Source of the DNA: an uncultured Lactobacillus sp.
Lineage (GTDB): Bacteria; Bacillota; Bacilli; Lactobacillales; Lactobacillaceae
DNA length: 64,000 nucleotides
Assembly: GCF_947367085.1 (NCBI RefSeq)
Contig: NZ_CANBCP010000005.1
Coordinates: 118-64,117 of the forward strand
Direction: 5' to 3'
The stretch's first letter is position 1, and every line of letters begins with the position of its first letter. Positions 1-64,000 of this stretch are shown in pieces. Below the pieces are notes generated by a model. The model was not told where the DNA came from, ran no database searches, and was given only the letters and a program-made list of their open reading frames with translations. A program made the translations under genes and the position numbers.

Positions 1-660
1 ATTGAAGAAGGTTCAGTTGTTTCAATTATTGGACCGTCTGGTTCTGGTAAGAGTACTTTGATCCGGACCATGAATGGATTAGAGCCAATTAATTCGGGGC
101 AATTATTAGTTACTGGCTATGACTTAGCAGATAAGAAGACTGATTTAAACAAAATTAGAAAAAATGTAGGAATGGTCTTTCAGCACTTTAATTTATATGA
201 CAATCATACAGTGCTTGAAAATATCACATTAGCACCAAAAATCGTGCTTCATCGAGAAGATAAAGAAAATAAAAAGATCGCTATGAATTTATTAGAAAAA
301 GTAGGTCTAGCAGATTGGGCTGATCGCTATCCAAGACAGTTATCTGGTGGTCAAAAGCAGCGTGTCGCAATTGCGCGTTCACTTGCTATGCGTCCAAAGG
401 CAATTTTATTTGATGAACCAACTAGTGCCCTTGATCCAGAGATGATTCAAGATGTATTAGACGTAATGAAGTTTGTTGCAGAACAAGGCATTACGATGGT
501 AGTGGTGACGCATGAAATGGGCTTTGCCCGTGAAGTAGGTGATCGCTTGATCTTCTTTGATCAAGGGCAAATTTTAGAAGATAGTGATCCAGAAGAGTTC
601 TTTGCTCATCCTAAGACCGAACGTGCACAACAATTTTTGAGCAAGGTTATTGCTAAGTAG
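1..660 (+). CDS. glnQ: Polar amino acid (glutamine/glutamate/aspartate) ABC transporter ATP-binding protein, 5'-truncated by window edge
   Basis: Frame 1 is open from base 1 ([20 protein letters not shown], Walker A); LSGGQKQR signature, [11 protein letters not shown] Walker B; followed by SBP and two permeases. Confidence 0.93.
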
Positions 661-669
661 GTACTGCTT

Positions 670-1491
670 ATGAAAAAATGGTTCAAATTTTTGACGGCAG
701 TCTTTGCTATCGCAGTAGTTTTGACACTTAGTGGATGCGCCCAAAATGCTCACAGAAATGTTTATCAAGAAACAAAAGCTGATAAAACAATCGTCTGGGG
801 CGTTAAGGCTGATACGCGTTTGTTTGGCTTAATGAGTATTAAGACTGGCAAGATTGAAGGCTTTGAAGTGGATTTAGCTAACGCCTTAACTAAGCAAATG
901 TATGGCAAAAACGCGAAGGCTGAATTTGTTCAAACAACGCCCAAAACAAGAATTCCGCTTTTAAAAAATGGCAACATTGACGCCATTTTGGCGACAATGA
1001 CGATTACGCCAGACCGTAAAAAGCAAGTCGATTTTACAACCCCATACTTCAACGCTGGCCAATCACTTTTAGTTCCTGATAATTCACCAATAAAAAATGT
1101 TAAGGATCTTAATGGCCGCACTGCTTTAGCTGTCAAGGGAACAACAGCAGTTGATAATGTGAAAAAATTTGCGCCTAAGGCTAAAGTTTTAGAATTTGAT
1201 GATTATGGACAAGCCTTCACCGCTCTAAAAGCAGGTCAAGGCCAAGCAATGACGACTGATAATGGCTTGCTTGCCGGAATTGCACGTGAAAATAAGGGCT
1301 TTAAGCTAGTTGGGGGTACTTATACTAGTGAACCTTATGGAATTGCCGTTAACAAAGGTCAAAGTCAGATGCGTGATCATTTAAACGCAGCTTTAAAACA
1401 ATTAAGAAAAGATGGTACATATCATCGCTTAATCGAAAAGTGGTTTGGCGGCATCGCAGGATTTGATATTAAGGAGGTTGAAAAGCAGTGA
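670..1491 (+). CDS. glnH: Amino acid ABC transporter substrate-binding lipoprotein (GlnH/Peb1A-like)
   Basis: Lipobox LSGC; SBP family 3 motifs (GFEVDL, RIPLLKNGNID, EPYGIAV). Confidence 0.88.
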   Translation: MKKWFKFLTAVFAIAVVLTLSGCAQNAHRNVYQETKADKTIVWGVKADTRLFGLMSIKTGKIEGFEVDLANALTKQMYGKNAKAEFVQTTPKTRIPLLKNGNIDAILATMTITPDRKKQVDFTTPYFNAGQSLLVPDNSPIKNVKDLNGRTALAVKGTTAVDNVKKFAPKAKVLEFDDYGQAFTALKAGQGQAMTTDNGLLAGIARENKGFKLVGGTYTSEPYGIAVNKGQSQMRDHLNAALKQLRKDGTYHRLIEKWFGGIAGFDIKEVEKQ

Positions 1492-2126
1492 TCAATATTT
1501 TGGTTAATCACTGGTCAGAGTTCTTGTCTGGCTTTTGGAACACGATTTTATGTAGTATTATCGCCTTATTTTTCAGCTTGATTTTGGGAGTAGGATTTGC
1601 ACTTTTAGAAGTTGCTCCAAATAAGTTTGCTCGCGTGATTGCCCACATTTATATCGAAATCTTCCGTAATATCCCTCTGTTAGTTATTACGATGATTTTT
1701 TATCTAGTGGTCCCACAGCTCTGGTTTAAAGTGTCTGGCTTTGCAGCCGGAACGATCGGATTAACGCTTTATACATCAGCTTTTATTGCTGAAACTGTAC
1801 GCAGCGGGATCAATTCGGTAGGACAAGGTCAAATGGAAGGTGCGCGTTCTAATGGGATGACTTATACTCAAGCAATGCGCTATGTCATCTTGCCGCAAGC
1901 TTTAAAGATTGTTATTCCACCACTTGGAAATCAATTCATTAACTTAATTAAGAACTCATCAGTTCTAGCCTTCGTAGCTGGCTTTGACTTGATGTATCAA
2001 GCCGATGTAATTGCTTTTTCATCGTTTGAGACAATTAATACTTATATGGCGGTTGGTTTATTTTACTTAGTATTGACTCTGCCACTTAGTTATTACATGC
2101 GTCATTTAGAAAAGAAATTAGCCTAG
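1488..2126 (+). CDS. glnM: Amino acid ABC transporter permease (GTG start)
   Basis: FRNIPLL and EAA motif (RSGINSVGQGQMEGARSNG); overlaps upstream stop. Confidence 0.85.
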   Translation: MINILVNHWSEFLSGFWNTILCSIIALFFSLILGVGFALLEVAPNKFARVIAHIYIEIFRNIPLLVITMIFYLVVPQLWFKVSGFAAGTIGLTLYTSAFIAETVRSGINSVGQGQMEGARSNGMTYTQAMRYVILPQALKIVIPPLGNQFINLIKNSSVLAFVAGFDLMYQADVIAFSSFETINTYMAVGLFYLVLTLPLSYYMRHLEKKLA

Positions 2127-2136
2127 GAGGGGAAAT

Positions 2137-2790
2137 ATGGAAACTTTTATTCATGCATATTCATGGATTGATATCCGCTTTTTGCTTCAAGGCTTATGGG
2201 TAACAATCTACGTGTCATTAATCTCAATTGTTTTGAGTTTTATCTTAGGATTAGTTTTTGGCTTTATCCGTTATGTGAAAATTAAATATGTTTCTGCAAT
2301 CGTCGGCTTTGTGATCGATATTATCCGTAACTTGCCACTTTTGTTAATTATTTTCTTCACTTACTTTGGCTTGCCCGAGCTAGGGATCGTCACTAATCCG
2401 ACGGTTGCTTCAATCATTGCCTTAGTGGTATTTGAAGGAGCAATGTTAGCTGAAATTGTGCGCAGCGGGATTGCTGCTGTTGATCCAGGTCAAATGGAAG
2501 GTGCACGTTCAAACGGGATGACTTACATGCAGGCAATGTATCATGTGGTGATTCCGCAAGCCCTGCAAAAGATGATTCCGTCGCTACTTTCGCAATTTGT
2601 TTCTTTAGTAAAAGACACGTCACTTGCGACAATTATTGTGTTGCCAGAATTGCTGTTCCACGCACAGATCATTTATAGTCAAAACACAACATATTTGATT
2701 CCGATGTACGTGATTATTTCGGTAATGTATTTTGTAGTATGTTTTAGCTTGTCAATGATTGCTAAGCATTTGCAAAATAAGTATGCGTAA
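2137..2790 (+). CDS. glnP: Amino acid ABC transporter permease
   Basis: IRNLPLL, EAA motif, VKDTSL; GGAGG RBS. Confidence 0.85.
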   Translation: METFIHAYSWIDIRFLLQGLWVTIYVSLISIVLSFILGLVFGFIRYVKIKYVSAIVGFVIDIIRNLPLLLIIFFTYFGLPELGIVTNPTVASIIALVVFEGAMLAEIVRSGIAAVDPGQMEGARSNGMTYMQAMYHVVIPQALQKMIPSLLSQFVSLVKDTSLATIIVLPELLFHAQIIYSQNTTYLIPMYVIISVMYFVVCFSLSMIAKHLQNKYA

Positions 2791-2805
2791 AAGATATATT
2801 CAAAG

Positions 2806-2840
2806 GCCTCGAAGTTACTTTAGCTTCGAGGCTCTTTTTT
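2806..2840 (+). terminator. Rho-independent terminator of gln operon
   Basis: gcctcgaag/cttcgaggc stem followed by T-run. Confidence 0.8.
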
Positions 2841-2924
2841 TGCACAAAATTAAAAAATATGTGGAAAATCTAATTTAAATCTATTATAATTTATCTAATT
2901 TTAAAGAAAGTTGGATAAAAATGT

Positions 2925-4517
2925 ATGAGAACACTCGGTAAAGCCATTTTTAAACAATATCGGTCTAAATTACTGTTTCTTCAAATTTTGACCATTTTAA
3001 ATACATTGGTGATCACTTTTAATATCTACTTAGAAGGGATGCTGCTTAACTCTTTAGTTTACAATCAAGACAAAAGCAACTTCTTCAAGATCTTGATTTT
3101 GATCATCAGCTTAAGTTTATCCCGCATTCTGTTTACTTATTTCGTTAATCGAATTCAAATTCTAGATTCTAGGAAAGCTAGCTTAGATGCAAATAATCTA
3201 GTTATCAAAAACCTATATTCAAAAGATACTCTAGAAATCTTAAAAAACGATCCAATCAAGCTAACTGATCAGCTTAACGATGATATCTATGCGATAATCA
3301 CGTTTTTATTTGAAACGGTCAGTCAAATAGTATCTTTAATCCTCTCATTTGCGATAATTTTCGTTTTTTTGGTGAGAACTAATCCAATCTACTTTTGGAT
3401 AATATTAGGTCTGCTAGCAGTTTATACAATTTGTTATTTCTTCTTGAAGCCTCGGATGTATGAAGTGAGCTTGAGGTTGAAAAATATCTACAATATATAT
3501 TTTTCGGGTTTATCAGATTGGTTTAGCAGATATGTTGAGATCAAGGGTAAAGGCACGTTTAATCAAAATCAAGCTAATTTAAACAAGGTGGAGACGAAAT
3601 TACTAAAGATTGGTAAAAAAGACTTTACTCTTAACTATGCTATGTCGGTCTTACAAATTGGAATTCAATTAATTTTCCAAATTTTTCTTTTTGTGTGGGG
3701 AGGGCTAGCTGTGATTGCTGGTCGCATCACTATTGGTTATTTCTCAATTATCTTGCAGTATTTCAATCAGTTACTAACTCATGCGGACAGTCTTTTTTCA
3801 ATTTTGGTGAAGTTAGAAGCCACCAATGTTTCTTATAAGAGAATGTCAACTTTACTGGAGATAAAAGCTCAAAAAGATGGAGACCTGAAATTGAATTCAG
3901 TCCAAAGTATTGATTTAAAAGGCGTTAACATCAGCCTGGGTCAAGATAAATATCTTTTCGATAACACTGTTAGCTATAAATTCCAAGCGCCTGGTCTTTA
4001 CGCAATTACAGGTAAAAATGGTGTTGGTAAATCAACGCTTTTGAGGACAATCAGTGGAATTTACAATAGCCAAATTTTAGGTGATATTTTAATTAATGGT
4101 AACATCTGCGAAAAAGTCGACCGGCAAGATCTTAGAAAGAATAAGATGAGTTTTGTCTTTCAAGATACCGGTATTCCAACATGCAGTGTTGGCGAGTATT
4201 TGGGGCAGCAGCTCAAAGAAGGAGATAGTAATTTTACAAAAGTTTTTTATTCTGAAAAATTCAATATTGAAAAATTGCTCGCTACTCCTATGGACCACTT
4301 ATCGTCAGGAGAGCTGCAATTAGTGAAGCTATATTCTGCATTGACGAAAGAAAATGTAGATTGTCTATTTTTGGATGAACCGCTAGCTAATATCCATCCC
4401 AGCATGAAAAAAGATATTATTAAACTCTTGCAAAAGGTTGCTCAAGATCATTTGATAATTATGATTAGCCATGACCAAGAAGACAATCTAGGTGAGAAAC
4501 GTTTAGAAATATGCTAA
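2925..4517 (+). CDS. ABC exporter, fused permease + ATPase (peptide/multidrug exporter-like), stand-alone
   Basis: Hydrophobic N-terminal half; Walker A GKNGVGKS, degenerate signature LSSGE, Walker B LFLDEP, H-loop ISHD. Confidence 0.8.
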   Translation: MRTLGKAIFKQYRSKLLFLQILTILNTLVITFNIYLEGMLLNSLVYNQDKSNFFKILILIISLSLSRILFTYFVNRIQILDSRKASLDANNLVIKNLYSKDTLEILKNDPIKLTDQLNDDIYAIITFLFETVSQIVSLILSFAIIFVFLVRTNPIYFWIILGLLAVYTICYFFLKPRMYEVSLRLKNIYNIYFSGLSDWFSRYVEIKGKGTFNQNQANLNKVETKLLKIGKKDFTLNYAMSVLQIGIQLIFQIFLFVWGGLAVIAGRITIGYFSIILQYFNQLLTHADSLFSILVKLEATNVSYKRMSTLLEIKAQKDGDLKLNSVQSIDLKGVNISLGQDKYLFDNTVSYKFQAPGLYAITGKNGVGKSTLLRTISGIYNSQILGDILINGNICEKVDRQDLRKNKMSFVFQDTGIPTCSVGEYLGQQLKEGDSNFTKVFYSEKFNIEKLLATPMDHLSSGELQLVKLYSALTKENVDCLFLDEPLANIHPSMKKDIIKLLQKVAQDHLIIMISHDQEDNLGEKRLEIC

Positions 4518-4552
4518 AAAAGCTATATCCCAAAAGCAGGATATAGCTTTTT
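4516..4552. terminator. Bidirectional terminator between ABC exporter and treC
   Basis: aaaaagctatatcc/ggatatagcttttt inverted repeat between convergent genes. Confidence 0.85.
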
Positions 4553-4558
4553 GCTTAT

Positions 4559-6217
4559 CTAAATTTTAAAGGCAAGTCCTTCGTATGGCTTAAGTTTTAA
4601 TTTAGAACCTAGTTTGCTAAGATCTTGTGAGTAATTACTGAGGAGCACTTGTCCATCTTTTTCAGCAAACTCAGCTGGGATATCGACTTGTGTTTCTTTA
4701 GCAAAGAAATTAGCGAAAACAAGGATCTTTTGATCACTATTATCTAGATATCTTTCATAAGCTAAAACATCTGGGTGGTCATTAAGTAGCGGCTTAATAT
4801 GACCATCAGAAATTAATTCTTCGCTCTTACGTAGCTTAATTAGTTTTTGATAGAAGTTAAAGATTGATCCTTCGGATAATTCTTTTTCAACATTGATTCT
4901 ATCTTGATCAGTTGGCATTAGCCATGGCTTGACCTTCGAAAAGCCAGCATATTCAGAATCATCCCAGTGCATTGGAACACGCGAGTTATCGCGAGCTTTG
5001 GCATTAATGATCTTGAAGGCTTGATCTTTATCGATTCCTTTATCAAGCAGTTCTTGGTAGGCGTTAAGAGCTTCGATGTCGACATAATCTTTCATTGAAT
5101 TATAGTGCGGATCAATCATTCCCAATTCTTCGCCCATATAAATATATGGCGTCCCTTTAAGAAGATGAAGTGCTAAAGCGAGCATTTGAGCTGATTGAAC
5201 GCGATATTTACCAGTATTTCCAAAGCGATTCAACGCCCAAGGCTGGTCATGATTGTTCCAAAATAGGGCTTGCCAGCCGCCACCTTGATCAATCTTGGAA
5301 TTCCAAGTCAGCAAGATGTCCTTTAACTTTTTGAAGTCAAACGGCATGATGGACCATTTTTCACCATCTTTATAGTCAACTTTTAAATGGTGGAAGGTAA
5401 AGACCATTGATAGTTCATGATCTTCAGGTCGTGTATAAGCAATTGAATTTTCAATTGTAGTAGAAGACATTTCACCCACAGTTACACTATCTGGATCTTG
5501 ACCAAATGATTCTTTGTTCAACTGCTTCAAGTATTCTTGCACAATTGGAGTATCAGTGTAGAGGCTCTTTTCTTGGGTAGGGTTGATAGAATCTACTAAT
5601 TTTTCATCTTTTCCAGTAACGTTGATTACATCAAATCTAAAGCCATGGACGCCTTTACTGCGCCAGAAGTTAACTACATCAATTAAGGCTTTACGAACTT
5701 CAGGATTATGCCAATTCAAGTCAGCTTGGGTTGGATCATAAAGGTGAAGGTAGTAATAATCAGTGTCGCCGAATTTGGCCCAAGCGCTGCCGCCAAATTT
5801 TGACTGCCAGTTGTTTGGCAATTTGCCATCTTTGCCTTTTCTCAAGTAAAAGAAATCTTGGTATTTTTTATCACCAGCGTGGGCTTTTTTGAACCATTCA
5901 TGTTCAGTCGAGCAATGGTTTAGTACCATATCAAGCATTACACCGACGCCGATTTCTTTTAATTTTGCGACTAATTCTTCAAAATCGGCCATACTGCCAA
6001 AACGTGGGTCGATTTTTTTATAGTCAGCAATATCATAGCCATTATCGTTTTGTGGTGATACAAAAAATGGGTTGAACCAAATCATATCGACGTTTAATTT
6101 TTTGATGTAGTCAATTTTTTCGATAATGCCTCGTAAGTCACCGATTCCATCGTTATTTGAATCATAAAAAGATTTTGGATAAATTTGGTAGATAACTTTT
6201 TTGCCTAAATTGTTCAT
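4559..6217 (-). CDS. treC: Trehalose-6-phosphate hydrolase (GH13)
   Basis: YQIYPKSF, DMVLNH, GFRFDVIN, GEMS, NNHDQ GH13 motifs; next to TreR and PTS. Confidence 0.93.
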   Translation of the reverse strand: MNNLGKKVIYQIYPKSFYDSNNDGIGDLRGIIEKIDYIKKLNVDMIWFNPFFVSPQNDNGYDIADYKKIDPRFGSMADFEELVAKLKEIGVGVMLDMVLNHCSTEHEWFKKAHAGDKKYQDFFYLRKGKDGKLPNNWQSKFGGSAWAKFGDTDYYYLHLYDPTQADLNWHNPEVRKALIDVVNFWRSKGVHGFRFDVINVTGKDEKLVDSINPTQEKSLYTDTPIVQEYLKQLNKESFGQDPDSVTVGEMSSTTIENSIAYTRPEDHELSMVFTFHHLKVDYKDGEKWSIMPFDFKKLKDILLTWNSKIDQGGGWQALFWNNHDQPWALNRFGNTGKYRVQSAQMLALALHLLKGTPYIYMGEELGMIDPHYNSMKDYVDIEALNAYQELLDKGIDKDQAFKIINAKARDNSRVPMHWDDSEYAGFSKVKPWLMPTDQDRINVEKELSEGSIFNFYQKLIKLRKSEELISDGHIKPLLNDHPDVLAYERYLDNSDQKILVFANFFAKETQVDIPAEFAEKDGQVLLSNYSQDLSKLGSKLKLKPYEGLAFKI

Positions 6218-6229
6218 AATTAGATCCCT

Positions 6230-6952
6230 CTATAACTTAATATGTTTTCTTCGTGCAAAATCAACGAATTTGAATTTGTCAGGTCTGTGATAAGACAAGG
6301 TCAACTCAAATTTGGTTGTGTCTTCTAAATAATTGCGACTTGCCACTAAAACAGCTAATTCATGATCAAGCTGCAATAATTTTTGAATATGGTCGTCAAC
6401 TTTGGTGACGGTGATTTCTTTAGTGGCATAGGAAATACTTAATCCTAGATCGTTTTCTAAATATTGATAAATAGATTTTTCAGCGGCACTTTTCGGAATA
6501 TCTGCAATTGGAGGATTTAATAAATAGTCACAATCCAAAACATCCGGTTGATCTTGAATGATACGCAAGCGTTCCACATGCGTGCCTTTGCTATCTTTTT
6601 CTTCGCTAAAGTATGGAAGAAACTTTTCTGGAAGTTGAGAACATTTTTCAAAGGTTAATATCTTAGTCTCAGCTCGCATGTCTAAATCTTTATTTAACTC
6701 CGCAAAGCTGGTAATTCCAGAAATAGGAAAGCTATAACGTTCTAGGTTCAAGACAAGTGAACCTTTGCCCTTGATCTTTTGAATTAAGCCTAATTCTGTC
6801 AATTGATCTAAAGCTCTTCGCACCGTTTCGCGCGAACTGCCATATAAAGCAGTCAGTTGATTTTCGCTGGGAATATAGTTGCCAGGCTTATAAAGTTGAT
6901 GCTTTATTTTACTTGCCAGATCTTGGGCAATAATATCAGATTTTGACTGCAT
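6230..6952 (-). CDS. treR: Trehalose operon repressor, GntR/UTRA family (start moved to ATG 6952 with GAGGTG RBS)
   Basis: PSENQL...SRETVRRAL HTH, UTRA C-terminus ending FVDFARR. Confidence 0.9.
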   Translation of the reverse strand: MQSKSDIIAQDLASKIKHQLYKPGNYIPSENQLTALYGSSRETVRRALDQLTELGLIQKIKGKGSLVLNLERYSFPISGITSFAELNKDLDMRAETKILTFEKCSQLPEKFLPYFSEEKDSKGTHVERLRIIQDQPDVLDCDYLLNPPIADIPKSAAEKSIYQYLENDLGLSISYATKEITVTKVDDHIQKLLQLDHELAVLVASRNYLEDTTKFELTLSYHRPDKFKFVDFARRKHIKL

Positions 6953-6980
6953 ATTTTTCACCTCAGTCTTTATTATACGC

Positions 6981-7073
6981 ACTTGACTAGACATGTAAAG
7001 CATAAAATAAATAGCTCTATATTGAAAATGAAAACTATTTCAAAAAAAATATTGACAACATGTATAGACAAGT
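6981..7073. promoter_or_regulatory. Two candidate TreR operators (6981-6996 acttgactagacatgt; 7058-7073 acatgtatagacaagt) in the divergent treR/PTS promoter region
   Basis: Two near-identical imperfect palindromes resembling TGTATATACA-type TreR sites; the second lies between TTGACA (7052) and TATAAT (7073). Confidence 0.65.
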
Positions 7074-7095
7074 ATAATATAATACTTGAAATTTA

Positions 7096-7109
7096 TGAAA
7101 ACGAATTCA
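7096..7109 (+). promoter_or_regulatory. cre-like CcpA site
   Basis: TGAAAACGAATTCA vs consensus TGWAANCGNTNWCA. Confidence 0.55.
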
Positions 7110-7127
7110 TCTAGAGGAGAATGAATT

Positions 7128-9059
7128 ATGGCAGATCAAACAATTAACTTATTAGCACCAGCAACCGGTGCAGTTATTGCTTTAGAAAAAACTTCTGATC
7201 CAATTTTTTCTCAAGGAACAATGGGTCAAGGTTTTGGTTTAACACCAACACATGGTCATGTTGTCGCTCCAGTTGCTGGTAAAGTAACAATGATTGCAGA
7301 CAGTAAGCATGCTGTTGGAATTGTAACTGATGATGGATTAGAAGTATTAGTCCACATGGGTGTTGATACTGTTGGATTAAAAGGTGAACCATTTGAAATC
7401 AAGATCAAAAACGATCAAGAAATAAAAGCTGGTCAGCCAATTGCTGAAATGGATTTAGATAAGATTAAAGCTAAGGGTTTAGATACCACGATTATGGTTT
7501 TAATCACTAATTCAGCTGACAAGTTAGCAGGCCTAGATGTAACTGAAGGTAAAGCTGATGCGAGACAAGTAGTTGCAACTGCTTATTTGAAAGATGAAAA
7601 ACAAGCTAGTCAACCTTCAAGTAAAAAACTTTCTCACAAAGATTTAGCAACTTTCATTATTAAGGAAGTTGGTGGCAAAGATAATATTAATAATGTGATC
7701 CACTGTATCACTAGACTACGTTTTTATTTAAAAGATGAAAGTAAAGCTGACGATGATGCCTTAAAAGACCAACGCGGAATTTTGGATGTAATGCATGCTT
7801 CAGGTCAATATCAAGTTGTTATTGGTAACGAAGTTGCTAGTGTTTATGACGAAGTAGTCAAACAGCTCGGCGATCTCGGCAATCAAGAAACTCCACAACC
7901 AAAAGACGACGGTAAGAATCCAATTAGCCGCGGCTTTGGTAACTTAATTGGATTTATTACTGGTTCAATGAGTCCAATCATCGGTGTAATTGCTGCAGCT
8001 GGTATTATTAAAGGTATTTTAGCTCTCTTGACTTTGCCACAATTAGGAAGCTTGTTAAGTATTAAGAGCACACCTTACATCACAATCAGTGCAATTGCTG
8101 ATGCGTCATTCTTCTTCTTACCAATTCTTGTTGGTTACTGTGCAGCTAAAAGATTAAATTCGGATCCAATTATCGCAGCTGTCATTGGTGGAGCCTTAGT
8201 TTATCCACAATTAGTTGAATGGGGTAAGGCATTTAAGACAATGTTTGAAGTAGGCGGCATTAAGTTTGAATTCTTAAACTATACCTACTCAATCTTCCCA
8301 ATGATTTTAGCAGCTTGGCTTGCTAAGGAATGTGAAGTTTGGCTTAAGAAGTGGCTGCCATCATACTTACAAATGATTTTTGTTCCTTTAATTACAGTTT
8401 TAGTAGTATCACTTTTGACTTTAACTGTAACTGGTCCAATTATCCAAGGCGTGGCTAACGGAATTGCAGTCTTCATTAACTGGTTAGTTCATGCATCTGG
8501 TTGGATTGGTGGCTTCATTATTGGTGGCTTTTACCAAGTGCTTGTTATCTTCGGACTTCACTGGGGAGTTGTGCCACTTGTTGCCCAACAAATTGCGGGT
8601 AGCGGTGAAAGTGCATTAAACGCAATTATTTGTTCATCAATGATCGCTCAAGGTGCTGCAGTATTAGCAGTTGCTATTAAATCTAAGAAGGAAGACTTAA
8701 AAGAATTAGGTTTTGCTTCAACAATTTCCGCAATGTGTGGGGTTACTGAGCCAGCTGTTTATGGTATCAGTTTGAGATACAAGAGAGTATTTATCTCAGG
8801 ATGTATTGGTTCTGCATTTGGTGGTTTAATTACTGGATTAATGCACGGTACAATGTATGGCTTTACCGGTGGTTTAATTGGATTCTCATCATTCTTCAAT
8901 CCAAAGCACCCAACGGATCTATCAAGTTTCTACACTTTCTTAATCGCTAGTTTAGTAACAATTATCGTAGCCTTTGCCGTAACATGGGTTTGGGGCTACA
9001 ATGACAATATGACTAAAGGTGCAAAGGTCGCTAAGAAGAAGAGACCAGGCACTAATTAA
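7128..9059 (+). CDS. treB: PTS trehalose transporter EIIABC (IIA-IIB-IIC order)
   Basis: N-terminal IIA (LVHMGVDTV), IIB HCITRLRF, IIC with GVTEPAVYG; divergent from treR-treC. Confidence 0.85.
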   Translation: MADQTINLLAPATGAVIALEKTSDPIFSQGTMGQGFGLTPTHGHVVAPVAGKVTMIADSKHAVGIVTDDGLEVLVHMGVDTVGLKGEPFEIKIKNDQEIKAGQPIAEMDLDKIKAKGLDTTIMVLITNSADKLAGLDVTEGKADARQVVATAYLKDEKQASQPSSKKLSHKDLATFIIKEVGGKDNINNVIHCITRLRFYLKDESKADDDALKDQRGILDVMHASGQYQVVIGNEVASVYDEVVKQLGDLGNQETPQPKDDGKNPISRGFGNLIGFITGSMSPIIGVIAAAGIIKGILALLTLPQLGSLLSIKSTPYITISAIADASFFFLPILVGYCAAKRLNSDPIIAAVIGGALVYPQLVEWGKAFKTMFEVGGIKFEFLNYTYSIFPMILAAWLAKECEVWLKKWLPSYLQMIFVPLITVLVVSLLTLTVTGPIIQGVANGIAVFINWLVHASGWIGGFIIGGFYQVLVIFGLHWGVVPLVAQQIAGSGESALNAIICSSMIAQGAAVLAVAIKSKKEDLKELGFASTISAMCGVTEPAVYGISLRYKRVFISGCIGSAFGGLITGLMHGTMYGFTGGLIGFSSFFNPKHPTDLSSFYTFLIASLVTIIVAFAVTWVWGYNDNMTKGAKVAKKKRPGTN

Positions 9060-9069
9060 TAGAAAAGAT

Positions 9070-9099
9070 AAAGAGGCTTAGGATGCCTCTTTATTTTTT
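9070..9099 (+). terminator. Terminator after tre PTS
   Basis: aaagaggc/gcctcttt stem plus T-rich tail. Confidence 0.75.
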
Positions 9100-9109
9100 G
9101 CTTACATTT

Positions 9110-9151
9110 GTGTAGATAACGACATATAATATTTTGTGTCGATAAAAACAT
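9110..9151 (+). promoter_or_regulatory. Two PadR-type operators flanking the padA -10 box
   Basis: GTGT-N8-ACAT at 9110-9125 and 9136-9151 (PadR consensus ATGT-N8-ACAT); TATAAT at 9125-9130. Confidence 0.7.
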
Positions 9152-9169
9152 AAAATAAAGGAGAAAAAT

Positions 9170-9724
9170 ATGGCTAATTTAAATAAGATGAACAAGAAAT
9201 TTAAAACTTTAGATGACTTTGTTGGAACTCACTTTATCTATACTTATGACAATGGCTGGGAATATGAATGGTACTGTAAAAATGATCACACTGTAGATTA
9301 TCGTATTCATGGAGGTATGGTAAAAGGTAGATGGGTGAAGGATCAAGAAGCTCATATTAATTTGTTAACTGAAGGCGTTTATAAAATTGCTTGGACAGAA
9401 CCTACTGGAACTGATGTGGCTTTAGATTTTGTACCAAATGAGCATAAGTTGAACGGTACTATTTTCTTTCCCAAGTGGGTTCAAAATCATCCTGAAATTA
9501 CTGTATGCTTTCAAAATGAACATATTGATTTAATGCATGAATCACGTGAAAAATATGAAACTTATCCTAAGTTAGTTGTGCCTGAATTTGCAAGGATTAC
9601 TTATATTGGGGATGCTGGTAGAGATAATGAAGAAGTAATCGCCCAAGCTCCTTATGATGGCATGACTGATGATATTAGAAACGGTAATTACTATGACGAA
9701 AATTACCGCCTTCTAAATAAATAG
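9170..9724 (+). CDS. padA: Phenolic acid decarboxylase
   Basis: [46 protein letters not shown] are diagnostic PAD motifs. Confidence 0.95.
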
Positions 9725-9780
9725 GTGGAAAATAAGGCGTTTTTTCGCTAAACTGGTTGTGAAAGAATTGAAGTGATCAA

Positions 9781-10314
9781 ATGCCGAAGAAAAGAATTTT
9801 ACCTTATATCATTTTAGGAATCTTAAGCCAAAAGCCAGGTAGCACAGGGAAAGAAATTACTAATCAATTTACCAATGAAATTGGAGAATTTTGGAAAGCA
9901 GCCCATAGTCAGGTTTATCCAGAATTAAGAAAGATGGAAGAATCAAGTTGGATCGAAAAAAAGACTGATAGTGATAATGATAAAGAAAAGTACTACTATC
10001 TTTCTGATTTAGGAAGAAAAGAATTGGCAAAATGGATTAGACAGCCAGTTAATGAGCTCCCAGTCAATGAAGATCTGTTTTCCTTGAAGCTGTTTTTTAT
10101 TGATCAAGAAAATGATCCCCGTATATCAATCCTCGTAAATGCACAGTTAAAATTATTAACTGACCAGTTAGAGCACTTACAAGATAGGCAAAATTTGCTT
10201 TTTAGCAATACGCAGCAAATTAGTGCTCATTATGGTCACTATTTAATTTTGCAACGTGCCTTGGCTCGCCTAAAAAGCCAAATAGCTTGGCTGAAAACAA
10301 TAAGACAGCGTTAA
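9781..10314 (+). CDS. padR: Phenolic acid-responsive repressor PadR
   Basis: ILGIL..GKEI..F..EIGEFWKAAHSQVYPEL wHTH; C-terminal HYGHYLIL..A; adjacent to padA. Confidence 0.88.
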   Translation: MPKKRILPYIILGILSQKPGSTGKEITNQFTNEIGEFWKAAHSQVYPELRKMEESSWIEKKTDSDNDKEKYYYLSDLGRKELAKWIRQPVNELPVNEDLFSLKLFFIDQENDPRISILVNAQLKLLTDQLEHLQDRQNLLFSNTQQISAHYGHYLILQRALARLKSQIAWLKTIRQR

Positions 10315-10336
10315 AATCTGGACGCTGTCTTTTTTT
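10302..10336 (+). terminator. Terminator after padR
   Basis: aagacagcgt/acgctgtctt stem plus T-run. Confidence 0.75.
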
Positions 10337-10418
10337 ATTTGAATATGAAAAAATATTTGAAAAAGCCATCAATTATTAATATAATTAATATAAATTTAAT
10401 TTTATATGGGGTGAGTTA

Positions 10419-11213
10419 ATGTTTTTTAAACTATTTGCAAAAAAAGATGATGATGTTGCATACCACACTTTTGATCTCAAGGCTTTTTCTAGCTTAAGTA
10501 TTAAGTTGATGCAATGCAGTGTTGTTGTAGAACTCGGAGCTGATTTTAAGGCAACTTTTTTAGGTAAAGATAGTTTAGTACCTCATCTTATGCAAAAAGA
10601 CAGGAATGCATTTTTTAAACAAAAAAACCACATAATCCAATCTTTCCAAAATTCAGAGCAAGTATTAACAATTACGCTTCCATCGCAGCAAATGCTAACG
10701 AGTATTGATATTCAGACAAACGAAGGTAATATCGAATTAGTAGATATTGATAGTCAAAGAGTTTTTCTTAAGTCCAGTCAAGGCCGCGTGCGTGTGCGCC
10801 GTAGTCAAGCTAGTGAAGCTTTGCTTGAAACAAGTGACGGGAATGTGACTGTGAGAAATAGTAAGTTAGGTGACGGAAAATTATCTACTTATAATGGTGA
10901 AATCAAAGCTTCTGGCTCTACTTTATCAAATATGCATTTGTCAGTAGCTAATGGCAATGTTTCTTTAACTGATGATCGGATTGCTGGCGGTGATATCAAT
11001 TTAAAGTGTGGAAATCTGACAATAGATCATGCTCATTTTGATAGCGATTATACAGTTAAAAATATCGAAGGGACCAATACTGTTTGGAGCGTTAATGTTA
11101 AAAAAGCCCAGCTTCATACAATTAATGGTCAAAATGTCATTGAAAATGATCCCGATCCCAGCGGCTATGTTTTGACGATGTCGACAGTCGATGGTGATAA
11201 CGTAATCCAATAA
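10419..11213 (+). CDS. DUF4097-like beta-strand repeat (adhesin-like) protein
   Basis: Repeated [TS]x[DN]G[ND][IV] beta-helix units (TNEGNI, SSQGRV, TSDGNV, TYNGEI, VANGNV). Confidence 0.65.
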   Translation: MFFKLFAKKDDDVAYHTFDLKAFSSLSIKLMQCSVVVELGADFKATFLGKDSLVPHLMQKDRNAFFKQKNHIIQSFQNSEQVLTITLPSQQMLTSIDIQTNEGNIELVDIDSQRVFLKSSQGRVRVRRSQASEALLETSDGNVTVRNSKLGDGKLSTYNGEIKASGSTLSNMHLSVANGNVSLTDDRIAGGDINLKCGNLTIDHAHFDSDYTVKNIEGTNTVWSVNVKKAQLHTINGQNVIENDPDPSGYVLTMSTVDGDNVIQ

Positions 11214-11247
11214 AAAAAGTTTGCATTAGATATGCAAACTTTTTTTG
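11212..11247. terminator. Bidirectional terminator
   Basis: aaaaaaagtttgcat/atgcaaacttttttt between convergent genes. Confidence 0.8.
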
Positions 11248-11248
11248 A

Positions 11249-11887
11249 TTATTGGACATCACTTAAAACGGAGCGAATCTTGGTTGTCAGCATGTCGATA
11301 GCAACTGTGTTTTCTCCACCTTCTGGGACGATAATATCAGCGTATCGCTTAGTAGGTTCGATGAATTGATTATACATTGGCTTAACTGTTGCTAAATATT
11401 GGTTGATAACTGATTCCACGCTGCGGCCACGTTCTTGAGTGTCGCGCTCTAGACGACGAATAAAGCGAATATCATCATCTGTGTCAACGAAAACTTTAAT
11501 GTTCATTAAATTCCGCAACTCTTCTTCAGCTAGTACCAAAATACCTTCTAAGATAATGATATCAGCAGGCTCAGTATGGATAGTGCGCGAAGAGCGAGTG
11601 TGGACGGTAAAGTCATAAACTGGTGTTTCTACCGACTTGTACGCCATCAAATCTTGTAATTGTTCAACAAGTAATGGCATATCAAAAGCATCTGGATGGT
11701 CATAGTTGATCTTTTTTCTTTCAGACATCGAAAGATCATCATTATTCTTGTAATAAGAATCCTGAGTCATTATTAAAATGTGATCGTCTTGTTGCAATTG
11801 ATCATAGATTTCATGGGCAATTGTTGTCTTTCCACTTCCGGATCCACCGGCAATCCCGATGATAATAGGGCGTTTACTCTTAAGCAT
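11249..11887 (-). CDS. udk: Uridine kinase
   Basis: [50 protein letters not shown]. Confidence 0.95.
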
Positions 11888-12057
11888 TCCTGTTCTCCTT
11901 TTTTAAACTATAACAATAATACTCTAAAATTGAGTGAAATGGGGCGTTTATCAAAAAGTTTGCAAGAATTTGTGCATTTTTTCTTAAAGAGGATTAATAT
12001 AAAATTGGTTAGTTATAGAAATGCTGCAAAATATACGTTATAAAATATCTAAATAGA

Positions 12058-13437
12058 ATGAAGGTTATATTTGTGACAGCTTCAGAAAAAGCCATCATCA
12101 AACAATGGAAGCCCCGTTATAAAAGAAATGTCTACCTATACTTGTGGATTTACGGCATTTTAGGAGCAGTAACGGGAATTACCAACGATGCGGCATTATC
12201 TTATTTTGATATTGTTGCACCGCATTTGATTTCAGGCTTAAATATTTTTAATGCGATCACGGCGTTACTGATGTCGCTGATGATCGTAACTGTGCATGAT
12301 TTTGGCTATCGGAAGATTTTGTTGGTTTTACCGCCATTGACGTCGATTTTTTTGTTTTTAACAACAGTTACGCAAAATCAAGTTATTATCATGCTTTCTT
12401 ATATTATCTCTTGGACAGCAATTGGCGTGTATGATTTGATGTATCCACTAATGTGGACGTCTTATGTACCTAAAGAAATTAGAACTAAGATGTTTACTGT
12501 GGTCATGGTCGTTAACTTAGTTTGTCAGACTATTTTGACTTTTGTTGGAGGTAAAGCAGTTGTGTGGTTGTTCAGTCTGCTGCAAGGCATCTCTTATGAT
12601 TCAGCTTCTGCACTTTCTGCCCACCCTCAAGCAATGCAAGGCATAATGTTGACCAACTATACTAATGCCTACCGCTGGGTGCTAATTGCCACAGCTATCT
12701 TCAATATGTTGGCATTCTTTTTGGCCTTCTTTATCAAAGATGAACCAAAAGATTACCGAACTGTCGACAAGAAAAAAGCGGAGACACCCGAAGAAAAAAG
12801 AGCTGCTTTTAAGGCTTTGATCAATAAAGATACCTTAATGTGGATCGCTTATATTGCAGGAATTCAGTTAGGAGCACGCTTAGTTGTTCCATATATTCCG
12901 ATTTATTTGAATGACTTTTTACATATTCCCCGGGGAATAACTTCTACTATCAATACCTTCCAAACCGCTGCGATGTTTATTGGGTACTTCTTTGCACCAT
13001 TCTTAGCTAAAAAACTAGGTGCGATCGTTTCTATAGCTGCAGGAACTTTAACTTGTGCTCCTTTAATGTTTATGATGGCTAACGGTCGTAATTTTGGAAC
13101 AGGAGTAACTTTATTTATCACGGTTGGCGTTTTGCTGTTTTTGAGATCAGGACTTGCCAATGCGACAATGCCGATTCAGCAAGAAGTGCAAATGGTGATT
13201 GTTGATAAGGATATGCGGCCAGCCTTTACTGCAGTAGTGCAGATTGCTTATGCTGCTATTGGGATAGTCGATGGCTTATTTACAGAATTTTACTTATTGA
13301 GAAAACCAATCGGTTATTCTTATGCTTACTATATTGCAACTGCTTTGTATATCATTGTAAGTATCATTTTATTAATTGTATTTACTAAAAAGTATAATTG
13401 GATTTTAGACGTGAAGAAGACTAAAGCTAAAGAATAA
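12058..13437 (+). CDS. MFS transporter, substrate unknown (start may be GTG 12073)
   Basis: About 12 hydrophobic segments with central charged loop; MFS-like loop motifs. Confidence 0.75.
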   Translation: MKVIFVTASEKAIIKQWKPRYKRNVYLYLWIYGILGAVTGITNDAALSYFDIVAPHLISGLNIFNAITALLMSLMIVTVHDFGYRKILLVLPPLTSIFLFLTTVTQNQVIIMLSYIISWTAIGVYDLMYPLMWTSYVPKEIRTKMFTVVMVVNLVCQTILTFVGGKAVVWLFSLLQGISYDSASALSAHPQAMQGIMLTNYTNAYRWVLIATAIFNMLAFFLAFFIKDEPKDYRTVDKKKAETPEEKRAAFKALINKDTLMWIAYIAGIQLGARLVVPYIPIYLNDFLHIPRGITSTINTFQTAAMFIGYFFAPFLAKKLGAIVSIAAGTLTCAPLMFMMANGRNFGTGVTLFITVGVLLFLRSGLANATMPIQQEVQMVIVDKDMRPAFTAVVQIAYAAIGIVDGLFTEFYLLRKPIGYSYAYYIATALYIIVSIILLIVFTKKYNWILDVKKTKAKE

Positions 13438-13439
13438 TT

Positions 13440-13465
13440 AAAAGCTCACTGAAAAGTGGGCTTTT
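13440..13465 (+). terminator. Terminator after MFS gene
   Basis: aagctcact gaaa agtgggctttt. Confidence 0.75.
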
Positions 13466-13545
13466 CTACGTGAAGTCAAGCATTACTAGGTGTTTAGCTT
13501 TATTAGTTTTACAGACTCCATATTATGATGGAATTGATTAATAGA

Positions 13546-13595
13546 AGCAACAGCTATCTTTTGAACCCCTTGGTTTGAGAAGATAGCTTTTTGCT
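13546..13595. terminator. Second long terminator-like hairpin with no obvious upstream gene
   Basis: agcaa-c-agctatctt...aagatagct-tt-ttgct inverted repeat. Confidence 0.55.
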
Positions 13596-13650
13596 TTCGT
13601 AATAGTTTACTAAGTAACAGTATTAAATTCATTTTATACCGAATGTATGT

Positions 13651-13679
13651 TTGATATACAAAAACCCTTCATATATAAT
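13651..13679 (+). promoter_or_regulatory. Sigma70-type promoter for abi locus
   Basis: TTGATA (13651-13656), 17 bp spacer, TATAAT (13674-13679). Confidence 0.7.
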
Positions 13680-13685
13680 AGTAAG

Positions 13686-13793
13686 TAATTAAATTGATAA
13701 ATAATTTGATTTTAGTGACGTATTACTTTAGACTATTTATAGAAAGATCAATCCCTTCGCTTAATGGATACGTCCTATCGCGAAGGTTTTTTT
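13686..13793 (+). ncRNA. Candidate abi leader RNA / RNA antitoxin ending in a terminator that sequesters the RBS
   Basis: Non-coding stretch between promoter and ATG 13794; CCTTCGC/GCGAAGG stem with inner GGA-UACG-UCC hairpin, followed by T7. Confidence 0.5.
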
Positions 13794-14834
13794 ATGCATA
13801 AATTTATGAAAGAACATCATATTCCGCTTAGATATACAGATCAATTAGCATTATTAAAATTGCGTGGTGTCACAGGAATATCACTATCTGTACATAAGAT
13901 TAAAGAAGAACCAAGAGAGAAATTACATAAACAATTAAAAACTATTAGTACTATTGGATATTATAATCTAAAAAATTATGCAGTTCCTTATTTTAATGGA
14001 ACACGGTATGAAAATTTATCATTTGATGGTTTAGTTGCTCGCTACTATCGTGACAAACATCTTAAACAGGCAGTACTGCATGCTGTTGAGGATATTGAGA
14101 CTACATTAAATACTAAGATTGCAAGCGTGTTAGGTAAAAAGTATGGTGCATTTGGATATTTAGACTTTAGATTGTGGTGCCAGAGAAATACAAAAAATAA
14201 GTTTTTACATGGAAAATATATGGATAAATTTGCTATCCAGAAAGAACAAACTAACTTTTTAGAAAATCTACAACGCAGTATAAGGAAGTCTGATTCAAGA
14301 GATGTACAATACTTTCTTGAAAATACGGAAAAAATATATCCACCTATTTGGCTAGTTATGAATGAATTGACATTAGGAACAACTATTCATTTGTATAAAC
14401 TAATGAATAAAAGTAATCAACGTATGATTTCAGACTATTTCAATTGTAAAACAGATGAGTTGGTGAGCTGGTTGGAAAGCATCAATTTGATTAGAAATAT
14501 ATGTTGTCATAATGGAATATTGGCTGACTTCAAGCTTAAAACAAAAGCTAAAGTACCTGTAGAATATAAACATGATAAAGAGACGGGGGACATTTTGGTT
14601 AAGTTGAAATCAGGGACTTATACCAACCGCTTGGCTTTACAGCTTTGTATAATTGTTAAGCTTATGTCTAAGATTAACAATAATTATGCTTATAAAGATT
14701 TAAAAATTTCTGTAAATAAATTGTTAGATGATTGTACGAAGCCATCTTATTATGGCTTTTGTGATAAAGAAGCGATAAGAAAATTATTTAGAAAAAAGAC
14801 TAAGCCAAATGATTATGTACTGATTGAATACTGA
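13794..14834 (+). CDS. Abi family protein (Abi_2 / AbiD-AbiF-like HEPN RNase); ORF-track start 13764 lies inside the leader hairpin
   Basis: N-terminal PLRYTDQLALLKLRG, IGYYNL, PIWLVMNELTLG, and HEPN RxxxxH motif RNICCH. Confidence 0.8.
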   Translation: MHKFMKEHHIPLRYTDQLALLKLRGVTGISLSVHKIKEEPREKLHKQLKTISTIGYYNLKNYAVPYFNGTRYENLSFDGLVARYYRDKHLKQAVLHAVEDIETTLNTKIASVLGKKYGAFGYLDFRLWCQRNTKNKFLHGKYMDKFAIQKEQTNFLENLQRSIRKSDSRDVQYFLENTEKIYPPIWLVMNELTLGTTIHLYKLMNKSNQRMISDYFNCKTDELVSWLESINLIRNICCHNGILADFKLKTKAKVPVEYKHDKETGDILVKLKSGTYTNRLALQLCIIVKLMSKINNNYAYKDLKISVNKLLDDCTKPSYYGFCDKEAIRKLFRKKTKPNDYVLIEY

Positions 14835-14868
14835 AATGTATATCTATTTTAATCTAGAGGTAAATGAG

Positions 14869-14978
14869 ATGACAAAACAGCTTATTGTTATGGGGAATGG
14901 CTTTGACCTTCAACGTGGACCAATGGACTAAGATCTCTTTATATAGGCTTTTTGAGTGATAAAATTAACCTATCATAG
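14869..14978 (+). pseudogene. Remnant of AbiH-family (SIR2-like) gene
   Basis: AGAGG RBS plus ATG gives MTKQLIVMGNGFDLQRG; after an 8-nt frameshift continues GLRSLYIGF, in register with the AbiH GNGFDL.hGL.tsY..F motif. Confidence 0.65.
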
Positions 14979-14996
14979 ATAAAAGGAAATGATCGA

Positions 14997-15848
14997 GTGA
15001 AAACTGGCTTAATTTTTGAAGGTGGCGCCATGCGTGGTTTATTTAGCGCGGGTGTCCAGGATGTCTTATTAGAAAATAAAATCAAATTCGATGGTGCAAT
15101 TGGCGTTTCTGCTGGAGCTGCCTTTGGGGTGAATTACAAGTCTCATCAAGTGGCAAGAGTATTAAGATATAATGTTCGCTATGCACGAGATCCACGACTA
15201 GCAAGTTGGCAGTCATGGCTGAAGACCGGTGATTTATATGGTACGGATTTTTGTTATCGAGAATTGCCTGAAGAATTGGATGTTTTCGATGCTCAAACTT
15301 TTGAACATGATCCGATGGAATTTTGGTGTGTAGCGACTGATGTTGAAACAGGTCAGCCGGTTTATCATAAGCTAGTAAAGGGGCAGACAGCTGATTTACA
15401 ATGGATTAGAGCCTCATCATCGATTCCAGTTTTTGCGCGGCCCGTCAAAATTGGTAATCGCTATTATTGGGATGGTGGAGTTAGTGACTCTATTCCACTC
15501 GATTTTTTTGAAAAACGTGGTTATGATCGTAATGTAGTAGTACTGACGCAGCCTAAAAGTTATCGTAAGGTTAACAAACATACTTATCCGATTTTAAAGT
15601 TGATTTTGCATAAATATCCGCAAGTATTAAAGAGATTAAAGACCAGAGCAGACGACTATAATGCTGTTTTAGACAAAATTGCAAGACAGCAAGAAGCTAG
15701 TAAATTATTTGTCGTCCAGCCGCCACAAGCTTTAAGAATTGGGACGATGGAAAAAGATCCAGCCCAGTTAAAGCGGGTATATGAAATTGGCAGACGGACA
15801 ATGATTAAACAATTGCCAGCATTAAAAAAATATTTGGGACAATCATGA
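14997..15848 (+). CDS. Patatin-like phospholipase (GTG start)
   Basis: EGGAMRG, GVSAG nucleophile elbow, DGG motif. Confidence 0.88.
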   Translation: MKTGLIFEGGAMRGLFSAGVQDVLLENKIKFDGAIGVSAGAAFGVNYKSHQVARVLRYNVRYARDPRLASWQSWLKTGDLYGTDFCYRELPEELDVFDAQTFEHDPMEFWCVATDVETGQPVYHKLVKGQTADLQWIRASSSIPVFARPVKIGNRYYWDGGVSDSIPLDFFEKRGYDRNVVVLTQPKSYRKVNKHTYPILKLILHKYPQVLKRLKTRADDYNAVLDKIARQQEASKLFVVQPPQALRIGTMEKDPAQLKRVYEIGRRTMIKQLPALKKYLGQS

Positions 15849-17158
15849 AACAAGAATCACTTTTTACAAATAAAAATAATGAACCTTTGGCTAGCCGGAT
15901 GCGCCCACAAAGCTTAGATGAAATTGTTGGACAAAGTCATTTACTAGGAAAAGGTAAGATCTTACGTCAGATGATTGATCAAGATCAAGTCCCTTCGATG
16001 ATTTTATGGGGACCGCCTGGCGTAGGTAAGACAACACTAGCGCGTGTAATTGCCGAGCATACAAAGGCAGATTTTATTTCTTTTTCTGCAGTTACTAGTT
16101 CTATCAAAGATATCAAAAAAGTAATGGCTGATGCCGAAAAGAACGCAGATTTGGGACAAAAAACGATTGTCTTTGTTGATGAAATCCATCGCTTTAATAA
16201 GGCTCAACAAGACGCATTTTTACCTTTTGTAGAAAATGGATCGATCATTTTAATTGGGGCAACAACTGAAAATCCTTCATTTGAAGTTAATTCTGCATTA
16301 TTATCGCGCTGTCGAGTCTTTATGTTAAAGCAGCTGAGCGAGCAAGAGATATCGCAAATGCTTAAGCGAGCCTTAGAAAATGGATTTGATCAAAAATTGC
16401 AGCTTGATGATAAAATTTTACGTCAAATTGCTATTTTTGCTGATGGCGATGCACGCAGCGCACTGAATACGTTAGAGATGATTGTTGAAAACAGCAATAT
16501 CACTGATGAGGGTCAAGTAGAAACTGATGGTGATTTACTAGGTCAAATTTTAGGCGGTAAGACTCTTAAATACGATAAAAATGGTGAAGATCATTATAAT
16601 GTCATTTCTGCGCTGCACAAGTCAATGAGAAATAGCGACGTTAATAGCGCTATTTATTGGTTGACTCGGATGTTAGAAGGTGGAGAAGATCCGCTTTATA
16701 TTGCCAGAAGATGTGTAAGATTTGCCAGCGAAGATGTGGGATTAGCTGATATGAACGCATTGAATCTGGCGATCAATGTGTATCAGGCGTGTCAGTTTTT
16801 AGGGATGCCGGAATGCAATGTGCATTTGACTGAACTAGTGATTTATTTATCATTAGCGCCAAAATCAAATGCCGTTTATATGGCTACCCAAAATGTTGCT
16901 AAAGATGTTAAGAATACGCTGAATCAGCCAGTACCCTTGCAAATTAGAAATGGCGTCACCAAGCTAATGAAGCAAGAAGGCTATGGCAAAGATTATCAGT
17001 ATGCTCATGATAGTAAGGATAAAATCACTTCGATGCAGACGATGCCAGATAATTTGGTGGGTCATGAATATTATTTTCCTACTGAACAAGGGCACGAAAT
17101 TCGCTTTAAGCAGCGCTTAGAACAGATTCAGAAATGGCACCAAGAACATGATGAATAA
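15845..17158 (+). CDS. rarA: Replication-associated recombination protein A (AAA+ ATPase, MgsA/RarA)
   Basis: PLASRMRP, GPPGVGKTT, FVDEIHRFNKAQQD, GATTENP, SALHKSMR, ASEDVG. Confidence 0.95.
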   Translation: MKQESLFTNKNNEPLASRMRPQSLDEIVGQSHLLGKGKILRQMIDQDQVPSMILWGPPGVGKTTLARVIAEHTKADFISFSAVTSSIKDIKKVMADAEKNADLGQKTIVFVDEIHRFNKAQQDAFLPFVENGSIILIGATTENPSFEVNSALLSRCRVFMLKQLSEQEISQMLKRALENGFDQKLQLDDKILRQIAIFADGDARSALNTLEMIVENSNITDEGQVETDGDLLGQILGGKTLKYDKNGEDHYNVISALHKSMRNSDVNSAIYWLTRMLEGGEDPLYIARRCVRFASEDVGLADMNALNLAINVYQACQFLGMPECNVHLTELVIYLSLAPKSNAVYMATQNVAKDVKNTLNQPVPLQIRNGVTKLMKQEGYGKDYQYAHDSKDKITSMQTMPDNLVGHEYYFPTEQGHEIRFKQRLEQIQKWHQEHDE

Positions 17159-17165
17159 AAAGATA

Positions 17166-17194
17166 TTGCTTTTTCAAAAGTAAGCGGTTACAAT
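17166..17194 (+). promoter_or_regulatory. Promoter with overlapping cre site for bgl operon 1
   Basis: TTGCTT-17-TACAAT; AGTAAGCGGTTACA (17179-17192) overlaps the -10. Confidence 0.65.
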
Positions 17195-17225
17195 AATAAA
17201 TGTAAAAAGAATATAGCTCTTTGAT

Positions 17226-17314
17226 AGACATGTAACTATTAAATTAGGCAGGATCTAAAAATGTATATAGGACAAAGAAATAAGTGTCCTATATACATTT
17301 TTGGATCCTTTTTT
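17226..17314 (+). promoter_or_regulatory. RAT (BglG/LicT antiterminator target) overlapping a long terminator
   Basis: agacatgtaacta..taggcaggatct RAT-like sequence (17226-17256) overlaps stem ggatctaaaaatgtatataggac/gtcctatatacatttttggatcc plus T6. Confidence 0.8.
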
Positions 17315-17347
17315 ATTTACATGGAAAATGAGAAAGGATGGAAAGTT

Positions 17348-19174
17348 ATGGTTGATTATGCCGCAAGCGCAAAACAAATCATAAAATACGTTGGTGGAAA
17401 GGAAAATATCTCTAAACTTATTCACTGCTCAACAAGATTGCGCTTTTCTTTGGTTGATTATGATAAAGCAAATCTTGATGAATTAAAGAAAATTGATGGA
17501 GTGTTAGGAGCAGTTAATGCTTCAGGTCAATGCCAGGTAATCATTGGCAATAATGTTGTAGAAATGTATGATGCTGTTAATAAACAATTAGGTACTTTAG
17601 ACCTATCTAAAAAGACGGGTAATGTACCTAGGGAAAAGTGGTATCAAGTTGCGCTAGATTATTTAATTGCTATCTTTCAACCTTTAGTACCGGCTATTGC
17701 TGGTGGTGGTGTTCTGAAAGCATTGGTAATGCTTTGCGGGATGCTAGGATGGCTGAGTGAGAAAAGTTCGCTATATCAAGTTTTGAATTTTGTAGGTACA
17801 GCTCCTATTTACTTCTTACCAATTTTAGTTGCTATAACAACAGCCAGAAAATTAAATGTTAATACATTAGTTGCTGTTTCAGCTGTCGGTGCTTTAGTAT
17901 TACCTGATATGGTTACAGCTCTTGGCAAAGGTATGAATCTTTTAGGTGTTGGAATAACTAACATTACTTATTCCTCACAAGTATTCCCAGCAATTTTGGC
18001 AGTCTTTTTCTACGCTTTTTTAGAAAAGTGGGTTACTAAATGGAGTCCTAAACCAATCAGAGTATTTTTTGTTCCAATGGTTTCGATGACCTTGACTGTT
18101 TTAGCCACATTGTTTGTTTTGGGACCTATCGGTTATTACTTAGGTGTTGGCTTAACTTCGGTGATCATGTTTCTATTTAATCATTTTGGATTTATTGCAA
18201 CCGCGTTACTTGCGGGATTACTGCCAATCATGGTTTCAATGGGAATGCATAAAGCGTTAATTCCTTACGCAGTTGCTGCAATGAGTACTGCCGGGAAAGA
18301 ACTTTTATATTTACCAGCATCATTAGCTCATAATATGTCGGAATGCGGAATGTCATTTGCGATTGCTGTAAGAACTAAGGATAAAAAATTACGCTCAACT
18401 GCGATTTCAGCAGGTATTTCAGCTTTATTCGGAATTACTGAACCAGCTATTTATGGTATTGATTTACAACACAAACGTGCTTTGCTAGGTGTTATGGCAT
18501 CTAGTTTCATTGGTGGTGGAGCAATTGGTTTATTGGGGATCAAGGCATTTGCATTAGTTGGGCCTGGTTTAGCCAGCTTACCAATGTATGTCGATAAATC
18601 AGATCCTTCCAATCTAATCAAAGCAATCATTATGTTTGTTGTCTCTATTGTTCTTTCATTTATAATTGGATTATTTGTATGGAAAGATGCTGTTGTAGAA
18701 GATAAAAAGCCTACGGAAGAAAAACTAGCTGCTCCAGTAAAGGGAGAAGTTATTGCATTAAATGAAGTTAATGATGATGTATTTTCAAATGGTGTGTTAG
18801 GCGAAGGCATTGCTGTAAAGCCAACCGAAGGTAAATTAGTTGCACCTGCAGATGGTACAATATTAATGGTTTATGAAACTGGCCATGCCTTAGGTATGAA
18901 AACCAAGGGTGGAGCAGAAATATTGTTCCACATCGGTTTAGATACTGTTAAATTAAAGGGTGAGTATTTCAACCCACTTGTTGAAGAGGGGCAATCTGTT
19001 AAAAAGGGTGATACATTAATCAAATTTGACTTAGATAAAATAAAAGAAGCTGGATTCGATGTAACAACAATGATGGTAGTTACTACATACAATGATGAAA
19101 AAATTGATTTTCCAACACCAGAAAATGAGAGTTCATCTACCGTAAATAATAATGGAAATTTGGCACAAGCTTAA
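17348..19174 (+). CDS. bglF: PTS beta-glucoside transporter EIIBCA (start corrected to ATG 17348; ORF-track start lies in the terminator)
   Basis: HCSTRLRF IIB, GITEPAIYG IIC, LFHIGLDTV IIA; RAT upstream, GH1 and antiterminator downstream. Confidence 0.85.
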   Translation: MVDYAASAKQIIKYVGGKENISKLIHCSTRLRFSLVDYDKANLDELKKIDGVLGAVNASGQCQVIIGNNVVEMYDAVNKQLGTLDLSKKTGNVPREKWYQVALDYLIAIFQPLVPAIAGGGVLKALVMLCGMLGWLSEKSSLYQVLNFVGTAPIYFLPILVAITTARKLNVNTLVAVSAVGALVLPDMVTALGKGMNLLGVGITNITYSSQVFPAILAVFFYAFLEKWVTKWSPKPIRVFFVPMVSMTLTVLATLFVLGPIGYYLGVGLTSVIMFLFNHFGFIATALLAGLLPIMVSMGMHKALIPYAVAAMSTAGKELLYLPASLAHNMSECGMSFAIAVRTKDKKLRSTAISAGISALFGITEPAIYGIDLQHKRALLGVMASSFIGGGAIGLLGIKAFALVGPGLASLPMYVDKSDPSNLIKAIIMFVVSIVLSFIIGLFVWKDAVVEDKKPTEEKLAAPVKGEVIALNEVNDDVFSNGVLGEGIAVKPTEGKLVAPADGTILMVYETGHALGMKTKGGAEILFHIGLDTVKLKGEYFNPLVEEGQSVKKGDTLIKFDLDKIKEAGFDVTTMMVVTTYNDEKIDFPTPENESSSTVNNNGNLAQA

Positions 19175-19184
19175 GTAAAGTTGA

Positions 19185-20639
<1,455 letters not shown>

Positions 20640-20656
20640 AAGTTGGAGGCGACCAT

Positions 20657-21502
20657 ATGAGTTTAACAATAAAAAAAGTGCTAAATTCAAGTGTCGTATT
20701 ATGTACAGATGATTCAGAGAATGAATTGATTGTATTAGGAAAGGGAATCGGATTTGGCAAAAAAGCAGGGACTGCTTTAAAACGTGATGATATTAATCAA
20801 GTATTTGTCCCAATAACTAATCCTGAGTTACAACAAATTGAAAGTATGCTTTCCGATATTTCTCCAGGTATAATTGAAGTGACCAGACTAATAGTTAGAA
20901 AAGCAAAATCTAAAATTTCCGGATCATTGAATAAATCTCTAACTTTTTCTTTGATGGATCATATTAAATTCAGTTTGGACCGATATAAGGATGGCCTTAC
21001 TTTTAAAAATAAATTGTATTGGGAAGTAAAGAGTTATTATCCTAGTGAGTTTGAAATTGGTGAATGGGCATTGGCTTTAATAAATAATGACTTTAATGTC
21101 CAGCTTCCACGTGAGGAAGCGGCGAGTATAGCTTTTCATATTATAAATGCAGAGTCTCAGGAAAATAATCAAGATAGTATGGAAATCACAAAATTGATTA
21201 ATAGTTTGATTGGAATTATTAATTTAAGTAGTAAAAGTGGTCTGAATAAAGATTCTATTTCTTATCAGAGATTATTAACTCATATAAAATTCTTTGCTGA
21301 AAGGTTATTGCGTGGGCAACAATTAACGACTGAGGATAAAGAAATGTATGAACATGTCATATCTTCATATCCTGAAGCAACTAAAATAGCTATTAAAATT
21401 ATGGAGTTTTTAGAAAAGCAATATCGTGTAAAAATTACGGATGAAGAAATGACATATTTAATAATTCATATTCAACGAAATTTAACACATGATAAGGAGT
21501 AA
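20657..21502 (+). CDS. BglG/LicT-family transcriptional antiterminator
   Basis: CAT domain (KKVLNSSVV..GKGIGFGKK) and two PRDs (LMDHI, IAFHI, LLTHIKF, LIIHI). Confidence 0.9.
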   Translation: MSLTIKKVLNSSVVLCTDDSENELIVLGKGIGFGKKAGTALKRDDINQVFVPITNPELQQIESMLSDISPGIIEVTRLIVRKAKSKISGSLNKSLTFSLMDHIKFSLDRYKDGLTFKNKLYWEVKSYYPSEFEIGEWALALINNDFNVQLPREEAASIAFHIINAESQENNQDSMEITKLINSLIGIINLSSKSGLNKDSISYQRLLTHIKFFAERLLRGQQLTTEDKEMYEHVISSYPEATKIAIKIMEFLEKQYRVKITDEEMTYLIIHIQRNLTHDKE

Positions 21503-21505
21503 TTG

Positions 21506-21550
21506 AAAATAGGTTTAACTATTATAAAACTAATGGTTAAGCCTATTTTT
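21506..21550 (+). terminator. Terminator after bgl operon 1
   Basis: aaaataggtttaac/gttaagcctatttt. Confidence 0.7.
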
Positions 21551-21635
21551 CTTTTTGCCCTTGCACTGATAGTCATTTTTTCGCTATAATTTAAAAATAT
21601 TTATAAGGCTTAATATAATAATGAGAGGGAATCGA

Positions 21636-23120
21636 ATGACTAGAAAAAGATTGTGGACTTTTTTCTTAGCTATTTTTTTAATGCTGGCTGGCTTTTTAAC
21701 TTCAACTACTGTTAGCGCTGCATCAGACAAAAAAGTTGAACAAGGAATAGTTTTAAAAAATATCAAAAAGAGCGGTAAGTTGGTCGTGGGAACATCAGCT
21801 GACTATCCACCACTTGAATTTACGGCTAGTGATAATGGTAAGACACGCTATGTTGGTGTGGATATCGAATTAACTCGTCAGATCGCTAAAGATATGGGCG
21901 TAAAGCTAGTAATCAAAAATATGTCTTTTGATTCGCTACTTGTGGCTCTTGAAACGGGCAAAGTTGATATGGTTATCAGTGCGATGACACCAACTGCAGA
22001 AAGAAAAAAGAGCGTCGCTTTTTCGAAAATTTACTATAAGCCAAGCGGAGAGTTCTTTCTCTTAAATAGAAAAGATCGCGACAAATATGACACGATCCAG
22101 AAATTAAAGGGACAAACGGTTGGAGCCCAAACTGGTTCAATTCAATACGAAGAAATTGAAAAGCAGATGAAGTCTTCTAAAGCCAAAGGTTTAGGTAAGA
22201 TCAATAATTTGGTGTTAGCTCTTCAATCAGGCAAGGTTCAGGCAGTCTTGATGGAAGAATTAACAGCAAAAGCTTATGCTCAAAATAATAAAAATCTAGT
22301 AGCGGTTAAATCCGATATTAAAGACAGCCAATCAGGTAATGCGGTGGCTATTGCCAAGGGGCAAAATGATTTAGTTGCCCAAGTTAATAAAACTATCAAC
22401 AAGGTGAAAAAAGATAAGCTTGTCGATAAAAAGTTCTTGCCGCAAGCTGCCAAATACATGAAGACCACGCAAAAGAATAATACTTTTGCTAAGTACATTC
22501 CATACTTTTTCAAGGGAATTTGGTACACAATTGTAATTACCATCTTTTCAGTCTTAATTGGTATTATCTTAGGAACTTTGCTTGCTTTAATGCGTATTTC
22601 CAAAAATCCAATCTTGCACTGGTTTGCGGTGTGTTATATTGAATTCATTCGTGGTACGCCGCAAATGGTTCAGATTTTATTTGTTTACTTTGGAATCGGC
22701 TATTTGATTTCTAACTTATCAGCTATTGTTGCCGGAATTATCGCTATTGGATTAAATTCTGGCGCTTATGTTGCTGAAGATATTCGTTCAGGGATTGACT
22801 CACTGCCTAAAGGACAAATGGAAGCTGCGCGTTCGCTAGGGATGAATCGCGCTAAGGCCTTTAGATATGTCATTATTCCCCAGGCAATTAAGAATATTTG
22901 GCCAGCACTGGGTAATGAATTTATTACCTTGCTCAAGGATAGTTCACTTGTGTCAGTAATTGGGGTAAGTGAATTGATGTATCAGACGCAATTAGTTCAA
23001 ACTTCAACTTATCGCGGAGTTTTACCTTTGTTTATTGCGATGATTATCTACTTCATTATGACTTTCTCACTTACAAGATTACTCAACCACTTTGAAAAGA
23101 GGATGAAGCGCAATGACTAA
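21636..23120 (+). CDS. Amino acid ABC transporter, fused substrate-binding domain + permease
   Basis: Signal peptide, [15 protein letters not shown]3 domain, IRGTP and EAARSLG permease motifs; RBS GAGAGGGA before ATG 21636. Confidence 0.9.
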
Positions 23121-23847
23121 AATGATTGAAATTGAACACCTCAAAAAAAGCTTCGGCAAAAAAGAAGTTTTAAAAGATATTTCTGCGGTTGTGAACCAAG
23201 GACAAGTTATCAGTATCATTGGGCCATCTGGTTCAGGTAAAAGTACCTTTTTACGCTGTTTGAACGTGTTAGAAAAGCCGACTAGTGGCAAGGTGATTTT
23301 TGAAGGACAAGATTTGACTCATATCAATGAAAAAGAATTAGATGAGCTGCGGGAAAAGATGGGGATGGTTTTTCAAAGCTTTAATCTTTTTCCAAATATG
23401 AATGTAATCGAAAATGTAAAATTAGCTCCAATGAAAGTCAAAGGCATAAGCGCAGCTAGCGCACAGCAAAAAGCAATGGCGCTGCTTGAAAAAGTTGGCT
23501 TAGCTGATCGAGCTCAGCAATTCCCATCAAGTCTATCTGGTGGTCAGCAGCAGCGTGTGGCAATAGCGCGAGCTTTGGCAATGGATCCAGAAGTAATGCT
23601 GTTTGATGAACCAACTAGTGCCCTTGATCCGGAGATGGTTGGCGAAGTGCTCAAGACCATGCAAGATTTAGCTAATAGCGGCATGACAATGGTTATCGTG
23701 ACTCATGAAATGGGCTTTGCTAAAGAAGTTAGTGATGAAGTATGGTTTATGGCTGATGGCTATTTACAAGAAAAAGGCAGTCCAGATGCTATTTTTAACC
23801 ATCCTCAAGGCAAGCGTGCCCAAGACTTTTTGTCGAAGGTACTATAA
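23113..23847 (+). CDS. glnQ: Amino acid ABC transporter ATP-binding protein
   Basis: [34 protein letters not shown]. Confidence 0.9.
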
Positions 23848-23855
23848 GAAAAAAG

Positions 23856-23880
23856 AAAAACCGGCGATTGCCGGTTTTTT
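23856..23880. terminator. Bidirectional terminator at left island boundary
   Basis: aaaaaccggc gatt gccggttttt. Confidence 0.8.
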
Positions 23881-23886
23881 GTTTAT

Positions 23887-25341
23887 TTATGAAGCTAATT
23901 TTTTAATCCATTTATGCCAACCATCAACTAGTTTGTTTTTATCATTTTCTTTCATCATTGGTTGATAGCTGATCTCTGAGTTCGTATCGGTGACTTTTTG
24001 GTTTGCATTCATTACACTGCCTAGTGCGCTTAGTTCTGAGATCTTTGATATATCTACCTTACTTTGAGTAATATTGCTTAAAAATTGCATCAAATATTTA
24101 TTATGAATCATTCCGCCATCTGTGTGAATTTCTTTTGCTAGAGAAGGGGTTATAGTTTGAAATTCATTTAAAATGTCATTTATTTGATATACCAGAGAAT
24201 TGAGTGTGGCACGAACTAATTCATTTTTGCCAGTTGTTGCATTCATCCCCACAAAGGCTGCTTGTAAATCAGGAAGCCAGTAAGGAGCACCGAGACCAGA
24301 AAAAGCAGGTATTAGATATGTATGGTCTTTGGGATTGGCAGTTAAAGCGAGATCTGCAGTTTCTTGGGGTGTCTGGATTAAGTGCAAATTATCTTTTAAC
24401 CACGTTACACAAGCTCCAGCGTAATTGATATTACCTTCAACTACATAAGAAGTTTTACCATTTAATGACCACGCAATTGAAGTGTTCAGTCGATTATTAA
24501 TATTATCAGGTAAGTTATTTCCAATATTTAGCATAACCGAAGAACCAGTTCCAAATGTTACCTTAAAGTCACCAGAATTAAAGCAGTGGTGAGCAAATAG
24601 AGCAGCTTGAGAATCACCTAAGACACTTAGAATAGGAATGGGTTGGCTCAGAAGACCAAATAAATCAGTCTCGCCAAATTGAGAATTGGAATCAACTATC
24701 TCAGGGAGAGTATTTAGGTCGACTCCAAAAATTTCAGCTAACTCTTCATCCCATTGACCAGTTCTAATGTCCATTAACTGAGTTCTACAAGCATTAGAAG
24801 GCTCAGTTTTGAAAGATTTACCATTTGTTAATTGATATATAAGCCAGCTATCCATAGTGCCTAAGCATAAGTCATTATTTTCGTAAGCTTGTTTTACACG
24901 AGGTTCGTTTAAAAGCATCCAGCCCCATTTTGCACCAGTAAAATATGGGGAAAGAGCTAGGCCAGTTTTTTCTTTAACCTTATCTTTTAATTCAGGATAA
25001 GAAATCTTTTTAAGCAGACTTTCAGCACGACTATCTTGCCAAACGACAGTATGACATAAAGGTGATCCGGTTTTACGTGACCAGGCTGCTGCTGACTCTC
25101 TTTGATTAGTTATAGCCAATTTTGTAATTTGGTCTTCTGAAACTTGACTTAAAGCTGAAGCAAAGAGACTTTTTAAATTATCTTTTATTTCATCAAGATC
25201 ATGACTGACCCATCCTTGACGGTTGATAATTTGTTTGTGAGGTAATGCAGTCTTCCAAAATATTTGATTATCTTGATTGACTAAGATTGCTTTGGTGCCC
25301 TGAGTACTTTGATCGATGGCCAGAGTATATTTTTCTGACAT
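23887..25341 (-). CDS. FGGY-family sugar kinase, glycerol kinase-like (candidate apulose kinase)
   Basis: LAIDQSTQGTKA, ITNQRES, GDSQAALF, VTFGTGS, PAFSGLGAPYW, DGG. Confidence 0.85.
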   Translation of the reverse strand: MSEKYTLAIDQSTQGTKAILVNQDNQIFWKTALPHKQIINRQGWVSHDLDEIKDNLKSLFASALSQVSEDQITKLAITNQRESAAAWSRKTGSPLCHTVVWQDSRAESLLKKISYPELKDKVKEKTGLALSPYFTGAKWGWMLLNEPRVKQAYENNDLCLGTMDSWLIYQLTNGKSFKTEPSNACRTQLMDIRTGQWDEELAEIFGVDLNTLPEIVDSNSQFGETDLFGLLSQPIPILSVLGDSQAALFAHHCFNSGDFKVTFGTGSSVMLNIGNNLPDNINNRLNTSIAWSLNGKTSYVVEGNINYAGACVTWLKDNLHLIQTPQETADLALTANPKDHTYLIPAFSGLGAPYWLPDLQAAFVGMNATTGKNELVRATLNSLVYQINDILNEFQTITPSLAKEIHTDGGMIHNKYLMQFLSNITQSKVDISKISELSALGSVMNANQKVTDTNSEISYQPMMKENDKNKLVDGWHKWIKKLAS

Positions 25342-25355
25342 GAAATCACCAACTT

Positions 25356-26297
25356 TTATTTATCAAGAATTTTCTTAATAGATTTTTCAATTCCTTCAGC
25401 ATCAAGACCGTAATAATGGAATACTTCATCTTGGGTGCCTTGAATTGCTGGTTTGTCTGGAAAGCCAAGGATATCTAATTTAGCGTGACCATATTTTGCG
25501 ACTTCACTTGCAACTGCTGCGCCAATACCATTTATGACATCGTGTTCTTCGACAGTGACAATATGATCGAATTTTTGAGCTAGTTGACCGATTAATTCAG
25601 TATCAAGTGGCTTAATAGAGCCGAGATCTACAACTTGAGCATTAATACCTTGCTTTTCAAGATTTTCAGCAGCTTTTAAGGCAAAATATAAAGTTTCACC
25701 AGTAGAGATTAGACAGATATCTTCGCCTTTTTTAATAATCTTGGCTTTGCCAGGAACAAAATCAAAATCTTCGTGATATACGTTGTCCAATTTACGCTTA
25801 CCAATACGAACGTAAGCTGGTTTATCTGAGGTTAATAAGTATTTGAAAAGAGCTTTAACTTGATACTTATCGCAAGGTTGATAAACTTCAAGATCAGGAA
25901 TAGCACGTGTAATAGCTACATCATTGAGTGAGTGGTGGGTGTTACCAAGCCAGGTGTAAGAATTACCACCTGAAATACCAATCAACTTAACATTATTTTT
26001 GTTAAATGCAACATCTACCTTAACTTGTTCAATTGAGCGCATTGCTAAAAATGATGCAGGAGAAAATACAAAGGGATGCTTTCCTTCATGAGCTAATCCG
26101 GCAGCTACAGTAACTGCGTTTTGCTCAGCAATCCCCATCTCAACAGTGCGATCAGGGTGAGCGTTGGTGAATGGCACTAATCCGGCTGAGCCACGAGAGT
26201 CACAAGTCACTACTAATAAATCAGGATCTTTTGCTGTTGCTTTATCTAAAGTATCTGCAATCACTGCATTTGCTGTTAACTTTTCATCATTAGTCAT
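25356..26297 (-). CDS. Transketolase C-terminal subunit (split TK)
   Basis: EMGIAEQNAV..AAGLA, RSIEQVKVD, VTVEEH..NGIG pyrimidine-binding and C-terminal domains. Confidence 0.92.
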   Translation of the reverse strand: MTNDEKLTANAVIADTLDKATAKDPDLLVVTCDSRGSAGLVPFTNAHPDRTVEMGIAEQNAVTVAAGLAHEGKHPFVFSPASFLAMRSIEQVKVDVAFNKNNVKLIGISGGNSYTWLGNTHHSLNDVAITRAIPDLEVYQPCDKYQVKALFKYLLTSDKPAYVRIGKRKLDNVYHEDFDFVPGKAKIIKKGEDICLISTGETLYFALKAAENLEKQGINAQVVDLGSIKPLDTELIGQLAQKFDHIVTVEEHDVINGIGAAVASEVAKYGHAKLDILGFPDKPAIQGTQDEVFHYYGLDAEGIEKSIKKILDK

Positions 26298-27123
26298 TGT
26301 TAAGTGCCTCCATTTGTGCGTCTAATTCTCGTAATCCTTCTTGGTATTGGACTTCAGTAGGAATCTTGTGATGCCAATCAGCTCTGTTTTCGGCAACTGT
26401 AATACCTTTTCCTTTAACAGTATTAGCAATAATCATTCTCGGTTTATTAGTATTATTTTCTTTAGTTAAGACATCAACTAATGCACCGATATCATTGCCG
26501 TCGACTTCTTGAACATCCCAACCAAAAGCACGATATTTATTACTAATTGGGTTAGAACGCATAACTGAATCGGTAGTACCAGTAATTTGTAAATCATTAT
26601 GGTCAATGATTGCAGTTAAATTATCTAAGCTATAGTTACCAGCAGCCATAGCAGCTTCCCAAACAGATCCTTCTGCTTGTTCACCATCACCCATTAATAC
26701 ATAGGTATGCTTGGGTGAGTGATTCATTTTTGCTGCTAAAGCGACACCTACGCCAAGGCCTAATCCATGTCCCAGTGATCCTGTATGAAATTCCATACCC
26801 TTTACGTCGGTTGTAGGGTGGCCGATATAAGGACTATTGAAAGTTGAATATCTCTTTTCCAGATCATCACGATCAATATATCCTTTATCGGCTAATATTT
26901 CGTACCAAATTTCAACAGCGTGTCCCTTGCTTTGAATATAAGTGTCGACATCTTTTTGACCAAAATTATCTTTATCCTGGTTCATTACTTGATAATAAAG
27001 TGCAACTAAAATATCTGTACAAGATAAATCAGAACCCGTGTGACCATTTTTGTGGTTATAGATTAATTGCCAAGTTCTTTCTCTAAGCTCGACAGCTTTC
27101 TTTTTTAAATCTAACGTATTCAT
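26290..27123 (-). CDS. Transketolase N-terminal subunit (split TK)
   Basis: GHTGSDLS, SKGH, GSLGHG, TPP motif GDGEQAEG...N. Confidence 0.92.
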   Translation of the reverse strand: MNTLDLKKKAVELRERTWQLIYNHKNGHTGSDLSCTDILVALYYQVMNQDKDNFGQKDVDTYIQSKGHAVEIWYEILADKGYIDRDDLEKRYSTFNSPYIGHPTTDVKGMEFHTGSLGHGLGLGVGVALAAKMNHSPKHTYVLMGDGEQAEGSVWEAAMAAGNYSLDNLTAIIDHNDLQITGTTDSVMRSNPISNKYRAFGWDVQEVDGNDIGALVDVLTKENNTNKPRMIIANTVKGKGITVAENRADWHHKIPTEVQYQEGLRELDAQMEALNND

Positions 27124-27203
27124 AATTTTTCACCTCAAATTTTTGTAACCGCTTTTACATTTCTTATGCTATCATCAGGATAGTAAATTAAACAATATTT
27201 CAT

Positions 27204-27226
27204 CTAAACTAAAATTTTAGTTTAGT
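27204..27226. promoter_or_regulatory. Perfect 22-bp palindrome CTAAACTAAAA/TTTTAGTTTAG between divergent tkt and lacI genes
   Basis: Read directly; half-site recurs at other island promoters. Confidence 0.6.
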
Positions 27227-27254
27227 ACTAGTTTATTAACAGATGGTGATTTCA

Positions 27255-28277
27255 ATGATAAAGATGGAAGACATAGCGCGTTTAGCTGGAGTATCAAGAT
27301 CAGCAGTTTCTTTGACAATTAACGATAAACCAGGTGTAGGACCCAAAACACGAGAAAAAATATTTAAAGTAATTGAAGAAAATGATTATCAGCCCTTGAG
27401 AAAAAGACATAAAGGAAAATCTCACTATTTGGCATCAGTAACGTTTTTGATTATTACCAATCATCAGGGGATGGTGAAAAGCAATTATCGTTCGTTGCCG
27501 TTTTTTGATAATTTGATTTCTGCTTTATCTAAAAATATCTCTGCTTATGGAGGTACTACACAAGTTCAAAATATTGAATCAAGCAGAATTAAAAAAGATA
27601 TACCTGCCCTTGTTAAAGAAGGGGTGTTAAAGAATACTGTTGTTTTAGCAACAGATCTTTCCAGACAGCAAGTTCAGTTCATAAAAGATGAATTGAAAAC
27701 TGTTGTTTTTGTGGACACATATTATGATGATGTATCGGCAGACTTTGTAACTATGGATAATTTCCAGGGTGCTTATAATGCTGCTGAATATATTTTGAAT
27801 AAAGGCTATAAAAATATCGGTTATGTTGCATCTGATCGCAATATAAGTAACTTTCAGAATCGAAGAAGGGGATTTTATCAAGCTATGAAATTACATAAAC
27901 GTGAAATCTTGCCTGAACATTTTTATAGCATCTCGCCTTTAATGAAGGGTGCTGATGAAAATGAAATTATTGATATGCTTCAAAAAAGTAAGTCTTTACC
28001 AGATGCGTTGTTTTGTGAAGATGATTATATTGCTGTTCGCTTGATTAAGGAACTGTCAAATTTAAATATTAAAGTTCCTGATAGAGTTGCTATTATGGGA
28101 TTTGATGATATTTATGTAGGCCAGATGATATCTCCGGAATTAACGACAGTTCATGTTCCAATTCATCAAATTGTTAATCAAGTTCTTTTTCAATTGCAAG
28201 AACAACGTGGAATGGAGCATTGGCAGCCACAAAAATGTTTAGTAGCGACTAGGATCGTTGAAAGACAATCCTTATAA
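27255..28277 (+). CDS. LacI-family transcriptional regulator (atypical hinge); alternative start 27243
   Basis: MEDIARLAGVSRSAVS HTH; GFDD..PELTTV C-terminus. Confidence 0.88.
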   Translation: MIKMEDIARLAGVSRSAVSLTINDKPGVGPKTREKIFKVIEENDYQPLRKRHKGKSHYLASVTFLIITNHQGMVKSNYRSLPFFDNLISALSKNISAYGGTTQVQNIESSRIKKDIPALVKEGVLKNTVVLATDLSRQQVQFIKDELKTVVFVDTYYDDVSADFVTMDNFQGAYNAAEYILNKGYKNIGYVASDRNISNFQNRRRGFYQAMKLHKREILPEHFYSISPLMKGADENEIIDMLQKSKSLPDALFCEDDYIAVRLIKELSNLNIKVPDRVAIMGFDDIYVGQMISPELTTVHVPIHQIVNQVLFQLQEQRGMEHWQPQKCLVATRIVERQSL

Positions 28278-28283
28278 AAAAAC

Positions 28284-28364
28284 TTAGTTGAGCTTAATTT
28301 AGTAAATTTAATGACTAATTTAATGACTTTTATGTTATTTTGATTCATGTGGAAAGCGATTACA
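28284..28364 (+). promoter_or_regulatory. Island repeat motif (28284-28303) and cre-like site (28351-28364) upstream of isomerase operon
   Basis: Reverse complement ACTAAATTAA-GCTCAACTAA; GGAAAGCGATTACA. Confidence 0.5.
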
Positions 28365-28386
28365 TATTTTCGTTTAAAGGAGATAC

Positions 28387-29844
28387 ATGATGACAAATAA
28401 AAATAGCTTGAAACAAATAAAGCTTGGTTTTGCACCAACTAGAAGAAATATCTTTTCAGCGACTGCCGCAATTGAATTTGCAGATAAAACACGTAAAAAG
28501 TTAGATGAATTAGGTGTTAACTACGTTGATATTAAAGATGTAAATGATGATGGACTCCTGTATGATGATTCAGGATTAGAAAAGATTACTGAAAAATTTA
28601 AAGCTGAAAAGATTGACGGTTTATTTATTGCAAATGAAAACTTTGGGACAGAATACGAAGTTGCCCGTTTAGCAGCTAAATTAAATGTTCCTGTTTTACT
28701 TTGGGGACCAAGAGATGAAGCGCCAGCTCCAGACGGATCAAGACGTCGCGATACGCAATGTGGCTTGTTTGCTATTGGTAAGGTTCTACGTCACTTTAAT
28801 GTACCTTTTACTTATATAAAAAATAGCGATATTGATGATCCATCATTTAGTCGTGGAGTAATTGACTTTATTAAAGTATGTAATGTAGTCAAAACCTTCA
28901 AAAATACTAGAATATTGCAAATTGGACCACGTCCATTCGACTTTTGGTCAGTTATCGTTAATGAAGGTGAGCTATTAGAAAAATTTGGCATTCAACTTTC
29001 TCCAATTCCATTAGGAGAAGTGACATCCTATATGAATGAGTTGATCAAGAAAAATGATCCTAGAATTGAAGATACAAAAGAGACCTTCAGAAAATGGGCT
29101 GATATAAAAATTAAAGACGAAGACTTTACTAAAGTTGCTGCATTAAAATTAGCAATGCAAGATAAAATGAAAGAGTACGGTTGTAATTGTGCAACTATTC
29201 AATGCTGGACAGAATTACAACGTGAGATTGGAATTTTGCCATATGCTTCTGAAGCTTTACTTCAAACGGAAGGAATGCCAGTAACTTGTGAAACGGACAT
29301 TAATGGTGCTATTTCTGAAGTGTTAGCAGAAGCTGCAACTCTAGGTGATGAACGTGCTTTATTTGCAGATGTAAATTGTCGTCACCCAGAAAATGAAAAT
29401 GGCGAATTGTTGCAACACTTAGGAACATTTGCATTTCAAACTGCTAAGAATCGTCCAGTCTTACCACCATCTCATTTTGTATTTGATTACCCAGGTTCAG
29501 CAGCTTTCCAAGTTAAAGATGGTACATATACTTTAGTTAGATTTGATGGCGATCACGGTAAGTACTCAATGTTAATCGGAAATGCTAAAACTTGTGAAGG
29601 ACCTTATGAACAAGGTACTTATGCTTGGTTCCAATTCAAAGATTTAAACAGATTTGAAGCAAAATATGTTTATGGACCATATATCCACCATATGGCTGGA
29701 GTTCGCGCAGATGTTGTTCCAATTTTGGCAGAAGCTTGCAAGTATATTAATGTTAATGCAGATTACTACGATCCTATTAAGGAAAAGGTCGCAGCATATT
29801 GGTATGGTGATTTGGATACTATTTTGGATTCTGATCAAAGATAG
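28387..29844 (+). CDS. L-fucose/L-arabinose isomerase-family protein (candidate D-apiose isomerase)
   Basis: NFGTE, DTQCG, IQCW, PVTCETDING, RHP, HLG, YIHH motifs of FucI-like isomerases. Confidence 0.78.
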   Translation: MMTNKNSLKQIKLGFAPTRRNIFSATAAIEFADKTRKKLDELGVNYVDIKDVNDDGLLYDDSGLEKITEKFKAEKIDGLFIANENFGTEYEVARLAAKLNVPVLLWGPRDEAPAPDGSRRRDTQCGLFAIGKVLRHFNVPFTYIKNSDIDDPSFSRGVIDFIKVCNVVKTFKNTRILQIGPRPFDFWSVIVNEGELLEKFGIQLSPIPLGEVTSYMNELIKKNDPRIEDTKETFRKWADIKIKDEDFTKVAALKLAMQDKMKEYGCNCATIQCWTELQREIGILPYASEALLQTEGMPVTCETDINGAISEVLAEAATLGDERALFADVNCRHPENENGELLQHLGTFAFQTAKNRPVLPPSHFVFDYPGSAAFQVKDGTYTLVRFDGDHGKYSMLIGNAKTCEGPYEQGTYAWFQFKDLNRFEAKYVYGPYIHHMAGVRADVVPILAEACKYINVNADYYDPIKEKVAAYWYGDLDTILDSDQR

Positions 29845-29852
29845 GAGAAAAT

Positions 29853-31139
29853 ATGTTAAAAGTTCAGGGAAAATATTTATATAAAGATGACAAGAAATTC
29901 TTTTATCTGGCAGATACTTGCTGGGGAGCATTTACCAGCATAACAATGCCTGACTGGAAATATTATCTTGATACTAGAAAAGCCCAAGGCTTTAATGCCA
30001 TTCAAATAAACATTTTGCGTCAATGGGATTCGAGCCTACCAATTGATCAAAGAGAGCCATTTGCCATTAAAGAAAATGAGGATGGTAGTTATGTTTATGA
30101 CTTTTCTAAGATAAATAAAGCATATTTTGATAATGCTGCTAATATGCTAGAAGAAATGGCTAAGCGAAACATGGTTCCGGTCTTAGTACTCTTGTGGGGC
30201 AATTTTGTGCCAGATACTTGGATGAGCAAATTTGTCTCAAATAATACAATACCGTTTGATCAGATTAAGCCTTATGTGGAATATGCAGTAAAGAAATTCA
30301 AAAAATATAACCCAATTTGGTTTGTAAGTGGGGATGTTGGTTTTACCGATAATGGCAAGCAAAAGAAAGATTCCGCAATCAAGTATTACCGAGAGGTATT
30401 AAATGTTGCCCAAAGTATTGATCCAGATGGTATTTATACTTTCCATATTAATGGCGAATCAACCGAAGTTCCTGAGGAATTCAAAAAGCAAACGCAAATG
30501 TTTATCTATCAATCTGGTCATGGTTATGATGGACAAGATACTGCGTATACAATACCTGAAAAAATGCGGAAAGACGGTTATCAAGGCCCAATGATGGATG
30601 CGGAAATTTGCTATGAAGGGTTAACTAAGATGAAAGCTCCGTCTCCAGCACGTTATAGTGCATTTGATGTGCGTAAAGCAGCTTGGCATGCTGTATTGTC
30701 AGGAGCTGATGCGGGAATAGGTTATGGAACTTTTGGTATTTGGCCATGGAAAGATACTGCAAGACCTGAAGCAAAACTGGATGCAAATTTTAATGTTCAA
30801 CTTGTTCCATACGACTGGCGTCAGTGCCTTGGATTCAGAGGCTGTTTGGATATGGGATATTTGAAGAATATCCTAGAGAAATATGCTCCAAATGGATTAA
30901 CTCCAATTTATACTCCAGTACAAGATGATCCAACAATCAGAGCCGCAGAAAATGATGAGTATCTATTAGTATATTTACCAACTGCAGGAGTTCTGGATTT
31001 TGATGAATTTAATATTCAGCTGAAATCAGCACAAGTAATTGATTTACAAAAGAGAATGCCACTTACTGGTAAAGTCATAGATAATACGCTTCAAATGTTG
31101 CCGGTTGTTGAAGATGAGTTGGTAATCGTTAAGAAATGA
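29853..31139 (+). CDS. DUF4038 / GH140 apiosidase-like glycoside hydrolase, cytoplasmic
   Basis: FFYLADTCW, YLDTRKAQGFNAIQ, WFVSGD, YQSGH, DAEICYE, VRKAAW..VLSGA..YG..GIW; no signal peptide. Confidence 0.72.
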   Translation: MLKVQGKYLYKDDKKFFYLADTCWGAFTSITMPDWKYYLDTRKAQGFNAIQINILRQWDSSLPIDQREPFAIKENEDGSYVYDFSKINKAYFDNAANMLEEMAKRNMVPVLVLLWGNFVPDTWMSKFVSNNTIPFDQIKPYVEYAVKKFKKYNPIWFVSGDVGFTDNGKQKKDSAIKYYREVLNVAQSIDPDGIYTFHINGESTEVPEEFKKQTQMFIYQSGHGYDGQDTAYTIPEKMRKDGYQGPMMDAEICYEGLTKMKAPSPARYSAFDVRKAAWHAVLSGADAGIGYGTFGIWPWKDTARPEAKLDANFNVQLVPYDWRQCLGFRGCLDMGYLKNILEKYAPNGLTPIYTPVQDDPTIRAAENDEYLLVYLPTAGVLDFDEFNIQLKSAQVIDLQKRMPLTGKVIDNTLQMLPVVEDELVIVKK

Positions 31140-31170
31140 TGTTATTAGTTCAATAAAAGAGGGCTAATTA

Positions 31171-32079
31171 ATGAAATATTTTAAGAAAGATATAGGAGAA
31201 AATGGCGCTAAAGCCACATTTTATCTCCAAGAGCCTAATAAGGAAATTGATATCAATAGAAAGTCACCAGTGATGATTGTTGTTCCTGGTGGAGCCTACA
31301 TGTGGACTTCTTGGCGTGAAGAAGAACCCATTGCGCTAGAATTCTTAAGTAAAGGTTTCTCATGTGTAGTAGCAGAATATGCGACAGAAGGATTAGGGTT
31401 TTATGATGGTAAACATGATTACTCTAAAGATCCAGTTTCTGCATTTCCTAAACCATTAACTGATTTAGCAAAAACCATTGCATATGTAAGGGAAAATGCT
31501 GATCAGTGGTCATTAGATTCCAATAGTATTAATGTTATTGGCTTTTCAGCAGGTGGTAATTTGACTGCCCAACTTGGTTGTTATTGGCAAACAGATTGGC
31601 TAAAAGATCTTGTTGGCAAGTCTTCTGAATTATTTAAGCCTAATTCCATTTGTTTAGCTTATGGTGCTCCACATATGTCAAAAGCGCCTGAAAAAGATCG
31701 TTATAAGCAAACAAAGAAAATGGGTGGCGATGGAATGATTAATTATGCCACTTTAGGTCATGATCAATCTGATGAAAGAATAAAGCTTGTTAATATGGTT
31801 GATGCAGTGACTGACAATGTGCCACCGACTTTCATTTGGCATACTATGGAAGATCCTTATGTACCTGTTGCAAGTGCATTGCATTTTACTGAGCAACTTG
31901 AAGACAAAATGGTTCCATTTGAGCTGCACATCTTTCAAAAAGGAAAGCATGGCTTGGCGTTAGCTGATTTAAGAACCGATAGCAAAGCGGATCGTAGTCA
32001 AAGTAATGTCCAAGCTGCTAGTTGGAAGAGACTGTATTTGGGTTGGCTTAAAGAAAATGGATTAATTAATTTATTTTAG
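31171..32079 (+). CDS. Alpha/beta hydrolase (acetyl/acyl esterase-like)
   Basis: PGGAY oxyanion loop, GFSAGG, PPTFIWHT.ED, ELHIF..GKHGL. Confidence 0.85.
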   Translation: MKYFKKDIGENGAKATFYLQEPNKEIDINRKSPVMIVVPGGAYMWTSWREEEPIALEFLSKGFSCVVAEYATEGLGFYDGKHDYSKDPVSAFPKPLTDLAKTIAYVRENADQWSLDSNSINVIGFSAGGNLTAQLGCYWQTDWLKDLVGKSSELFKPNSICLAYGAPHMSKAPEKDRYKQTKKMGGDGMINYATLGHDQSDERIKLVNMVDAVTDNVPPTFIWHTMEDPYVPVASALHFTEQLEDKMVPFELHIFQKGKHGLALADLRTDSKADRSQSNVQAASWKRLYLGWLKENGLINLF

Positions 32080-32080
32080 A

Positions 32081-32113
32081 AAAAATAGCTGAGCTAGAGA
32101 CTCGGCTATTTTT
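32081..32113 (+). terminator. Terminator after esterase
   Basis: aaaaatagctgag/ctcggctattttt. Confidence 0.75.
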
Positions 32114-32114
32114 A

Positions 32115-32170
32115 ACTAAACTAAGCTAAATTAAAATGAAGTTATTAAAATAGTATTGTAATCGGTTACA
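32115..32170 (+). promoter_or_regulatory. Island repeat motif (32115-32134) and cre (32157-32170)
   Basis: ACTAAACTAA-GCTAAATTAA; TGTAATCGGTTACA matches cre consensus. Confidence 0.65.
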
Positions 32171-32203
32171 TGAATGCTAGAATATTAATTGAAATATGAA
32201 ATC

Positions 32204-32267
32204 GGATTGTTACATTAAGTTGGCAAGACCAATATAGAGAAAACTCTTATTAGTCTTGCCATTTTTT
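32204..32267 (+). promoter_or_regulatory. RAT plus overlapping terminator upstream of second antiterminator/PTS operon
   Basis: GGATTGTTACATTAAGTTGGCAAGACC overlaps stem tggcaagac..gtcttgcca plus T6. Confidence 0.85.
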
Positions 32268-32282
32268 ATTGGAGGCAAAACC

Positions 32283-33119
32283 ATGATCATCGAGCGAATT
32301 TTGAACAATAATGCTATTTTGGCTAAAGATGATAACGGACGAAATTTAGTTGCGTTAGGATCTGGAATTGCTTTTGGTAGGAAAAAAGGTCAAACAGTAG
32401 CAAGCTCAAAAATAGAAAAAATTTTCTATCCTAAAGATCAGGCGACGACAAATACGATAAGTGAAACCTTAGCACAGATTCGTCCTGAATACATAGAGTT
32501 ATCCGATCAGATTATTTCAGAAGCAATTGCAAGTTCTGGTAAAAAGTTAAGTGACGATATTTATATTTCTTTGCCAGATCATCTTCAATTTGCAGTCGAG
32601 CGCGTTAGACAAGGTATCACTATTCAAAATAGGTTGACCATTGAAACTATGCAAGTTTATCCGGATGAGTTTCAATTAGGCAAAAAAGTAATCGATTATT
32701 TAGGTGAGAAAAGTGGATTGAAGTTTAATGATGATGAAGCTGCAAATGTTGCGATGCACATCATAACGGCAGAGGAAGGAGATTCGTTAGAGAACACTCA
32801 GGGGAGTATTGAATTAATAAATAACTTTTTGAATATTATTGAAGAGATGCTGGGTAAAAAGATTGATGTGGACTCTGTTTCATATTATCGATTAATTACT
32901 CATTTGAAATTTTTTGTTCAAAGAATAAAGAAGAAAACTAAAAGTTCTCATCCAGCAGATCAAGATCTCTATAATTTGATCATTCATAAATATCATAAAG
33001 AATACCTAATTGCTCAACGTCTGGCTGGGATAGTTTTAAGAGATTGTGATTATGAAGTATCACAAGATGAAATTATGTATTTAACAATACATATTCATAG
33101 AATTAATACCGCTAGCTGA
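32283..33119 (+). CDS. BglG/LicT-family antiterminator (start corrected to ATG 32283)
   Basis: IERILNNNA..GSGIAFG CAT domain; LPDHL, VAMHI, LITHLKF, LTIHI PRD histidines; GGAGG RBS. Confidence 0.9.
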   Translation: MIIERILNNNAILAKDDNGRNLVALGSGIAFGRKKGQTVASSKIEKIFYPKDQATTNTISETLAQIRPEYIELSDQIISEAIASSGKKLSDDIYISLPDHLQFAVERVRQGITIQNRLTIETMQVYPDEFQLGKKVIDYLGEKSGLKFNDDEAANVAMHIITAEEGDSLENTQGSIELINNFLNIIEEMLGKKIDVDSVSYYRLITHLKFFVQRIKKKTKSSHPADQDLYNLIIHKYHKEYLIAQRLAGIVLRDCDYEVSQDEIMYLTIHIHRINTAS

Positions 33120-33129
33120 GGATAGAAGC

Positions 33130-35331
33130 ATGAATGAATATAAAGCAGTTGCAGAAAAAATAGTTAGCTCGCTTGGCGGTAGTTCAAATATTGTTGAAGC
33201 ATATCACTGTGTGGCAAGAATTAGAATTAGAGTCAAGAATAGAGTAGAAATAAATTTTACGGAATTAAATTCGGTTGATGTAATTTTAGAAACAACTTTT
33301 GTTGATGGAGAGTTGCAAATATTGATCGGCAATCAAGTAGATAATTATTATTCTGCTTTGATGAAAATAATAAATGCTAAGAAAGATTTTTCTAAAATTA
33401 AAAAAGGAGATATTGAGATGGGAAAGTCTGGAAGTAAAAACAAACAGCTAGCTGAGCAGATTGTGAAACTAGTTGGTGGTAAAGAAAATGTTATTAGTTT
33501 AGTTCATTGTGTAACGCGTTTACGTTTTAAGTTGAAAGATGAAAGTAAAGCAGATGATCAAGCTTTAAAAAACTTAAAAGGTGTTATGGGCGTAGCTCAT
33601 GCTGGTGGTCAATATCAAGTAATTATTGGCGCAAATGTTGCTGATGTTTATGACGAAGTAATGCCACTTTTAGGATTATCTTCAAGTCAGACAGTTGGTC
33701 CTCAAGATGAAGATAATGATAAAAATATTTTTAGTAAGTTTGTTGCATTAATTTCATCATTATTCATGCCCCTATTAGGTGTCATGACAGGGGCAGGTAT
33801 GTTAAAAGGTTTGCTTGTTTTATTCAATGTTTTAGGTTGGGTTAAACAAGGAACTGGTACTTATATGATTTGGAATGCTGCAGGGGATGCACTATTTTAC
33901 TTCTTACCAGTACTGTTAGGTTACACAGCAGGTAAAGCATTTCATGTAAATGAATTTGTAGGTGCAATTACTGGTGGAGCATTAGTTTATCCAACTATGG
34001 TAGCTGCAGCAACTGCTCACAAGGCTATTAACTTTATGGGAATTCCTGTTACTTTGATGAACTATAGTCAAACAATGCTTCCAATTGTAATTGCAATTTG
34101 GGCTATGTCATGGCTAGAAAAAGGTACAAAAAAAGTTATTCCTTCAGCGGTTAAGAATTTATTTGTTCCGTTACTTGATCTGATGATTATTGTTCCTTTG
34201 ACTTATATTGTTGTTGGACCAATCACACAAACAATTTCGCAATGGTTATCAGTAGGAAGTTTATGGCTTTATGGTTTAGTTCCAGTTGTTGCTGGATTCA
34301 TCTTAGGTGGTATTTGGCAAGGTGCAATTATCTTAGGTTTACACTGGGCATTTATTCCAGTATTAATGAATAACTTAACAACCAATGGCTTTGACCCAAT
34401 TAATGGTATTTTGTACTGTACTTTATTTGGACAAGTTGGTGCTGCTTTAGCTATGGGCTTAAAAGCAAAAGATAAGAACTTTAAAGAAATTGCCCTTCCA
34501 GCAGCTTTATCAGGATTCTTCGGTATCACTGAGCCTATTATTTATGGTGTTACATTACCACATAAAAAATCATTCTTATTTGCTTCTATCGGGTCTGCCT
34601 TTGGTGGTGCAGTAGCAGCTGCTTGTCACGCTGGTATGTACACTATGCCTGGTGGTGGTGTCTTTGGTATTCCAGCATTTATCAATCCTAAGGGTATCAA
34701 CTTACAATTCATCGGTTTAGTTGCTTCAATTGTTATCGCCTTAGTAGTAAGTTTTGTATTGACAATGATTTGGGGAGATAAAGTTGTAGCTGCAACTGAT
34801 AATAACGATAAAGTTAAAAAAGTTGAATTCAAAGATGAAGCAATCTATGCTCCAATTGAAGGTATTGCAGTTCAATTAAAGAATGTTAAGGATGCTGTAT
34901 TTTCAACTGAAACTATTGGTAAAGGTATTGCAGTTCAACCAGATAAGGGAGAAGTTAGAGCTCCATTTGATGGTAAGGTTGTTTCAGTATTTCCAACCAA
35001 GCATGCAATTGGTTTGAAATCTGATAATGGTGTGGAATTATTAATTCATATTGGAATTGATACAGTAAATCTTAAAGGTAAATATTTTGATTCAAAAGTT
35101 AAGGCAGGAGATATTGTTAAGAAAGATGATTTACTAGAAACTTTTGATTTAGATCAAATTAAAAAAGCTGGCTATGATACAGTAGTTCCAGTCGTTGTCA
35201 CAAATGCCAATAACTTCGATGAAATTATCTTAGAAAAGAAAAATGGTGACGCAGTTAAGTTTGATGATCAATTATTGATGGCTACTGTAGATCAAGAAGT
35301 TGAAATTCCAGCACAAGCTGTTAAAGCTTAG
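33130..35331 (+). CDS. PTS beta-glucoside transporter with two tandem EIIB domains (IIB-IIB-IIC-IIA)
   Basis: HCVARIRI and HCVTRLRF IIB motifs, GITEPIIYG, LIHIGIDTV; internal AAAGGAG RBS plus in-frame ATG at 33418. Confidence 0.85.
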   Translation: MNEYKAVAEKIVSSLGGSSNIVEAYHCVARIRIRVKNRVEINFTELNSVDVILETTFVDGELQILIGNQVDNYYSALMKIINAKKDFSKIKKGDIEMGKSGSKNKQLAEQIVKLVGGKENVISLVHCVTRLRFKLKDESKADDQALKNLKGVMGVAHAGGQYQVIIGANVADVYDEVMPLLGLSSSQTVGPQDEDNDKNIFSKFVALISSLFMPLLGVMTGAGMLKGLLVLFNVLGWVKQGTGTYMIWNAAGDALFYFLPVLLGYTAGKAFHVNEFVGAITGGALVYPTMVAAATAHKAINFMGIPVTLMNYSQTMLPIVIAIWAMSWLEKGTKKVIPSAVKNLFVPLLDLMIIVPLTYIVVGPITQTISQWLSVGSLWLYGLVPVVAGFILGGIWQGAIILGLHWAFIPVLMNNLTTNGFDPINGILYCTLFGQVGAALAMGLKAKDKNFKEIALPAALSGFFGITEPIIYGVTLPHKKSFLFASIGSAFGGAVAAACHAGMYTMPGGGVFGIPAFINPKGINLQFIGLVASIVIALVVSFVLTMIWGDKVVAATDNNDKVKKVEFKDEAIYAPIEGIAVQLKNVKDAVFSTETIGKGIAVQPDKGEVRAPFDGKVVSVFPTKHAIGLKSDNGVELLIHIGIDTVNLKGKYFDSKVKAGDIVKKDDLLETFDLDQIKKAGYDTVVPVVVTNANNFDEIILEKKNGDAVKFDDQLLMATVDQEVEIPAQAVKA

Positions 35332-35332
35332 T

Positions 35333-35367
35333 AAAAGAGGTTCTAGTATTGATGCTAGAGCCTTTTT
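35333..35367 (+). terminator. Terminator-like hairpin after PTS
   Basis: aggttctag/ctagagcct plus T-run. Confidence 0.6.
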
Positions 35368-35385
35368 GCTATTTGAGGTATTAAG

Positions 35386-36165
35386 ATGAGAAAACTTTTA
35401 ATTAGGGCAGATGATTTAGGATATAGTCGTAGTGTTAATTACGGAATATTTGATGCTGTTCATTTTGGAATTATAAATAATGTCGGCGTAATGACCAATA
35501 TGCCTACTACTCCATATGCATTAGAATTGTTAAAAGATGAGAATATAGATTTAGGGATGCATACTAATATTTCAAATGGAAAGTCTGTATTGAATGCAAG
35601 CCAAGTACCAAGCTTAGTTGATGAAGATGGTAATTTTAAGAGTTCACATGTTTATAGAGAAAATTTTAGGCTGGGGAGACCAGATTTTGTTGAATTAGAC
35701 GAGGTCGTTGCTGAAATCGAAGCACAGTATGGGCAATTTTTTAAATTAATAGGTAAAAAGCCAGATTATTTTGAGGGACATGCTGTGATGAGCCCTAATT
35801 TTAGGAAGGGGTTAAAAATCGTAGCCGACAAGTATGATCTGCCATTTCTTGATTTTCCAGTTTCGGCTTCGATATCATTTAAGAAAAATACGCATTTTAA
35901 AGTTTATATGGGTGGATATAAAGAAGGTAAAATCGATCCAAGTTACAAACCAATCGATTTATTAAAGAATGCAGTTGAACAAGAAGAGAAGGATTTAATT
36001 CCAATGTTTATCTCACACGCAGGATATTTAGACAATTATTTATTACAACATTCTAGTTTGACTGTCCCGAGGGTTAAGGAAGCTGCATGTTGGATTGATA
36101 AAAGCACTATCGATTATATTGCAGAGAATCAAATTAAACTTGTTCGATATAGTGAATGTGACTAG
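35386..36165 (+). CDS. ChbG/YdjC-family carbohydrate deacetylase
   Basis: IRADDLG, DLGMHTN, EIEAQ, DYFEGH, SHAGY. Confidence 0.85.
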   Translation: MRKLLIRADDLGYSRSVNYGIFDAVHFGIINNVGVMTNMPTTPYALELLKDENIDLGMHTNISNGKSVLNASQVPSLVDEDGNFKSSHVYRENFRLGRPDFVELDEVVAEIEAQYGQFFKLIGKKPDYFEGHAVMSPNFRKGLKIVADKYDLPFLDFPVSASISFKKNTHFKVYMGGYKEGKIDPSYKPIDLLKNAVEQEEKDLIPMFISHAGYLDNYLLQHSSLTVPRVKEAACWIDKSTIDYIAENQIKLVRYSECD

Positions 36166-36173
36166 GTGAAAAT

Positions 36174-38936
36174 ATGGAGATTTCTAATATTTTAATAAAC
36201 CAACTTCATGAGCCAATCGGTTATGATTTTTCAAATTTAAGAATTACATTTGAAGTGAAGGATGCTGATAAGAATAATGATACTTATAAAGGGGTAAAAA
36301 TCTGGACAGATGATAAATCACATCCAATTTTAAATCTTTCAAAAATTATTTATGACACCAATTCTTTTGACATAGCCCTATCGCTTGCTCCACGAACTAG
36401 ATACTATGTTGAGATTTCTGTTCAAAATGGAGATATTTTTGCTTCAAGAGAAACTTTCTTTGAAACAGGAAAAATGAAAGAACCCTTTGAAGGAAAATGG
36501 ATAGCTAATGCTGATAAAGACTTGCCCAATCCTTTATTTAAAAAGAATTTTCACACAGAAAGAAATAACATTAAGCAGGCGAGATTATATGCAACGGGGC
36601 TTGGAGTATATAATGCTTATTTAGATGGTAAGAAAATTGGTAATGAATTTCTTACACCGGGCTTTACAGCATATGATCAGTGGGTCCAGATTCAAACCTA
36701 CGATATAACGGATTTACTAACGGCAAATTCATTGCATGACTTGGTATTTTCATGTGCTGATGGATGGTATAAAGGAAATATGGGATTTGACGGTGGAAAA
36801 AATAATATTTATGGCGATCAACACATGATCTTAGCGGATCTTTACATTACTTATGATGATGGAAAAAGCCAAATCATTAAAACTGATAAAAGTTGGTTTA
36901 CAACAAATGGACAAGTAACTAAATCAGGCATTTATTATGGTGAAGATGTAGACGCAACCATCAAAATTGAAAATTATAGACCAGTTGTTGAAGTTCAATC
37001 ACCTACAAGCGAGCTTAGTGATCGATTAAGTTTACCAATTGTTGAACACGAAAAATTAGATGTTAAAAAAGTCATCAATACTCCCAAAGGAGAACTTATT
37101 TTAGACTTTGGTCAAAATCAAGCTGGTTGGCCAATGTTTTATAATCATCTTCCTAAAGGTAAAAAGATCATCCTTCAAATGGGCGAGATTTTGCAAAATG
37201 GAAACTTTTATAATGAAAATTTACGTAAGGCTAGAGCTAGTTTTACCTATATTTCTGATGGTAAGAAAAAGTGGGTACATCCCAATTTTACATATTTCGG
37301 ATATCGATATGTAAAAGTCACAGGGGTAGATAAGCTTAATCCAGAGGATTTTAAAGCTCAGGTTTTATATTCCGATCTAAAACAAACTGGTCATCTCCAG
37401 ACAAATAATGAAAAAGTAAATCGTTTATTTCAAAATGTTATTTGGGGACAAAGAAGTAATTTCATGGACGTTCCTACTGATTGTCCTCAAAGAGATGAAC
37501 GTTTAGGATGGTGCGGTGATAGCGAGATATTTTCTGAAACTGCTAATTTCAATATGGATACTTTCGAATTCTTTAGAAAGTATTTAAGGGACATAAGAGT
37601 TGAACAAACTCTAAATGGTGGAAAATCACCGATGTTTGCACCTAGTCTAAAAACACCATTCTCCGGGATGGCGATTTGGGGCGATGCTATTTGCATTCTT
37701 AATTGGAATTTATATAAATTCTATGGTGACAAGGCGTTGCTTCAAGAAAATTATTATGCGATGAAGAGATGGGTAGATTGGATTACAGCTAATAGTAAAA
37801 CGGCAGATTTGTGGACTGGACAGATGCAGTTAGGAGACTGGCTCGCATTAGATAATGATGAGCCTAGTTCGCCTAAAGGAAAAACAGATGATGTTTATAT
37901 TGCATCACTTTATTATGCAAATTCAGCTCATATTGTTGCTCAAGCTGCTGGAGTTTTAAATAATTTGTCTGATATGAAGAAGTATACAGACTTGAATCAA
38001 AGAATATTGCAGGCTATCAGAAAAGAATATCTGAGTCCAAATGGGCGATTAACAATTGATACACAAAGTGCTTACGTATTAGCTTTAAAATTTGATTTAC
38101 CGTTGCCAAAGCAAAAGAAGCATGTAATTGACGATTTAGTAACTAGAATTCATAAAGATAATGATCATTTAACTACAGGATTTGTAGGTACACCGTATCT
38201 ATGTGAAGAATTATCTGAAAATGGATATCATAATTTAGCTGTTAAGATTTTTCTACAAGAAGATTATCCTAGTTGGCTTTATAGTGTAAACTTAGGTGCA
38301 ACAACTATATGGGAAAGATGGAATTCAGTCTTAAAAGATGGAAAGATGAATCCGGCAGGAATGAATTCATTGAATCATTATAGTCTGGGTGCAGTTATGG
38401 CTTGGTGTTATAAAGATATCTTAGGTATTTACGACCATAATAGTGATTTTTCCCAAGTAGTGTTTAAACCACACTTTGATATGAATCTAAGCCAGGTGAA
38501 AGGATCATACGATAGTAATTATGGAAAACTAAAAATTGATTATGAGTTAAAGTCGTCAACCTCAGTAAAAATAAATCTTGAGATACCTTTCGGTATGAAG
38601 CTAATACTTAAGCTTTATGATATAGCATCTGATACTTTCTCAGTAAATGGGAAAATAATATCAATTCCAAATGTTTTACAAAGCGGAACATATGAGATTG
38701 AATATAGAACTACTAAGTCACTAGTCAAAGGACTAAATTTAGACATTAAAATCTCCACGTTGCTAGAAAAGAAAGAATTAGTAGCAAAGATTGATAAAAT
38801 TGATAAGAATATTTTGTTAAAGATGAAGCGTCCGGGGAATACTCGAGGGATGTTTATCAGTAAGAGTTTTAAATCACTCTTGGAGTTTGAATCTGTAGAT
38901 CAACAAAAGATAGATAAAATTAAAAAAACTATTTGA
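36174..38936 (+). CDS. Alpha-L-rhamnosidase (GH78), cytoplasmic
   Basis: ARLYATGLG, LDFGQN, FTYFGYRY, PTDCPQRDERLGWCGD, TGFVGT, ATTIWERW, SLNHY. Confidence 0.92.
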   Translation: MEISNILINQLHEPIGYDFSNLRITFEVKDADKNNDTYKGVKIWTDDKSHPILNLSKIIYDTNSFDIALSLAPRTRYYVEISVQNGDIFASRETFFETGKMKEPFEGKWIANADKDLPNPLFKKNFHTERNNIKQARLYATGLGVYNAYLDGKKIGNEFLTPGFTAYDQWVQIQTYDITDLLTANSLHDLVFSCADGWYKGNMGFDGGKNNIYGDQHMILADLYITYDDGKSQIIKTDKSWFTTNGQVTKSGIYYGEDVDATIKIENYRPVVEVQSPTSELSDRLSLPIVEHEKLDVKKVINTPKGELILDFGQNQAGWPMFYNHLPKGKKIILQMGEILQNGNFYNENLRKARASFTYISDGKKKWVHPNFTYFGYRYVKVTGVDKLNPEDFKAQVLYSDLKQTGHLQTNNEKVNRLFQNVIWGQRSNFMDVPTDCPQRDERLGWCGDSEIFSETANFNMDTFEFFRKYLRDIRVEQTLNGGKSPMFAPSLKTPFSGMAIWGDAICILNWNLYKFYGDKALLQENYYAMKRWVDWITANSKTADLWTGQMQLGDWLALDNDEPSSPKGKTDDVYIASLYYANSAHIVAQAAGVLNNLSDMKKYTDLNQRILQAIRKEYLSPNGRLTIDTQSAYVLALKFDLPLPKQKKHVIDDLVTRIHKDNDHLTTGFVGTPYLCEELSENGYHNLAVKIFLQEDYPSWLYSVNLGATTIWERWNSVLKDGKMNPAGMNSLNHYSLGAVMAWCYKDILGIYDHNSDFSQVVFKPHFDMNLSQVKGSYDSNYGKLKIDYELKSSTSVKINLEIPFGMKLILKLYDIASDTFSVNGKIISIPNVLQSGTYEIEYRTTKSLVKGLNLDIKISTLLEKKELVAKIDKIDKNILLKMKRPGNTRGMFISKSFKSLLEFESVDQQKIDKIKKTI

Positions 38937-38953
38937 TGAAGAAAAATGATACT

Positions 38954-38988
38954 AAAAATAGACTGAATTTCTAATTCGGTCTATTTTT
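38954..38988. terminator. Bidirectional terminator
   Basis: aaaaatagactgaat/attcggtctattttt. Confidence 0.75.
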
Positions 38989-39946
38989 AGTATGTTGAAT
39001 TTCTTTTAATAGGTAATACATTAACTATGCTATTTTGTGTTGAATCATCACCATTTATAAGTTGCAGTAGACGCTGTGCAGCAACTTTGCCAATTAATTC
39101 TGGTTGTTGGTCAATTGTTGTAATGGTCGGATAAGTATATTCACATAAAATATTATTATCATATCCAACTATTTGAAAATCGTCTGGAATTTTTAAATTT
39201 CTTCGTTGAGACTCTTTAATGATTCTGGCTGCATATAAGTCGTTAACAGTAATAATAGCATCAAATTGCTGATACTTCTCCAAAGTACTTTGAGCTGCAA
39301 TACTTGGATCTGATTCCGAAGTTTCTTCCAAAACAAAATTAATATGTAATTTGTTTAATTCAGTTATCATTGATTCAATTCTTTCTTTAATTGTGGGTAG
39401 TGTTAAGGGCCAGTGCTGAATCAAGATGTTTTTTGCTGAATTTTTCAATAAATCTATACTTTCTTTACCACCTTTTACATTATCTGAAGCTATTCGAACA
39501 ACGGAGTCTTTAATATTGGCACTATCATACATCACAAAGGGAGTATGAATTTGAAAATTAGGATTGATTGTAAAAGCTGAAGTAATAATACCGTCAACGT
39601 TATTATTTTCAAAATTATTAATATATTGCTGGTATTTCGCATTATCAGAACTGGCACTAAAAGAAATTAAAGCAGTATAGCCATATTTTTGAATGATTTC
39701 TTGAATACCATCAATTATTTGTGTATAGAATCTGTTGTTTAAATCAGGGATAATTATTCCGATCATTTTAGATCTCTTTTGATACAGAGTTCTCGCAACT
39801 TGATTGGGATGATAGTTTGTTTCTTTGATTATCTGTTTAACTCTATCTTTAGTTTCCATGCTAACTTTTCCAGAGTGATTTATTATTCTTGAAACGGTTG
39901 CAACAGAAACATTAGCTAGTTTTGCAATATCTCGAATAGTTGTCAT
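38987..39946 (-). CDS. LacI-family transcriptional regulator
   Basis: TIRDIAKLANVSVATVSR, YHPNQVARTL hinge, VGYDN, ITTIDQ. Confidence 0.92.
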   Translation of the reverse strand: MTTIRDIAKLANVSVATVSRIINHSGKVSMETKDRVKQIIKETNYHPNQVARTLYQKRSKMIGIIIPDLNNRFYTQIIDGIQEIIQKYGYTALISFSASSDNAKYQQYINNFENNNVDGIITSAFTINPNFQIHTPFVMYDSANIKDSVVRIASDNVKGGKESIDLLKNSAKNILIQHWPLTLPTIKERIESMITELNKLHINFVLEETSESDPSIAAQSTLEKYQQFDAIITVNDLYAARIIKESQRRNLKIPDDFQIVGYDNNILCEYTYPTITTIDQQPELIGKVAAQRLLQLINGDDSTQNSIVNVLPIKRNSTY

Positions 39947-39970
39947 GATTGTACAGTCTCTTTCTGTAAA

Positions 39971-40064
39971 TGTAATGGGTTACATTATTATTATACCGCA
40001 ATTTTACTGAAAGCTTAGTTTAGTCATAGTTGAGCAATTTCACGTTGAAATGTAACCGGTTACA
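39971..40064. promoter_or_regulatory. Divergent lacI/MFS control region: TGTAATGGGTTACA (39971-39984), island motif (40012-40035), TGTAACCGGTTACA (40051-40064)
   Basis: Two cre/LacI-type palindromes; reverse complement GCTCAACTAT-G-ACTAAACTAAGCT. Confidence 0.62.
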
Positions 40065-40118
40065 CTATAGTATAAAAGTGTAAGAAATGAGATGACTCGT
40101 ATGTCAGGAGGAAACATT

Positions 40119-41333
40119 ATGGATATTGAGGAACTCAAAAAAACTAATAAACATAATTGGAAATTAAAAGTTGGAATTTTGGGTATTTCACTTTTTCTAC
40201 AAGTTGCTGGTTCAAATTTGGCCGCAATCCCGATGATTGCTAAAACTTTTCCAAATGAATCGCTAACATCAGTACAAGCATTGTTTACGATTCCTTCATT
40301 TACAATTATGCTATTTATTTTGTTTAGCAATGCAGTAATTAAATGGGTAGGTAAACGTAATACTGTAATTATTGGAATGATAGCAACACTAATAGGTGGT
40401 TTGATTCCCTTCTTTATTAATAACTTTCCATTAATCGTATTTAGCAGATTGCTTGTGGGAGCAGGAATTGGTCTTTTTACTTCATTAGCTGTCTCATTGA
40501 TTGGAGATTGTTTTAGTGGTGAAGAGCAAAAAACATTAATTGGTATTCAAGGTGCGATGGGAACTTTAGGTAACAGCGCATGTACATTTATTTCAGGTTT
40601 ACTTTTAGGGATTAGTTGGCAAAGTACTTTTCTGTATATGCTCTTAATCATTCCATTTTTAATTCTTTTTATGATGGGATATACGAAAAAGATGCAAGAT
40701 GAAACTACAGTGAAGAAGACTACTTCAGTGAAAAAGAGTAATACTATGCATGCTAAAATCCCAGTAATCATTTATATTGCATTTTTTATGCTTTTCCTAT
40801 ATTTCTCAGCATTTATGGTAGAAGCCACAGCTTCAGCTTTAGTTATTCAACAAAATAATTTAGCAAATCAAGGGTTACTTTCGACAGAAATTGCTATTGG
40901 TGGACTTATTGGAGCTGTAATTTCTATGGGCTACAGTAAGATACTTAAAGTGCTCCATCATTATACTCCAGTAGTTACTACATTATGCGGAGCGGTTGGT
41001 TTCATAATTTGCTCACAAGCTAGGAATATGTTGGTCTTTTTTATTGGATTATTGTTGATGTTTGTGAGTTCTTTGATTATTCCATACGTTTATGACACGA
41101 TTTTGAGCGATGTGGACCCATCAATTAGTAACTTAATTATCTCTATTGCTCAAGTATGTAATAATTTAGGCGCGTTTGCTTCACCATATGTAATAGTATT
41201 CTTGAGCAAAGTTCTTCACTTAACTACTCCAGTTGATCAAATGAGAATTAGCGCAGGGATTCTAGTTGTAATTACATTTGTATTCTTTGTGATGGCATTA
41301 GTTCATAAAAAGTCCGTTCAAGTAGCTGAATAG
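40119..41333 (+). CDS. MFS transporter (sugar/glycoside permease candidate)
   Basis: About 12 TM segments, KWVGKRNT loop motif, SRLLVGAGIG; AGGAGG RBS before ATG 40119. Confidence 0.82.
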   Translation: MDIEELKKTNKHNWKLKVGILGISLFLQVAGSNLAAIPMIAKTFPNESLTSVQALFTIPSFTIMLFILFSNAVIKWVGKRNTVIIGMIATLIGGLIPFFINNFPLIVFSRLLVGAGIGLFTSLAVSLIGDCFSGEEQKTLIGIQGAMGTLGNSACTFISGLLLGISWQSTFLYMLLIIPFLILFMMGYTKKMQDETTVKKTTSVKKSNTMHAKIPVIIYIAFFMLFLYFSAFMVEATASALVIQQNNLANQGLLSTEIAIGGLIGAVISMGYSKILKVLHHYTPVVTTLCGAVGFIICSQARNMLVFFIGLLLMFVSSLIIPYVYDTILSDVDPSISNLIISIAQVCNNLGAFASPYVIVFLSKVLHLTTPVDQMRISAGILVVITFVFFVMALVHKKSVQVAE

Positions 41334-41360
41334 ATTTGGTAAGGTTAGGAGAAGTTTATT

Positions 41361-42893
41361 ATGCAAACAGTTGAAAAATGGAAAAGATATGAATTGGTTT
41401 TAGCTGGACCACAAAATGGTAATCCATTTAGGGATGTCAATTTGACAGCTACATTTACTCATAACAATCATAGTGTTACGGTAGATGGCTTTTATGATGG
41501 TAATGGTATTTATAAAGTTTGCTATATGCCTGAATTGGAAGGGGAGTGGACAGTAACCACCCAATCTAATGTCGATGCTTTAGATAATAGGACTGATAAA
41601 TTCGTTGTTACATCTGCTAGTGAAAATAATCATGGCCCTGTCCGTGTATCAGGAAAAACCCACTTTGCTTATGCAGATGGAACAGGTTATATTCCTTTTG
41701 GTACTACAGCTTATGCTTGGACGGTGCAGCCTAAGGATGTTCAAAAACAGACTCTAGAGACGTTAAGCCAGAACAGATTTAATAAAATTAGGATGCTCGT
41801 TTTTCCCAAGAGTTATGATTACAACACTAAAGAACCGGATATTTATCCATTTGAAGGGGCTCCAAAAGTAAAACGCGGTGGGACAGATTGGATTTTTGAT
41901 GGAAGTGATACTGGCTTTGATTTTACTAGACCTGTACCTGAATATTTCCAGAATTTGGAAAAAAATATTGAAGAATTAGATAAGTTAGGAATTCAAGCAG
42001 ATTTAATTTTATTTAGTCCTTACGATCGTTGGGGCTTTGCTCGTATGGGTATGGAAAACAATTTACAATATTTGAAATATATTGTTGCCCGATTAGCCTC
42101 ATATAAAAACGTTTGGTGGGCTTTGGCCAATGAATATGATTTGATGGACTTGGTAGGACAAATCCCACTAAGAGATTGGGATAGAATTGGTCAATTTGTT
42201 CATGAAAAGGATCCTTCTCAACACCTTGAATCAATTCATAATTTCTATGATCCGCCACAACATAAAGATACTACGAAGAACTGGTATGACCATACTAAAC
42301 CATGGATTACTCATTTAAGTGTTCAATCCGATAATGTATTTTTAATACCAAAATGGATTGAAGAATATCAAAAACCTGTGGTAGATGATGAATGTCGCTA
42401 TGAAGGTAATATCGAATTTGGTTGGGGTGATAATTCTGCTCAAGGCATGATGGATAACTTCTGGCGTGTGATTTTACGTGGTGGCGGTTGTACTCATGGA
42501 GAAACTTATATCGATAAGCCTGATACCGACCGACCAATTTGGTGGGCTCATGGTGGAAAACTTTATGGTCAAAGTCAAAAGAAAATAAACTTCTTATATG
42601 ATTTACTTAAAAAGAACGGTTTTGACTGGGTAAAGCCACAAGCAACTAGTGGTCCAACTTGGGAATTAGCAGTAGGATCAACTCCAGATGAAAAGAAATG
42701 GTTGGTTTACTTTGGTGATAATCAACCTGAGTATGAATTATTTAGCTTTTTGCCTAAGGATAAAAAGTTTAGCGCTAAATTAATTAATGCTTGGGATGAA
42801 ACAGTTGAAGATTTTAATACTGAAATTTCAAATGATAAGAAATTCCACATTGCAAGAAAACCATACCAGGCTATGTTATTAACAGAAATGTAA
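41361..42893 (+). CDS. DUF5060-DUF4038-DUF5605 putative glycoside hydrolase
   Basis: VEKW..ELVL.GP..GNPF.DV N-terminus, HGPVRV..HFAYADGT, GTTAYAW, WWALANEYD, DDECRYEG, HGETY. Confidence 0.72.
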   Translation: MQTVEKWKRYELVLAGPQNGNPFRDVNLTATFTHNNHSVTVDGFYDGNGIYKVCYMPELEGEWTVTTQSNVDALDNRTDKFVVTSASENNHGPVRVSGKTHFAYADGTGYIPFGTTAYAWTVQPKDVQKQTLETLSQNRFNKIRMLVFPKSYDYNTKEPDIYPFEGAPKVKRGGTDWIFDGSDTGFDFTRPVPEYFQNLEKNIEELDKLGIQADLILFSPYDRWGFARMGMENNLQYLKYIVARLASYKNVWWALANEYDLMDLVGQIPLRDWDRIGQFVHEKDPSQHLESIHNFYDPPQHKDTTKNWYDHTKPWITHLSVQSDNVFLIPKWIEEYQKPVVDDECRYEGNIEFGWGDNSAQGMMDNFWRVILRGGGCTHGETYIDKPDTDRPIWWAHGGKLYGQSQKKINFLYDLLKKNGFDWVKPQATSGPTWELAVGSTPDEKKWLVYFGDNQPEYELFSFLPKDKKFSAKLINAWDETVEDFNTEISNDKKFHIARKPYQAMLLTEM

Positions 42894-42898
42894 GATGT

Positions 42899-42926
42899 AA
42901 AAAAGAGCATGTTAAATGCTCTTTTT
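42899..42926 (+). terminator. Terminator
   Basis: aaaaagagcat/atgctcttttt. Confidence 0.75.
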
Positions 42927-42939
42927 GTACTGTATTTGA

Positions 42940-44499
<1,560 letters not shown>

Positions 44500-44613
44500 C
44501 TATATATAGATAATATTTTGAATAGAGGAATTTAGGAGTTAAATCTTAGATTCCTTTATTTTTTTGAAAATGTTACTATATTAAAGATAATTTTTATTGC
44601 GGAAGGTAACAGG

Positions 44614-45534
44614 ATGGAAAATAAAGCAAAGCAAAAGCTCTGGACAATCTTAGCTGCGAGCGCTGCAGCGATGTGGGGAGTATCAGGATTATTTGGAGAA
44701 GCATTATTTGGCGTAAGTAATGCCATCACACCTTTATGGCTTACACAAACCAGAATGATTATTTCGGCTGTAGTATTACTGACTATAGCGCAAATATTAG
44801 GGCATAAGCCTTTTTCAACTTTGAAAAATAAACATGACTTATTAGTGATTATTGCGTATGGTTTATTTGGATTATTACCTGTTCAGTTGTTTTATTTTAT
44901 CGTTATTCAGCAAGCAAACGCTTCAGTTGCGACAATATTGCAATTTATGGGTCCATTTTTTGTGATTGCTTATTTAGGTATTACTCATAAACAGGTAATT
45001 CGCAGGTTAGATATTATCGCAGCTATAGCGGCATTTATAGGCGTATTTTTGTTAGCAACGCATGGAAAGTTTAATCAGTTAGCGATCACTCCACTGGCTT
45101 TGTTATGTGGTTTTTTATCAGCTATTGGAGAAGCCAGCTATACTCTGATTCCTGTCAGTATCGTCAAAAGAGTATCGAGTTTAGTTTTGACTGGGTGGGG
45201 GATGTTAGTTGCAGGAATTGGGCTAATTATTATCCATCCAAACTTTCCACCAATTCCTAATAAACCTCAAGTTTGGCTGTTAGCAGGAGCTGTTATTGTG
45301 ATTGGAACCATTATTCCTTTTCAAATTATGGCTAATGCATTACGGTATGTTAAACCTGCTATTGTAAGCTTATTAGATGCATTTGAGCCACTTGCTGCAA
45401 CATTTGGTGCTGTTTTAGTTTTTAACTTGTCAATGTCAGTCATGGACTGGATTGGAACGATTCTAATTTTGGTAGCGGTGCTTGCATTAAATATTTCTCC
45501 CAAAAATAAAATCAAAAGACGAAAGCAGAGCTGA
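44614..45534 (+). CDS. EamA/DMT-family transporter
   Basis: Two EamA repeats, about 10 TM; ASVATILQF, EPLAA. Confidence 0.85.
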   Translation: MENKAKQKLWTILAASAAAMWGVSGLFGEALFGVSNAITPLWLTQTRMIISAVVLLTIAQILGHKPFSTLKNKHDLLVIIAYGLFGLLPVQLFYFIVIQQANASVATILQFMGPFFVIAYLGITHKQVIRRLDIIAAIAAFIGVFLLATHGKFNQLAITPLALLCGFLSAIGEASYTLIPVSIVKRVSSLVLTGWGMLVAGIGLIIIHPNFPPIPNKPQVWLLAGAVIVIGTIIPFQIMANALRYVKPAIVSLLDAFEPLAATFGAVLVFNLSMSVMDWIGTILILVAVLALNISPKNKIKRRKQS

Positions 45535-45619
45535 AACAAGTTCTGCTTTTTTAAATAAAAAATCATAGTTTTCGTGTAATAAATAGTGAGTAAGATTTTT
45601 ATATGAAAACGGTGAAAGA

Positions 45620-46234
45620 ATGAATAAGGAACCTCAAAAGTGGTACGGTTTTACTGAAGACAAAGTTTTTGGCTGGGTAATGGCAGATAAGAGCTTTTGT
45701 AATTTTGACTATCCTGGCAAAAATCGGGTGCGTTATTCTTATCATGAATATGAAGATCAGGATAAAACTCTAAGATTGCCAACTGGTGCGAGTAAGTTTA
45801 TTATTAATGCAAAAGGTAAGTTGGCTAAAAACAGTGAGGACTTACAAAATTTAGCACGACTGATACAAGGAGAGCCAATTAAAGATAACAACGTTTTCTT
45901 TAATTATGCACAGGAAAAAATTAGAGAAATTAATCTTGATAAAGAAAAGAGGTTGCAAATTATGGACTATGAGACGAAATTGTTAGAAAGAGAACAATAC
46001 GGTGAGCTTAAAGGTCGCAAAATAGGGCTTAAGATGGGTGAGCTTAAAGGCCGCAAAGCAGGCTTGAAAATAGGCGCAGAAAGAGCAGCCGCAGATAATA
46101 TTCGCAAAACTATAGTACGTTATCGAAAATTTAATATTTCAGAAGATCAAATATTGGAAAGCTTAATAGCAGATTATAGTCAATACTTTACACCTCAGGA
46201 GATTCGCCGATTCATGGCAGAGGGCAGAAATTAA
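45620..46234 (+). pseudogene. Rpn/PD-(D/E)XK nuclease-family gene with in-frame internal deletion of the catalytic core
   Basis: N-terminal DKVFGWVM.DK.FC abuts NFD..GK..RY..H directly; no RLD/xEMQ motif; Rpn-type C-terminus with GxxxG repeats. Confidence 0.65.
46001..46072 (+). repeat. 36-bp tandem direct repeat (2 copies) encoding GELKGRKIGLKM / GELKGRKAGLKI
   Basis: ggtgagcttaaagg at 46001 and 46037. Confidence 0.9.
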
Positions 46235-46313
46235 TGTTTTAAATTTCGTCACTAATCTTTTACAAGTATCCCATTTTTTCTTATAATGTTTAACGTTTAG
46301 AAAAAAGAAAGGG

Positions 46314-46847
46314 ATGAAGTATATGAAACTTAGACAAGCAACAATGGCTGATTTTGACCATATTATGGAGATTTTAAAAGATGGTGCTAATCAATTAGCT
46401 GAGCGTGGTGTTGATCAATGGCAAGGGGAGTATCCTTCACCAGATCAAATAAAAGAGGATATTGAAAATGGCTGGGCTTATTTAGCTGTTTCTCAAGATG
46501 GAGAAACTGTCGGAGCCATTGCAATTGTACCAGCACCTGATCATTCTTATGATAATTTAAAAGGAAGATGGTTATTAGATACTAATAATTATGTAGTAAT
46601 TCACCGTGTGGCCATCCACTCAAATCATGCTGGCAATGGATATGCGACTAAGTTACTAACTGAAGTTATTGATCAAATTAGAGATAATTATCTAAATATT
46701 GATTCGATTCGAATTGATACTCATGAAGACAATTTGGCAATGCAGCATTTGATTGATAAAATGGGTTTTACTAAAGTTGGCGAACTTCATGGCGTGTATC
46801 GTCCAAATGAAATTTCATATGTCTATGAAAATATCCGTGAAAAATAA
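46314..46847 (+). CDS. GNAT-family N-acetyltransferase
   Basis: DQWQ..YP, IHRVAI...AGNGYA motif A, RIDTHEDN..MQHL..K.GF. Confidence 0.88.
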   Translation: MKYMKLRQATMADFDHIMEILKDGANQLAERGVDQWQGEYPSPDQIKEDIENGWAYLAVSQDGETVGAIAIVPAPDHSYDNLKGRWLLDTNNYVVIHRVAIHSNHAGNGYATKLLTEVIDQIRDNYLNIDSIRIDTHEDNLAMQHLIDKMGFTKVGELHGVYRPNEISYVYENIREK

Positions 46848-46977
46848 AATTTAGAGAAGCTGGAAAAATCCAACTTCTTTTTTCTTGCAAAAGGTAAGTA
46901 GACATTAGAATATGGTAAAATATTCAGTAAGTGTGCTCACATGATCTATATCAAAATAATATTTTGGAGACTTATTA

Positions 46978-47853
46978 ATGAAAAAGCATAAGTTAAGAAA
47001 TCTTATCTTAATTTTTATCACGATATTAGCAGTAAATCTACTTACTGCATGTCAAAATAACGCCAAGAAAGTTACGATTGTTGGCTCTTCGGCAATGCAG
47101 CTTTTGGCTGAGCAAGCTGGCAATGACTATCGATTATCTCATCCTGATAGTAATATCGTAGTTCAAGGCGGCGGTTCCGGCACAGGTTTAAGCCAGGTGC
47201 AAGCCGGAGCGGTTCAGATCGGAACATCTGATGTCTTTGCACAGACACAAAAAGGAATCGACGCAAAAAAATTGAAAGATTATTTAATAGCGGTAGTAGG
47301 CATTGTTCCAATAGTTAACAAGGACGTAGGAATTAAAAATCTAAGCCAAGTTCAACTTGCACAAATTTTTACTGGAAAAGTAACTAATTGGAAGCAACTT
47401 GGTGGAAAAAACATACCTATTACTGTTATCAATCGTTCAAAAGGTAGTGGAACTCGTTCTACGTTTGAAAGTTTAATTCTTAAAAATCAAAAGCCAATTA
47501 AGGCTCAAGAACAGGATTCTAATGGGACTGTCCGTAGAATTGTTAGTTCAACTCCGGGAGCAATTTCTTACATTTCATTTCCTTATGCAAGCGATAAAAA
47601 TATTCAAAAATTGAGCATTGACCATATTGCTCCAACTAACAAAAATATCACAACCAATCGCTGGCAGTTATGGTCTTATGAACATATGTATACCAAAGGA
47701 AAACCAAATGCTGCAACTAAATCATTTATTGACTATATGCTTGCAAGTAAAGTTCAAAAAGATCTAGTACCTAAATTAGGATATTTAAGTATTAATGATA
47801 TGAAGATTTACCGTAATAGTAAAAATCAAGTAGTATCTTTATCTAAGGAATAA
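46978..47853 (+). CDS. pstS: Phosphate ABC transporter substrate-binding lipoprotein
   Basis: Lipobox LTAC, VGSSA, QGGGSGTG, GSGTR. Confidence 0.92.
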   Translation: MKKHKLRNLILIFITILAVNLLTACQNNAKKVTIVGSSAMQLLAEQAGNDYRLSHPDSNIVVQGGGSGTGLSQVQAGAVQIGTSDVFAQTQKGIDAKKLKDYLIAVVGIVPIVNKDVGIKNLSQVQLAQIFTGKVTNWKQLGGKNIPITVINRSKGSGTRSTFESLILKNQKPIKAQEQDSNGTVRRIVSSTPGAISYISFPYASDKNIQKLSIDHIAPTNKNITTNRWQLWSYEHMYTKGKPNAATKSFIDYMLASKVQKDLVPKLGYLSINDMKIYRNSKNQVVSLSKE

Positions 47854-47855
47854 AT

Positions 47856-48851
47856 ATGGATAACAAAGAAGATTTAAAAAAGGTTGTTGATCAAGCTTTA
47901 GCTGAGCAAAAGGTTCCTCACGTTAAGCTTAAAAAAATCGGTGCTCAAAAAGCTGATGTAGATAAATTAACGCAACCATCTAAAGAAACCCGTCAAGAAT
48001 ATTGGGGTAAAGGTCTAACTTATAGCGCAATTTTGCTAATTATCATTTTGGTAGCTTCAATTATTGGCTTTATTGCTGTTCATGGATTGGCTACATTTAC
48101 TCAAAATCATGTCAATGTTTGGCATTTTTTATCATCCACTGATTGGGATCCAGGCGAAGGAAAAAACCATGTTGGTGCTTTAGCTATGATTGTAACTTCT
48201 TTTGCCGTTACTTTATTGGCAGCAATTGTAGCAACACCATTTGCGATAAGCGTGGCGCTGTTTATGACTGAATATTCTTCTAAAAAAGGCAGTCGCTTTT
48301 TACAATCAGTCATAGAATTATTAGTTGGAATCCCTTCTGTAGTATATGGATTTTTAGGCTTATCAATAATCGTGCCATTTATCAGGTCAGTTTTTGGCGG
48401 GACGGGATTTGGTATTTTGTCAGCCACATTAGTCTTATTTGTAATGGTCTTACCAACAATAACTTCATTAACTGTTGACGCTTTAAAGGCTGTTCCAAAC
48501 CATTATCGTCAAGCTTCGGCTGCTTTAGGTGCAACGCATTGGCAAACCATTTATAAAGTTGTTTTACGAGTAGCAACGCCAAGAATTTTAACGGCGGTTA
48601 TTTTTGGTATGGCACGTGCCTTTGGTGAAGCTTTGGCGGTACAAATGGTTATCGGTAATGCAGTACTTATGCCATATAACTTGGTTAGTCCAGCAGCTAC
48701 TTTAACTAGTCAACTTACCAGTCAAATGGGAAATACTGTAATGGGGACTTTGCCAAATAATGCCTTATGGTCATTAGCTTTGCTTTTGTTAATTATGGCG
48801 CTATTTTTCAACTTCTTAGTTCGCTTAATTGGTAGAAAGGGACAAAAATAA
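47856..48851 (+). CDS. pstC: Phosphate ABC transporter permease
   Basis: ELLVGIPSVVYG, ARAFGEALAVQMV. Confidence 0.92.
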   Translation: MDNKEDLKKVVDQALAEQKVPHVKLKKIGAQKADVDKLTQPSKETRQEYWGKGLTYSAILLIIILVASIIGFIAVHGLATFTQNHVNVWHFLSSTDWDPGEGKNHVGALAMIVTSFAVTLLAAIVATPFAISVALFMTEYSSKKGSRFLQSVIELLVGIPSVVYGFLGLSIIVPFIRSVFGGTGFGILSATLVLFVMVLPTITSLTVDALKAVPNHYRQASAALGATHWQTIYKVVLRVATPRILTAVIFGMARAFGEALAVQMVIGNAVLMPYNLVSPAATLTSQLTSQMGNTVMGTLPNNALWSLALLLLIMALFFNFLVRLIGRKGQK

Positions 48852-49744
48852 TGAATCCAAAAACTGCAAATAAAGTTGCTACTGCCGGGATTTATGCCTT
48901 AGTCAGTATTGTCGTCATTATTTTAATTGGAATACTTGGCAATATTTTGGTTTCAGGTGTCCCACACCTATCTTGGCACTTTTTAAGTTCGCAAGCCTCC
49001 TCTTTTCAAGCTGGTGGAGGTGTTCGAGATCAATTGTTTAACTCGGTTTACTTATTGATCTTAACGATGATTATTTCAATTCCGATTGCGCTTGGAGCTG
49101 CAATTTATTTATCAGAATATGCCGGGGACAATTGGTTTACTAATTTGATTAGAACTACAATTGAAATCTTAAGTTCATTACCATCTATTGTAGTAGGTTT
49201 ATTTGGATATTTATTATTTGTAGTTCAGTTTAATTTCGGCTTTTCAATTTTAGCAGGTGCTTTGGCATTGACTTTCTTCAACTTGCCAACTTTGACTAGT
49301 AATTTTGAACAAGCTATTGATGGAGTATCACAAGCTCAACGCGATGCAGGATTAGCTTTAGGCTTATCTAATTGGAAAACGATTCGTGGAATAGTGTTGC
49401 CAGCAGCTTTACCAGGAATTTTAACAGGATTAATTTTAAGTGCTGGTCGTATTTTTGGTGAAGCGGCTGCTTTGATTTATACTGCTGGACAAAGCGGTTC
49501 AACTATTGATTATGCAAATTGGAATCCTTTTAGCCCAACAAGCTTTTTGAATGTTATGCGTCCTGCAGAAACTTTGGCTGTTCATATCTGGAAGGTTAAT
49601 ACTGAGGGCATTATTCCAGATGCAACGATAGTTTCCGCAGCAACTTCAGCCTTATTAATTATTGTAGTTATTGTTTTCAATTTTGGAGCTAGAGCCTTAG
49701 GTAACCACTTGTATCGCAAATTAACGGCAGCTAAAGCTTCATAA
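48851..49744 (+). CDS. pstA: Phosphate ABC transporter permease
   Basis: AIYLSEY, LSSLPSIVVGLFG, GRIFGEAAAL. Confidence 0.92.
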   Translation: MNPKTANKVATAGIYALVSIVVIILIGILGNILVSGVPHLSWHFLSSQASSFQAGGGVRDQLFNSVYLLILTMIISIPIALGAAIYLSEYAGDNWFTNLIRTTIEILSSLPSIVVGLFGYLLFVVQFNFGFSILAGALALTFFNLPTLTSNFEQAIDGVSQAQRDAGLALGLSNWKTIRGIVLPAALPGILTGLILSAGRIFGEAAALIYTAGQSGSTIDYANWNPFSPTSFLNVMRPAETLAVHIWKVNTEGIIPDATIVSAATSALLIIVVIVFNFGARALGNHLYRKLTAAKAS

Positions 49745-49756
49745 TCGAGGTAAAAA

Positions 49757-50557
49757 ATGCAAGATGTTAAAGATATAAAGCCCCATATTGTTCATTTCGC
49801 TGAAGACGAGCAAATATTATCCACACAAGATTTGAGCGTCTTTTATGGGGGAACTACTCAAAAACTTTTTGAAGCCAGTTTACAATTTAAGAAAAAAACT
49901 ATCACAGCTTTGATTGGTGGTTCTGGGTCAGGTAAATCGACTTTTTTACGCTGCTTAAATCGAATGAACGATAAGATTGCGCGAATCGATGGTCAAATTT
50001 GGTATCATGGCCTAGATATTAATGCTCAAAATATCAATGTATATGAATTGAGAAAAAATATCGGTATGGTTTTTCAAAAGCCCAACCCATTTCCTAAATC
50101 AATCAAAGATAATATAACTTACGCTTTAATTGCCAATGGCGAAAAAGATAAGCACAAGCTTGATCAAATTGTCGAAGAAAGTTTAAGAGCAGCTGCTCTT
50201 TGGGATGAAGTCAAAGATAAGCTCAATAAGAGTGCTTTAGCTTTATCAGGTGGTCAGCAGCAACGTTTGTGTATTGCACGTGCACTTGCTTTAAAGCCGG
50301 AAGTATTACTTTTAGATGAGCCGGCTAGTGCTTTAGATCCCGTTTCTACTTCAAAACTTGAAGACACATTGAAACAGCTGCGCAGCGATTATTCAATGAT
50401 TATGGTAACGCATAATATGCAGCAGGCCAGCCGTATTTCTGATTACACCGCCTTTTTCCACTTAGGCCACGTTTTGGAATACAACACTACAGAAAACATT
50501 TTCACTAATCCCCAAGGAAAAATTACTGAAGATTATATTCGTGGAAGTTTCGGTTAG
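49757..50557 (+). CDS. pstB: Phosphate ABC transporter ATP-binding protein
   Basis: [28 protein letters not shown]. Confidence 0.92.
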
Positions 50558-50565
50558 GAGTAAAT

Positions 50566-51321
50566 ATGACGACGATTATTTCAAGTAAAGATGTTCATTT
50601 GAGCTATGGTAATTTTGAAGCACTTCATGGGATCAGCATGGATTTTAAACAAAACGAATTAACTGCTCTTTTAGGACCATCTGGTTGTGGAAAATCTACT
50701 TTCTTACGCTGTATTAATCGAATGAATGATGATATTGCAAATGTAAAAATTACAGGCGAAATCAAATTCGAGAATCAAGATATCTACAGTCCCAAGACAG
50801 ATTTAGTTTGGCTTAGAAAAGAAGTAGGGATGGTTTTTCAGCAACCAACGCCGTTTCCATTTTCAGTGTATAACAATATTGCTTATGGTTTGAAACTAGC
50901 TGGTATCAAAGATAAGGCTTTGATAGATCAGCGTGTTGAAGAAAGTTTAAAACAAGCTGCAATTTGGCGTGAAGTAAAAGACGATTTGAACAAAAATGCC
51001 CAGAGCTTTTCTGGAGGACAGCAGCAAAGAATCTGTATAGCACGTGCTTTGGCAGTTCATCCCAAAGTGGTTTTACTTGATGAGCCGACAAGTGCCCTTG
51101 ATCCAATTTCTTCATCTGAGATTGAAGAAACACTGTTGAATTTAAAGCATGAGTTTACATTCATTATGGTGACTCACAATCTTCAGCAAGCTAGTCGTAT
51201 TTCTGATATGACGGCATTTTTCATGAATGGTGACTTGATTGAATACGGGACAACTAGTGATATGTTTATGAAGCCACAAAAGCAAATAACAAGTGATTAC
51301 TTGAATGGACGTTTTGGATAA
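50566..51321 (+). CDS. pstB: Phosphate ABC transporter ATP-binding protein
   Basis: [35 protein letters not shown]. Confidence 0.92.
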
Positions 51322-51335
51322 AAGGAGATCTAACG

Positions 51336-52022
51336 ATGCATGAAGTTTTTCTAGATGAATTAAAAAAGCTGAATACCCGTTTTATGAATATGGTTATTGA
51401 TGTTAGTGAGCAAATCGAAAATGCTACTCAGGCTTTCATTGACCATGATAAAAAAGCAGCTCAAGAGATTGTGAAAGATGACCAAAAAGTTTCTAAGATG
51501 GCCTTAAAAGTTGAAAAAAGAACATTAAAGCTCATGGCCCTTCAACAGCCCGTTGCTAGTGATTTTAGAAATGTAATCTCAATCTTAAAAGCAATCACTG
51601 ACTTAGAGCGAATTGGTGAAAATGCAATGTCAATTGCTTGGGAAACCATTCGAGTAAAAGGAAATAAGCGAATTCCTGAAGTAGAAGACTTAATCAAGCA
51701 GATGTCTGATCGTGTGACTTTTATGTTAGATCAAGTCTTGAAATCTTTCATTCAGTCCGATGAAAAGTTAGCTCGTGATGTCGCAGCTCAAGATAGTCAA
51801 GTAGATGAATTGTATGTCAAAGCTAGAAAGGCTATCATTGCCGGAATTAAGGAAGACCCAGAGTCTGCTGTAGCCTCGTCAAGTTACTTCATGGTTATTC
51901 GCCTTTTAGAAAGAATTGGCGACCACGTCGTGAACTTGGCTCAATGGGTGGTTTATAAGACTAGCGGTGAATTAGTAGATTTAAACTCATCTAATGACGA
52001 GAATGTTATGAATAGTCTTTAA
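51336..52022 (+). CDS. phoU: Phosphate transport regulator
   Basis: QQPVASDFR, DLERIGE, LERIGDH repeats; end of pst operon. Confidence 0.92.
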   Translation: MHEVFLDELKKLNTRFMNMVIDVSEQIENATQAFIDHDKKAAQEIVKDDQKVSKMALKVEKRTLKLMALQQPVASDFRNVISILKAITDLERIGENAMSIAWETIRVKGNKRIPEVEDLIKQMSDRVTFMLDQVLKSFIQSDEKLARDVAAQDSQVDELYVKARKAIIAGIKEDPESAVASSSYFMVIRLLERIGDHVVNLAQWVVYKTSGELVDLNSSNDENVMNSL

Positions 52023-52150
52023 AATTGAATATAAACAAAAACTGATGGTGTCACTGATAACCATCAGTTTTTATTTATGAAAGCGTGTACTTTTCCTTCC
52101 ATTAAACTATAATATAAGTGTATTCATATAGTAAAAATGGAGGATATATA

Positions 52151-53686
52151 ATGGCTGAAGCAGTAAAAAAGAAAAAACATCAATTCCCAACAGCTTATAC
52201 AGTAATTATTATCGTCTTACTGTTGGTGCAGATATTAACCTTTTTTATTCCATCCGGAAATTACGCGACAATAGCTTATGATACTGAAAATCAAAACTTT
52301 GTTGTGACTAACCCTAATGGAACTACCAAAAAAGAGCCTGCTACGCAAAAGACTCTCGATAAATATAAGGTCAAAATTAAGGTAGATAAATTTAAAAATG
52401 GGACAATTTATAAGCCAGTAGCGATACCAAATTCGTATGAAAGAATTAATATGAAAAAACCATCCCTCGGTGGTGCGGTATTTCAATTTTTGTCTTCTCA
52501 AGTAAATGGGATTGCTCAATCAATTGACATCATTGCCTTTGTCTTGATTTTAGGTGGATGTATTGGGGTTGTGCATGCAAATGGAGCAATTGACGCCGGA
52601 ATGCAAGCATTATCTAAGAGAATTCAAGGCAAGCAGGTACTTTTGATCGTTTTAGTTATGGGACTAATTGCCGTAGGTGGAACAACATTTGGTTTAGCTG
52701 AAGAAACGATGGCCTTTTATCCGATTTTAATTCCGGTATTTTTGCTGGCCGGATTTGATCGAATGACAGTAGTTGCGACAATTTTCTTAGGAACAAGTAT
52801 TGGCACGATGGCTTCGACGATTAATCCTTTTTCTACTGTTATTGCTTCAAATACCGCAGGTGTTAACTTTACTGATGCATTGCCATTAAGAGTGGTAATG
52901 TGGGCGACATGCGTAATTGTAGGGATGATCTACGTAATTGTTTATGCTAAAAAGGTCCAAAAAAATCCTAAGTCATCTTATGTTTACAATGAATTTGCTC
53001 AAGAAGATCAAGAATACTTGCAAAATAATAAAAAAGACAAGGACTTCAAATTTACTTTACGTCAAAAGTTAACCTTACTCACTTTTGCAATAGCCTTTAT
53101 CGTAATGATCTGGGGTGTTCAACAAAAAGGATGGTATTTCACTGAAATCTCAGTTGTTTTCTTAGCTGCTGGATATATTTTAGCTGTAGTTTCAGGGTTA
53201 AATGAACATAAATTTGTTCAAAGTTTCGTAAATGGTGCAGCTGACTTGTTAGGAGTAGCATTAACTATTGGTTTGGCACGTGCTGTATCAATCATTATGG
53301 AGGAAAGTCACACCAGTGATACAATTATGTATTTCTTTAGTAAGCAGGTCGCAGGAATGCCGCCATTACTATTTATCTGGTTTATGTTTATTATCTTTAT
53401 TGTCTTAGGCTTCTTTATTCAATCATCGTCTGGACTAGCTGTATTATCGATGCCGATTATGGCACCATTAGCTAACGTAGTAGGAATAGATCGAGCAAGT
53501 ATTATTGATGCTTATAATTGGGGTCAAGGTTTTATTTCGTTAGTTGCTCCAACGGGACTGATTTTAATGAGTTTGATGATGGTTAATATTGGCTTTGATA
53601 AGTGGTTTAAGTTTTGCTGGAAATTACTAGTAATTGAATTTGGTTTATGTTTAGCATTTTTAGCAATTGGTCTGGTTGTGTATTAA
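52151..53686 (+). CDS. YfcC/DcuC-family antiporter (basic amino acid antiporter-like)
   Basis: PTAYTVI, GLAEETMAFYP, STINPF, SSSGLA, APTG; GGAGG RBS. Confidence 0.8.
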   Translation: MAEAVKKKKHQFPTAYTVIIIVLLLVQILTFFIPSGNYATIAYDTENQNFVVTNPNGTTKKEPATQKTLDKYKVKIKVDKFKNGTIYKPVAIPNSYERINMKKPSLGGAVFQFLSSQVNGIAQSIDIIAFVLILGGCIGVVHANGAIDAGMQALSKRIQGKQVLLIVLVMGLIAVGGTTFGLAEETMAFYPILIPVFLLAGFDRMTVVATIFLGTSIGTMASTINPFSTVIASNTAGVNFTDALPLRVVMWATCVIVGMIYVIVYAKKVQKNPKSSYVYNEFAQEDQEYLQNNKKDKDFKFTLRQKLTLLTFAIAFIVMIWGVQQKGWYFTEISVVFLAAGYILAVVSGLNEHKFVQSFVNGAADLLGVALTIGLARAVSIIMEESHTSDTIMYFFSKQVAGMPPLLFIWFMFIIFIVLGFFIQSSSGLAVLSMPIMAPLANVVGIDRASIIDAYNWGQGFISLVAPTGLILMSLMMVNIGFDKWFKFCWKLLVIEFGLCLAFLAIGLVVY

Positions 53687-53764
53687 TTTACAAGCATTAG
53701 ATTAGTAATGTTTGCGCTTTCTTGTTATTCTGGAATTGTCGTTAGAATGACAGGAGGTATTTCA

Positions 53765-54232
53765 ATGAGATACGAAAAAACACAAAAAATTATGAACCAA
53801 ATAGTTGCTGATTTAACCCAAGCTCACATGGTTGTTCACCAACACCACTGGTATATGTTAGGACATCGCTTTATTAAGATTCATTTTTATTTAGATCATG
53901 TTATGGAAGAATTAGCTGATCAACAAGATGAAGTTGCCGAAAGATTGATTGAAATTAATGGTAGTCCAATTTCTACTTATGAAGAAGTTTTGGCTTTAAC
54001 TAAAATTCCTGATCGTAAGGGTAATTGGGAATTATCAATGGATGAAAGATTGGAATTGATCTTACAAGCTTATAAACAGCTTCGTGATGACTATGAAGAA
54101 GGAATCAAAATTACTGCTGAAGAAGGCGATGATTCCACAAATGATATGCTGATTGGTCTGCACACAGCTATCGAAAAGAGAATTTGGATCATTGCTGCTG
54201 AACTTGGTGAGCGGCCAGGTCGTGGTGAATAA
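53765..54232 (+). CDS. dps: Dps/ferritin-like DNA protection protein
   Basis: HQHHWY..G..F...H..LD, DEVAERL, EKRIW; GGAGG RBS. Confidence 0.88.
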   Translation: MRYEKTQKIMNQIVADLTQAHMVVHQHHWYMLGHRFIKIHFYLDHVMEELADQQDEVAERLIEINGSPISTYEEVLALTKIPDRKGNWELSMDERLELILQAYKQLRDDYEEGIKITAEEGDDSTNDMLIGLHTAIEKRIWIIAAELGERPGRGE

Positions 54233-54317
54233 AATTTAAGATTTACAAAGGCGCCTACTATTAGACGCCTTTTGTTATAATTAAGCTAAATAAGAATAGA
54301 TGGGAAAGGTTTTACTT

Positions 54318-55241
54318 ATGAATAAAGTCACGATTGTAGGATCAATTAATGTTGATAGTATTCTTCATATAGCAAAATTACCACAGCCTGGTGAAACAAT
54401 AGCGATGTCAGCTTTTTCAAAAGCAGCCGGCGGTAAAGGTGCTAATCAAGCTGTTGCTTCAAGTCGAGCACAAAATCAGACAATTTTTGTAGGTCGTGTC
54501 GGCGATGACGATAATGGTCGATTTATGCTTGATCAATTTAAAGAAAATAATATTGATAGTCGCTTTGTTTCAGTAAGTCCAAATAACCAAACTGGCCAAG
54601 CGTATATTTTATTGCAAGATTCCGGTCAAAATTCAATTATTATTCAACATGGTGCTAATTTTGATGTGAGCGTTGAGGATGTAGAAAAAGCTCGTGGCGA
54701 AATTGAAAGTAGCGACTTTGTAATTGCTCAATTTGAAATACCGCTTGAAGCAACAATTGCCGCTTTCAAGATCGCCAAAGCAGCTGGTAAAACTACAATA
54801 TTAAATCCAGCCCCTGCCAAAAGTGAGATCCCTAAAGAGCTGTTAGAATTAACAGATTTAATTACTCCTAATGAAACAGAAGCCCAGAGCATAACTGGCA
54901 TTGAAGTAATTGATGAAGCTTCAATGAAAAAAGCTGCTGAGCGCTTGCATGACTTAGGTGTAAAAGGCGTCATTATCACAGTGGGTGAACGCGGATCTTA
55001 TGTGTCTTATAATGATCTGCATCAAATTATTCCAGCTTTCAAAGTAAAAGCTATTGATACGACCGCTGCAGGCGACACTTTCATTGGGGCATTAGCTAGT
55101 GAGCTGAAGCCAGATTTAAGTAATTTAAAACAAAGCATTATCTATGCATCTAAATCGTCATCATTTACCGTACAAAAACTCGGTGCATTCCCATCTATTC
55201 CCAATCGTAAGTTAGTAGAGCAAGCTCTCAAGGAAGATTAA
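54318..55241 (+). CDS. rbsK: Ribokinase
   Basis: GSINVD, GGKGANQAVA, NPAPA, PNETE, DTTAAGDTF. Confidence 0.92.
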   Translation: MNKVTIVGSINVDSILHIAKLPQPGETIAMSAFSKAAGGKGANQAVASSRAQNQTIFVGRVGDDDNGRFMLDQFKENNIDSRFVSVSPNNQTGQAYILLQDSGQNSIIIQHGANFDVSVEDVEKARGEIESSDFVIAQFEIPLEATIAAFKIAKAAGKTTILNPAPAKSEIPKELLELTDLITPNETEAQSITGIEVIDEASMKKAAERLHDLGVKGVIITVGERGSYVSYNDLHQIIPAFKVKAIDTTAAGDTFIGALASELKPDLSNLKQSIIYASKSSSFTVQKLGAFPSIPNRKLVEQALKED

Positions 55242-55243
55242 TT

Positions 55244-55942
55244 ATGGATAAAGAAAAACAAGATCAATTGAAAAAAGAAGCCGCTACTAAAGCTGCTTTA
55301 ATGGTTAAACCCAATTCGGTTTTAGGCGTAGGGACAGGTTCAACAGTAGCATTTTTTATTGACGCTTTAGGTGAGCGTAAAAACAAAGAAAACTTTTCTT
55401 TAAAACACATTGTAACTACTAGCAACCGTAGTAAAAAACAGCTTGAAAGTTTAGGATTCAAGGTTGATGAATTAGCTGACATCGATCAAGTTGACTTAAC
55501 TGTTGATGGTGCTGATCGCGTGGACGATAATTTAGATGGCATCAAAGGCGGTGGTGGTGCTTTAACTTTGGAAAAAAATGTCGCTATTAATTCTAAGAAG
55601 ATCATTTGGATTGTTGATGAGTCAAAACTTGTTCATCACTTGAGAGGCTTTGCGCTTCCAGTTGAAGTTTTACCAATTTCTTGTGAGCAAAATTTCAAGC
55701 GTTTTGAAAAAGAAGGCTTGAAACCTCAATGGCGCCTGACTTCTGAAAATAAACGCTATGTGACTCATTATGGAAACTATATTATTGACTTGGCCATTGA
55801 CCCGATTCCTGTTCCAAACGGCTTAGCAGACTATCTTGATCACACTGTAGGTGTTGTTGAGCATGGTTTGTTTTTGAACATGTGTGACAAGGTGATTGTT
55901 GCTCATAGTGATGGCACTATTGAGCAAAAAGATAGAAAATAA
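55244..55942 (+). CDS. rpiA: Ribose-5-phosphate isomerase A
   Basis: GVGTGST, DGAD, KGGGGA, GVVEHGLF. Confidence 0.94.
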   Translation: MDKEKQDQLKKEAATKAALMVKPNSVLGVGTGSTVAFFIDALGERKNKENFSLKHIVTTSNRSKKQLESLGFKVDELADIDQVDLTVDGADRVDDNLDGIKGGGGALTLEKNVAINSKKIIWIVDESKLVHHLRGFALPVEVLPISCEQNFKRFEKEGLKPQWRLTSENKRYVTHYGNYIIDLAIDPIPVPNGLADYLDHTVGVVEHGLFLNMCDKVIVAHSDGTIEQKDRK

Positions 55943-56039
55943 AAATAATTGCTTTTTTCTTGACTTAGATCAATTATTTTTATTATAAATTAATTTATAA
56001 TAAAAAATGAAAAGTTCGAAAAAGGAAGGATTTATTCTT

Positions 56040-56405
56040 ATGAAGAAATTAGATTCAAACAAACTTACAGATAAACAACAAGAGTTCTTTAAGACTCACT
56101 TAGCATACTTATCAACAGTAGATGCTAATGGCGAACCCCAAGTTGGTCCTAAGCAATCAATGAAGGTCTTAGATGAAGGACACTTGCAATACCTTGAAAA
56201 GACTCAAGCACATGCTTATGAAAATTTGAAAAATGGATCAAAAGCTGCTGTAGTTGTAGCTGATGTTCCTAGTCACACTAATGTGAGAATTAAGGGAACT
56301 GCACATATTCATGAAGATGATGACTATGCTAAGGAAGTTTTAGCAGGTACAGATTCTCCAAATGCTTATGTTGTTGTAATCGACATCGAAGAAATCTTTG
56401 AATAA
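56040..56405 (+). CDS. Pyridoxamine 5'-phosphate oxidase-like FMN-binding protein
   Basis: LSTVDANGEPQVGP, ENLKNG split-barrel pattern. Confidence 0.75.
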   Translation: MKKLDSNKLTDKQQEFFKTHLAYLSTVDANGEPQVGPKQSMKVLDEGHLQYLEKTQAHAYENLKNGSKAAVVVADVPSHTNVRIKGTAHIHEDDDYAKEVLAGTDSPNAYVVVIDIEEIFE

Positions 56406-56542
56406 TTTATTTTATTGAATTAGGGTCTAAAGCTTCTGGCTTTAGACCTTTTTGTTAGCATTTTTCTGAAAGATAAATGCTAATTAGGTCGGCTTCTGGT
56501 ATGATGAAATTAAGCAATAAAATTGGAAAGAAGAAAACATCA

Positions 56543-57466
56543 ATGACAAAAATACCATTAATTATTAGTACCGATCCCGGAATTGATGATATTGCAGCAA
56601 TGACAATTAGTCTTTTTGCAGATGATTTAGATGTCAAAATGATTGTTCCTACTTGGGGCAATGTTGGTTTGAAATATACGTTGCAAAACACTCTTAACTT
56701 AGAAAAATTTTTGAATACTAAAGTCCCAGTGGTTGTTGGTGCTAATCAGCCTCTTGTGCGACCAGCAATTAGTGCTGCAAGCGTTCATGGAAAAACTGGT
56801 ATTGCCGGGTATGAGTTTGAAAAAGCAGATGATAGCTTAATTGTACCAGGCCTTGCTGCTACGAAAATGCACGAAGTAATTCAAGAAAATCCTGATAAAG
56901 TTACTTTGATGGGGATTGGTCCGTTAACTGATTTTGCTCTTTTATTTAAGCAGTATCCTGAAGACTTAGAAAAAATTGAACAAGTAGTGATCATGGGCGC
57001 AAATATTGGTCATGGTAATCACAGTCCTTTTGCTGAATATAATATTGCAGGTGATCCTGAAGCTGCCAGTGTAGTCTTTAACAGTGGTTTACCTATCAAA
57101 GTTGCTCCACTTGAAATTGGCAATAAAGCACATGTTACGGCCGAACAAATGGCAAAAATTAAAACACAAGGCCAAGTGGGACAGATGCTTTATGCATTGT
57201 TTTCACATATCAAAGAACCGGACGGTGATCCGCGAATTAAGATCTATGATCCAACTGCGGTCGGAATTTTACTGGCACCTGAGATGTATACTTTTAAAAA
57301 AGCGAGAGTTGATATTGAATTAGCTGGTAAATTCACTGCGGGAGCAAGCAGCATGGACTTTTTGAGTGAAAATCCTAATGCAGAAATTGCAGTTGATGTT
57401 GATACACATAAATTTGCTGATTGGTTTGTCGAAAGTGTCAAAAAAGCTAATCAAGGGAGAAAGTAA
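56543..57466 (+). CDS. Nucleoside hydrolase (RihC-like; first Asp of DxDxGxDD replaced, STDPGIDD)
   Basis: DPGIDD, GNV, VHGKTG, IGPLTD, AEYNI..DPEAA, YDP. Confidence 0.85.
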   Translation: MTKIPLIISTDPGIDDIAAMTISLFADDLDVKMIVPTWGNVGLKYTLQNTLNLEKFLNTKVPVVVGANQPLVRPAISAASVHGKTGIAGYEFEKADDSLIVPGLAATKMHEVIQENPDKVTLMGIGPLTDFALLFKQYPEDLEKIEQVVIMGANIGHGNHSPFAEYNIAGDPEAASVVFNSGLPIKVAPLEIGNKAHVTAEQMAKIKTQGQVGQMLYALFSHIKEPDGDPRIKIYDPTAVGILLAPEMYTFKKARVDIELAGKFTAGASSMDFLSENPNAEIAVDVDTHKFADWFVESVKKANQGRK

Positions 57467-58194
57467 TGACTGATTTAGTTTATCGGGCTGTGATGCGCGA
57501 TATTAAACAAAAAATTCTTAACCATGAATATGAGGGTATGCGCCTGCCAGATGAGCGCAGTTTAAGTGAGCATTATCAAGTTAGCCGCTCATCGATGAAG
57601 CGTGCACTTGGTTTGCTTGCTCAACAAGGTATTGTTTTTAAAAAGCGTGGAAGTGGGACTTTTATCAATCCACTTTATCTTAAAAATCAGGCTCTTTTTA
57701 AATATGATGGTTCAAATTTGGGTATCACAGACTCTTTTAGCGTTCCTGGTAAGACTCAAAGTATTGAATTACTAGATTATCAAGTTATTAAGCCTGATGA
57801 AGATTTGAGACAAGATTTATTTTTGAAAGATTCAGATTTTGTCTATCAAATTAAGCGTTTGCGATTACTTGATGATCAACCATTTATGATTGAGACAGGT
57901 TTTATCCCGATAAAAATCACGCCAGAACTTGATGAAGATATTTTGAAAAGTTCGCTGTTTAATTATTTGGAAGACACGCAAGGTAAAACGGTAACTAAGT
58001 CGTTTTTAACAATTACTGTTGAACCTTCAACTTTAGATGATCAAACGAAATTGATGCTTGCTCCAAATGAGCCTGTTGGTGTGATGGAAGGTATTTTCTT
58101 TTTAGATGATGGGACGCCTTTTGAAGTTTCAAATATGCGCATTCATTACAAATATATGAAGTACAATACCTTTGTAAACTTAAATGAAGAATAA
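57466..58194 (+). CDS. GntR/UTRA-family transcriptional regulator
   Basis: LPDERSL...VSRSSMKRAL, RGSGTF, UTRA domain. Confidence 0.9.
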   Translation: MTDLVYRAVMRDIKQKILNHEYEGMRLPDERSLSEHYQVSRSSMKRALGLLAQQGIVFKKRGSGTFINPLYLKNQALFKYDGSNLGITDSFSVPGKTQSIELLDYQVIKPDEDLRQDLFLKDSDFVYQIKRLRLLDDQPFMIETGFIPIKITPELDEDILKSSLFNYLEDTQGKTVTKSFLTITVEPSTLDDQTKLMLAPNEPVGVMEGIFFLDDGTPFEVSNMRIHYKYMKYNTFVNLNEE

Positions 58195-58270
58195 ACGATA
58201 ATAATTAAAAAAGAGAGCTGATTATATTGGTCAGTTCTCTTTTTAAGTGTATTTAGTCAAGATAAGAATC

Positions 58271-58642
58271 TTATCTAAATTGTGAAAGATCTTCAATTGC
58301 ACTTAAATATAAGTAATTTAGATTAGTTCTTTTAGTAGCTTCACGTAAATCAATCAAAAGCTCATTTTGATCAGGACTTAAATAAAGTCCTCTTAAAGCA
58401 TGACGAGCTTCAATCAGCATCACTAGTTTATTAGTATAAGCATAGGGATGATCATTTTGATTGATTTTATCTAAGACACATGCAATTGCATCTTGCAATT
58501 TGCTGTATTCGTGACCAGGACGCCCTTCAAATGAATGATAAAGGCGAACTAATTGTGTGAATAAATATGCATTTTGACGAGCTTGCAGTTCTTGAGAAGA
58601 AAGTTTGCTGTTTAATTGCTTAGCTGATGAAGAAATAATCAT
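58271..58642 (-). CDS. Bacteriocin immunity-like protein (enterocin A immunity family), orphan
   Basis: Small helical protein with pattern ..KI.....P......KLV..I......L.LS.DQ.ELL..L. Confidence 0.55.
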   Translation of the reverse strand: MIISSSAKQLNSKLSSQELQARQNAYLFTQLVRLYHSFEGRPGHEYSKLQDAIACVLDKINQNDHPYAYTNKLVMLIEARHALRGLYLSPDQNELLIDLREATKRTNLNYLYLSAIEDLSQFR

Positions 58643-58644
58643 TT

Positions 58645-59409
58645 TTATACCTCCAAAACATGAATTACCTGTGTATGTGGATCAAGCCATTGACGATATT
58701 CTTGGGGAAGAACAGTATCTGTAATTAAAACGTCAATGTTTTTAAGGCTCGTAGTTTTATATGGGGAAGAATTACGAGTTGTAAATTTATATTTTTCTGC
58801 AAAAAGAATGGTTTTGTCTGCGCGAGAGATTGCTCTTCCAGTAGTGGCGGCATCTCTTTGATCTGCAACGTAAATACCATCAGAATTGATTTTTGAAGCA
58901 CCGACAAAGGCAACTTCAAAGCGAACCTTGTCAAGCTCTTCTAAGGCTTGTGGGGAATAAATAAAGCGATTAGTTTTATTAACTTGGCCCGCCAAAATAC
59001 TGACAGTGGGGAAATTACTTTGCATTAAAGCTAGGGCATTATCCAGCGAGTTAGTTAGAACCGAAGCATCAATACCGTTGATTAAATTACACATTTGAGC
59101 AATAGTAGTTGAAACTCCTAGAAAATAAAACTTACCGGCTGAAAAATACTTTTTAGCAGCTTGAGCCATCTTGTTTTTTACAGGAGACTGGATATGACTG
59201 CGAGTAATGTATGCTGGTACTTGGTTGGCACTAACTGCCATTATGCCGCCATGAACTCTTACTGCTTGTCCAGTTGAAGTCAGACGTAAAACATCTCTTC
59301 TTGCTGTGTCAAAGGAAATATTAAAGTGAGCTGCGATTTCTTTGGTTTGCAGTTCATTTTTCTTAGCTAAGATTTTTTTGATTTCAATTAAACGTTGTGA
59401 TTGATTCAT
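58645..59409 (-). CDS. DeoR/GlpR-family transcriptional regulator
   Basis: SFDTARRD...L, RVHGG, STT, VLTNS, DVLITD; GAGGGG RBS before ATG 59409. Confidence 0.88.
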   Translation of the reverse strand: MNQSQRLIEIKKILAKKNELQTKEIAAHFNISFDTARRDVLRLTSTGQAVRVHGGIMAVSANQVPAYITRSHIQSPVKNKMAQAAKKYFSAGKFYFLGVSTTIAQMCNLINGIDASVLTNSLDNALALMQSNFPTVSILAGQVNKTNRFIYSPQALEELDKVRFEVAFVGASKINSDGIYVADQRDAATTGRAISRADKTILFAEKYKFTTRNSSPYKTTSLKNIDVLITDTVLPQEYRQWLDPHTQVIHVLEV

Positions 59410-59692
59410 TATTTTCCCCTCATCCATAGACTAACATGTTTATAAATAAAAATAAGCATTTGTGCATGAAATAATATTTATTAATCCGTATTCATCAGTA
59501 TACGCTCATTTAAACGCTTAGTCATTATTTATAAAAGCTGATATCATCGCATTGCAGGCCATAAGTATTTCAAATAAAATGAATAATTCGAAATTGGGAC
59601 GCACCAATATATAAAATGGTTGAATTTTTAATGAAAGTGCTTTATTATAGAATTGAAAAAAGAAATTGAAACTTTGTTTTAAGGAGAAAATT

Positions 59693-62098
59693 ATGGCAGT
59701 TAATTACGATTCTCAAGATTATTTGAAGAGTGTTGATGCTTATTGGCGTGCAGCCAACTACTTATCTGTTGGTCAATTGTTTTTGATGAACAATCCTTTA
59801 TTAAAGCGTGATCTTCAAGCTCAGGATGTAAAGCCTAAGCCAATTGGTCACTGGGGTACAATTGTTCCACAAAACTTCATCTATGCGCATTTAAACCGTG
59901 TAATTAAGAAGTATGACTTAAACATGTTTTACATCGAAGGCTCAGGTCATGGCGGTCAAGTGATGGTTTCTAATTCATATCTTGATGGTTCATACACTGA
60001 AAGATATCCAGAGATTACACAAGATGAAAAGGGAATGGCTAAATTATTTAAGAGATTTAGTTTCCCAGGTGGTGTTGCTTCTCATGCTGCTCCAGAAACT
60101 CCGGGTTCAATTCATGAAGGTGGAGAATTAGGTTACTCATTATCACACGGAGTGGGGGCTATTTTAGATAATCCTGATGTTATCGCAGCTGTTGAAATTG
60201 GCGATGGTGAATCAGAAACTGGTCCTCTTGCTACTTCTTGGTTTTCAAGTAAATTTATTAACCCAATTAAAGATGGTGCGGTAATTCCAATCTTACAAAT
60301 TAATGGTTTTAAGATTTCTAACCCAACTATCGTTTCTCGAATGAGCGACGAAGACTTAACTAAGTACTTTGAAGGAATGGGCTGGAAGCCATACTTTGTA
60401 TCTGCTTATAAAGATGGTGAATTTAATGGCTATAAAGATCATATGCAAGTTCACCAAGAAATGGCTAAGACCATGGATGAAGTTGTCGAAGATATCAAAG
60501 CCATTCAAAAACATGCTCGTGAAAATAACGATGATTCCTTAGCTAAATGGCCAATGATCGTCTTTAGAGTTCCTAAGGGCTGGACTGGTCCAAAATTTGA
60601 TTTAGATGGCAATCCAATTGAAAATAGTTTCCGTGCACACCAAATTCCAATCCCAGTATCTCAAGATGATATGACTCATAAAGAAATGCTTACTGATTGG
60701 ATGGAAAGTTATAAGCCAGACGAATTATTTAACGAAGATGGTTCACCAAAAGAAATTGTTAAAGAAAATACTTTAACTGGTGATAAACGTATGGCTATGA
60801 ATCCAGTTACTAATGGTGGTATTAATCCTAAAGTTTTGAACATGCCAGATTACCGCGAATTTGCAGTTGAATTTGATAAGCCAGGTTCTGTTGAAAAACA
60901 AGATATGGCTGAGTGGGCAAAATATTTAGATAAGATGGCAGAACTAAATCCTGATAACTTCCGTGGATTTGGCCCTGATGAATCCAAATCTAACCGTTTA
61001 TTCAAGTTGCTTGATGGTCAAAAACGTCAATGGATGGAAAGTATTCACACACCAAATGATGAAAACTTAGCACACGAAGGCCGCTTGATTGACTCTCAAT
61101 TATCAGAACACCAAGATGAAGGCTGGCTGGAAGGCTACGTTTTAACTGGTAGACATGGATTTTTTGCAACTTATGAAGCATTTGGCCGTGTAGTTGATTC
61201 AATGCTTACTCAACACATGAAATGGCTACGTAAAGCTAAAGAACAAACCTGGAGACATGATTATCCTGCTTTGAACTTAGTTGATACTTCCACTGTTTTC
61301 CAGCAAGATCACAATGGTTACACTCACCAAGACCCAGGAATGCTAACTCACTTATATGAAAAAGGTCGCGCTGACTTAATTCATGAATATTTACCAGCAG
61401 ATACTAACTCACTTTTAGCTGTATCTGACAAGGCATTTAGAGATCGTGAATGCATTAATGTCTTAGTAACTTCTAAGCAGCCACGTCCACAATGGTTCTC
61501 AATTGAAGAAGCTAAAAAGTTAGTAGATAAGGGCTTAGGTTATATTGATTGGGCTTCAACTGACAAGGGTGCAAAACCTGATGTAGTATTTGCTTCGACT
61601 GGAACTGAGCCAACTATTGAAACTTTAGCTGCCATTGACTTGCTTCACAAGAAGTTCCCAGACCTCAAGATTCGCTACATCAATGTTATCGATGTAATGA
61701 AGTTAATGACTCCTGAAAAGAACAAAGAAGCTATCAGTAACGAAGAATTTGATAGATTATTCCCGAAAGATACTCCAGTCATCTTTGCATGGCACGGCTT
61801 TAAGCCAATGATGGAATCAATTTGGTTTGATAGAGGTCGCGGCAAGAATGATGTTCATATTCACGGCTATGAAGAAAATGGTGATATTACTACTCCATTT
61901 GATATGCGTGTTTTGAACCACATGGATCGCTATGACTTGGCTAAAGATGTAGTTGAAAGCATCCCTGAATTAAGTGAAAAGAATGCTGATTTCATAGATG
62001 AAATGGATAGCTTACTTGCAAAACACCACCAATACATTCGCGATAATGGTAAAGATATGCCGGAAGTTACTGAATGGCAATGGCAAGGCTTAAAGTAG
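59693..62098 (+). CDS. xfp: Xylulose-5-phosphate/fructose-6-phosphate phosphoketolase
   Basis: [46 protein letters not shown]. Confidence 0.96.
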
Positions 62099-62273
62099 TT
62101 GAAAATATATAATTGATGTCTTAAAAAAGTGTTGAATCATTTCAACGCTTTTTTTGTCTATCGGATATGTTATTTAAATAGAAAAGCTTGCAAAAGCATG
62201 GTAAAATTACTTACTATTAATTATGAGATAAAGCTCGGTTTGAGAAAATATAATTAATTTAAAGAGGTAAATC

Positions 62274-62927
62274 ATGGAGTTTAAAGAAGTACTTCAAAAA
62301 GAAAGAGCAACTAGAAAATTTACAGATCAAAGAGTTAGTGAAAAAGTAATTCGTGAGATTTTAACTGATGCCCAACGTTCACCATCGCTTTTAAATTCTC
62401 AGCCTTGGCGCATATATGTGGCAATGGGCAAAACTGTTAAGAAGATTCGTGCTGATTTTAAAGAATTGATTGAAAAAGGTGAACAGCCTCGTGAAGATTT
62501 TGCGGCATTAATGAAGGTGGAATGGGATACTTTTCCAAGTCAGAACATGTCAACAATGAGTGATACTTTGAATTATTTCTTACGTGGTGAGATGACTCAG
62601 TTTGATGAAGCTCAAGTTAATTTGTTCAATGCACCGATTTTGATCTTTTTAACAATTCCCAAGAAATCTCCAGCTTGGTCAGTTTACGATTTGGGAACTT
62701 TTTCTCAAACTTTAATGTTATCAGCCGTTGATCATGGACTTTCGACGATGCCAGCGCATGCAATTGTTAAATTCCCCGATGTCATCAGAAAATACATGGA
62801 TATTCCTGAAGATGAAGCAATAGGAATGGGGATTGGTTTAGGCTATCTAGATAAACGTGCGTCAATTAATGGGTATCGCTCTAAGCGAGTTCCACTAGAC
62901 AAAATTGTTAAATTTGTCAAAGAATAA
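62274..62927 (+). CDS. Nitroreductase-family flavoprotein
   Basis: ERATRKF, SPSLLNSQPW, FNAP, GIGLGY. Confidence 0.88.
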   Translation: MEFKEVLQKERATRKFTDQRVSEKVIREILTDAQRSPSLLNSQPWRIYVAMGKTVKKIRADFKELIEKGEQPREDFAALMKVEWDTFPSQNMSTMSDTLNYFLRGEMTQFDEAQVNLFNAPILIFLTIPKKSPAWSVYDLGTFSQTLMLSAVDHGLSTMPAHAIVKFPDVIRKYMDIPEDEAIGMGIGLGYLDKRASINGYRSKRVPLDKIVKFVKE

Positions 62928-63037
62928 AAAAACTGCACGTTGAGTGCGGTTTTTTTGTTTTTTTCAGTTAGCAGTCTTAAACTTAAAATGAATAGTATTA
63001 TTTTATTTCATATAGTAAGTATGTAGGGGGCTTATTA

Positions 63038-64000
63038 ATGAGCCAAGATAAGCAAAAGTCAGCTTCATCAAAAATTGATTTAGAAAAAGCTGATATTAAA
63101 GATGTCATTAGTTATTTAGATGTTAATCCTGACCAAGGTTTAGATTCTCAGCAAGTTCAAGAGCGTTTGAAAAAATACGGTCCGAATGCAATTGTTGCTA
63201 AAACTGAACCAGCTTGGAAGAAGTTTTTGAAGCATTTTACAGGTCCAATCGCTTATATGATCGAAGCTGCTGCAATTGTTTCAGCAATTATTGGTCACTG
63301 GGATGATTTTTGGATTATTTTAGCTTTGCTTTTAGTGAATGCTGGAATTGAAATGTGGCAAGATGCAAAAGCATCCAACGCATTAGCCGCTTTAAAAAAA
63401 GGTTTAGCTCCTAAGGCGACTGTTTTACGTAATGGAAAATGGGAAACAATTGCCGCTAAGGATTTGGTTCCCGGCGATATTGTAAAAATCAGACTGGGAA
63501 TGATTGTACCAGCTGATTTAAGATTGATCGGCGGCCAATATGCTTCTATTGATCAAGCTGCTTTAACCGGTGAATCTCTTCCAGTCCATAAAAAAATCGG
63601 CGATGAAGCATATTCCGGTAGTATCGTTAAAGAAGGAGAAATGACCGCTGTTGTTATAGCAACTGACGGTAATACTTTCTTCGGTAAGACTGCTAAACTA
63701 GTTGCAAGTGCAGGTGTTAAGTCCGATGCCCAAAAGGCTATGTTTAAAATTGGTAACTTTTTAATCGTAGTTGCCGTGATTTTAGCGGTGATTATGGTGG
63801 CCTTCAGAGTTTATCGCAGTATTGCAATTGCCCATGATTGGGGAATAGATGAAGCATTAAATATTCTCCAATTCGTTTTAGTTTTGCTAGTTGCATCTAT
63901 TCCTGTGGCAATGCCGACTGTTTTTTCAATCACTCTAGCATTAGGAGCACTTCAGTTATCAAAGAAAAAGGCGATTGTATCGCGGCTTTCTTCAATTGAA
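63038..64000 (+). CDS. P-type ATPase, type IIIA (plasma-membrane H+-ATPase-like), runs off window end; absent from ORF track
   Basis: Own translation from ATG 63038: GL...VQERLKKYGPN, FTGPIAYMIEAAAI, DLVPGDIV, VPAD, IDQAALTGESLPV, NTFFGKTAKLV, LVASIPVAMPTV, KKAIVSRLSSIE. Confidence 0.85.
   Translation, partial: MSQDKQKSASSKIDLEKADIKDVISYLDVNPDQGLDSQQVQERLKKYGPNAIVAKTEPAWKKFLKHFTGPIAYMIEAAAIVSAIIGHWDDFWIILALLLVNAGIEMWQDAKASNALAALKKGLAPKATVLRNGKWETIAAKDLVPGDIVKIRLGMIVPADLRLIGGQYASIDQAALTGESLPVHKKIGDEAYSGSIVKEGEMTAVVIATDGNTFFGKTAKLVASAGVKSDAQKAMFKIGNFLIVVAVILAVIMVAFRVYRSIAIAHDWGIDEALNILQFVLVLLVASIPVAMPTVFSITLALGALQLSKKKAIVSRLSSIE

Follow-up and report, generated by a model that had tools for sequence, protein, structure and literature searches.

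The closest described relatives of this locus are the lactococcal abortive-infection proteins AbiD1, AbiF, AbiD and AbiD-like, which belong to the same Abi_2 HEPN family as the protein analysed here. For abiD1, a transcript of 50 b ends at a terminator immediately ahead of the gene (PMC2661086). AbiD1 and AbiF depend on their upstream promoter-terminator segment (PMC11381338, PMC2661086), and lactococcal abiF and abiD-like function only if they are cloned with it (PMC11381338). In the AbiFCd-RCd22 system of the Clostridioides difficile prophage phi027/phiC2 (Saunier et al. 2025), a SigA-type promoter drives a terminated RNA of ~100 nt with read-through into an Abi_2 HEPN gene, a layout like the one proposed for the locus described here, and this RNA, RCd22, neutralises its toxin in cis and in trans (PMC12373285). 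In PbAbiF, nucleotides of an ncRNA bulge are reported to block the active site (PMC12737573). AbiD/F systems have also been proposed as ancestors of Cas13, their RNA partner being what made an RNA-guided enzyme out of a toxin-antitoxin pair. AbiF and AbiD1 with an upstream terminated RNA are already published as type III toxin-antitoxin-like defence, and the present locus adds a member but no new system. Because both the kind of system and its logic have been described, the finding at the locus itself is ordinary.

A sequence-only reading of the window, by which we mean the whole 64-kb stretch of DNA that was analysed, had proposed such a module at 13651-14834. It stated that AbiD/AbiF genes carry structured leaders, which corresponds to the lactococcal promoter-terminator segments (PMC11381338, PMC2661086), and that AbiF toxins are neutralised by an adjacent ncRNA, which is published for AbiFCd-RCd22 (PMC12373285). 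The core of that reading, a HEPN Abi_2 toxin preceded by a terminator-ended RNA as its candidate antitoxin, is supported by all the computed evidence, while the RNA length, the relation to the Rfam abiF motif and the start codon are revised below.

Results

Protein family, fold and start codon

The RNase gene occupies 13794-14834, on the forward strand like all features described here, and encodes 346 aa from ATG 13794 or 342 aa from ATG 13806. Its product matches Pfam Abi_2 (PF07751) at 1.4e-38 and 133.5 bits, against a gathering threshold of 25.6 bits; the match spans profile positions 2-182 of 184, and the ORF is full length. PADLOC assigns the product to its AbiD model (8.7e-41). The HEPN catalytic motif RNICCH (R234-N-I-C-C-H239, residues 234-239) is encoded at 14493-14510, and its R, N, C and H are invariant across homologue alignments of 17 and 24 sequences (A1, A4). 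It aligns with the RNSCCH motif of PbAbiF and conforms to the HEPN pattern R-phi-x3-H. A sequence search of the PDB returned PbAbiF (8vz6) at 5.8e-10. An AF2 model, predicted from alignment A4, has a pLDDT of 90.4, and a Foldseek search with it identified 8vz6_A (‘PbAbiF dimer bound to ncRNA’) as the sole significant fold match in the PDB (E 3.1e-11, TM 0.68/0.78; next match E 0.98). The ORF product is a member of the AbiD/AbiF family with a PbAbiF-like fold, and the RxxxxH motif and family named in the sequence-only reading are confirmed by Pfam, PADLOC, the alignments and the fold match alike.

The start codon is less straightforward. ATG 13794, the start given in that reading, is present and abuts the U-run, but it is missing from the three closest homologues, which start at the equivalent of 13806. 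A start at the in-frame ATG 13764, which the reading had set against its own, was rejected: this codon is present in the window and is not conserved, being ACG in two homologous loci (L031, L007) and out of frame in a third (L004).

Structure of the leader and its promoters

Upstream of the gene lies a conserved leader RNA of about 50 nt (13741-13793), in which a tail with AGAAAGAUCAAUC at the 5' end leads into a stem of 7 bp whose loop contains GGAUACGUCC, followed by U7. The intrinsic-terminator-like hairpin with its U7 (13754-13793) has the arms CCTTCGC (CCUUCGC in the RNA; 13754-13760) and GCGAAGG (13780-13786), and is followed by T7 at 13787-13793 and then by ATG 13794. Within the loop, the conserved element GGA-UACG-UCC (13766-13775) is the counterpart of CAGRUACGUYCUG in long-form leaders. 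The only SD-like sequence ahead of the ORF, GAAGG (13782-13786), sits in the 3' arm of the hairpin. The arms, the inner element, the T-run abutting the ATG and the placement of GAAGG are all as the sequence-only reading described them. Folding of 13741-13793 returned the same hairpin at -13.3 kcal/mol with a z-score of only -1.87, so that its thermodynamics alone are not beyond chance, and it was passed over by a terminator scanner, since its loop exceeds 8 nt. RNAalifold on the unguided alignment described below gave the same helix. A pseudoknot between 5' AUCC and loop GGAU was dropped, as it is not conserved in long-form leaders. The window leader is a short form, with the outer stem and without either an inner stem/hairpin or a CAAAUC-type bulge.

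The distal promoter-like site P1 (13651-13679) consists of TTGATA (13651-13656), a 17-nt spacer and TATAAT (13674-13679), exactly as reported earlier. With 11 of 12 positions matching, it outranks every other such site within 13300-15100, an interval in which 10 promoter-like sites were found against 10.9 expected, which is chance level. By-eye comparison found its TATAAT only in two gene-less leader copies (L117, L118), and its flanks are 52-59% identical to any compared locus, the background level. The RNA length of about 105 nt had been inferred from P1, and the 105-nt form from this strong distal promoter is not conserved beside gene-bearing homologues. Comparison of loci shows a conserved RNA unit of about 50 nt, which would start from a proximal promoter, P2 (13706-13734), with TTGATT (13706-13711), a 17-nt spacer and TAGACT (13729-13734) and a predicted transcription start at ~13741-13743. 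As P2 matches only 8 of 12 positions, with a weak -10 (TAGACT), it falls below the threshold of the promoter scanner. Positional homologues of P2 read TTGATT-17-TAGAAT (L030, L117), TTGACT-17-TATAGT (L004) and TTGACT-17-TAAATT (L031).

Conservation and covariation of the leader

We built a covariance model, R1, of the Lactobacillales AbiD/F leader class, with the window sequence in its seed alignment. R1 matches the 64-kb window once, at 13741-13793 directly upstream of the Abi_2 gene (55.9 bits), and scores 38-61 bits for leader copies outside the seed (L117, L118, L116, L120). Matches lie upstream of at least 27 Lactobacillales homologues, and the leader RNA is conserved upstream of most homologues in this order. 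It is 92-100% identical to the leaders of L030, L004 and L031, compared with 67-71% for the CDS and ~53% farther upstream. The sequence-only reading had named conservation of the leader beside homologues and covariation across their loci as tests; both are seen, with the leader better conserved than the gene and the stem covarying. Under a curated segmentation, 30 leaders have 20 distinct outer stems in which all pairs are canonical, against 72% (maximum 81%) in a control with shuffled 3' arms. An unguided alignment of the short forms yields the same fold, with five of the seven stem pairs changed on both sides, and 87.8% of its cells pair, compared with 32-52% for slid partners. An initial alignment to the covariance model (A3), with its outer stem out of register and only 53% of cells paired, was not used as evidence.

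The three GGA/UCC loop pairs vary little or not at all, and the UACGUCC loop and the 5' UCAAUC are kept down to 30% protein identity. Both elements are conserved beyond what a terminator requires, and the hairpin with its U7 is more than a terminator, being part of a conserved leader RNA. Taken together, conservation, covariation and the covariance-model match are evidence for the leader beyond chance. The leader type tracks the protein tree. R1 and upstream comparison found no such leader in homologues of the Companilactobacillus clade, nor did an R1 search find one at the second Abi_2 gene of the same genome (G000:C7).

Relation to the Rfam abiF motif

The Rfam abiF model (RF03085), which had been suggested as a check, gave no match at E<=10 in 13400-15000, where the Rfam search returned noise matches only, and none anywhere in the genome or in 18 Lactobacillales loci. 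Positive controls did score against its gathering score of 37 bits: regions upstream of distant homologues gave 37-41 bits, and phiC2 gave 37.6 bits. The RF03085 structure has an outer stem of 6 bp and an inner stem of 3 bp, together with a bulged A and an internal loop with CAAAUC on the 3' side. Of these elements the window RNA has the outer stem only, its loop holding GGAUACGUCC in place of the inner elements. Long-form relatives keep an inner stem of 3-4 bp and a 3' loop beginning with CAG, which suggests a distant relationship to abiF RNA. On this comparison, the Lactobacillales leader would be a lineage-specific variant outside RF03085.

Genomic context and gene-less leader copies

The whole module lies in an inserted cassette of 1.49 kb (13474-14959) whose flanks carry the two copies of a direct repeat, GGGCTTTTCTACGTGA (13458-13473) and AGGCTTTTTGAGTGA (14945-14959). 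In the closest relative, G393, the sequences equivalent to window positions 12700-13473 and 14947-15895 are contiguous and form the empty site; the cassette is inserted in a variable hotspot. The same insert contains a relic of an AbiH-like gene (MTKQLIVMGNGFDL...; 14869-14931) that ends after 20 codons and is recognised by a weak Pfam AbiH match (profile positions 1-13, E 0.11). Elsewhere, the leader also occurs with no Abi gene: in DNA resembling prophage, on contigs of viral origin and, in one setting, ~350 nt ahead of a cas9 gene. Promoters are retained in these copies, as are compensatory changes in the stem, two of which preserve the stem of L116.

Discussion

Proposed mechanism and alternatives

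The locus is probably an abortive-infection module of the AbiD/AbiF family in which protein and RNA act together in a type III toxin-antitoxin-like manner. This proposal builds on the family, motif and fold of the protein, on the conservation, covariation and position of the leader and on the hotspot insertion, all of which the analysis shows; at the sequence level, the upstream promoter-to-terminator elements adjoining the gene are present and conserved. The leader of ~50 nt would be transcribed constitutively from P2, possibly reinforced in this strain by P1. Its hairpin and U7 would end most transcripts and give an abundant small RNA, the mRNA of the HEPN RNase being present only on rare read-through transcripts. 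In these, the sole SD-like sequence would be buried in the hairpin 3' arm, and for this reason little toxin would be made. If PbAbiF-AbiFr and AbiFCd-RCd22 are a guide, the small RNA would bind the RNase dimer and occlude the R-x4-H active site, until infection upsets the RNA-to-protein balance or brings a phage trigger, freeing the RNase and arresting the cell. We infer the transcript ends, termination efficiency, RNA-protein binding, toxicity, trigger and antiphage activity in this scheme, and the part of the RNA as an antitoxin that binds and inhibits its toxin would follow from the homologues (PMC12373285; 8vz6). As the window RNA has no counterpart of the bulge that blocks the PbAbiF active site, its binding mode may differ, or binding may be absent.

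The missing bulge would also fit a leader that acts in cis only, an attenuator combining premature termination with SD sequestration, released at translation as in abiD1, whose short RNA has no antitoxin activity. The hairpin and U7 directly before the ORF and the GAAGG in the 3' arm would suit such a device, and studies of abiD1 itself placed its regulation at translation and did not consider the terminator the principal point of control (PMC2661086). A terminator needs a stem and a U-run only, however, and yet UACGUCC and UCAAUC persist at 30% protein identity; the promoters and compensatory stem changes of the gene-less copies also speak against attenuation, as does the binding of homologous proteins to their upstream RNA (PMC12373285; 8vz6), and we regard a purely cis-acting leader as unlikely. 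Alternatively, the RNA could be a required cofactor or sensor, serving as a scaffold or, after processing by the protein, as a guide-like RNA (compare the proposed route from AbiF to Cas13), with the complex as the active form, so that defence would fail without the RNA. We consider this very unlikely: AbiFCd toxicity is lowered by the RNA and its HEPN mutants are non-toxic (PMC12373285), and no spacer-like variable segment was seen in the leader alignment, since the loop is conserved, not variable. In its favour are the absence of antiphage activity when abiF was cloned without the upstream segment (PMC11381338), the reported processing by PbAbiF of its own ncRNA (PMC12737573), and the way in which RNA type follows protein lineage.

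The truncated AbiH-like relic in the same insert and the occurrence of gene-less leaders could also be taken to indicate a decaying remnant in a defence hotspot, its conservation reflecting recent horizontal transfer only. The nearest orthologue, from L. kalixensis, carries an internal stop, and such loci therefore do decay. At the window locus, however, the ORF is full length, the catalytic motif intact and the fold confident, and CDS identity has fallen to 67-71% against 92-100% for the leader, which points to selection on the leader and not to recent transfer; a remnant is highly improbable.

An extension of the toxin-antitoxin reading, which we put forward as speculative and rather unlikely, is that the Lactobacillales leader represents a separate class of AbiF-type antitoxin RNA not covered by Rfam. 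From its minimal 50-nt form the inner stem and bulge of abiF RNA would have disappeared, and the conserved UACGUCC loop would take over in inhibiting or engaging the RNase; the gene-less copies would be stand-alone decoy antitoxins. If so, these copies would blunt AbiD/F toxins, as anti-addiction or phage anti-defence elements.

The locus provides a compact Lactobacillus example of AbiD/F plus RNA. Much of the family, namely a large branch with members in Lactobacillaceae, Streptococcus prophages and a lactococcal prophage, uses a leader unseen by RF03085, the only curated model; annotation pipelines will therefore list these genes as orphan ‘Abi family proteins’ with no RNA component, and will also overlook the leader copies without a gene. 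The short form offers a natural deletion series for the RNA needs of the RNase: outer stem and UACGUCC loop, with or without the inner hairpin.

Comparison with known systems

With ToxIN and AbiQ the locus would share an RNA antitoxin gene upstream of an RNase toxin gene, with a terminator between them that sets the RNA-to-protein ratio, and abortive infection as the outcome, here as proposed for the AbiD/F module. The toxin fold of ToxIN/AbiQ is unrelated to that of the window protein, and ToxI and antiQ are tandem repeats processed by the toxin, whereas the window holds a single leader copy (one R1 match in 64 kb). Tandem-repeat antitoxins of the ToxIN, AbiQ, CptIN and TenpIN types are thus not what is found at this locus; the published AbiF systems likewise have no repeat arrays. 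PbAbiF-AbiFr (8vz6; Zilberzwige-Tal et al. 2025) is the fold match, with aligned R-x4-H motifs and 21% identity to the window protein. The Prevotellaceae RNA of that system belongs to the canonical abiF type, and its single-stranded bulge, which blocks the active site, is missing from the window RNA. AbiFCd is 26% identical to the window protein, and RCd22 contains two Rfam abiF motifs (37.6 and 19.5 bits) followed by a separate terminator, in contrast to the single hairpin at the window locus, which doubles as the terminator and does not match RF03085.

The lactococcal group differs in several respects. Relatives from Lactococcus and Streptococcus are only ~31-38% identical to the window protein; the window leader is a short form without the inner hairpin, with its SD-like sequence in the terminator arm and not after the U-run; and the locus is chromosomal and lies in a Lactobacillus hotspot, unlike the lactococcal AbiD/F genes. 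The leader of an AbiF-like gene in the lactococcal prophage TP712 scores 47.8 bits with R1, the lactococcal score being that of TP712 and the abiD1, abiF and abiD plasmid leaders being compared by published description. The AbiD1 group has the same layout, with its own promoter, a ~50-nt RNA ending at a terminator before the gene, and read-through (PMC2661086), which at the window locus is deduced from sequence. Conservation of the upstream segment exceeds that of the gene in the lactococcal group (PMC13064643), and the same pattern is seen here.

The HEPN protein and its relatives

The open reading frame that ends at 14834 encodes what is apparently a full-length, intact member of the AbiD/F group. 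It matches Pfam Abi_2 (1.4e-38; 133.5 bits, for a cutoff of 25.6 bits) and PADLOC AbiD (8.7e-41), and its HEPN R-x4-H motif, RNICCH, lies at residues 234-239 (14493-14510), with R, N, C and H invariant in alignments of 17 and of 24 relatives. The sole PDB sequence match is 8vz6, an 'Abi family protein' (5.8e-10). The AlphaFold2 model has a mean pLDDT of 90.4, and the sole significant Foldseek match is 8vz6_A, the 'PbAbiF dimer bound to ncRNA' (E = 3.1e-11; TM = 0.68/0.78), the runner-up having an E-value of 0.98. The profile, motif and fold matches thus bear out the HEPN Abi_2/AbiF-like protein proposed in the sequence-only reading.

The homologues came from 400 genomes within the family and from species representatives in GTDB; Lactobacillus kalixensis, at 74%, and Lactobacillus sp. 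ESL0701, at 66%, are the best named relatives, which places the window in a Lactobacillus. The nearest orthologue, with 74% protein identity and a leader that is 100% identical, belongs to Lactobacillus kalixensis DSM 16043 (locus L030, NZ_AZFM01000052.1); a stop interrupts its reading frame after ~143 codons, owing either to pseudogenization or to an error in the assembly.

Promoters, hairpin and start codons

Inspection of 13300-15100 confirmed the positions assigned earlier to the promoter, hairpin, inner element, T7, GAAGG and ORF. The distal promoter consists of TTGATA (13651-13656), a 17-nt spacer and TATAAT (13674-13679). It is the top-ranked promoter-like site of the region in a promoter scan, matching at 11 of 12 positions, while the number of such sites is at chance level (10 observed, 10.9 expected). 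A proximal promoter, recognized by positional match to other loci, comprises TTGATT (13706-13711), a 17-nt spacer and TAGACT (13729-13734), and aligns base for base with TTGATT-17-TAGAAT in L030 and in L117, a leader copy without an Abi gene, with TTGACT-17-TATAGT in homologous locus L004 and with TTGACT-17-TAAATT in homologous locus L031. This proximal promoter is the conserved one, with a predicted start at ~13741-13743 and a predicted RNA of ~50 nt. The RNA of about 105 nt claimed from the sequence alone has its distal promoter, whereas the conserved RNA is the shorter one, and the 5' extension showed no conservation beside gene-bearing homologues in the identity comparison. The distal -10 box is common only to L117 and L118, two gene-less leader copies, and the distal promoter may add a 105-nt isoform in the window strain.

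The hairpin is formed by CCTTCGC (13754-13760) and GCGAAGG (13780-13786); these arms enclose the inner element GGA-UACG-UCC (13766-13775) and are followed by T7 (13787-13793), directly abutting ATG 13794. Folding of 13741-13793 (53 nt) yielded this hairpin at -13.3 kcal/mol, but 12 of 200 shuffled versions fold as stably, so that stability by itself is no proof. The sole SD-like sequence, GAAGG (13782-13786), lies within the 3' arm. ATG 13794, 7 nt 3' of GAAGG, may well be used as the start in the window strain. It is strain-specific: the abutment of ATG and T7 holds in the window but is absent from L030, L031 and L004, where the triplet after the U-run is ATA, ATA and GTT, respectively, and where the ORF starts correspond to window ATG 13806. 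Whichever start is taken, an SD outside the hairpin arm is lacking in the four closest loci; in homologues that are more distant, an ordinary GGAG-type SD lies downstream of the U-run. The mechanical ORF list extends the start to the in-frame ATG 13764, which the sequence-only reading had named as incompatible with it; this codon is not conserved, being ACG in L031 and in homologous locus L007 and out of frame in L004, and was rejected.

Conservation and forms of the leader RNA

The 50-nt leader is 100% identical in L030 and 92% identical in L004 and L031, compared with 71%, 67% and 67%, respectively, for the coding DNA and 52-55% for the region further upstream. Thirty curated leaders contain 20 distinct outer stems in which all pairs are canonical, against 72% (maximum 81%) when 3' arms are exchanged between sequences, although these stems were chosen by folding, which biases them towards pairing. 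RNAalifold applied to nine short-form leaders aligned by MAFFT without guidance returned the same two helices, with five of the seven outer pairs changed on both sides; here 87.8% of cells are paired, compared with 78.9% in column shuffles (none of 500 as high) and 32-52% after sliding of the partners. The loop UACGUCC and the 5' UCAAUC, which are dispensable for a terminator, are kept down to ~30% protein identity. Judged by these comparisons, the leader is a conserved RNA element under selection, and more than a terminator.

The same upstream arrangement occurs in nearly all Lactobacillales homologues: a -10 box, a segment of ~8-15 nt terminating in R-A/G-U/C-C-A-A-U-C-C-C, a GC-rich stem and a U-run. 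In the long form, present in many Lactobacillaceae, Streptococcus prophages, the lactococcal prophage TP712 and Tetragenococcus, the outer stem surrounds a small hairpin, either CGC..GCG or CCAC..GUGG, with CAGRUACGUYCUG after it. The short form, seen in the window and in loci L004, L030, L031, L007, L008, L036 and L038, has lost the first inner hairpin and retains GGAUACGUCC. All proteins with short-form leaders or odd derivatives of these make up a single, well-supported clade of the protein tree (100/99), nested among long-form lineages, with homologues bearing RF03085-type leaders as outgroup; this marks the short form as derived and shows that RNA type tracks protein lineage.

A covariance model, R1, built on 24 Lactobacillales leaders found a single site in the 64-kb window (13741-13793, 55.9 bits) and one upstream of the gene in at least 27 other loci, so that the expected conservation of the leader next to homologues holds; it had no match upstream of distant homologues or in phiC2. 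Homologues from Companilactobacillus spp. (L011, L040, L041, L042 and L048; ~38% identity) have no leader hairpin, just an SD, GAAGGTG, directly before the gene, and the RNA partner is thus not universal in the family. A second Abi_2/AbiD-like gene in the window's genome (G000:C7:5062-5559; L002, ORF 1201-2097, minus strand; 298 aa; Pfam 7.3e-26) is preceded by a plain promoter and an SD and lacks both a hairpin/U-run leader and any R1 or RF03085 match.

The Rfam abiF RNA, RF03085, with which the sequence-only reading had proposed a comparison, gave no match in the window (E ≤ 10), in the rest of the genome or in 18 Lactobacillales loci, though the positive control, phiC2 RCd22, scored 37.6 bits. 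Homologues from Fibrobacter and Chloroflexi also had upstream matches, of 37-41 bits, as did one from Aeromonas, whose 33.3 bits fall short of the gathering score of 37 bits. Long-form leaders resemble the RF03085 consensus (CCCGCC-A-AGC...GCU-CAAAUC-GGCGGG) in outline, with a CCC-starting outer stem, a one-base bulge, an inner stem of 3-4 bp and a CA-starting 3' internal loop, but that loop is enlarged to a UACGU mini-hairpin; we regard the likeness as a lead. The window's short form lies outside RF03085 because the inner stem is wholly absent.

Leader copies without an Abi gene

R1 and BLAST also detected leader copies with no downstream Abi_2 gene, several of which retain a promoter. One, L116 (G393:C33), preserves its stem by two compensatory changes. 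L117 (G430:C38) is followed by ATG-TAA, with a DUF6731 gene 540 nt further on; L118 (G434:C34) lies ~350 nt upstream of a cas9 gene; L120 (genome G131) retains an SD and ATG plus 17 codons before a stop; and prophage-like DNA of genome G066 contains a pair of identical copies, L124 and L127. Of six IMG/VR contigs with the long-form motif, three (L128, L129 and L133) had no Abi gene within the available stretch. Such leaders may have been left behind by gene loss, or may be independent RNAs with their own function, for example as decoys.

Insertion site

G393, the closest relative searched, has an empty site, in which the counterpart of the window up to 13473 (the MFS gene end) runs straight into that of the window from 14947 onwards (the patatin gene region). 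By this comparison, the module is an insert of 1,486 bp (13474-14959). Its boundaries are marked by a direct repeat of ~15 nt, GGGCTTTTCTACGTGA at 13458-13473 and AGGCTTTTTGAGTGA at 14945-14959, which stems from the terminator of the MFS gene. In other Lactobacillus species the same two genes are separated by 4-20 kb of different DNA, which makes the interval a variable hotspot, possibly a defence-related one. Within the insert, a palindromic repeat of ~80 nt (13532-13619; -26 kcal/mol, z = -4.6) with no Rfam family match resembles dispersed repeats of the REP or MITE kind; copies 82-89% identical occur across many Lactobacillus genomes, with one further copy in the window's genome (contig C104). 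Similarity to the GNGFD motif at the AbiH N-terminus (profile positions 1-13 of Pfam AbiH, E = 0.11) is seen in MTKQLIVMGNGFDLQRGPMD, a short ORF at 14869-14931 that ends after 20 codons and appears to be what is left of another Abi gene within this insert.

Mechanism and comparison with known systems

The published AbiF/AbiD1 logic is probably the explanation for this locus, and the one best supported. A constitutive promoter would yield mainly a short terminated RNA, and read-through a small amount of RNase mRNA, with its SD masked by the same hairpin; the RNA would bind the HEPN dimer and hold the RNase inactive until infection. The main rival, in which the leader is a purely cis-acting attenuator, appears unlikely, as the loop and 5' tail are conserved and the gene-less copies retain the structure.

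The AbiF/AbiD1 logic has several precedents. RCd22 co-purifies with AbiFCd and neutralises it in cis and in trans (PMC12373285), and the PbAbiF structure was solved together with its ncRNA (8vz6; PMC12737573). Both abiF and an abiD-like gene confer resistance only with the upstream promoter-terminator segment (PMC11381338), and in a 2026 review each of the four lactococcal AbiD/F systems is treated as a combination of protein and RNA (PMC13064643). Upstream of lactococcal abiD1, a terminated transcript of 50 b was mapped, together with a rare read-through transcript (PMC2661086), and the ~50-nt RNA predicted for the window is of that size. The earlier reading of the locus is essentially right, and this kind of system has already been described; what is new here is the corrected anatomy, the assignment of this RNA to a leader class that spans the Lactobacillales and lies outside RF03085, the minimal short form of the RNA and the leader copies that lack a gene.

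Follow-up and report, generated by a model that had tools for sequence, protein, structure and literature searches.

A cluster of sugar-catabolic genes from an uncultured Lactobacillus sp. raises the question of whether a lactobacillus can ferment D-apiose. This sugar is common in the diet, where it occurs in rhamnogalacturonan-II (RG-II), apiogalacturonan, the apiin of parsley and celery, liquorice, and the aroma precursors of grape and tea, and lactobacilli of the L. johnsonii group are usually seen as homofermentative and poor on pentoses. In the non-oxidative pathway (MetaCyc PWY-8089), apiose is converted via apulose and apulose-4-phosphate to dihydroxyacetone phosphate (DHAP) and xylulose-5-phosphate (Xu5P); this transketolase route and its enzymes, ApsI, AplK and AptA/AptB, were reportedly described by Carter et al. 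in Nat Chem Biol (14:696) in 2018. We found no paper describing the apiose transketolase route in lactobacilli. The stretch of DNA analysed here, 64,000 nucleotides in length, is referred to as the window. AplK, AptA and AptB of E. coli SE15 served as reference proteins; they come from the apiose cluster of E. coli ST131/ST14, whose presence goes with the ability to grow on D-apiose (PMC13001218). What the analysis establishes is the gene inventory, the homologies and clades, the substitutions common to active sites, and gene neighbourhoods both conserved and mosaic; from these we infer every substrate, transporter assignment and mode of regulation. On these grounds the organism, a gut-type Lactobacillus closely related to L. 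johnsonii, very probably possesses a diverged transketolase D-apiose route together with apiosidase-like enzymes and glycoside transporters, and the locus is likely to be the catabolic core of an island for apioside and apiose utilisation.

A preliminary description of this DNA had placed at 23887-31139 a divergent unit consisting of LacI, split transketolase, FGGY kinase, FucI-like isomerase and DUF4038/GH140-like genes. ORFs and Pfam matches agree with this arrangement, all six genes being present in that interval and in those families:

23887-25341, minus strand: GlpK-like FGGY kinase, predicted apulose kinase (AplK-like; FGGY_N 186 bits, FGGY_C 101 bits)
25356-26297, minus strand: transketolase C-terminal subunit, AptB-like (Pfam Transket_pyr, Transketolase_C)
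26290-27123, minus strand: transketolase N-terminal subunit, AptA-like (Pfam Transketolase_N)
27144-27159, no strand: imperfect palindrome TGTAACCGCTTTTACA in the divergent promoter region, read from the sequence
27243-28277, plus strand: LacI-family regulator (Pfam LacI, Peripla_BP_3)
28387-29844, plus strand: FucI/AraA-like isomerase, predicted by homology to be a D-apiose isomerase of a Firmicute subfamily
29853-31139, plus strand: PF13204 (GH140-like) hydrolase type 1, predicted cytoplasmic beta-D-apiosidase (PF13204, 274.6 bits)

The intergenic distances across this core (14, -8, 119, 109 and 8 nt) are consistent with a pair of divergent operons centred on the LacI gene, the genes for the N- and C-halves of transketolase overlapping by 8 nt. 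The LacI protein would repress both operons until an inducer arrives; the palindrome is a candidate LacI/CcpA-type operator, and a related sequence, TGGAAAGCGATTACA, lies upstream of the isomerase gene. Next to the isomerase gene, every one of the 20 other Lactobacillaceae loci encodes a LacI homologue (34-57% identity), as does Trichococcus, whereas the regulator of the known apiose transketolase pathway is of the SorC type. Both systems hold the three enzyme families in one regulated unit, and the predicted chemistry is identical. LacI, the isomerase, both transketolase subunits and the kinase are found together in all 20 other Lactobacillaceae genomes with the isomerase; of 400 Lactobacillaceae species genomes, only 20 hold the core set, always linked. 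This distribution argues against a chance grouping of housekeeping genes, namely those for a transketolase of the pentose-phosphate pathway, a further glycerol kinase and an L-fucose/L-arabinose isomerase.

A housekeeping role would be suggested by the transketolase, which is the sole one found in the genome. In a PF00456 search of genome G000 no second transketolase was found, since the other match is marginal (33.5 bits) and partial (profile positions 146-262, within a 593-aa frame). The cluster enzyme, however, is without canonical R358, H461 and D469, which we take from the E. coli and yeast transketolase structures to be phosphate-binding or stereo-determining residues. Its residues at positions D469, L382, H461, R358, F434 and R520 (E. 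coli TktA numbering) are L, S, S, N, P and K, respectively. D469L and L382S are present in 15/15 AptAB and 23/23 isomerase/kinase-linked (cluster-type) transketolases, while other split transketolases keep D469 in 25 and L382 in 23 of 28 cases; at R358, H461, F434 and R520, AptAB and the cluster type both depart from the canonical residue, but with different replacements. In a concatenated N+C tree, AptAB falls into a single clade with every isomerase/kinase-linked transketolase (UFBoot 98, SH-aLRT 95), and this clade also appears in a larger quick tree of 69 rows (SH-aLRT 94). The clade leaves out 19-28 other split transketolases of Bacilli, and six of the seven neighbourhoods examined for these were without isomerase or kinase. 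The expectation that the window transketolase would cluster with AptAB is thereby borne out by the clade and by AptAB-specific active-site changes, both shared with the known apiose transketolase pathway, at 43% identity to AptA and 36% to AptB of E. coli SE15.

The kinase is 32% identical to AplK of E. coli SE15 and 35% to GlpK of the same genome, and retains the GlpK residues R83, E84, W103 and D245. It reaches 472 bits with the GlpK model TIGR01311 and 347 bits with S. aureus GlpK, which might suggest a second glycerol kinase; the former score, however, is under the cut-off of 590 bits, Q246 and F270 are absent, and a true GlpK is encoded elsewhere in the genome. Q246S, F270S, R17K and L272M occur in 18/18 AplK proteins, in the kinase of the Pasteurellaceae cluster LIM206 and in 21/21 cluster-type kinases, including that of the window, but in 0/26 GlpK sequences, whereas Y135 of GlpK is kept in the window kinase and is L in AplK. 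The sequences form three clades, AplK, cluster-type and GlpK. A free quick tree, rooted on a very long outgroup, joins the cluster type to GlpK, and a tree constrained to unite AplK with the cluster type, again with the very long outgroup, is 18.5 lnL better (p-AU 0.82). Four AplK-specific active-site changes support the earlier reading of the kinase as AplK-like, and the enzyme may belong to the AplK lineage, as in the constrained tree, but it represents a diverged subfamily, a separate clade with 32-36% identity to AplK, and not a close orthologue. Taken together, the comparisons of the kinase and the transketolase speak in favour of the apiose reading.

ApsI had been taken to be FucI-like in the preliminary description, which fits the 71 AplK loci holding a FucI-like gene or an SDR pair, each of which has one or the other. 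The window isomerase is of this family and shows full-length homology to the FucI-like gene of enterobacterial aptA-aptB-x-aplK operons (E 1e-41, 25-28% identity), with 46 invariant columns common to it and the ApsI type. It may correspond to ApsI at the level of the family; its subfamily is only ~25% identical to the enterobacterial isomerase of the known apiose pathway and is not a close orthologue. The match to Pfam Fucose_iso_C (25.8 bits) is under the cut-off of 29.3. The isomerase of L. johnsonii NCC 533 falls into the same 90% cluster as that of the window. Homologues 65-87% identical across Lactobacillales, some with PF02952, are named only 'L-fucose/L-arabinose isomerase family' at NCBI. 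This name would suit the housekeeping assignment, but pathway partners for fucose or arabinose are absent, and that assignment is very improbable for the locus. The only NCBIfam match of the isomerase, NF048012 (SftI), prompts consideration of the transketolase-type sulfoquinovose (sulfo-TK) pathway, which likewise employs split transketolases. The match of 97 bits is, however, far under the 700-bit cut-off, the sulfo-TK route requires no kinase, a sulfoquinovosidase, sulfo-product reductase and exporter are all lacking from the island, and the transketolase groups with AptAB, against sulfo-TK; we regard a role in sulfoquinovose breakdown as scarcely credible.

Natural mosaics provide a further line of evidence. 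The LIM206 cluster encodes a SorC regulator, SBP (47% identical to that of E. coli), DUF2291, an ABC transporter, AptA/B (75%) and a kinase 45% identical to AplK, together with an isomerase that shares 68% identity with the window enzyme, so that a window-type isomerase stands in place of the proteobacterial apiose-cluster version. In G894 and G862, SBP (69-73%), AplK (58-60%) and SDR (63%) are accompanied by a Firmicute-type transketolase (54-55% identical to the TK-C of Trichococcus and 35% to AptB), the window-type transketolase here replacing the proteobacterial one. Through these two mosaics, the window-type isomerase and transketolase are connected with genuine apiose ABC/AplK clusters. 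The mosaics bear on the possibility that the isomerase, kinase and transketolase serve some other rare sugar of similar shape, a branched or short-chain aldose whose ketose phosphate is a transketolase donor and which is freed by PF13204 enzymes. The low identity of the isomerase, the distinct kinase clade with its Y135, the differing replacements at R358, H461, F434 and R520, and the distance of the window PF13204 subfamilies from the apiosidase BT1012 are all compatible with another sugar. On the other hand, window-type enzymes have been swapped into clusters in which AplK is retained along with an SBP sharing 47-73% identity with its counterpart in the E. coli apiose cluster, D469L, L382S, Q246S and F270S match AptAB/AplK exactly, and PF13204 genes also adjoin canonical apt operons in Kluyvera, all of which makes a different sugar unlikely. 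Fermentation of apiose, as originally proposed for the locus, is supported in silico by the transketolase clade, the transketolase and kinase residues, and the mosaics.

The extent first given to the unit is too small, as the system reaches ~44.5 kb. Beyond the core lie genes for an esterase, for LicT with a PTS of the beta-glucoside type and for GH78, as well as a further unit (LacI–MFS–PF13204–GH1), and a phosphoketolase, expected near 59693, is present further downstream:

31171-32079, plus strand: alpha/beta esterase (BD-FAE), cytoplasmic (Pfam, NCBIfam; similar to lp_1002 arylesterase and PaeX)
32256-36165, plus strand: LicT antiterminator, beta-glucoside-type PTS IIABC and YdjC-like protein (NCBIfam LicT 289 bits, PTS-II-ABC-beta 808 bits)
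36174-38936, plus strand: GH78 alpha-L-rhamnosidase, cytoplasmic (Pfam Bac_rhamnosid6H 402 bits)
38987-39946, minus strand: second LacI regulator, second unit (Pfam)
40092-41333, plus strand: MFS transporter, second unit (Pfam)
41361-42893, plus strand: type-2 hydrolase, DUF5060-PF13204-DUF5605 (Pfam)
42994-44499, plus strand: GH1, second unit (Pfam)
59666-62098, plus strand: xylulose-5-P/fructose-6-P phosphoketolase (Pfam XFP_N 566 bits, XFP, XFP_C)

In the type-1 hydrolase, the PF13204 ('Apiosidase-like') match spans profile positions 3-316 of 320, and in HMMER alignments to 3kzs, 4qfu and 8t9w the motifs FFxLxDTxW, IWxxxGD, TFH, QSGH, DxExxYE and DVRK are kept. The full-length domain and the six motifs are thus shared with BT1012 (PDB 3kzs/5msy) and the 8t9w 'Apiosidase', and matches to GH140 proteins of known activity reach only 45-51 bits. 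To our knowledge, only a few PF13204/GH140 proteins are of known activity. BT1012, a GH140 enzyme of Bacteroides thetaiotaomicron, cleaves the Api-beta-1,2-GalA link of RG-II (bioRxiv 10.64898/2026.03.13.711244). It is periplasmic, whereas the type-1 protein, without signal peptide and DUF5060, is expected to be cytoplasmic. An N-terminal hydrophobic signal was found on neither PF13204 protein, so that apiose is probably released intracellularly from imported glycosides and not from pectin outside, and the window is devoid of pectin lyases and of further enzymes for RG-II. A small imported glycoside is therefore a more likely substrate of the type-1 enzyme than RG-II. Of the proposal that the GH140-like hydrolase releases apiose, the catalytic part fits the domain and the BT1012 motifs, but an extracellular site is improbable, given the missing signal peptide and the linked PTS and MFS genes.

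In 15 of 21 Lactobacillaceae loci, a PF13204 gene of either type lies within 10 kb of the core; such genes accompany the core also in Trichococcus and G499 (Bacilli) and stand next to aptAB-apsI-aplK in Kluyvera/Silvania. The type-1 hydrolase is 35% identical to a Kluyvera protein encoded upstream of aptAB-apsI-aplK, and a 40% homologue of type 2 is encoded upstream of the apt operon in Kluyvera L033/L079. Type 2 matches PDB 4n0r (337 bits), and its homologues (61-83%) directly flank the isomerase/transketolase/kinase core in seven loci (L107, L108, L109, L111, L112, L119 and L120), five of which (not L109 and L120) carry a homologue of the window MFS gene beside it. Esterase homologues (46-84%) are found in the corresponding unit of L106, L108, L121, L124 and Trichococcus. 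GH78, on which no signal peptide was found, is also encoded downstream of the unit in L106.

In the proposed route, plant glycosides with a terminal beta-D-apiofuranosyl residue would enter via the beta-glucoside-type PTS (33130-35331) and/or the MFS transporter (40092-41333), and the cytoplasmic PF13204 hydrolases (29853-31139 and 41361-42893), aided by the esterase, would free D-apiose inside the cell, leaving the remaining (phospho)glucoside to GH1 enzymes. The FucI-like isomerase would convert D-apiose to apulose, the GlpK-like kinase would phosphorylate its glycerol-like end to give apulose-4-phosphate, and the split transketolase would transfer C1-C2 to glyceraldehyde-3-phosphate (G3P), yielding Xu5P and DHAP. 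Phosphoketolase is predicted to be both the sink for Xu5P, which it would cleave to acetyl phosphate and G3P, and the source of the acceptor so regenerated; unlike in the known pathway, Xu5P would pass through this enzyme in a host without other transketolase. More tentatively, diglycosides with 2-O-apiosyl (apiin-type) or 2-O-rhamnosyl (neohesperidoside-type) glucose might be imported by the PTS with phosphorylation at Glc-6, trimmed in the cytoplasm by GH140-like apiosidases or GH78 and split by GH1 phospho-beta-glucosidase, the apiose proceeding through apulose-4-phosphate to phosphoketolase. Such a scheme, if true, would be the first cytoplasmic, small-glycoside role for PF13204 subfamilies, and L. 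johnsonii-group gut bacteria could then grow on flavonoid apiosides by a previously undescribed route.

A dedicated apiose route, if real, would widen the repertoire of the L. johnsonii group by a C5 sugar and would account for a niche substrate of these bacteria or for a link through cross-feeding. It provides testable substrates for a strongly conserved, unnamed isomerase subfamily and for two PF13204 subfamilies, and is relevant to how flavonoid aglycones and aroma compounds are set free in fermented foods. Free apiose is released to the medium when B. thetaiotaomicron degrades RG-II (bioRxiv 10.64898/2026.03.13.711244).

Transport is where the window departs further from the known apiose pathway. 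No apiose-type SBP, DUF2291 or ABC transporter was found in the window, whose core is instead coupled to cytoplasmic PF13204 hydrolases, esterase, PTS and MFS genes. The PTS/LicT segment is predicted to serve glycoside uptake, and the transporter and glycoside assignments to the island follow from guilt by association. Lactobacillus acidophilus is said to use plant beta-glucosides via a PTS and phospho-beta-glucosidase (Theilmann and co-workers, mBio, 2017). A LicT/BglG antiterminator, beta-glucoside PTS IIABC and GH1 for dietary plant glycosides are common to both systems, with GH78 nearby; in L. acidophilus, monoglucosides are used and the aglycone is discarded, whereas the window PTS is linked to enzymes predicted to remove and ferment a second sugar, apiose. 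An IIABC homologue (46-74%) is encoded 3' of the type-1 PF13204 gene, either immediately or with LicT in between, in L106, L107, L116, L121, L123 and L124; in L113 and Trichococcus this position is occupied by an EIIC gene. In two other Lactobacillaceae loci, L110 and L118, an rbs-like ABC system is present, with an SBP only 28-29% identical.

The locus probably encodes a diverged variant of the known non-oxidative D-apiose pathway, to which a new front end acting on glycosides in the cytoplasm has been joined. The preliminary description had proposed an apiose pathway from six genes, all of which were found where it placed them, with these family assignments:

23887-25341, minus strand, FGGY kinase
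25356-26297, minus strand, transketolase C-half
26290-27123, minus strand, transketolase N-half
27243-28277, plus strand, LacI regulator
28387-29844, plus strand, FucI/AraA-like isomerase
29853-31139, plus strand, PF13204 'Apiosidase-like' protein

The gene spacing (14, -8 and 8 nt) is consistent with two divergent operons, and the phosphoketolase named in the same description is real (59666-62098). The pathway interpretation is supported in silico: we consider the apiose reading as a whole probable and that of the core alone highly probable, while every substrate assignment in the apiose island is one that we infer. The belief that apiose catabolism is undescribed in lactobacilli also held, as no paper was found on it or on GH140-type apiosidases in these bacteria.

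The E. coli SE15 cluster of aplK (apulose kinase), aptA and aptB (the split apulose-4-phosphate transketolase), named in a 2026 J Bacteriol paper and linked there to growth on D-apiose (PMC13001218), was used as the reference set. The kinase, TK-N and TK-C of the window are 32%, 43% and 36% identical to AplK, AptA and AptB, respectively. Identity alone is not decisive because E. coli AplK is already 40% identical to E. coli glycerol kinase (GlpK). When E. coli AplK was used as a query against genome contigs, 80 loci were fetched. A FucI-like gene is present in 35 of these, and in the 34 that also show transketolase it is wedged between aptB and aplK as the sole remaining gene that is neither transporter nor regulator. 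Another 35 have two SDR genes instead, a dehydrogenase pair proposed to replace apsI, the D-apiose isomerase gene, in E. coli (PMC13001218); one locus has FucI-like and SDR genes alike, which leaves nine that are either truncated contigs or remote FGGY matches without transketolase. This complementarity of gene neighbourhoods in AplK loci points to the FucI-like gene as the probable ApsI. In Vibrio salinus (L065, 997-20463), two full transketolase sets occur in one locus; the SDR pair accompanies one of them and the FucI-like isomerase the other, so that both first-step solutions coexist there. The window isomerase is 25-28% identical over its full length to the proteobacterial FucI-like gene product, and 46 columns are invariant across diverse members of both types. 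No Pectobacterium appeared among the 80 loci, a 301-genome sample of its order gave five matches, and 'apiose isomerase' never appears among the database names of the matched proteins. A sulfoquinovose reading of the isomerase was rejected, since the SftI match scores 97 bits against a cut-off of 700 bits and the partner genes are absent.

Natural mosaics provide the strongest argument for equal function. In the Pasteurellaceae bacterium LIM206 (JAWHQP010000017.1, 1314-11407), a SorC regulator, a substrate-binding protein (SBP), DUF2291, an ABC system, AptA/AptB, a kinase and an isomerase are encoded together. Its AptA/AptB are 75% identical to those of E. coli and its kinase is 45% identical to AplK. 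The isomerase shares 68% identity with that of the window and 83% with that of Enterococcus cecorum, and is nested among Lactobacillales sequences; thus a Firmicute-type isomerase occupies the usual place of ApsI, which suggests that a proteobacterial operon acquired this one pathway gene from a Firmicute. The reciprocal parts are combined in two genomes of 2.4-2.5 Mb from the sampled order (G894:C24, 4338-13632; G862:C24, 4199-13365), where an E. coli-like apiose SBP, ABC system, AplK and SDR (SBP 69-73%, AplK 58-60% and SDR 63% identical to the E. coli cluster) accompany a transketolase of Firmicute cluster type, the type linked to window-like isomerases. Its identity to Trichococcus TK-C is 54-55%, against 35% to AptB. 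From both mosaics, the window-type isomerase and transketolase would be interchangeable parts of proteobacterial apiose clusters.

The transketolase was further placed by a tree in which the N and C halves were concatenated. It does cluster with AptAB: AptAB and every transketolase linked to such an isomerase and kinase form a single clade (UFBoot 98, SH-aLRT 95; SH-aLRT 94 in a tree with more rows), comprising the window, 20 Lactobacillaceae, Trichococcus, another genome (G499) and two genomes of Pasteurellaceae size. Other split transketolases of Bacilli fall outside, and the seven Bacilli neighbourhoods that were read all lack the isomerase or kinase except that of G499, which lies inside the clade. 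D469, L382, R358, H461, F434 and R520 (E. coli TktA numbering) are substrate-binding residues of canonical transketolase. D469L and L382S are common to all AptAB and cluster-type transketolases compared, and R358, H461, F434 and R520 are lost in both. A general pentose-phosphate transketolase was rejected on these active-site replacements; no second transketolase was found in the window's genome.

Kinases separate into AplK, true GlpK and the cluster type, three clades in all. The cluster type came out next to GlpK in a quick unconstrained search, and a tree constrained to unite it with AplK was 18.5 log-likelihood units better and was not rejected (p-AU 0.82). Since the root depends on an outgroup with a very long branch, placement in the AplK lineage is tentative, and the pocket says more. 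GlpK residues R83, E84, W103 and D245 are kept in the cluster kinases, and Q246, F270, R17 and L272 are replaced by S, S, K and M in 18/18 AplK, in the LIM206 kinase and in 21/21 cluster-type kinases (0/26 GlpK). These changes would fit a larger substrate still presenting a glycerol-like end, as apulose does. A glycerol kinase was rejected: the score is under the TIGR01311 cut-off, the pocket is altered and true GlpK is encoded elsewhere in the genome. In one genome of the same genus (G178:C1, 5025-6472), the cluster kinase is interrupted, its residues 1-231 and 235-483 being encoded in separate frames that lie 8 nt apart; it is a pseudogene with a frameshift, or else the assembly is wrong here.

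Among 400 other Lactobacillaceae species genomes, 20 have the isomerase (3/21 within the same genus), and in all 20 the LacI gene, isomerase, both transketolase halves and kinase are adjacent. L. johnsonii AAS09085.1 belongs to the 93%-identity cluster of the window isomerase. PF13204 genes (GH140-like) lie beside the core in 15 of 21 Lactobacillaceae loci and are of two types. Type 1, to which 29853-31139 belongs, keeps the motifs common to the B. thetaiotaomicron apiosidase BT1012 and the apiosidase 8t9w; a beta-glucoside-type PTS IIABC or an EIIC usually comes after it, and often the esterase does too. Type 2 (DUF5060-PF13204-DUF5605) adjoins a homologue of the window's MFS transporter in 5/7 loci. 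The window has both, type 2 lying in a second unit:

38987-44499, LacI#2, MFS, type 2 PF13204 and GH1

For the type-2 protein (41361-42893), PDB 4n0r ('putative glycoside hydrolase') scores 337 bits, so this subfamily has a solved structure. The association with the core recurs in Trichococcus and G499, and in Kluyvera/Silvania a type-1-like (35%) or type-2-like (40%) protein with a GPH-type symporter lies directly upstream of aptA-aptB-apsI-aplK. In some Lactobacillaceae loci without PF13204, a galactitol-type PTS EIIC adjoins the kinase (for example, G343:C1, 4887-6197) and may be a free-sugar transporter.

No signal peptide was found on any of the hydrolases or the esterase, and no free-apiose ABC system was found in the window, from which we infer uptake followed by cytoplasmic release. 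Small apiosylated glycosides would be imported by the PTS and/or MFS, and apiose would be freed in the cytoplasm, isomerised, phosphorylated and split into DHAP and Xu5P, from which phosphoketolase would produce acetyl-P and regenerate the glyceraldehyde-3-P acceptor. A GH78 gene and two GH1 genes nearby are in keeping with an island that serves plant diglycosides. A 14-bp cre-type pattern gave only two perfect palindromes in 64 kb, a number not above chance (14/100 shuffles):

32157-32170, cre-like palindrome TGTAATCGGTTACA, before the LicT-PTS operon
40051-40064, cre-like palindrome TGTAACCGGTTACA, before the MFS/type-2 unit

Palindromes of the divergent promoter region differ in spacing, and a shared operator is not claimed; promoter and terminator signals in the window were not above shuffles. 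The G+C content is ~35%. Upstream of the sugar island and unrelated to it lies an Abi_2 family abortive-infection-like gene (13764-14834; Pfam, 133 bits).
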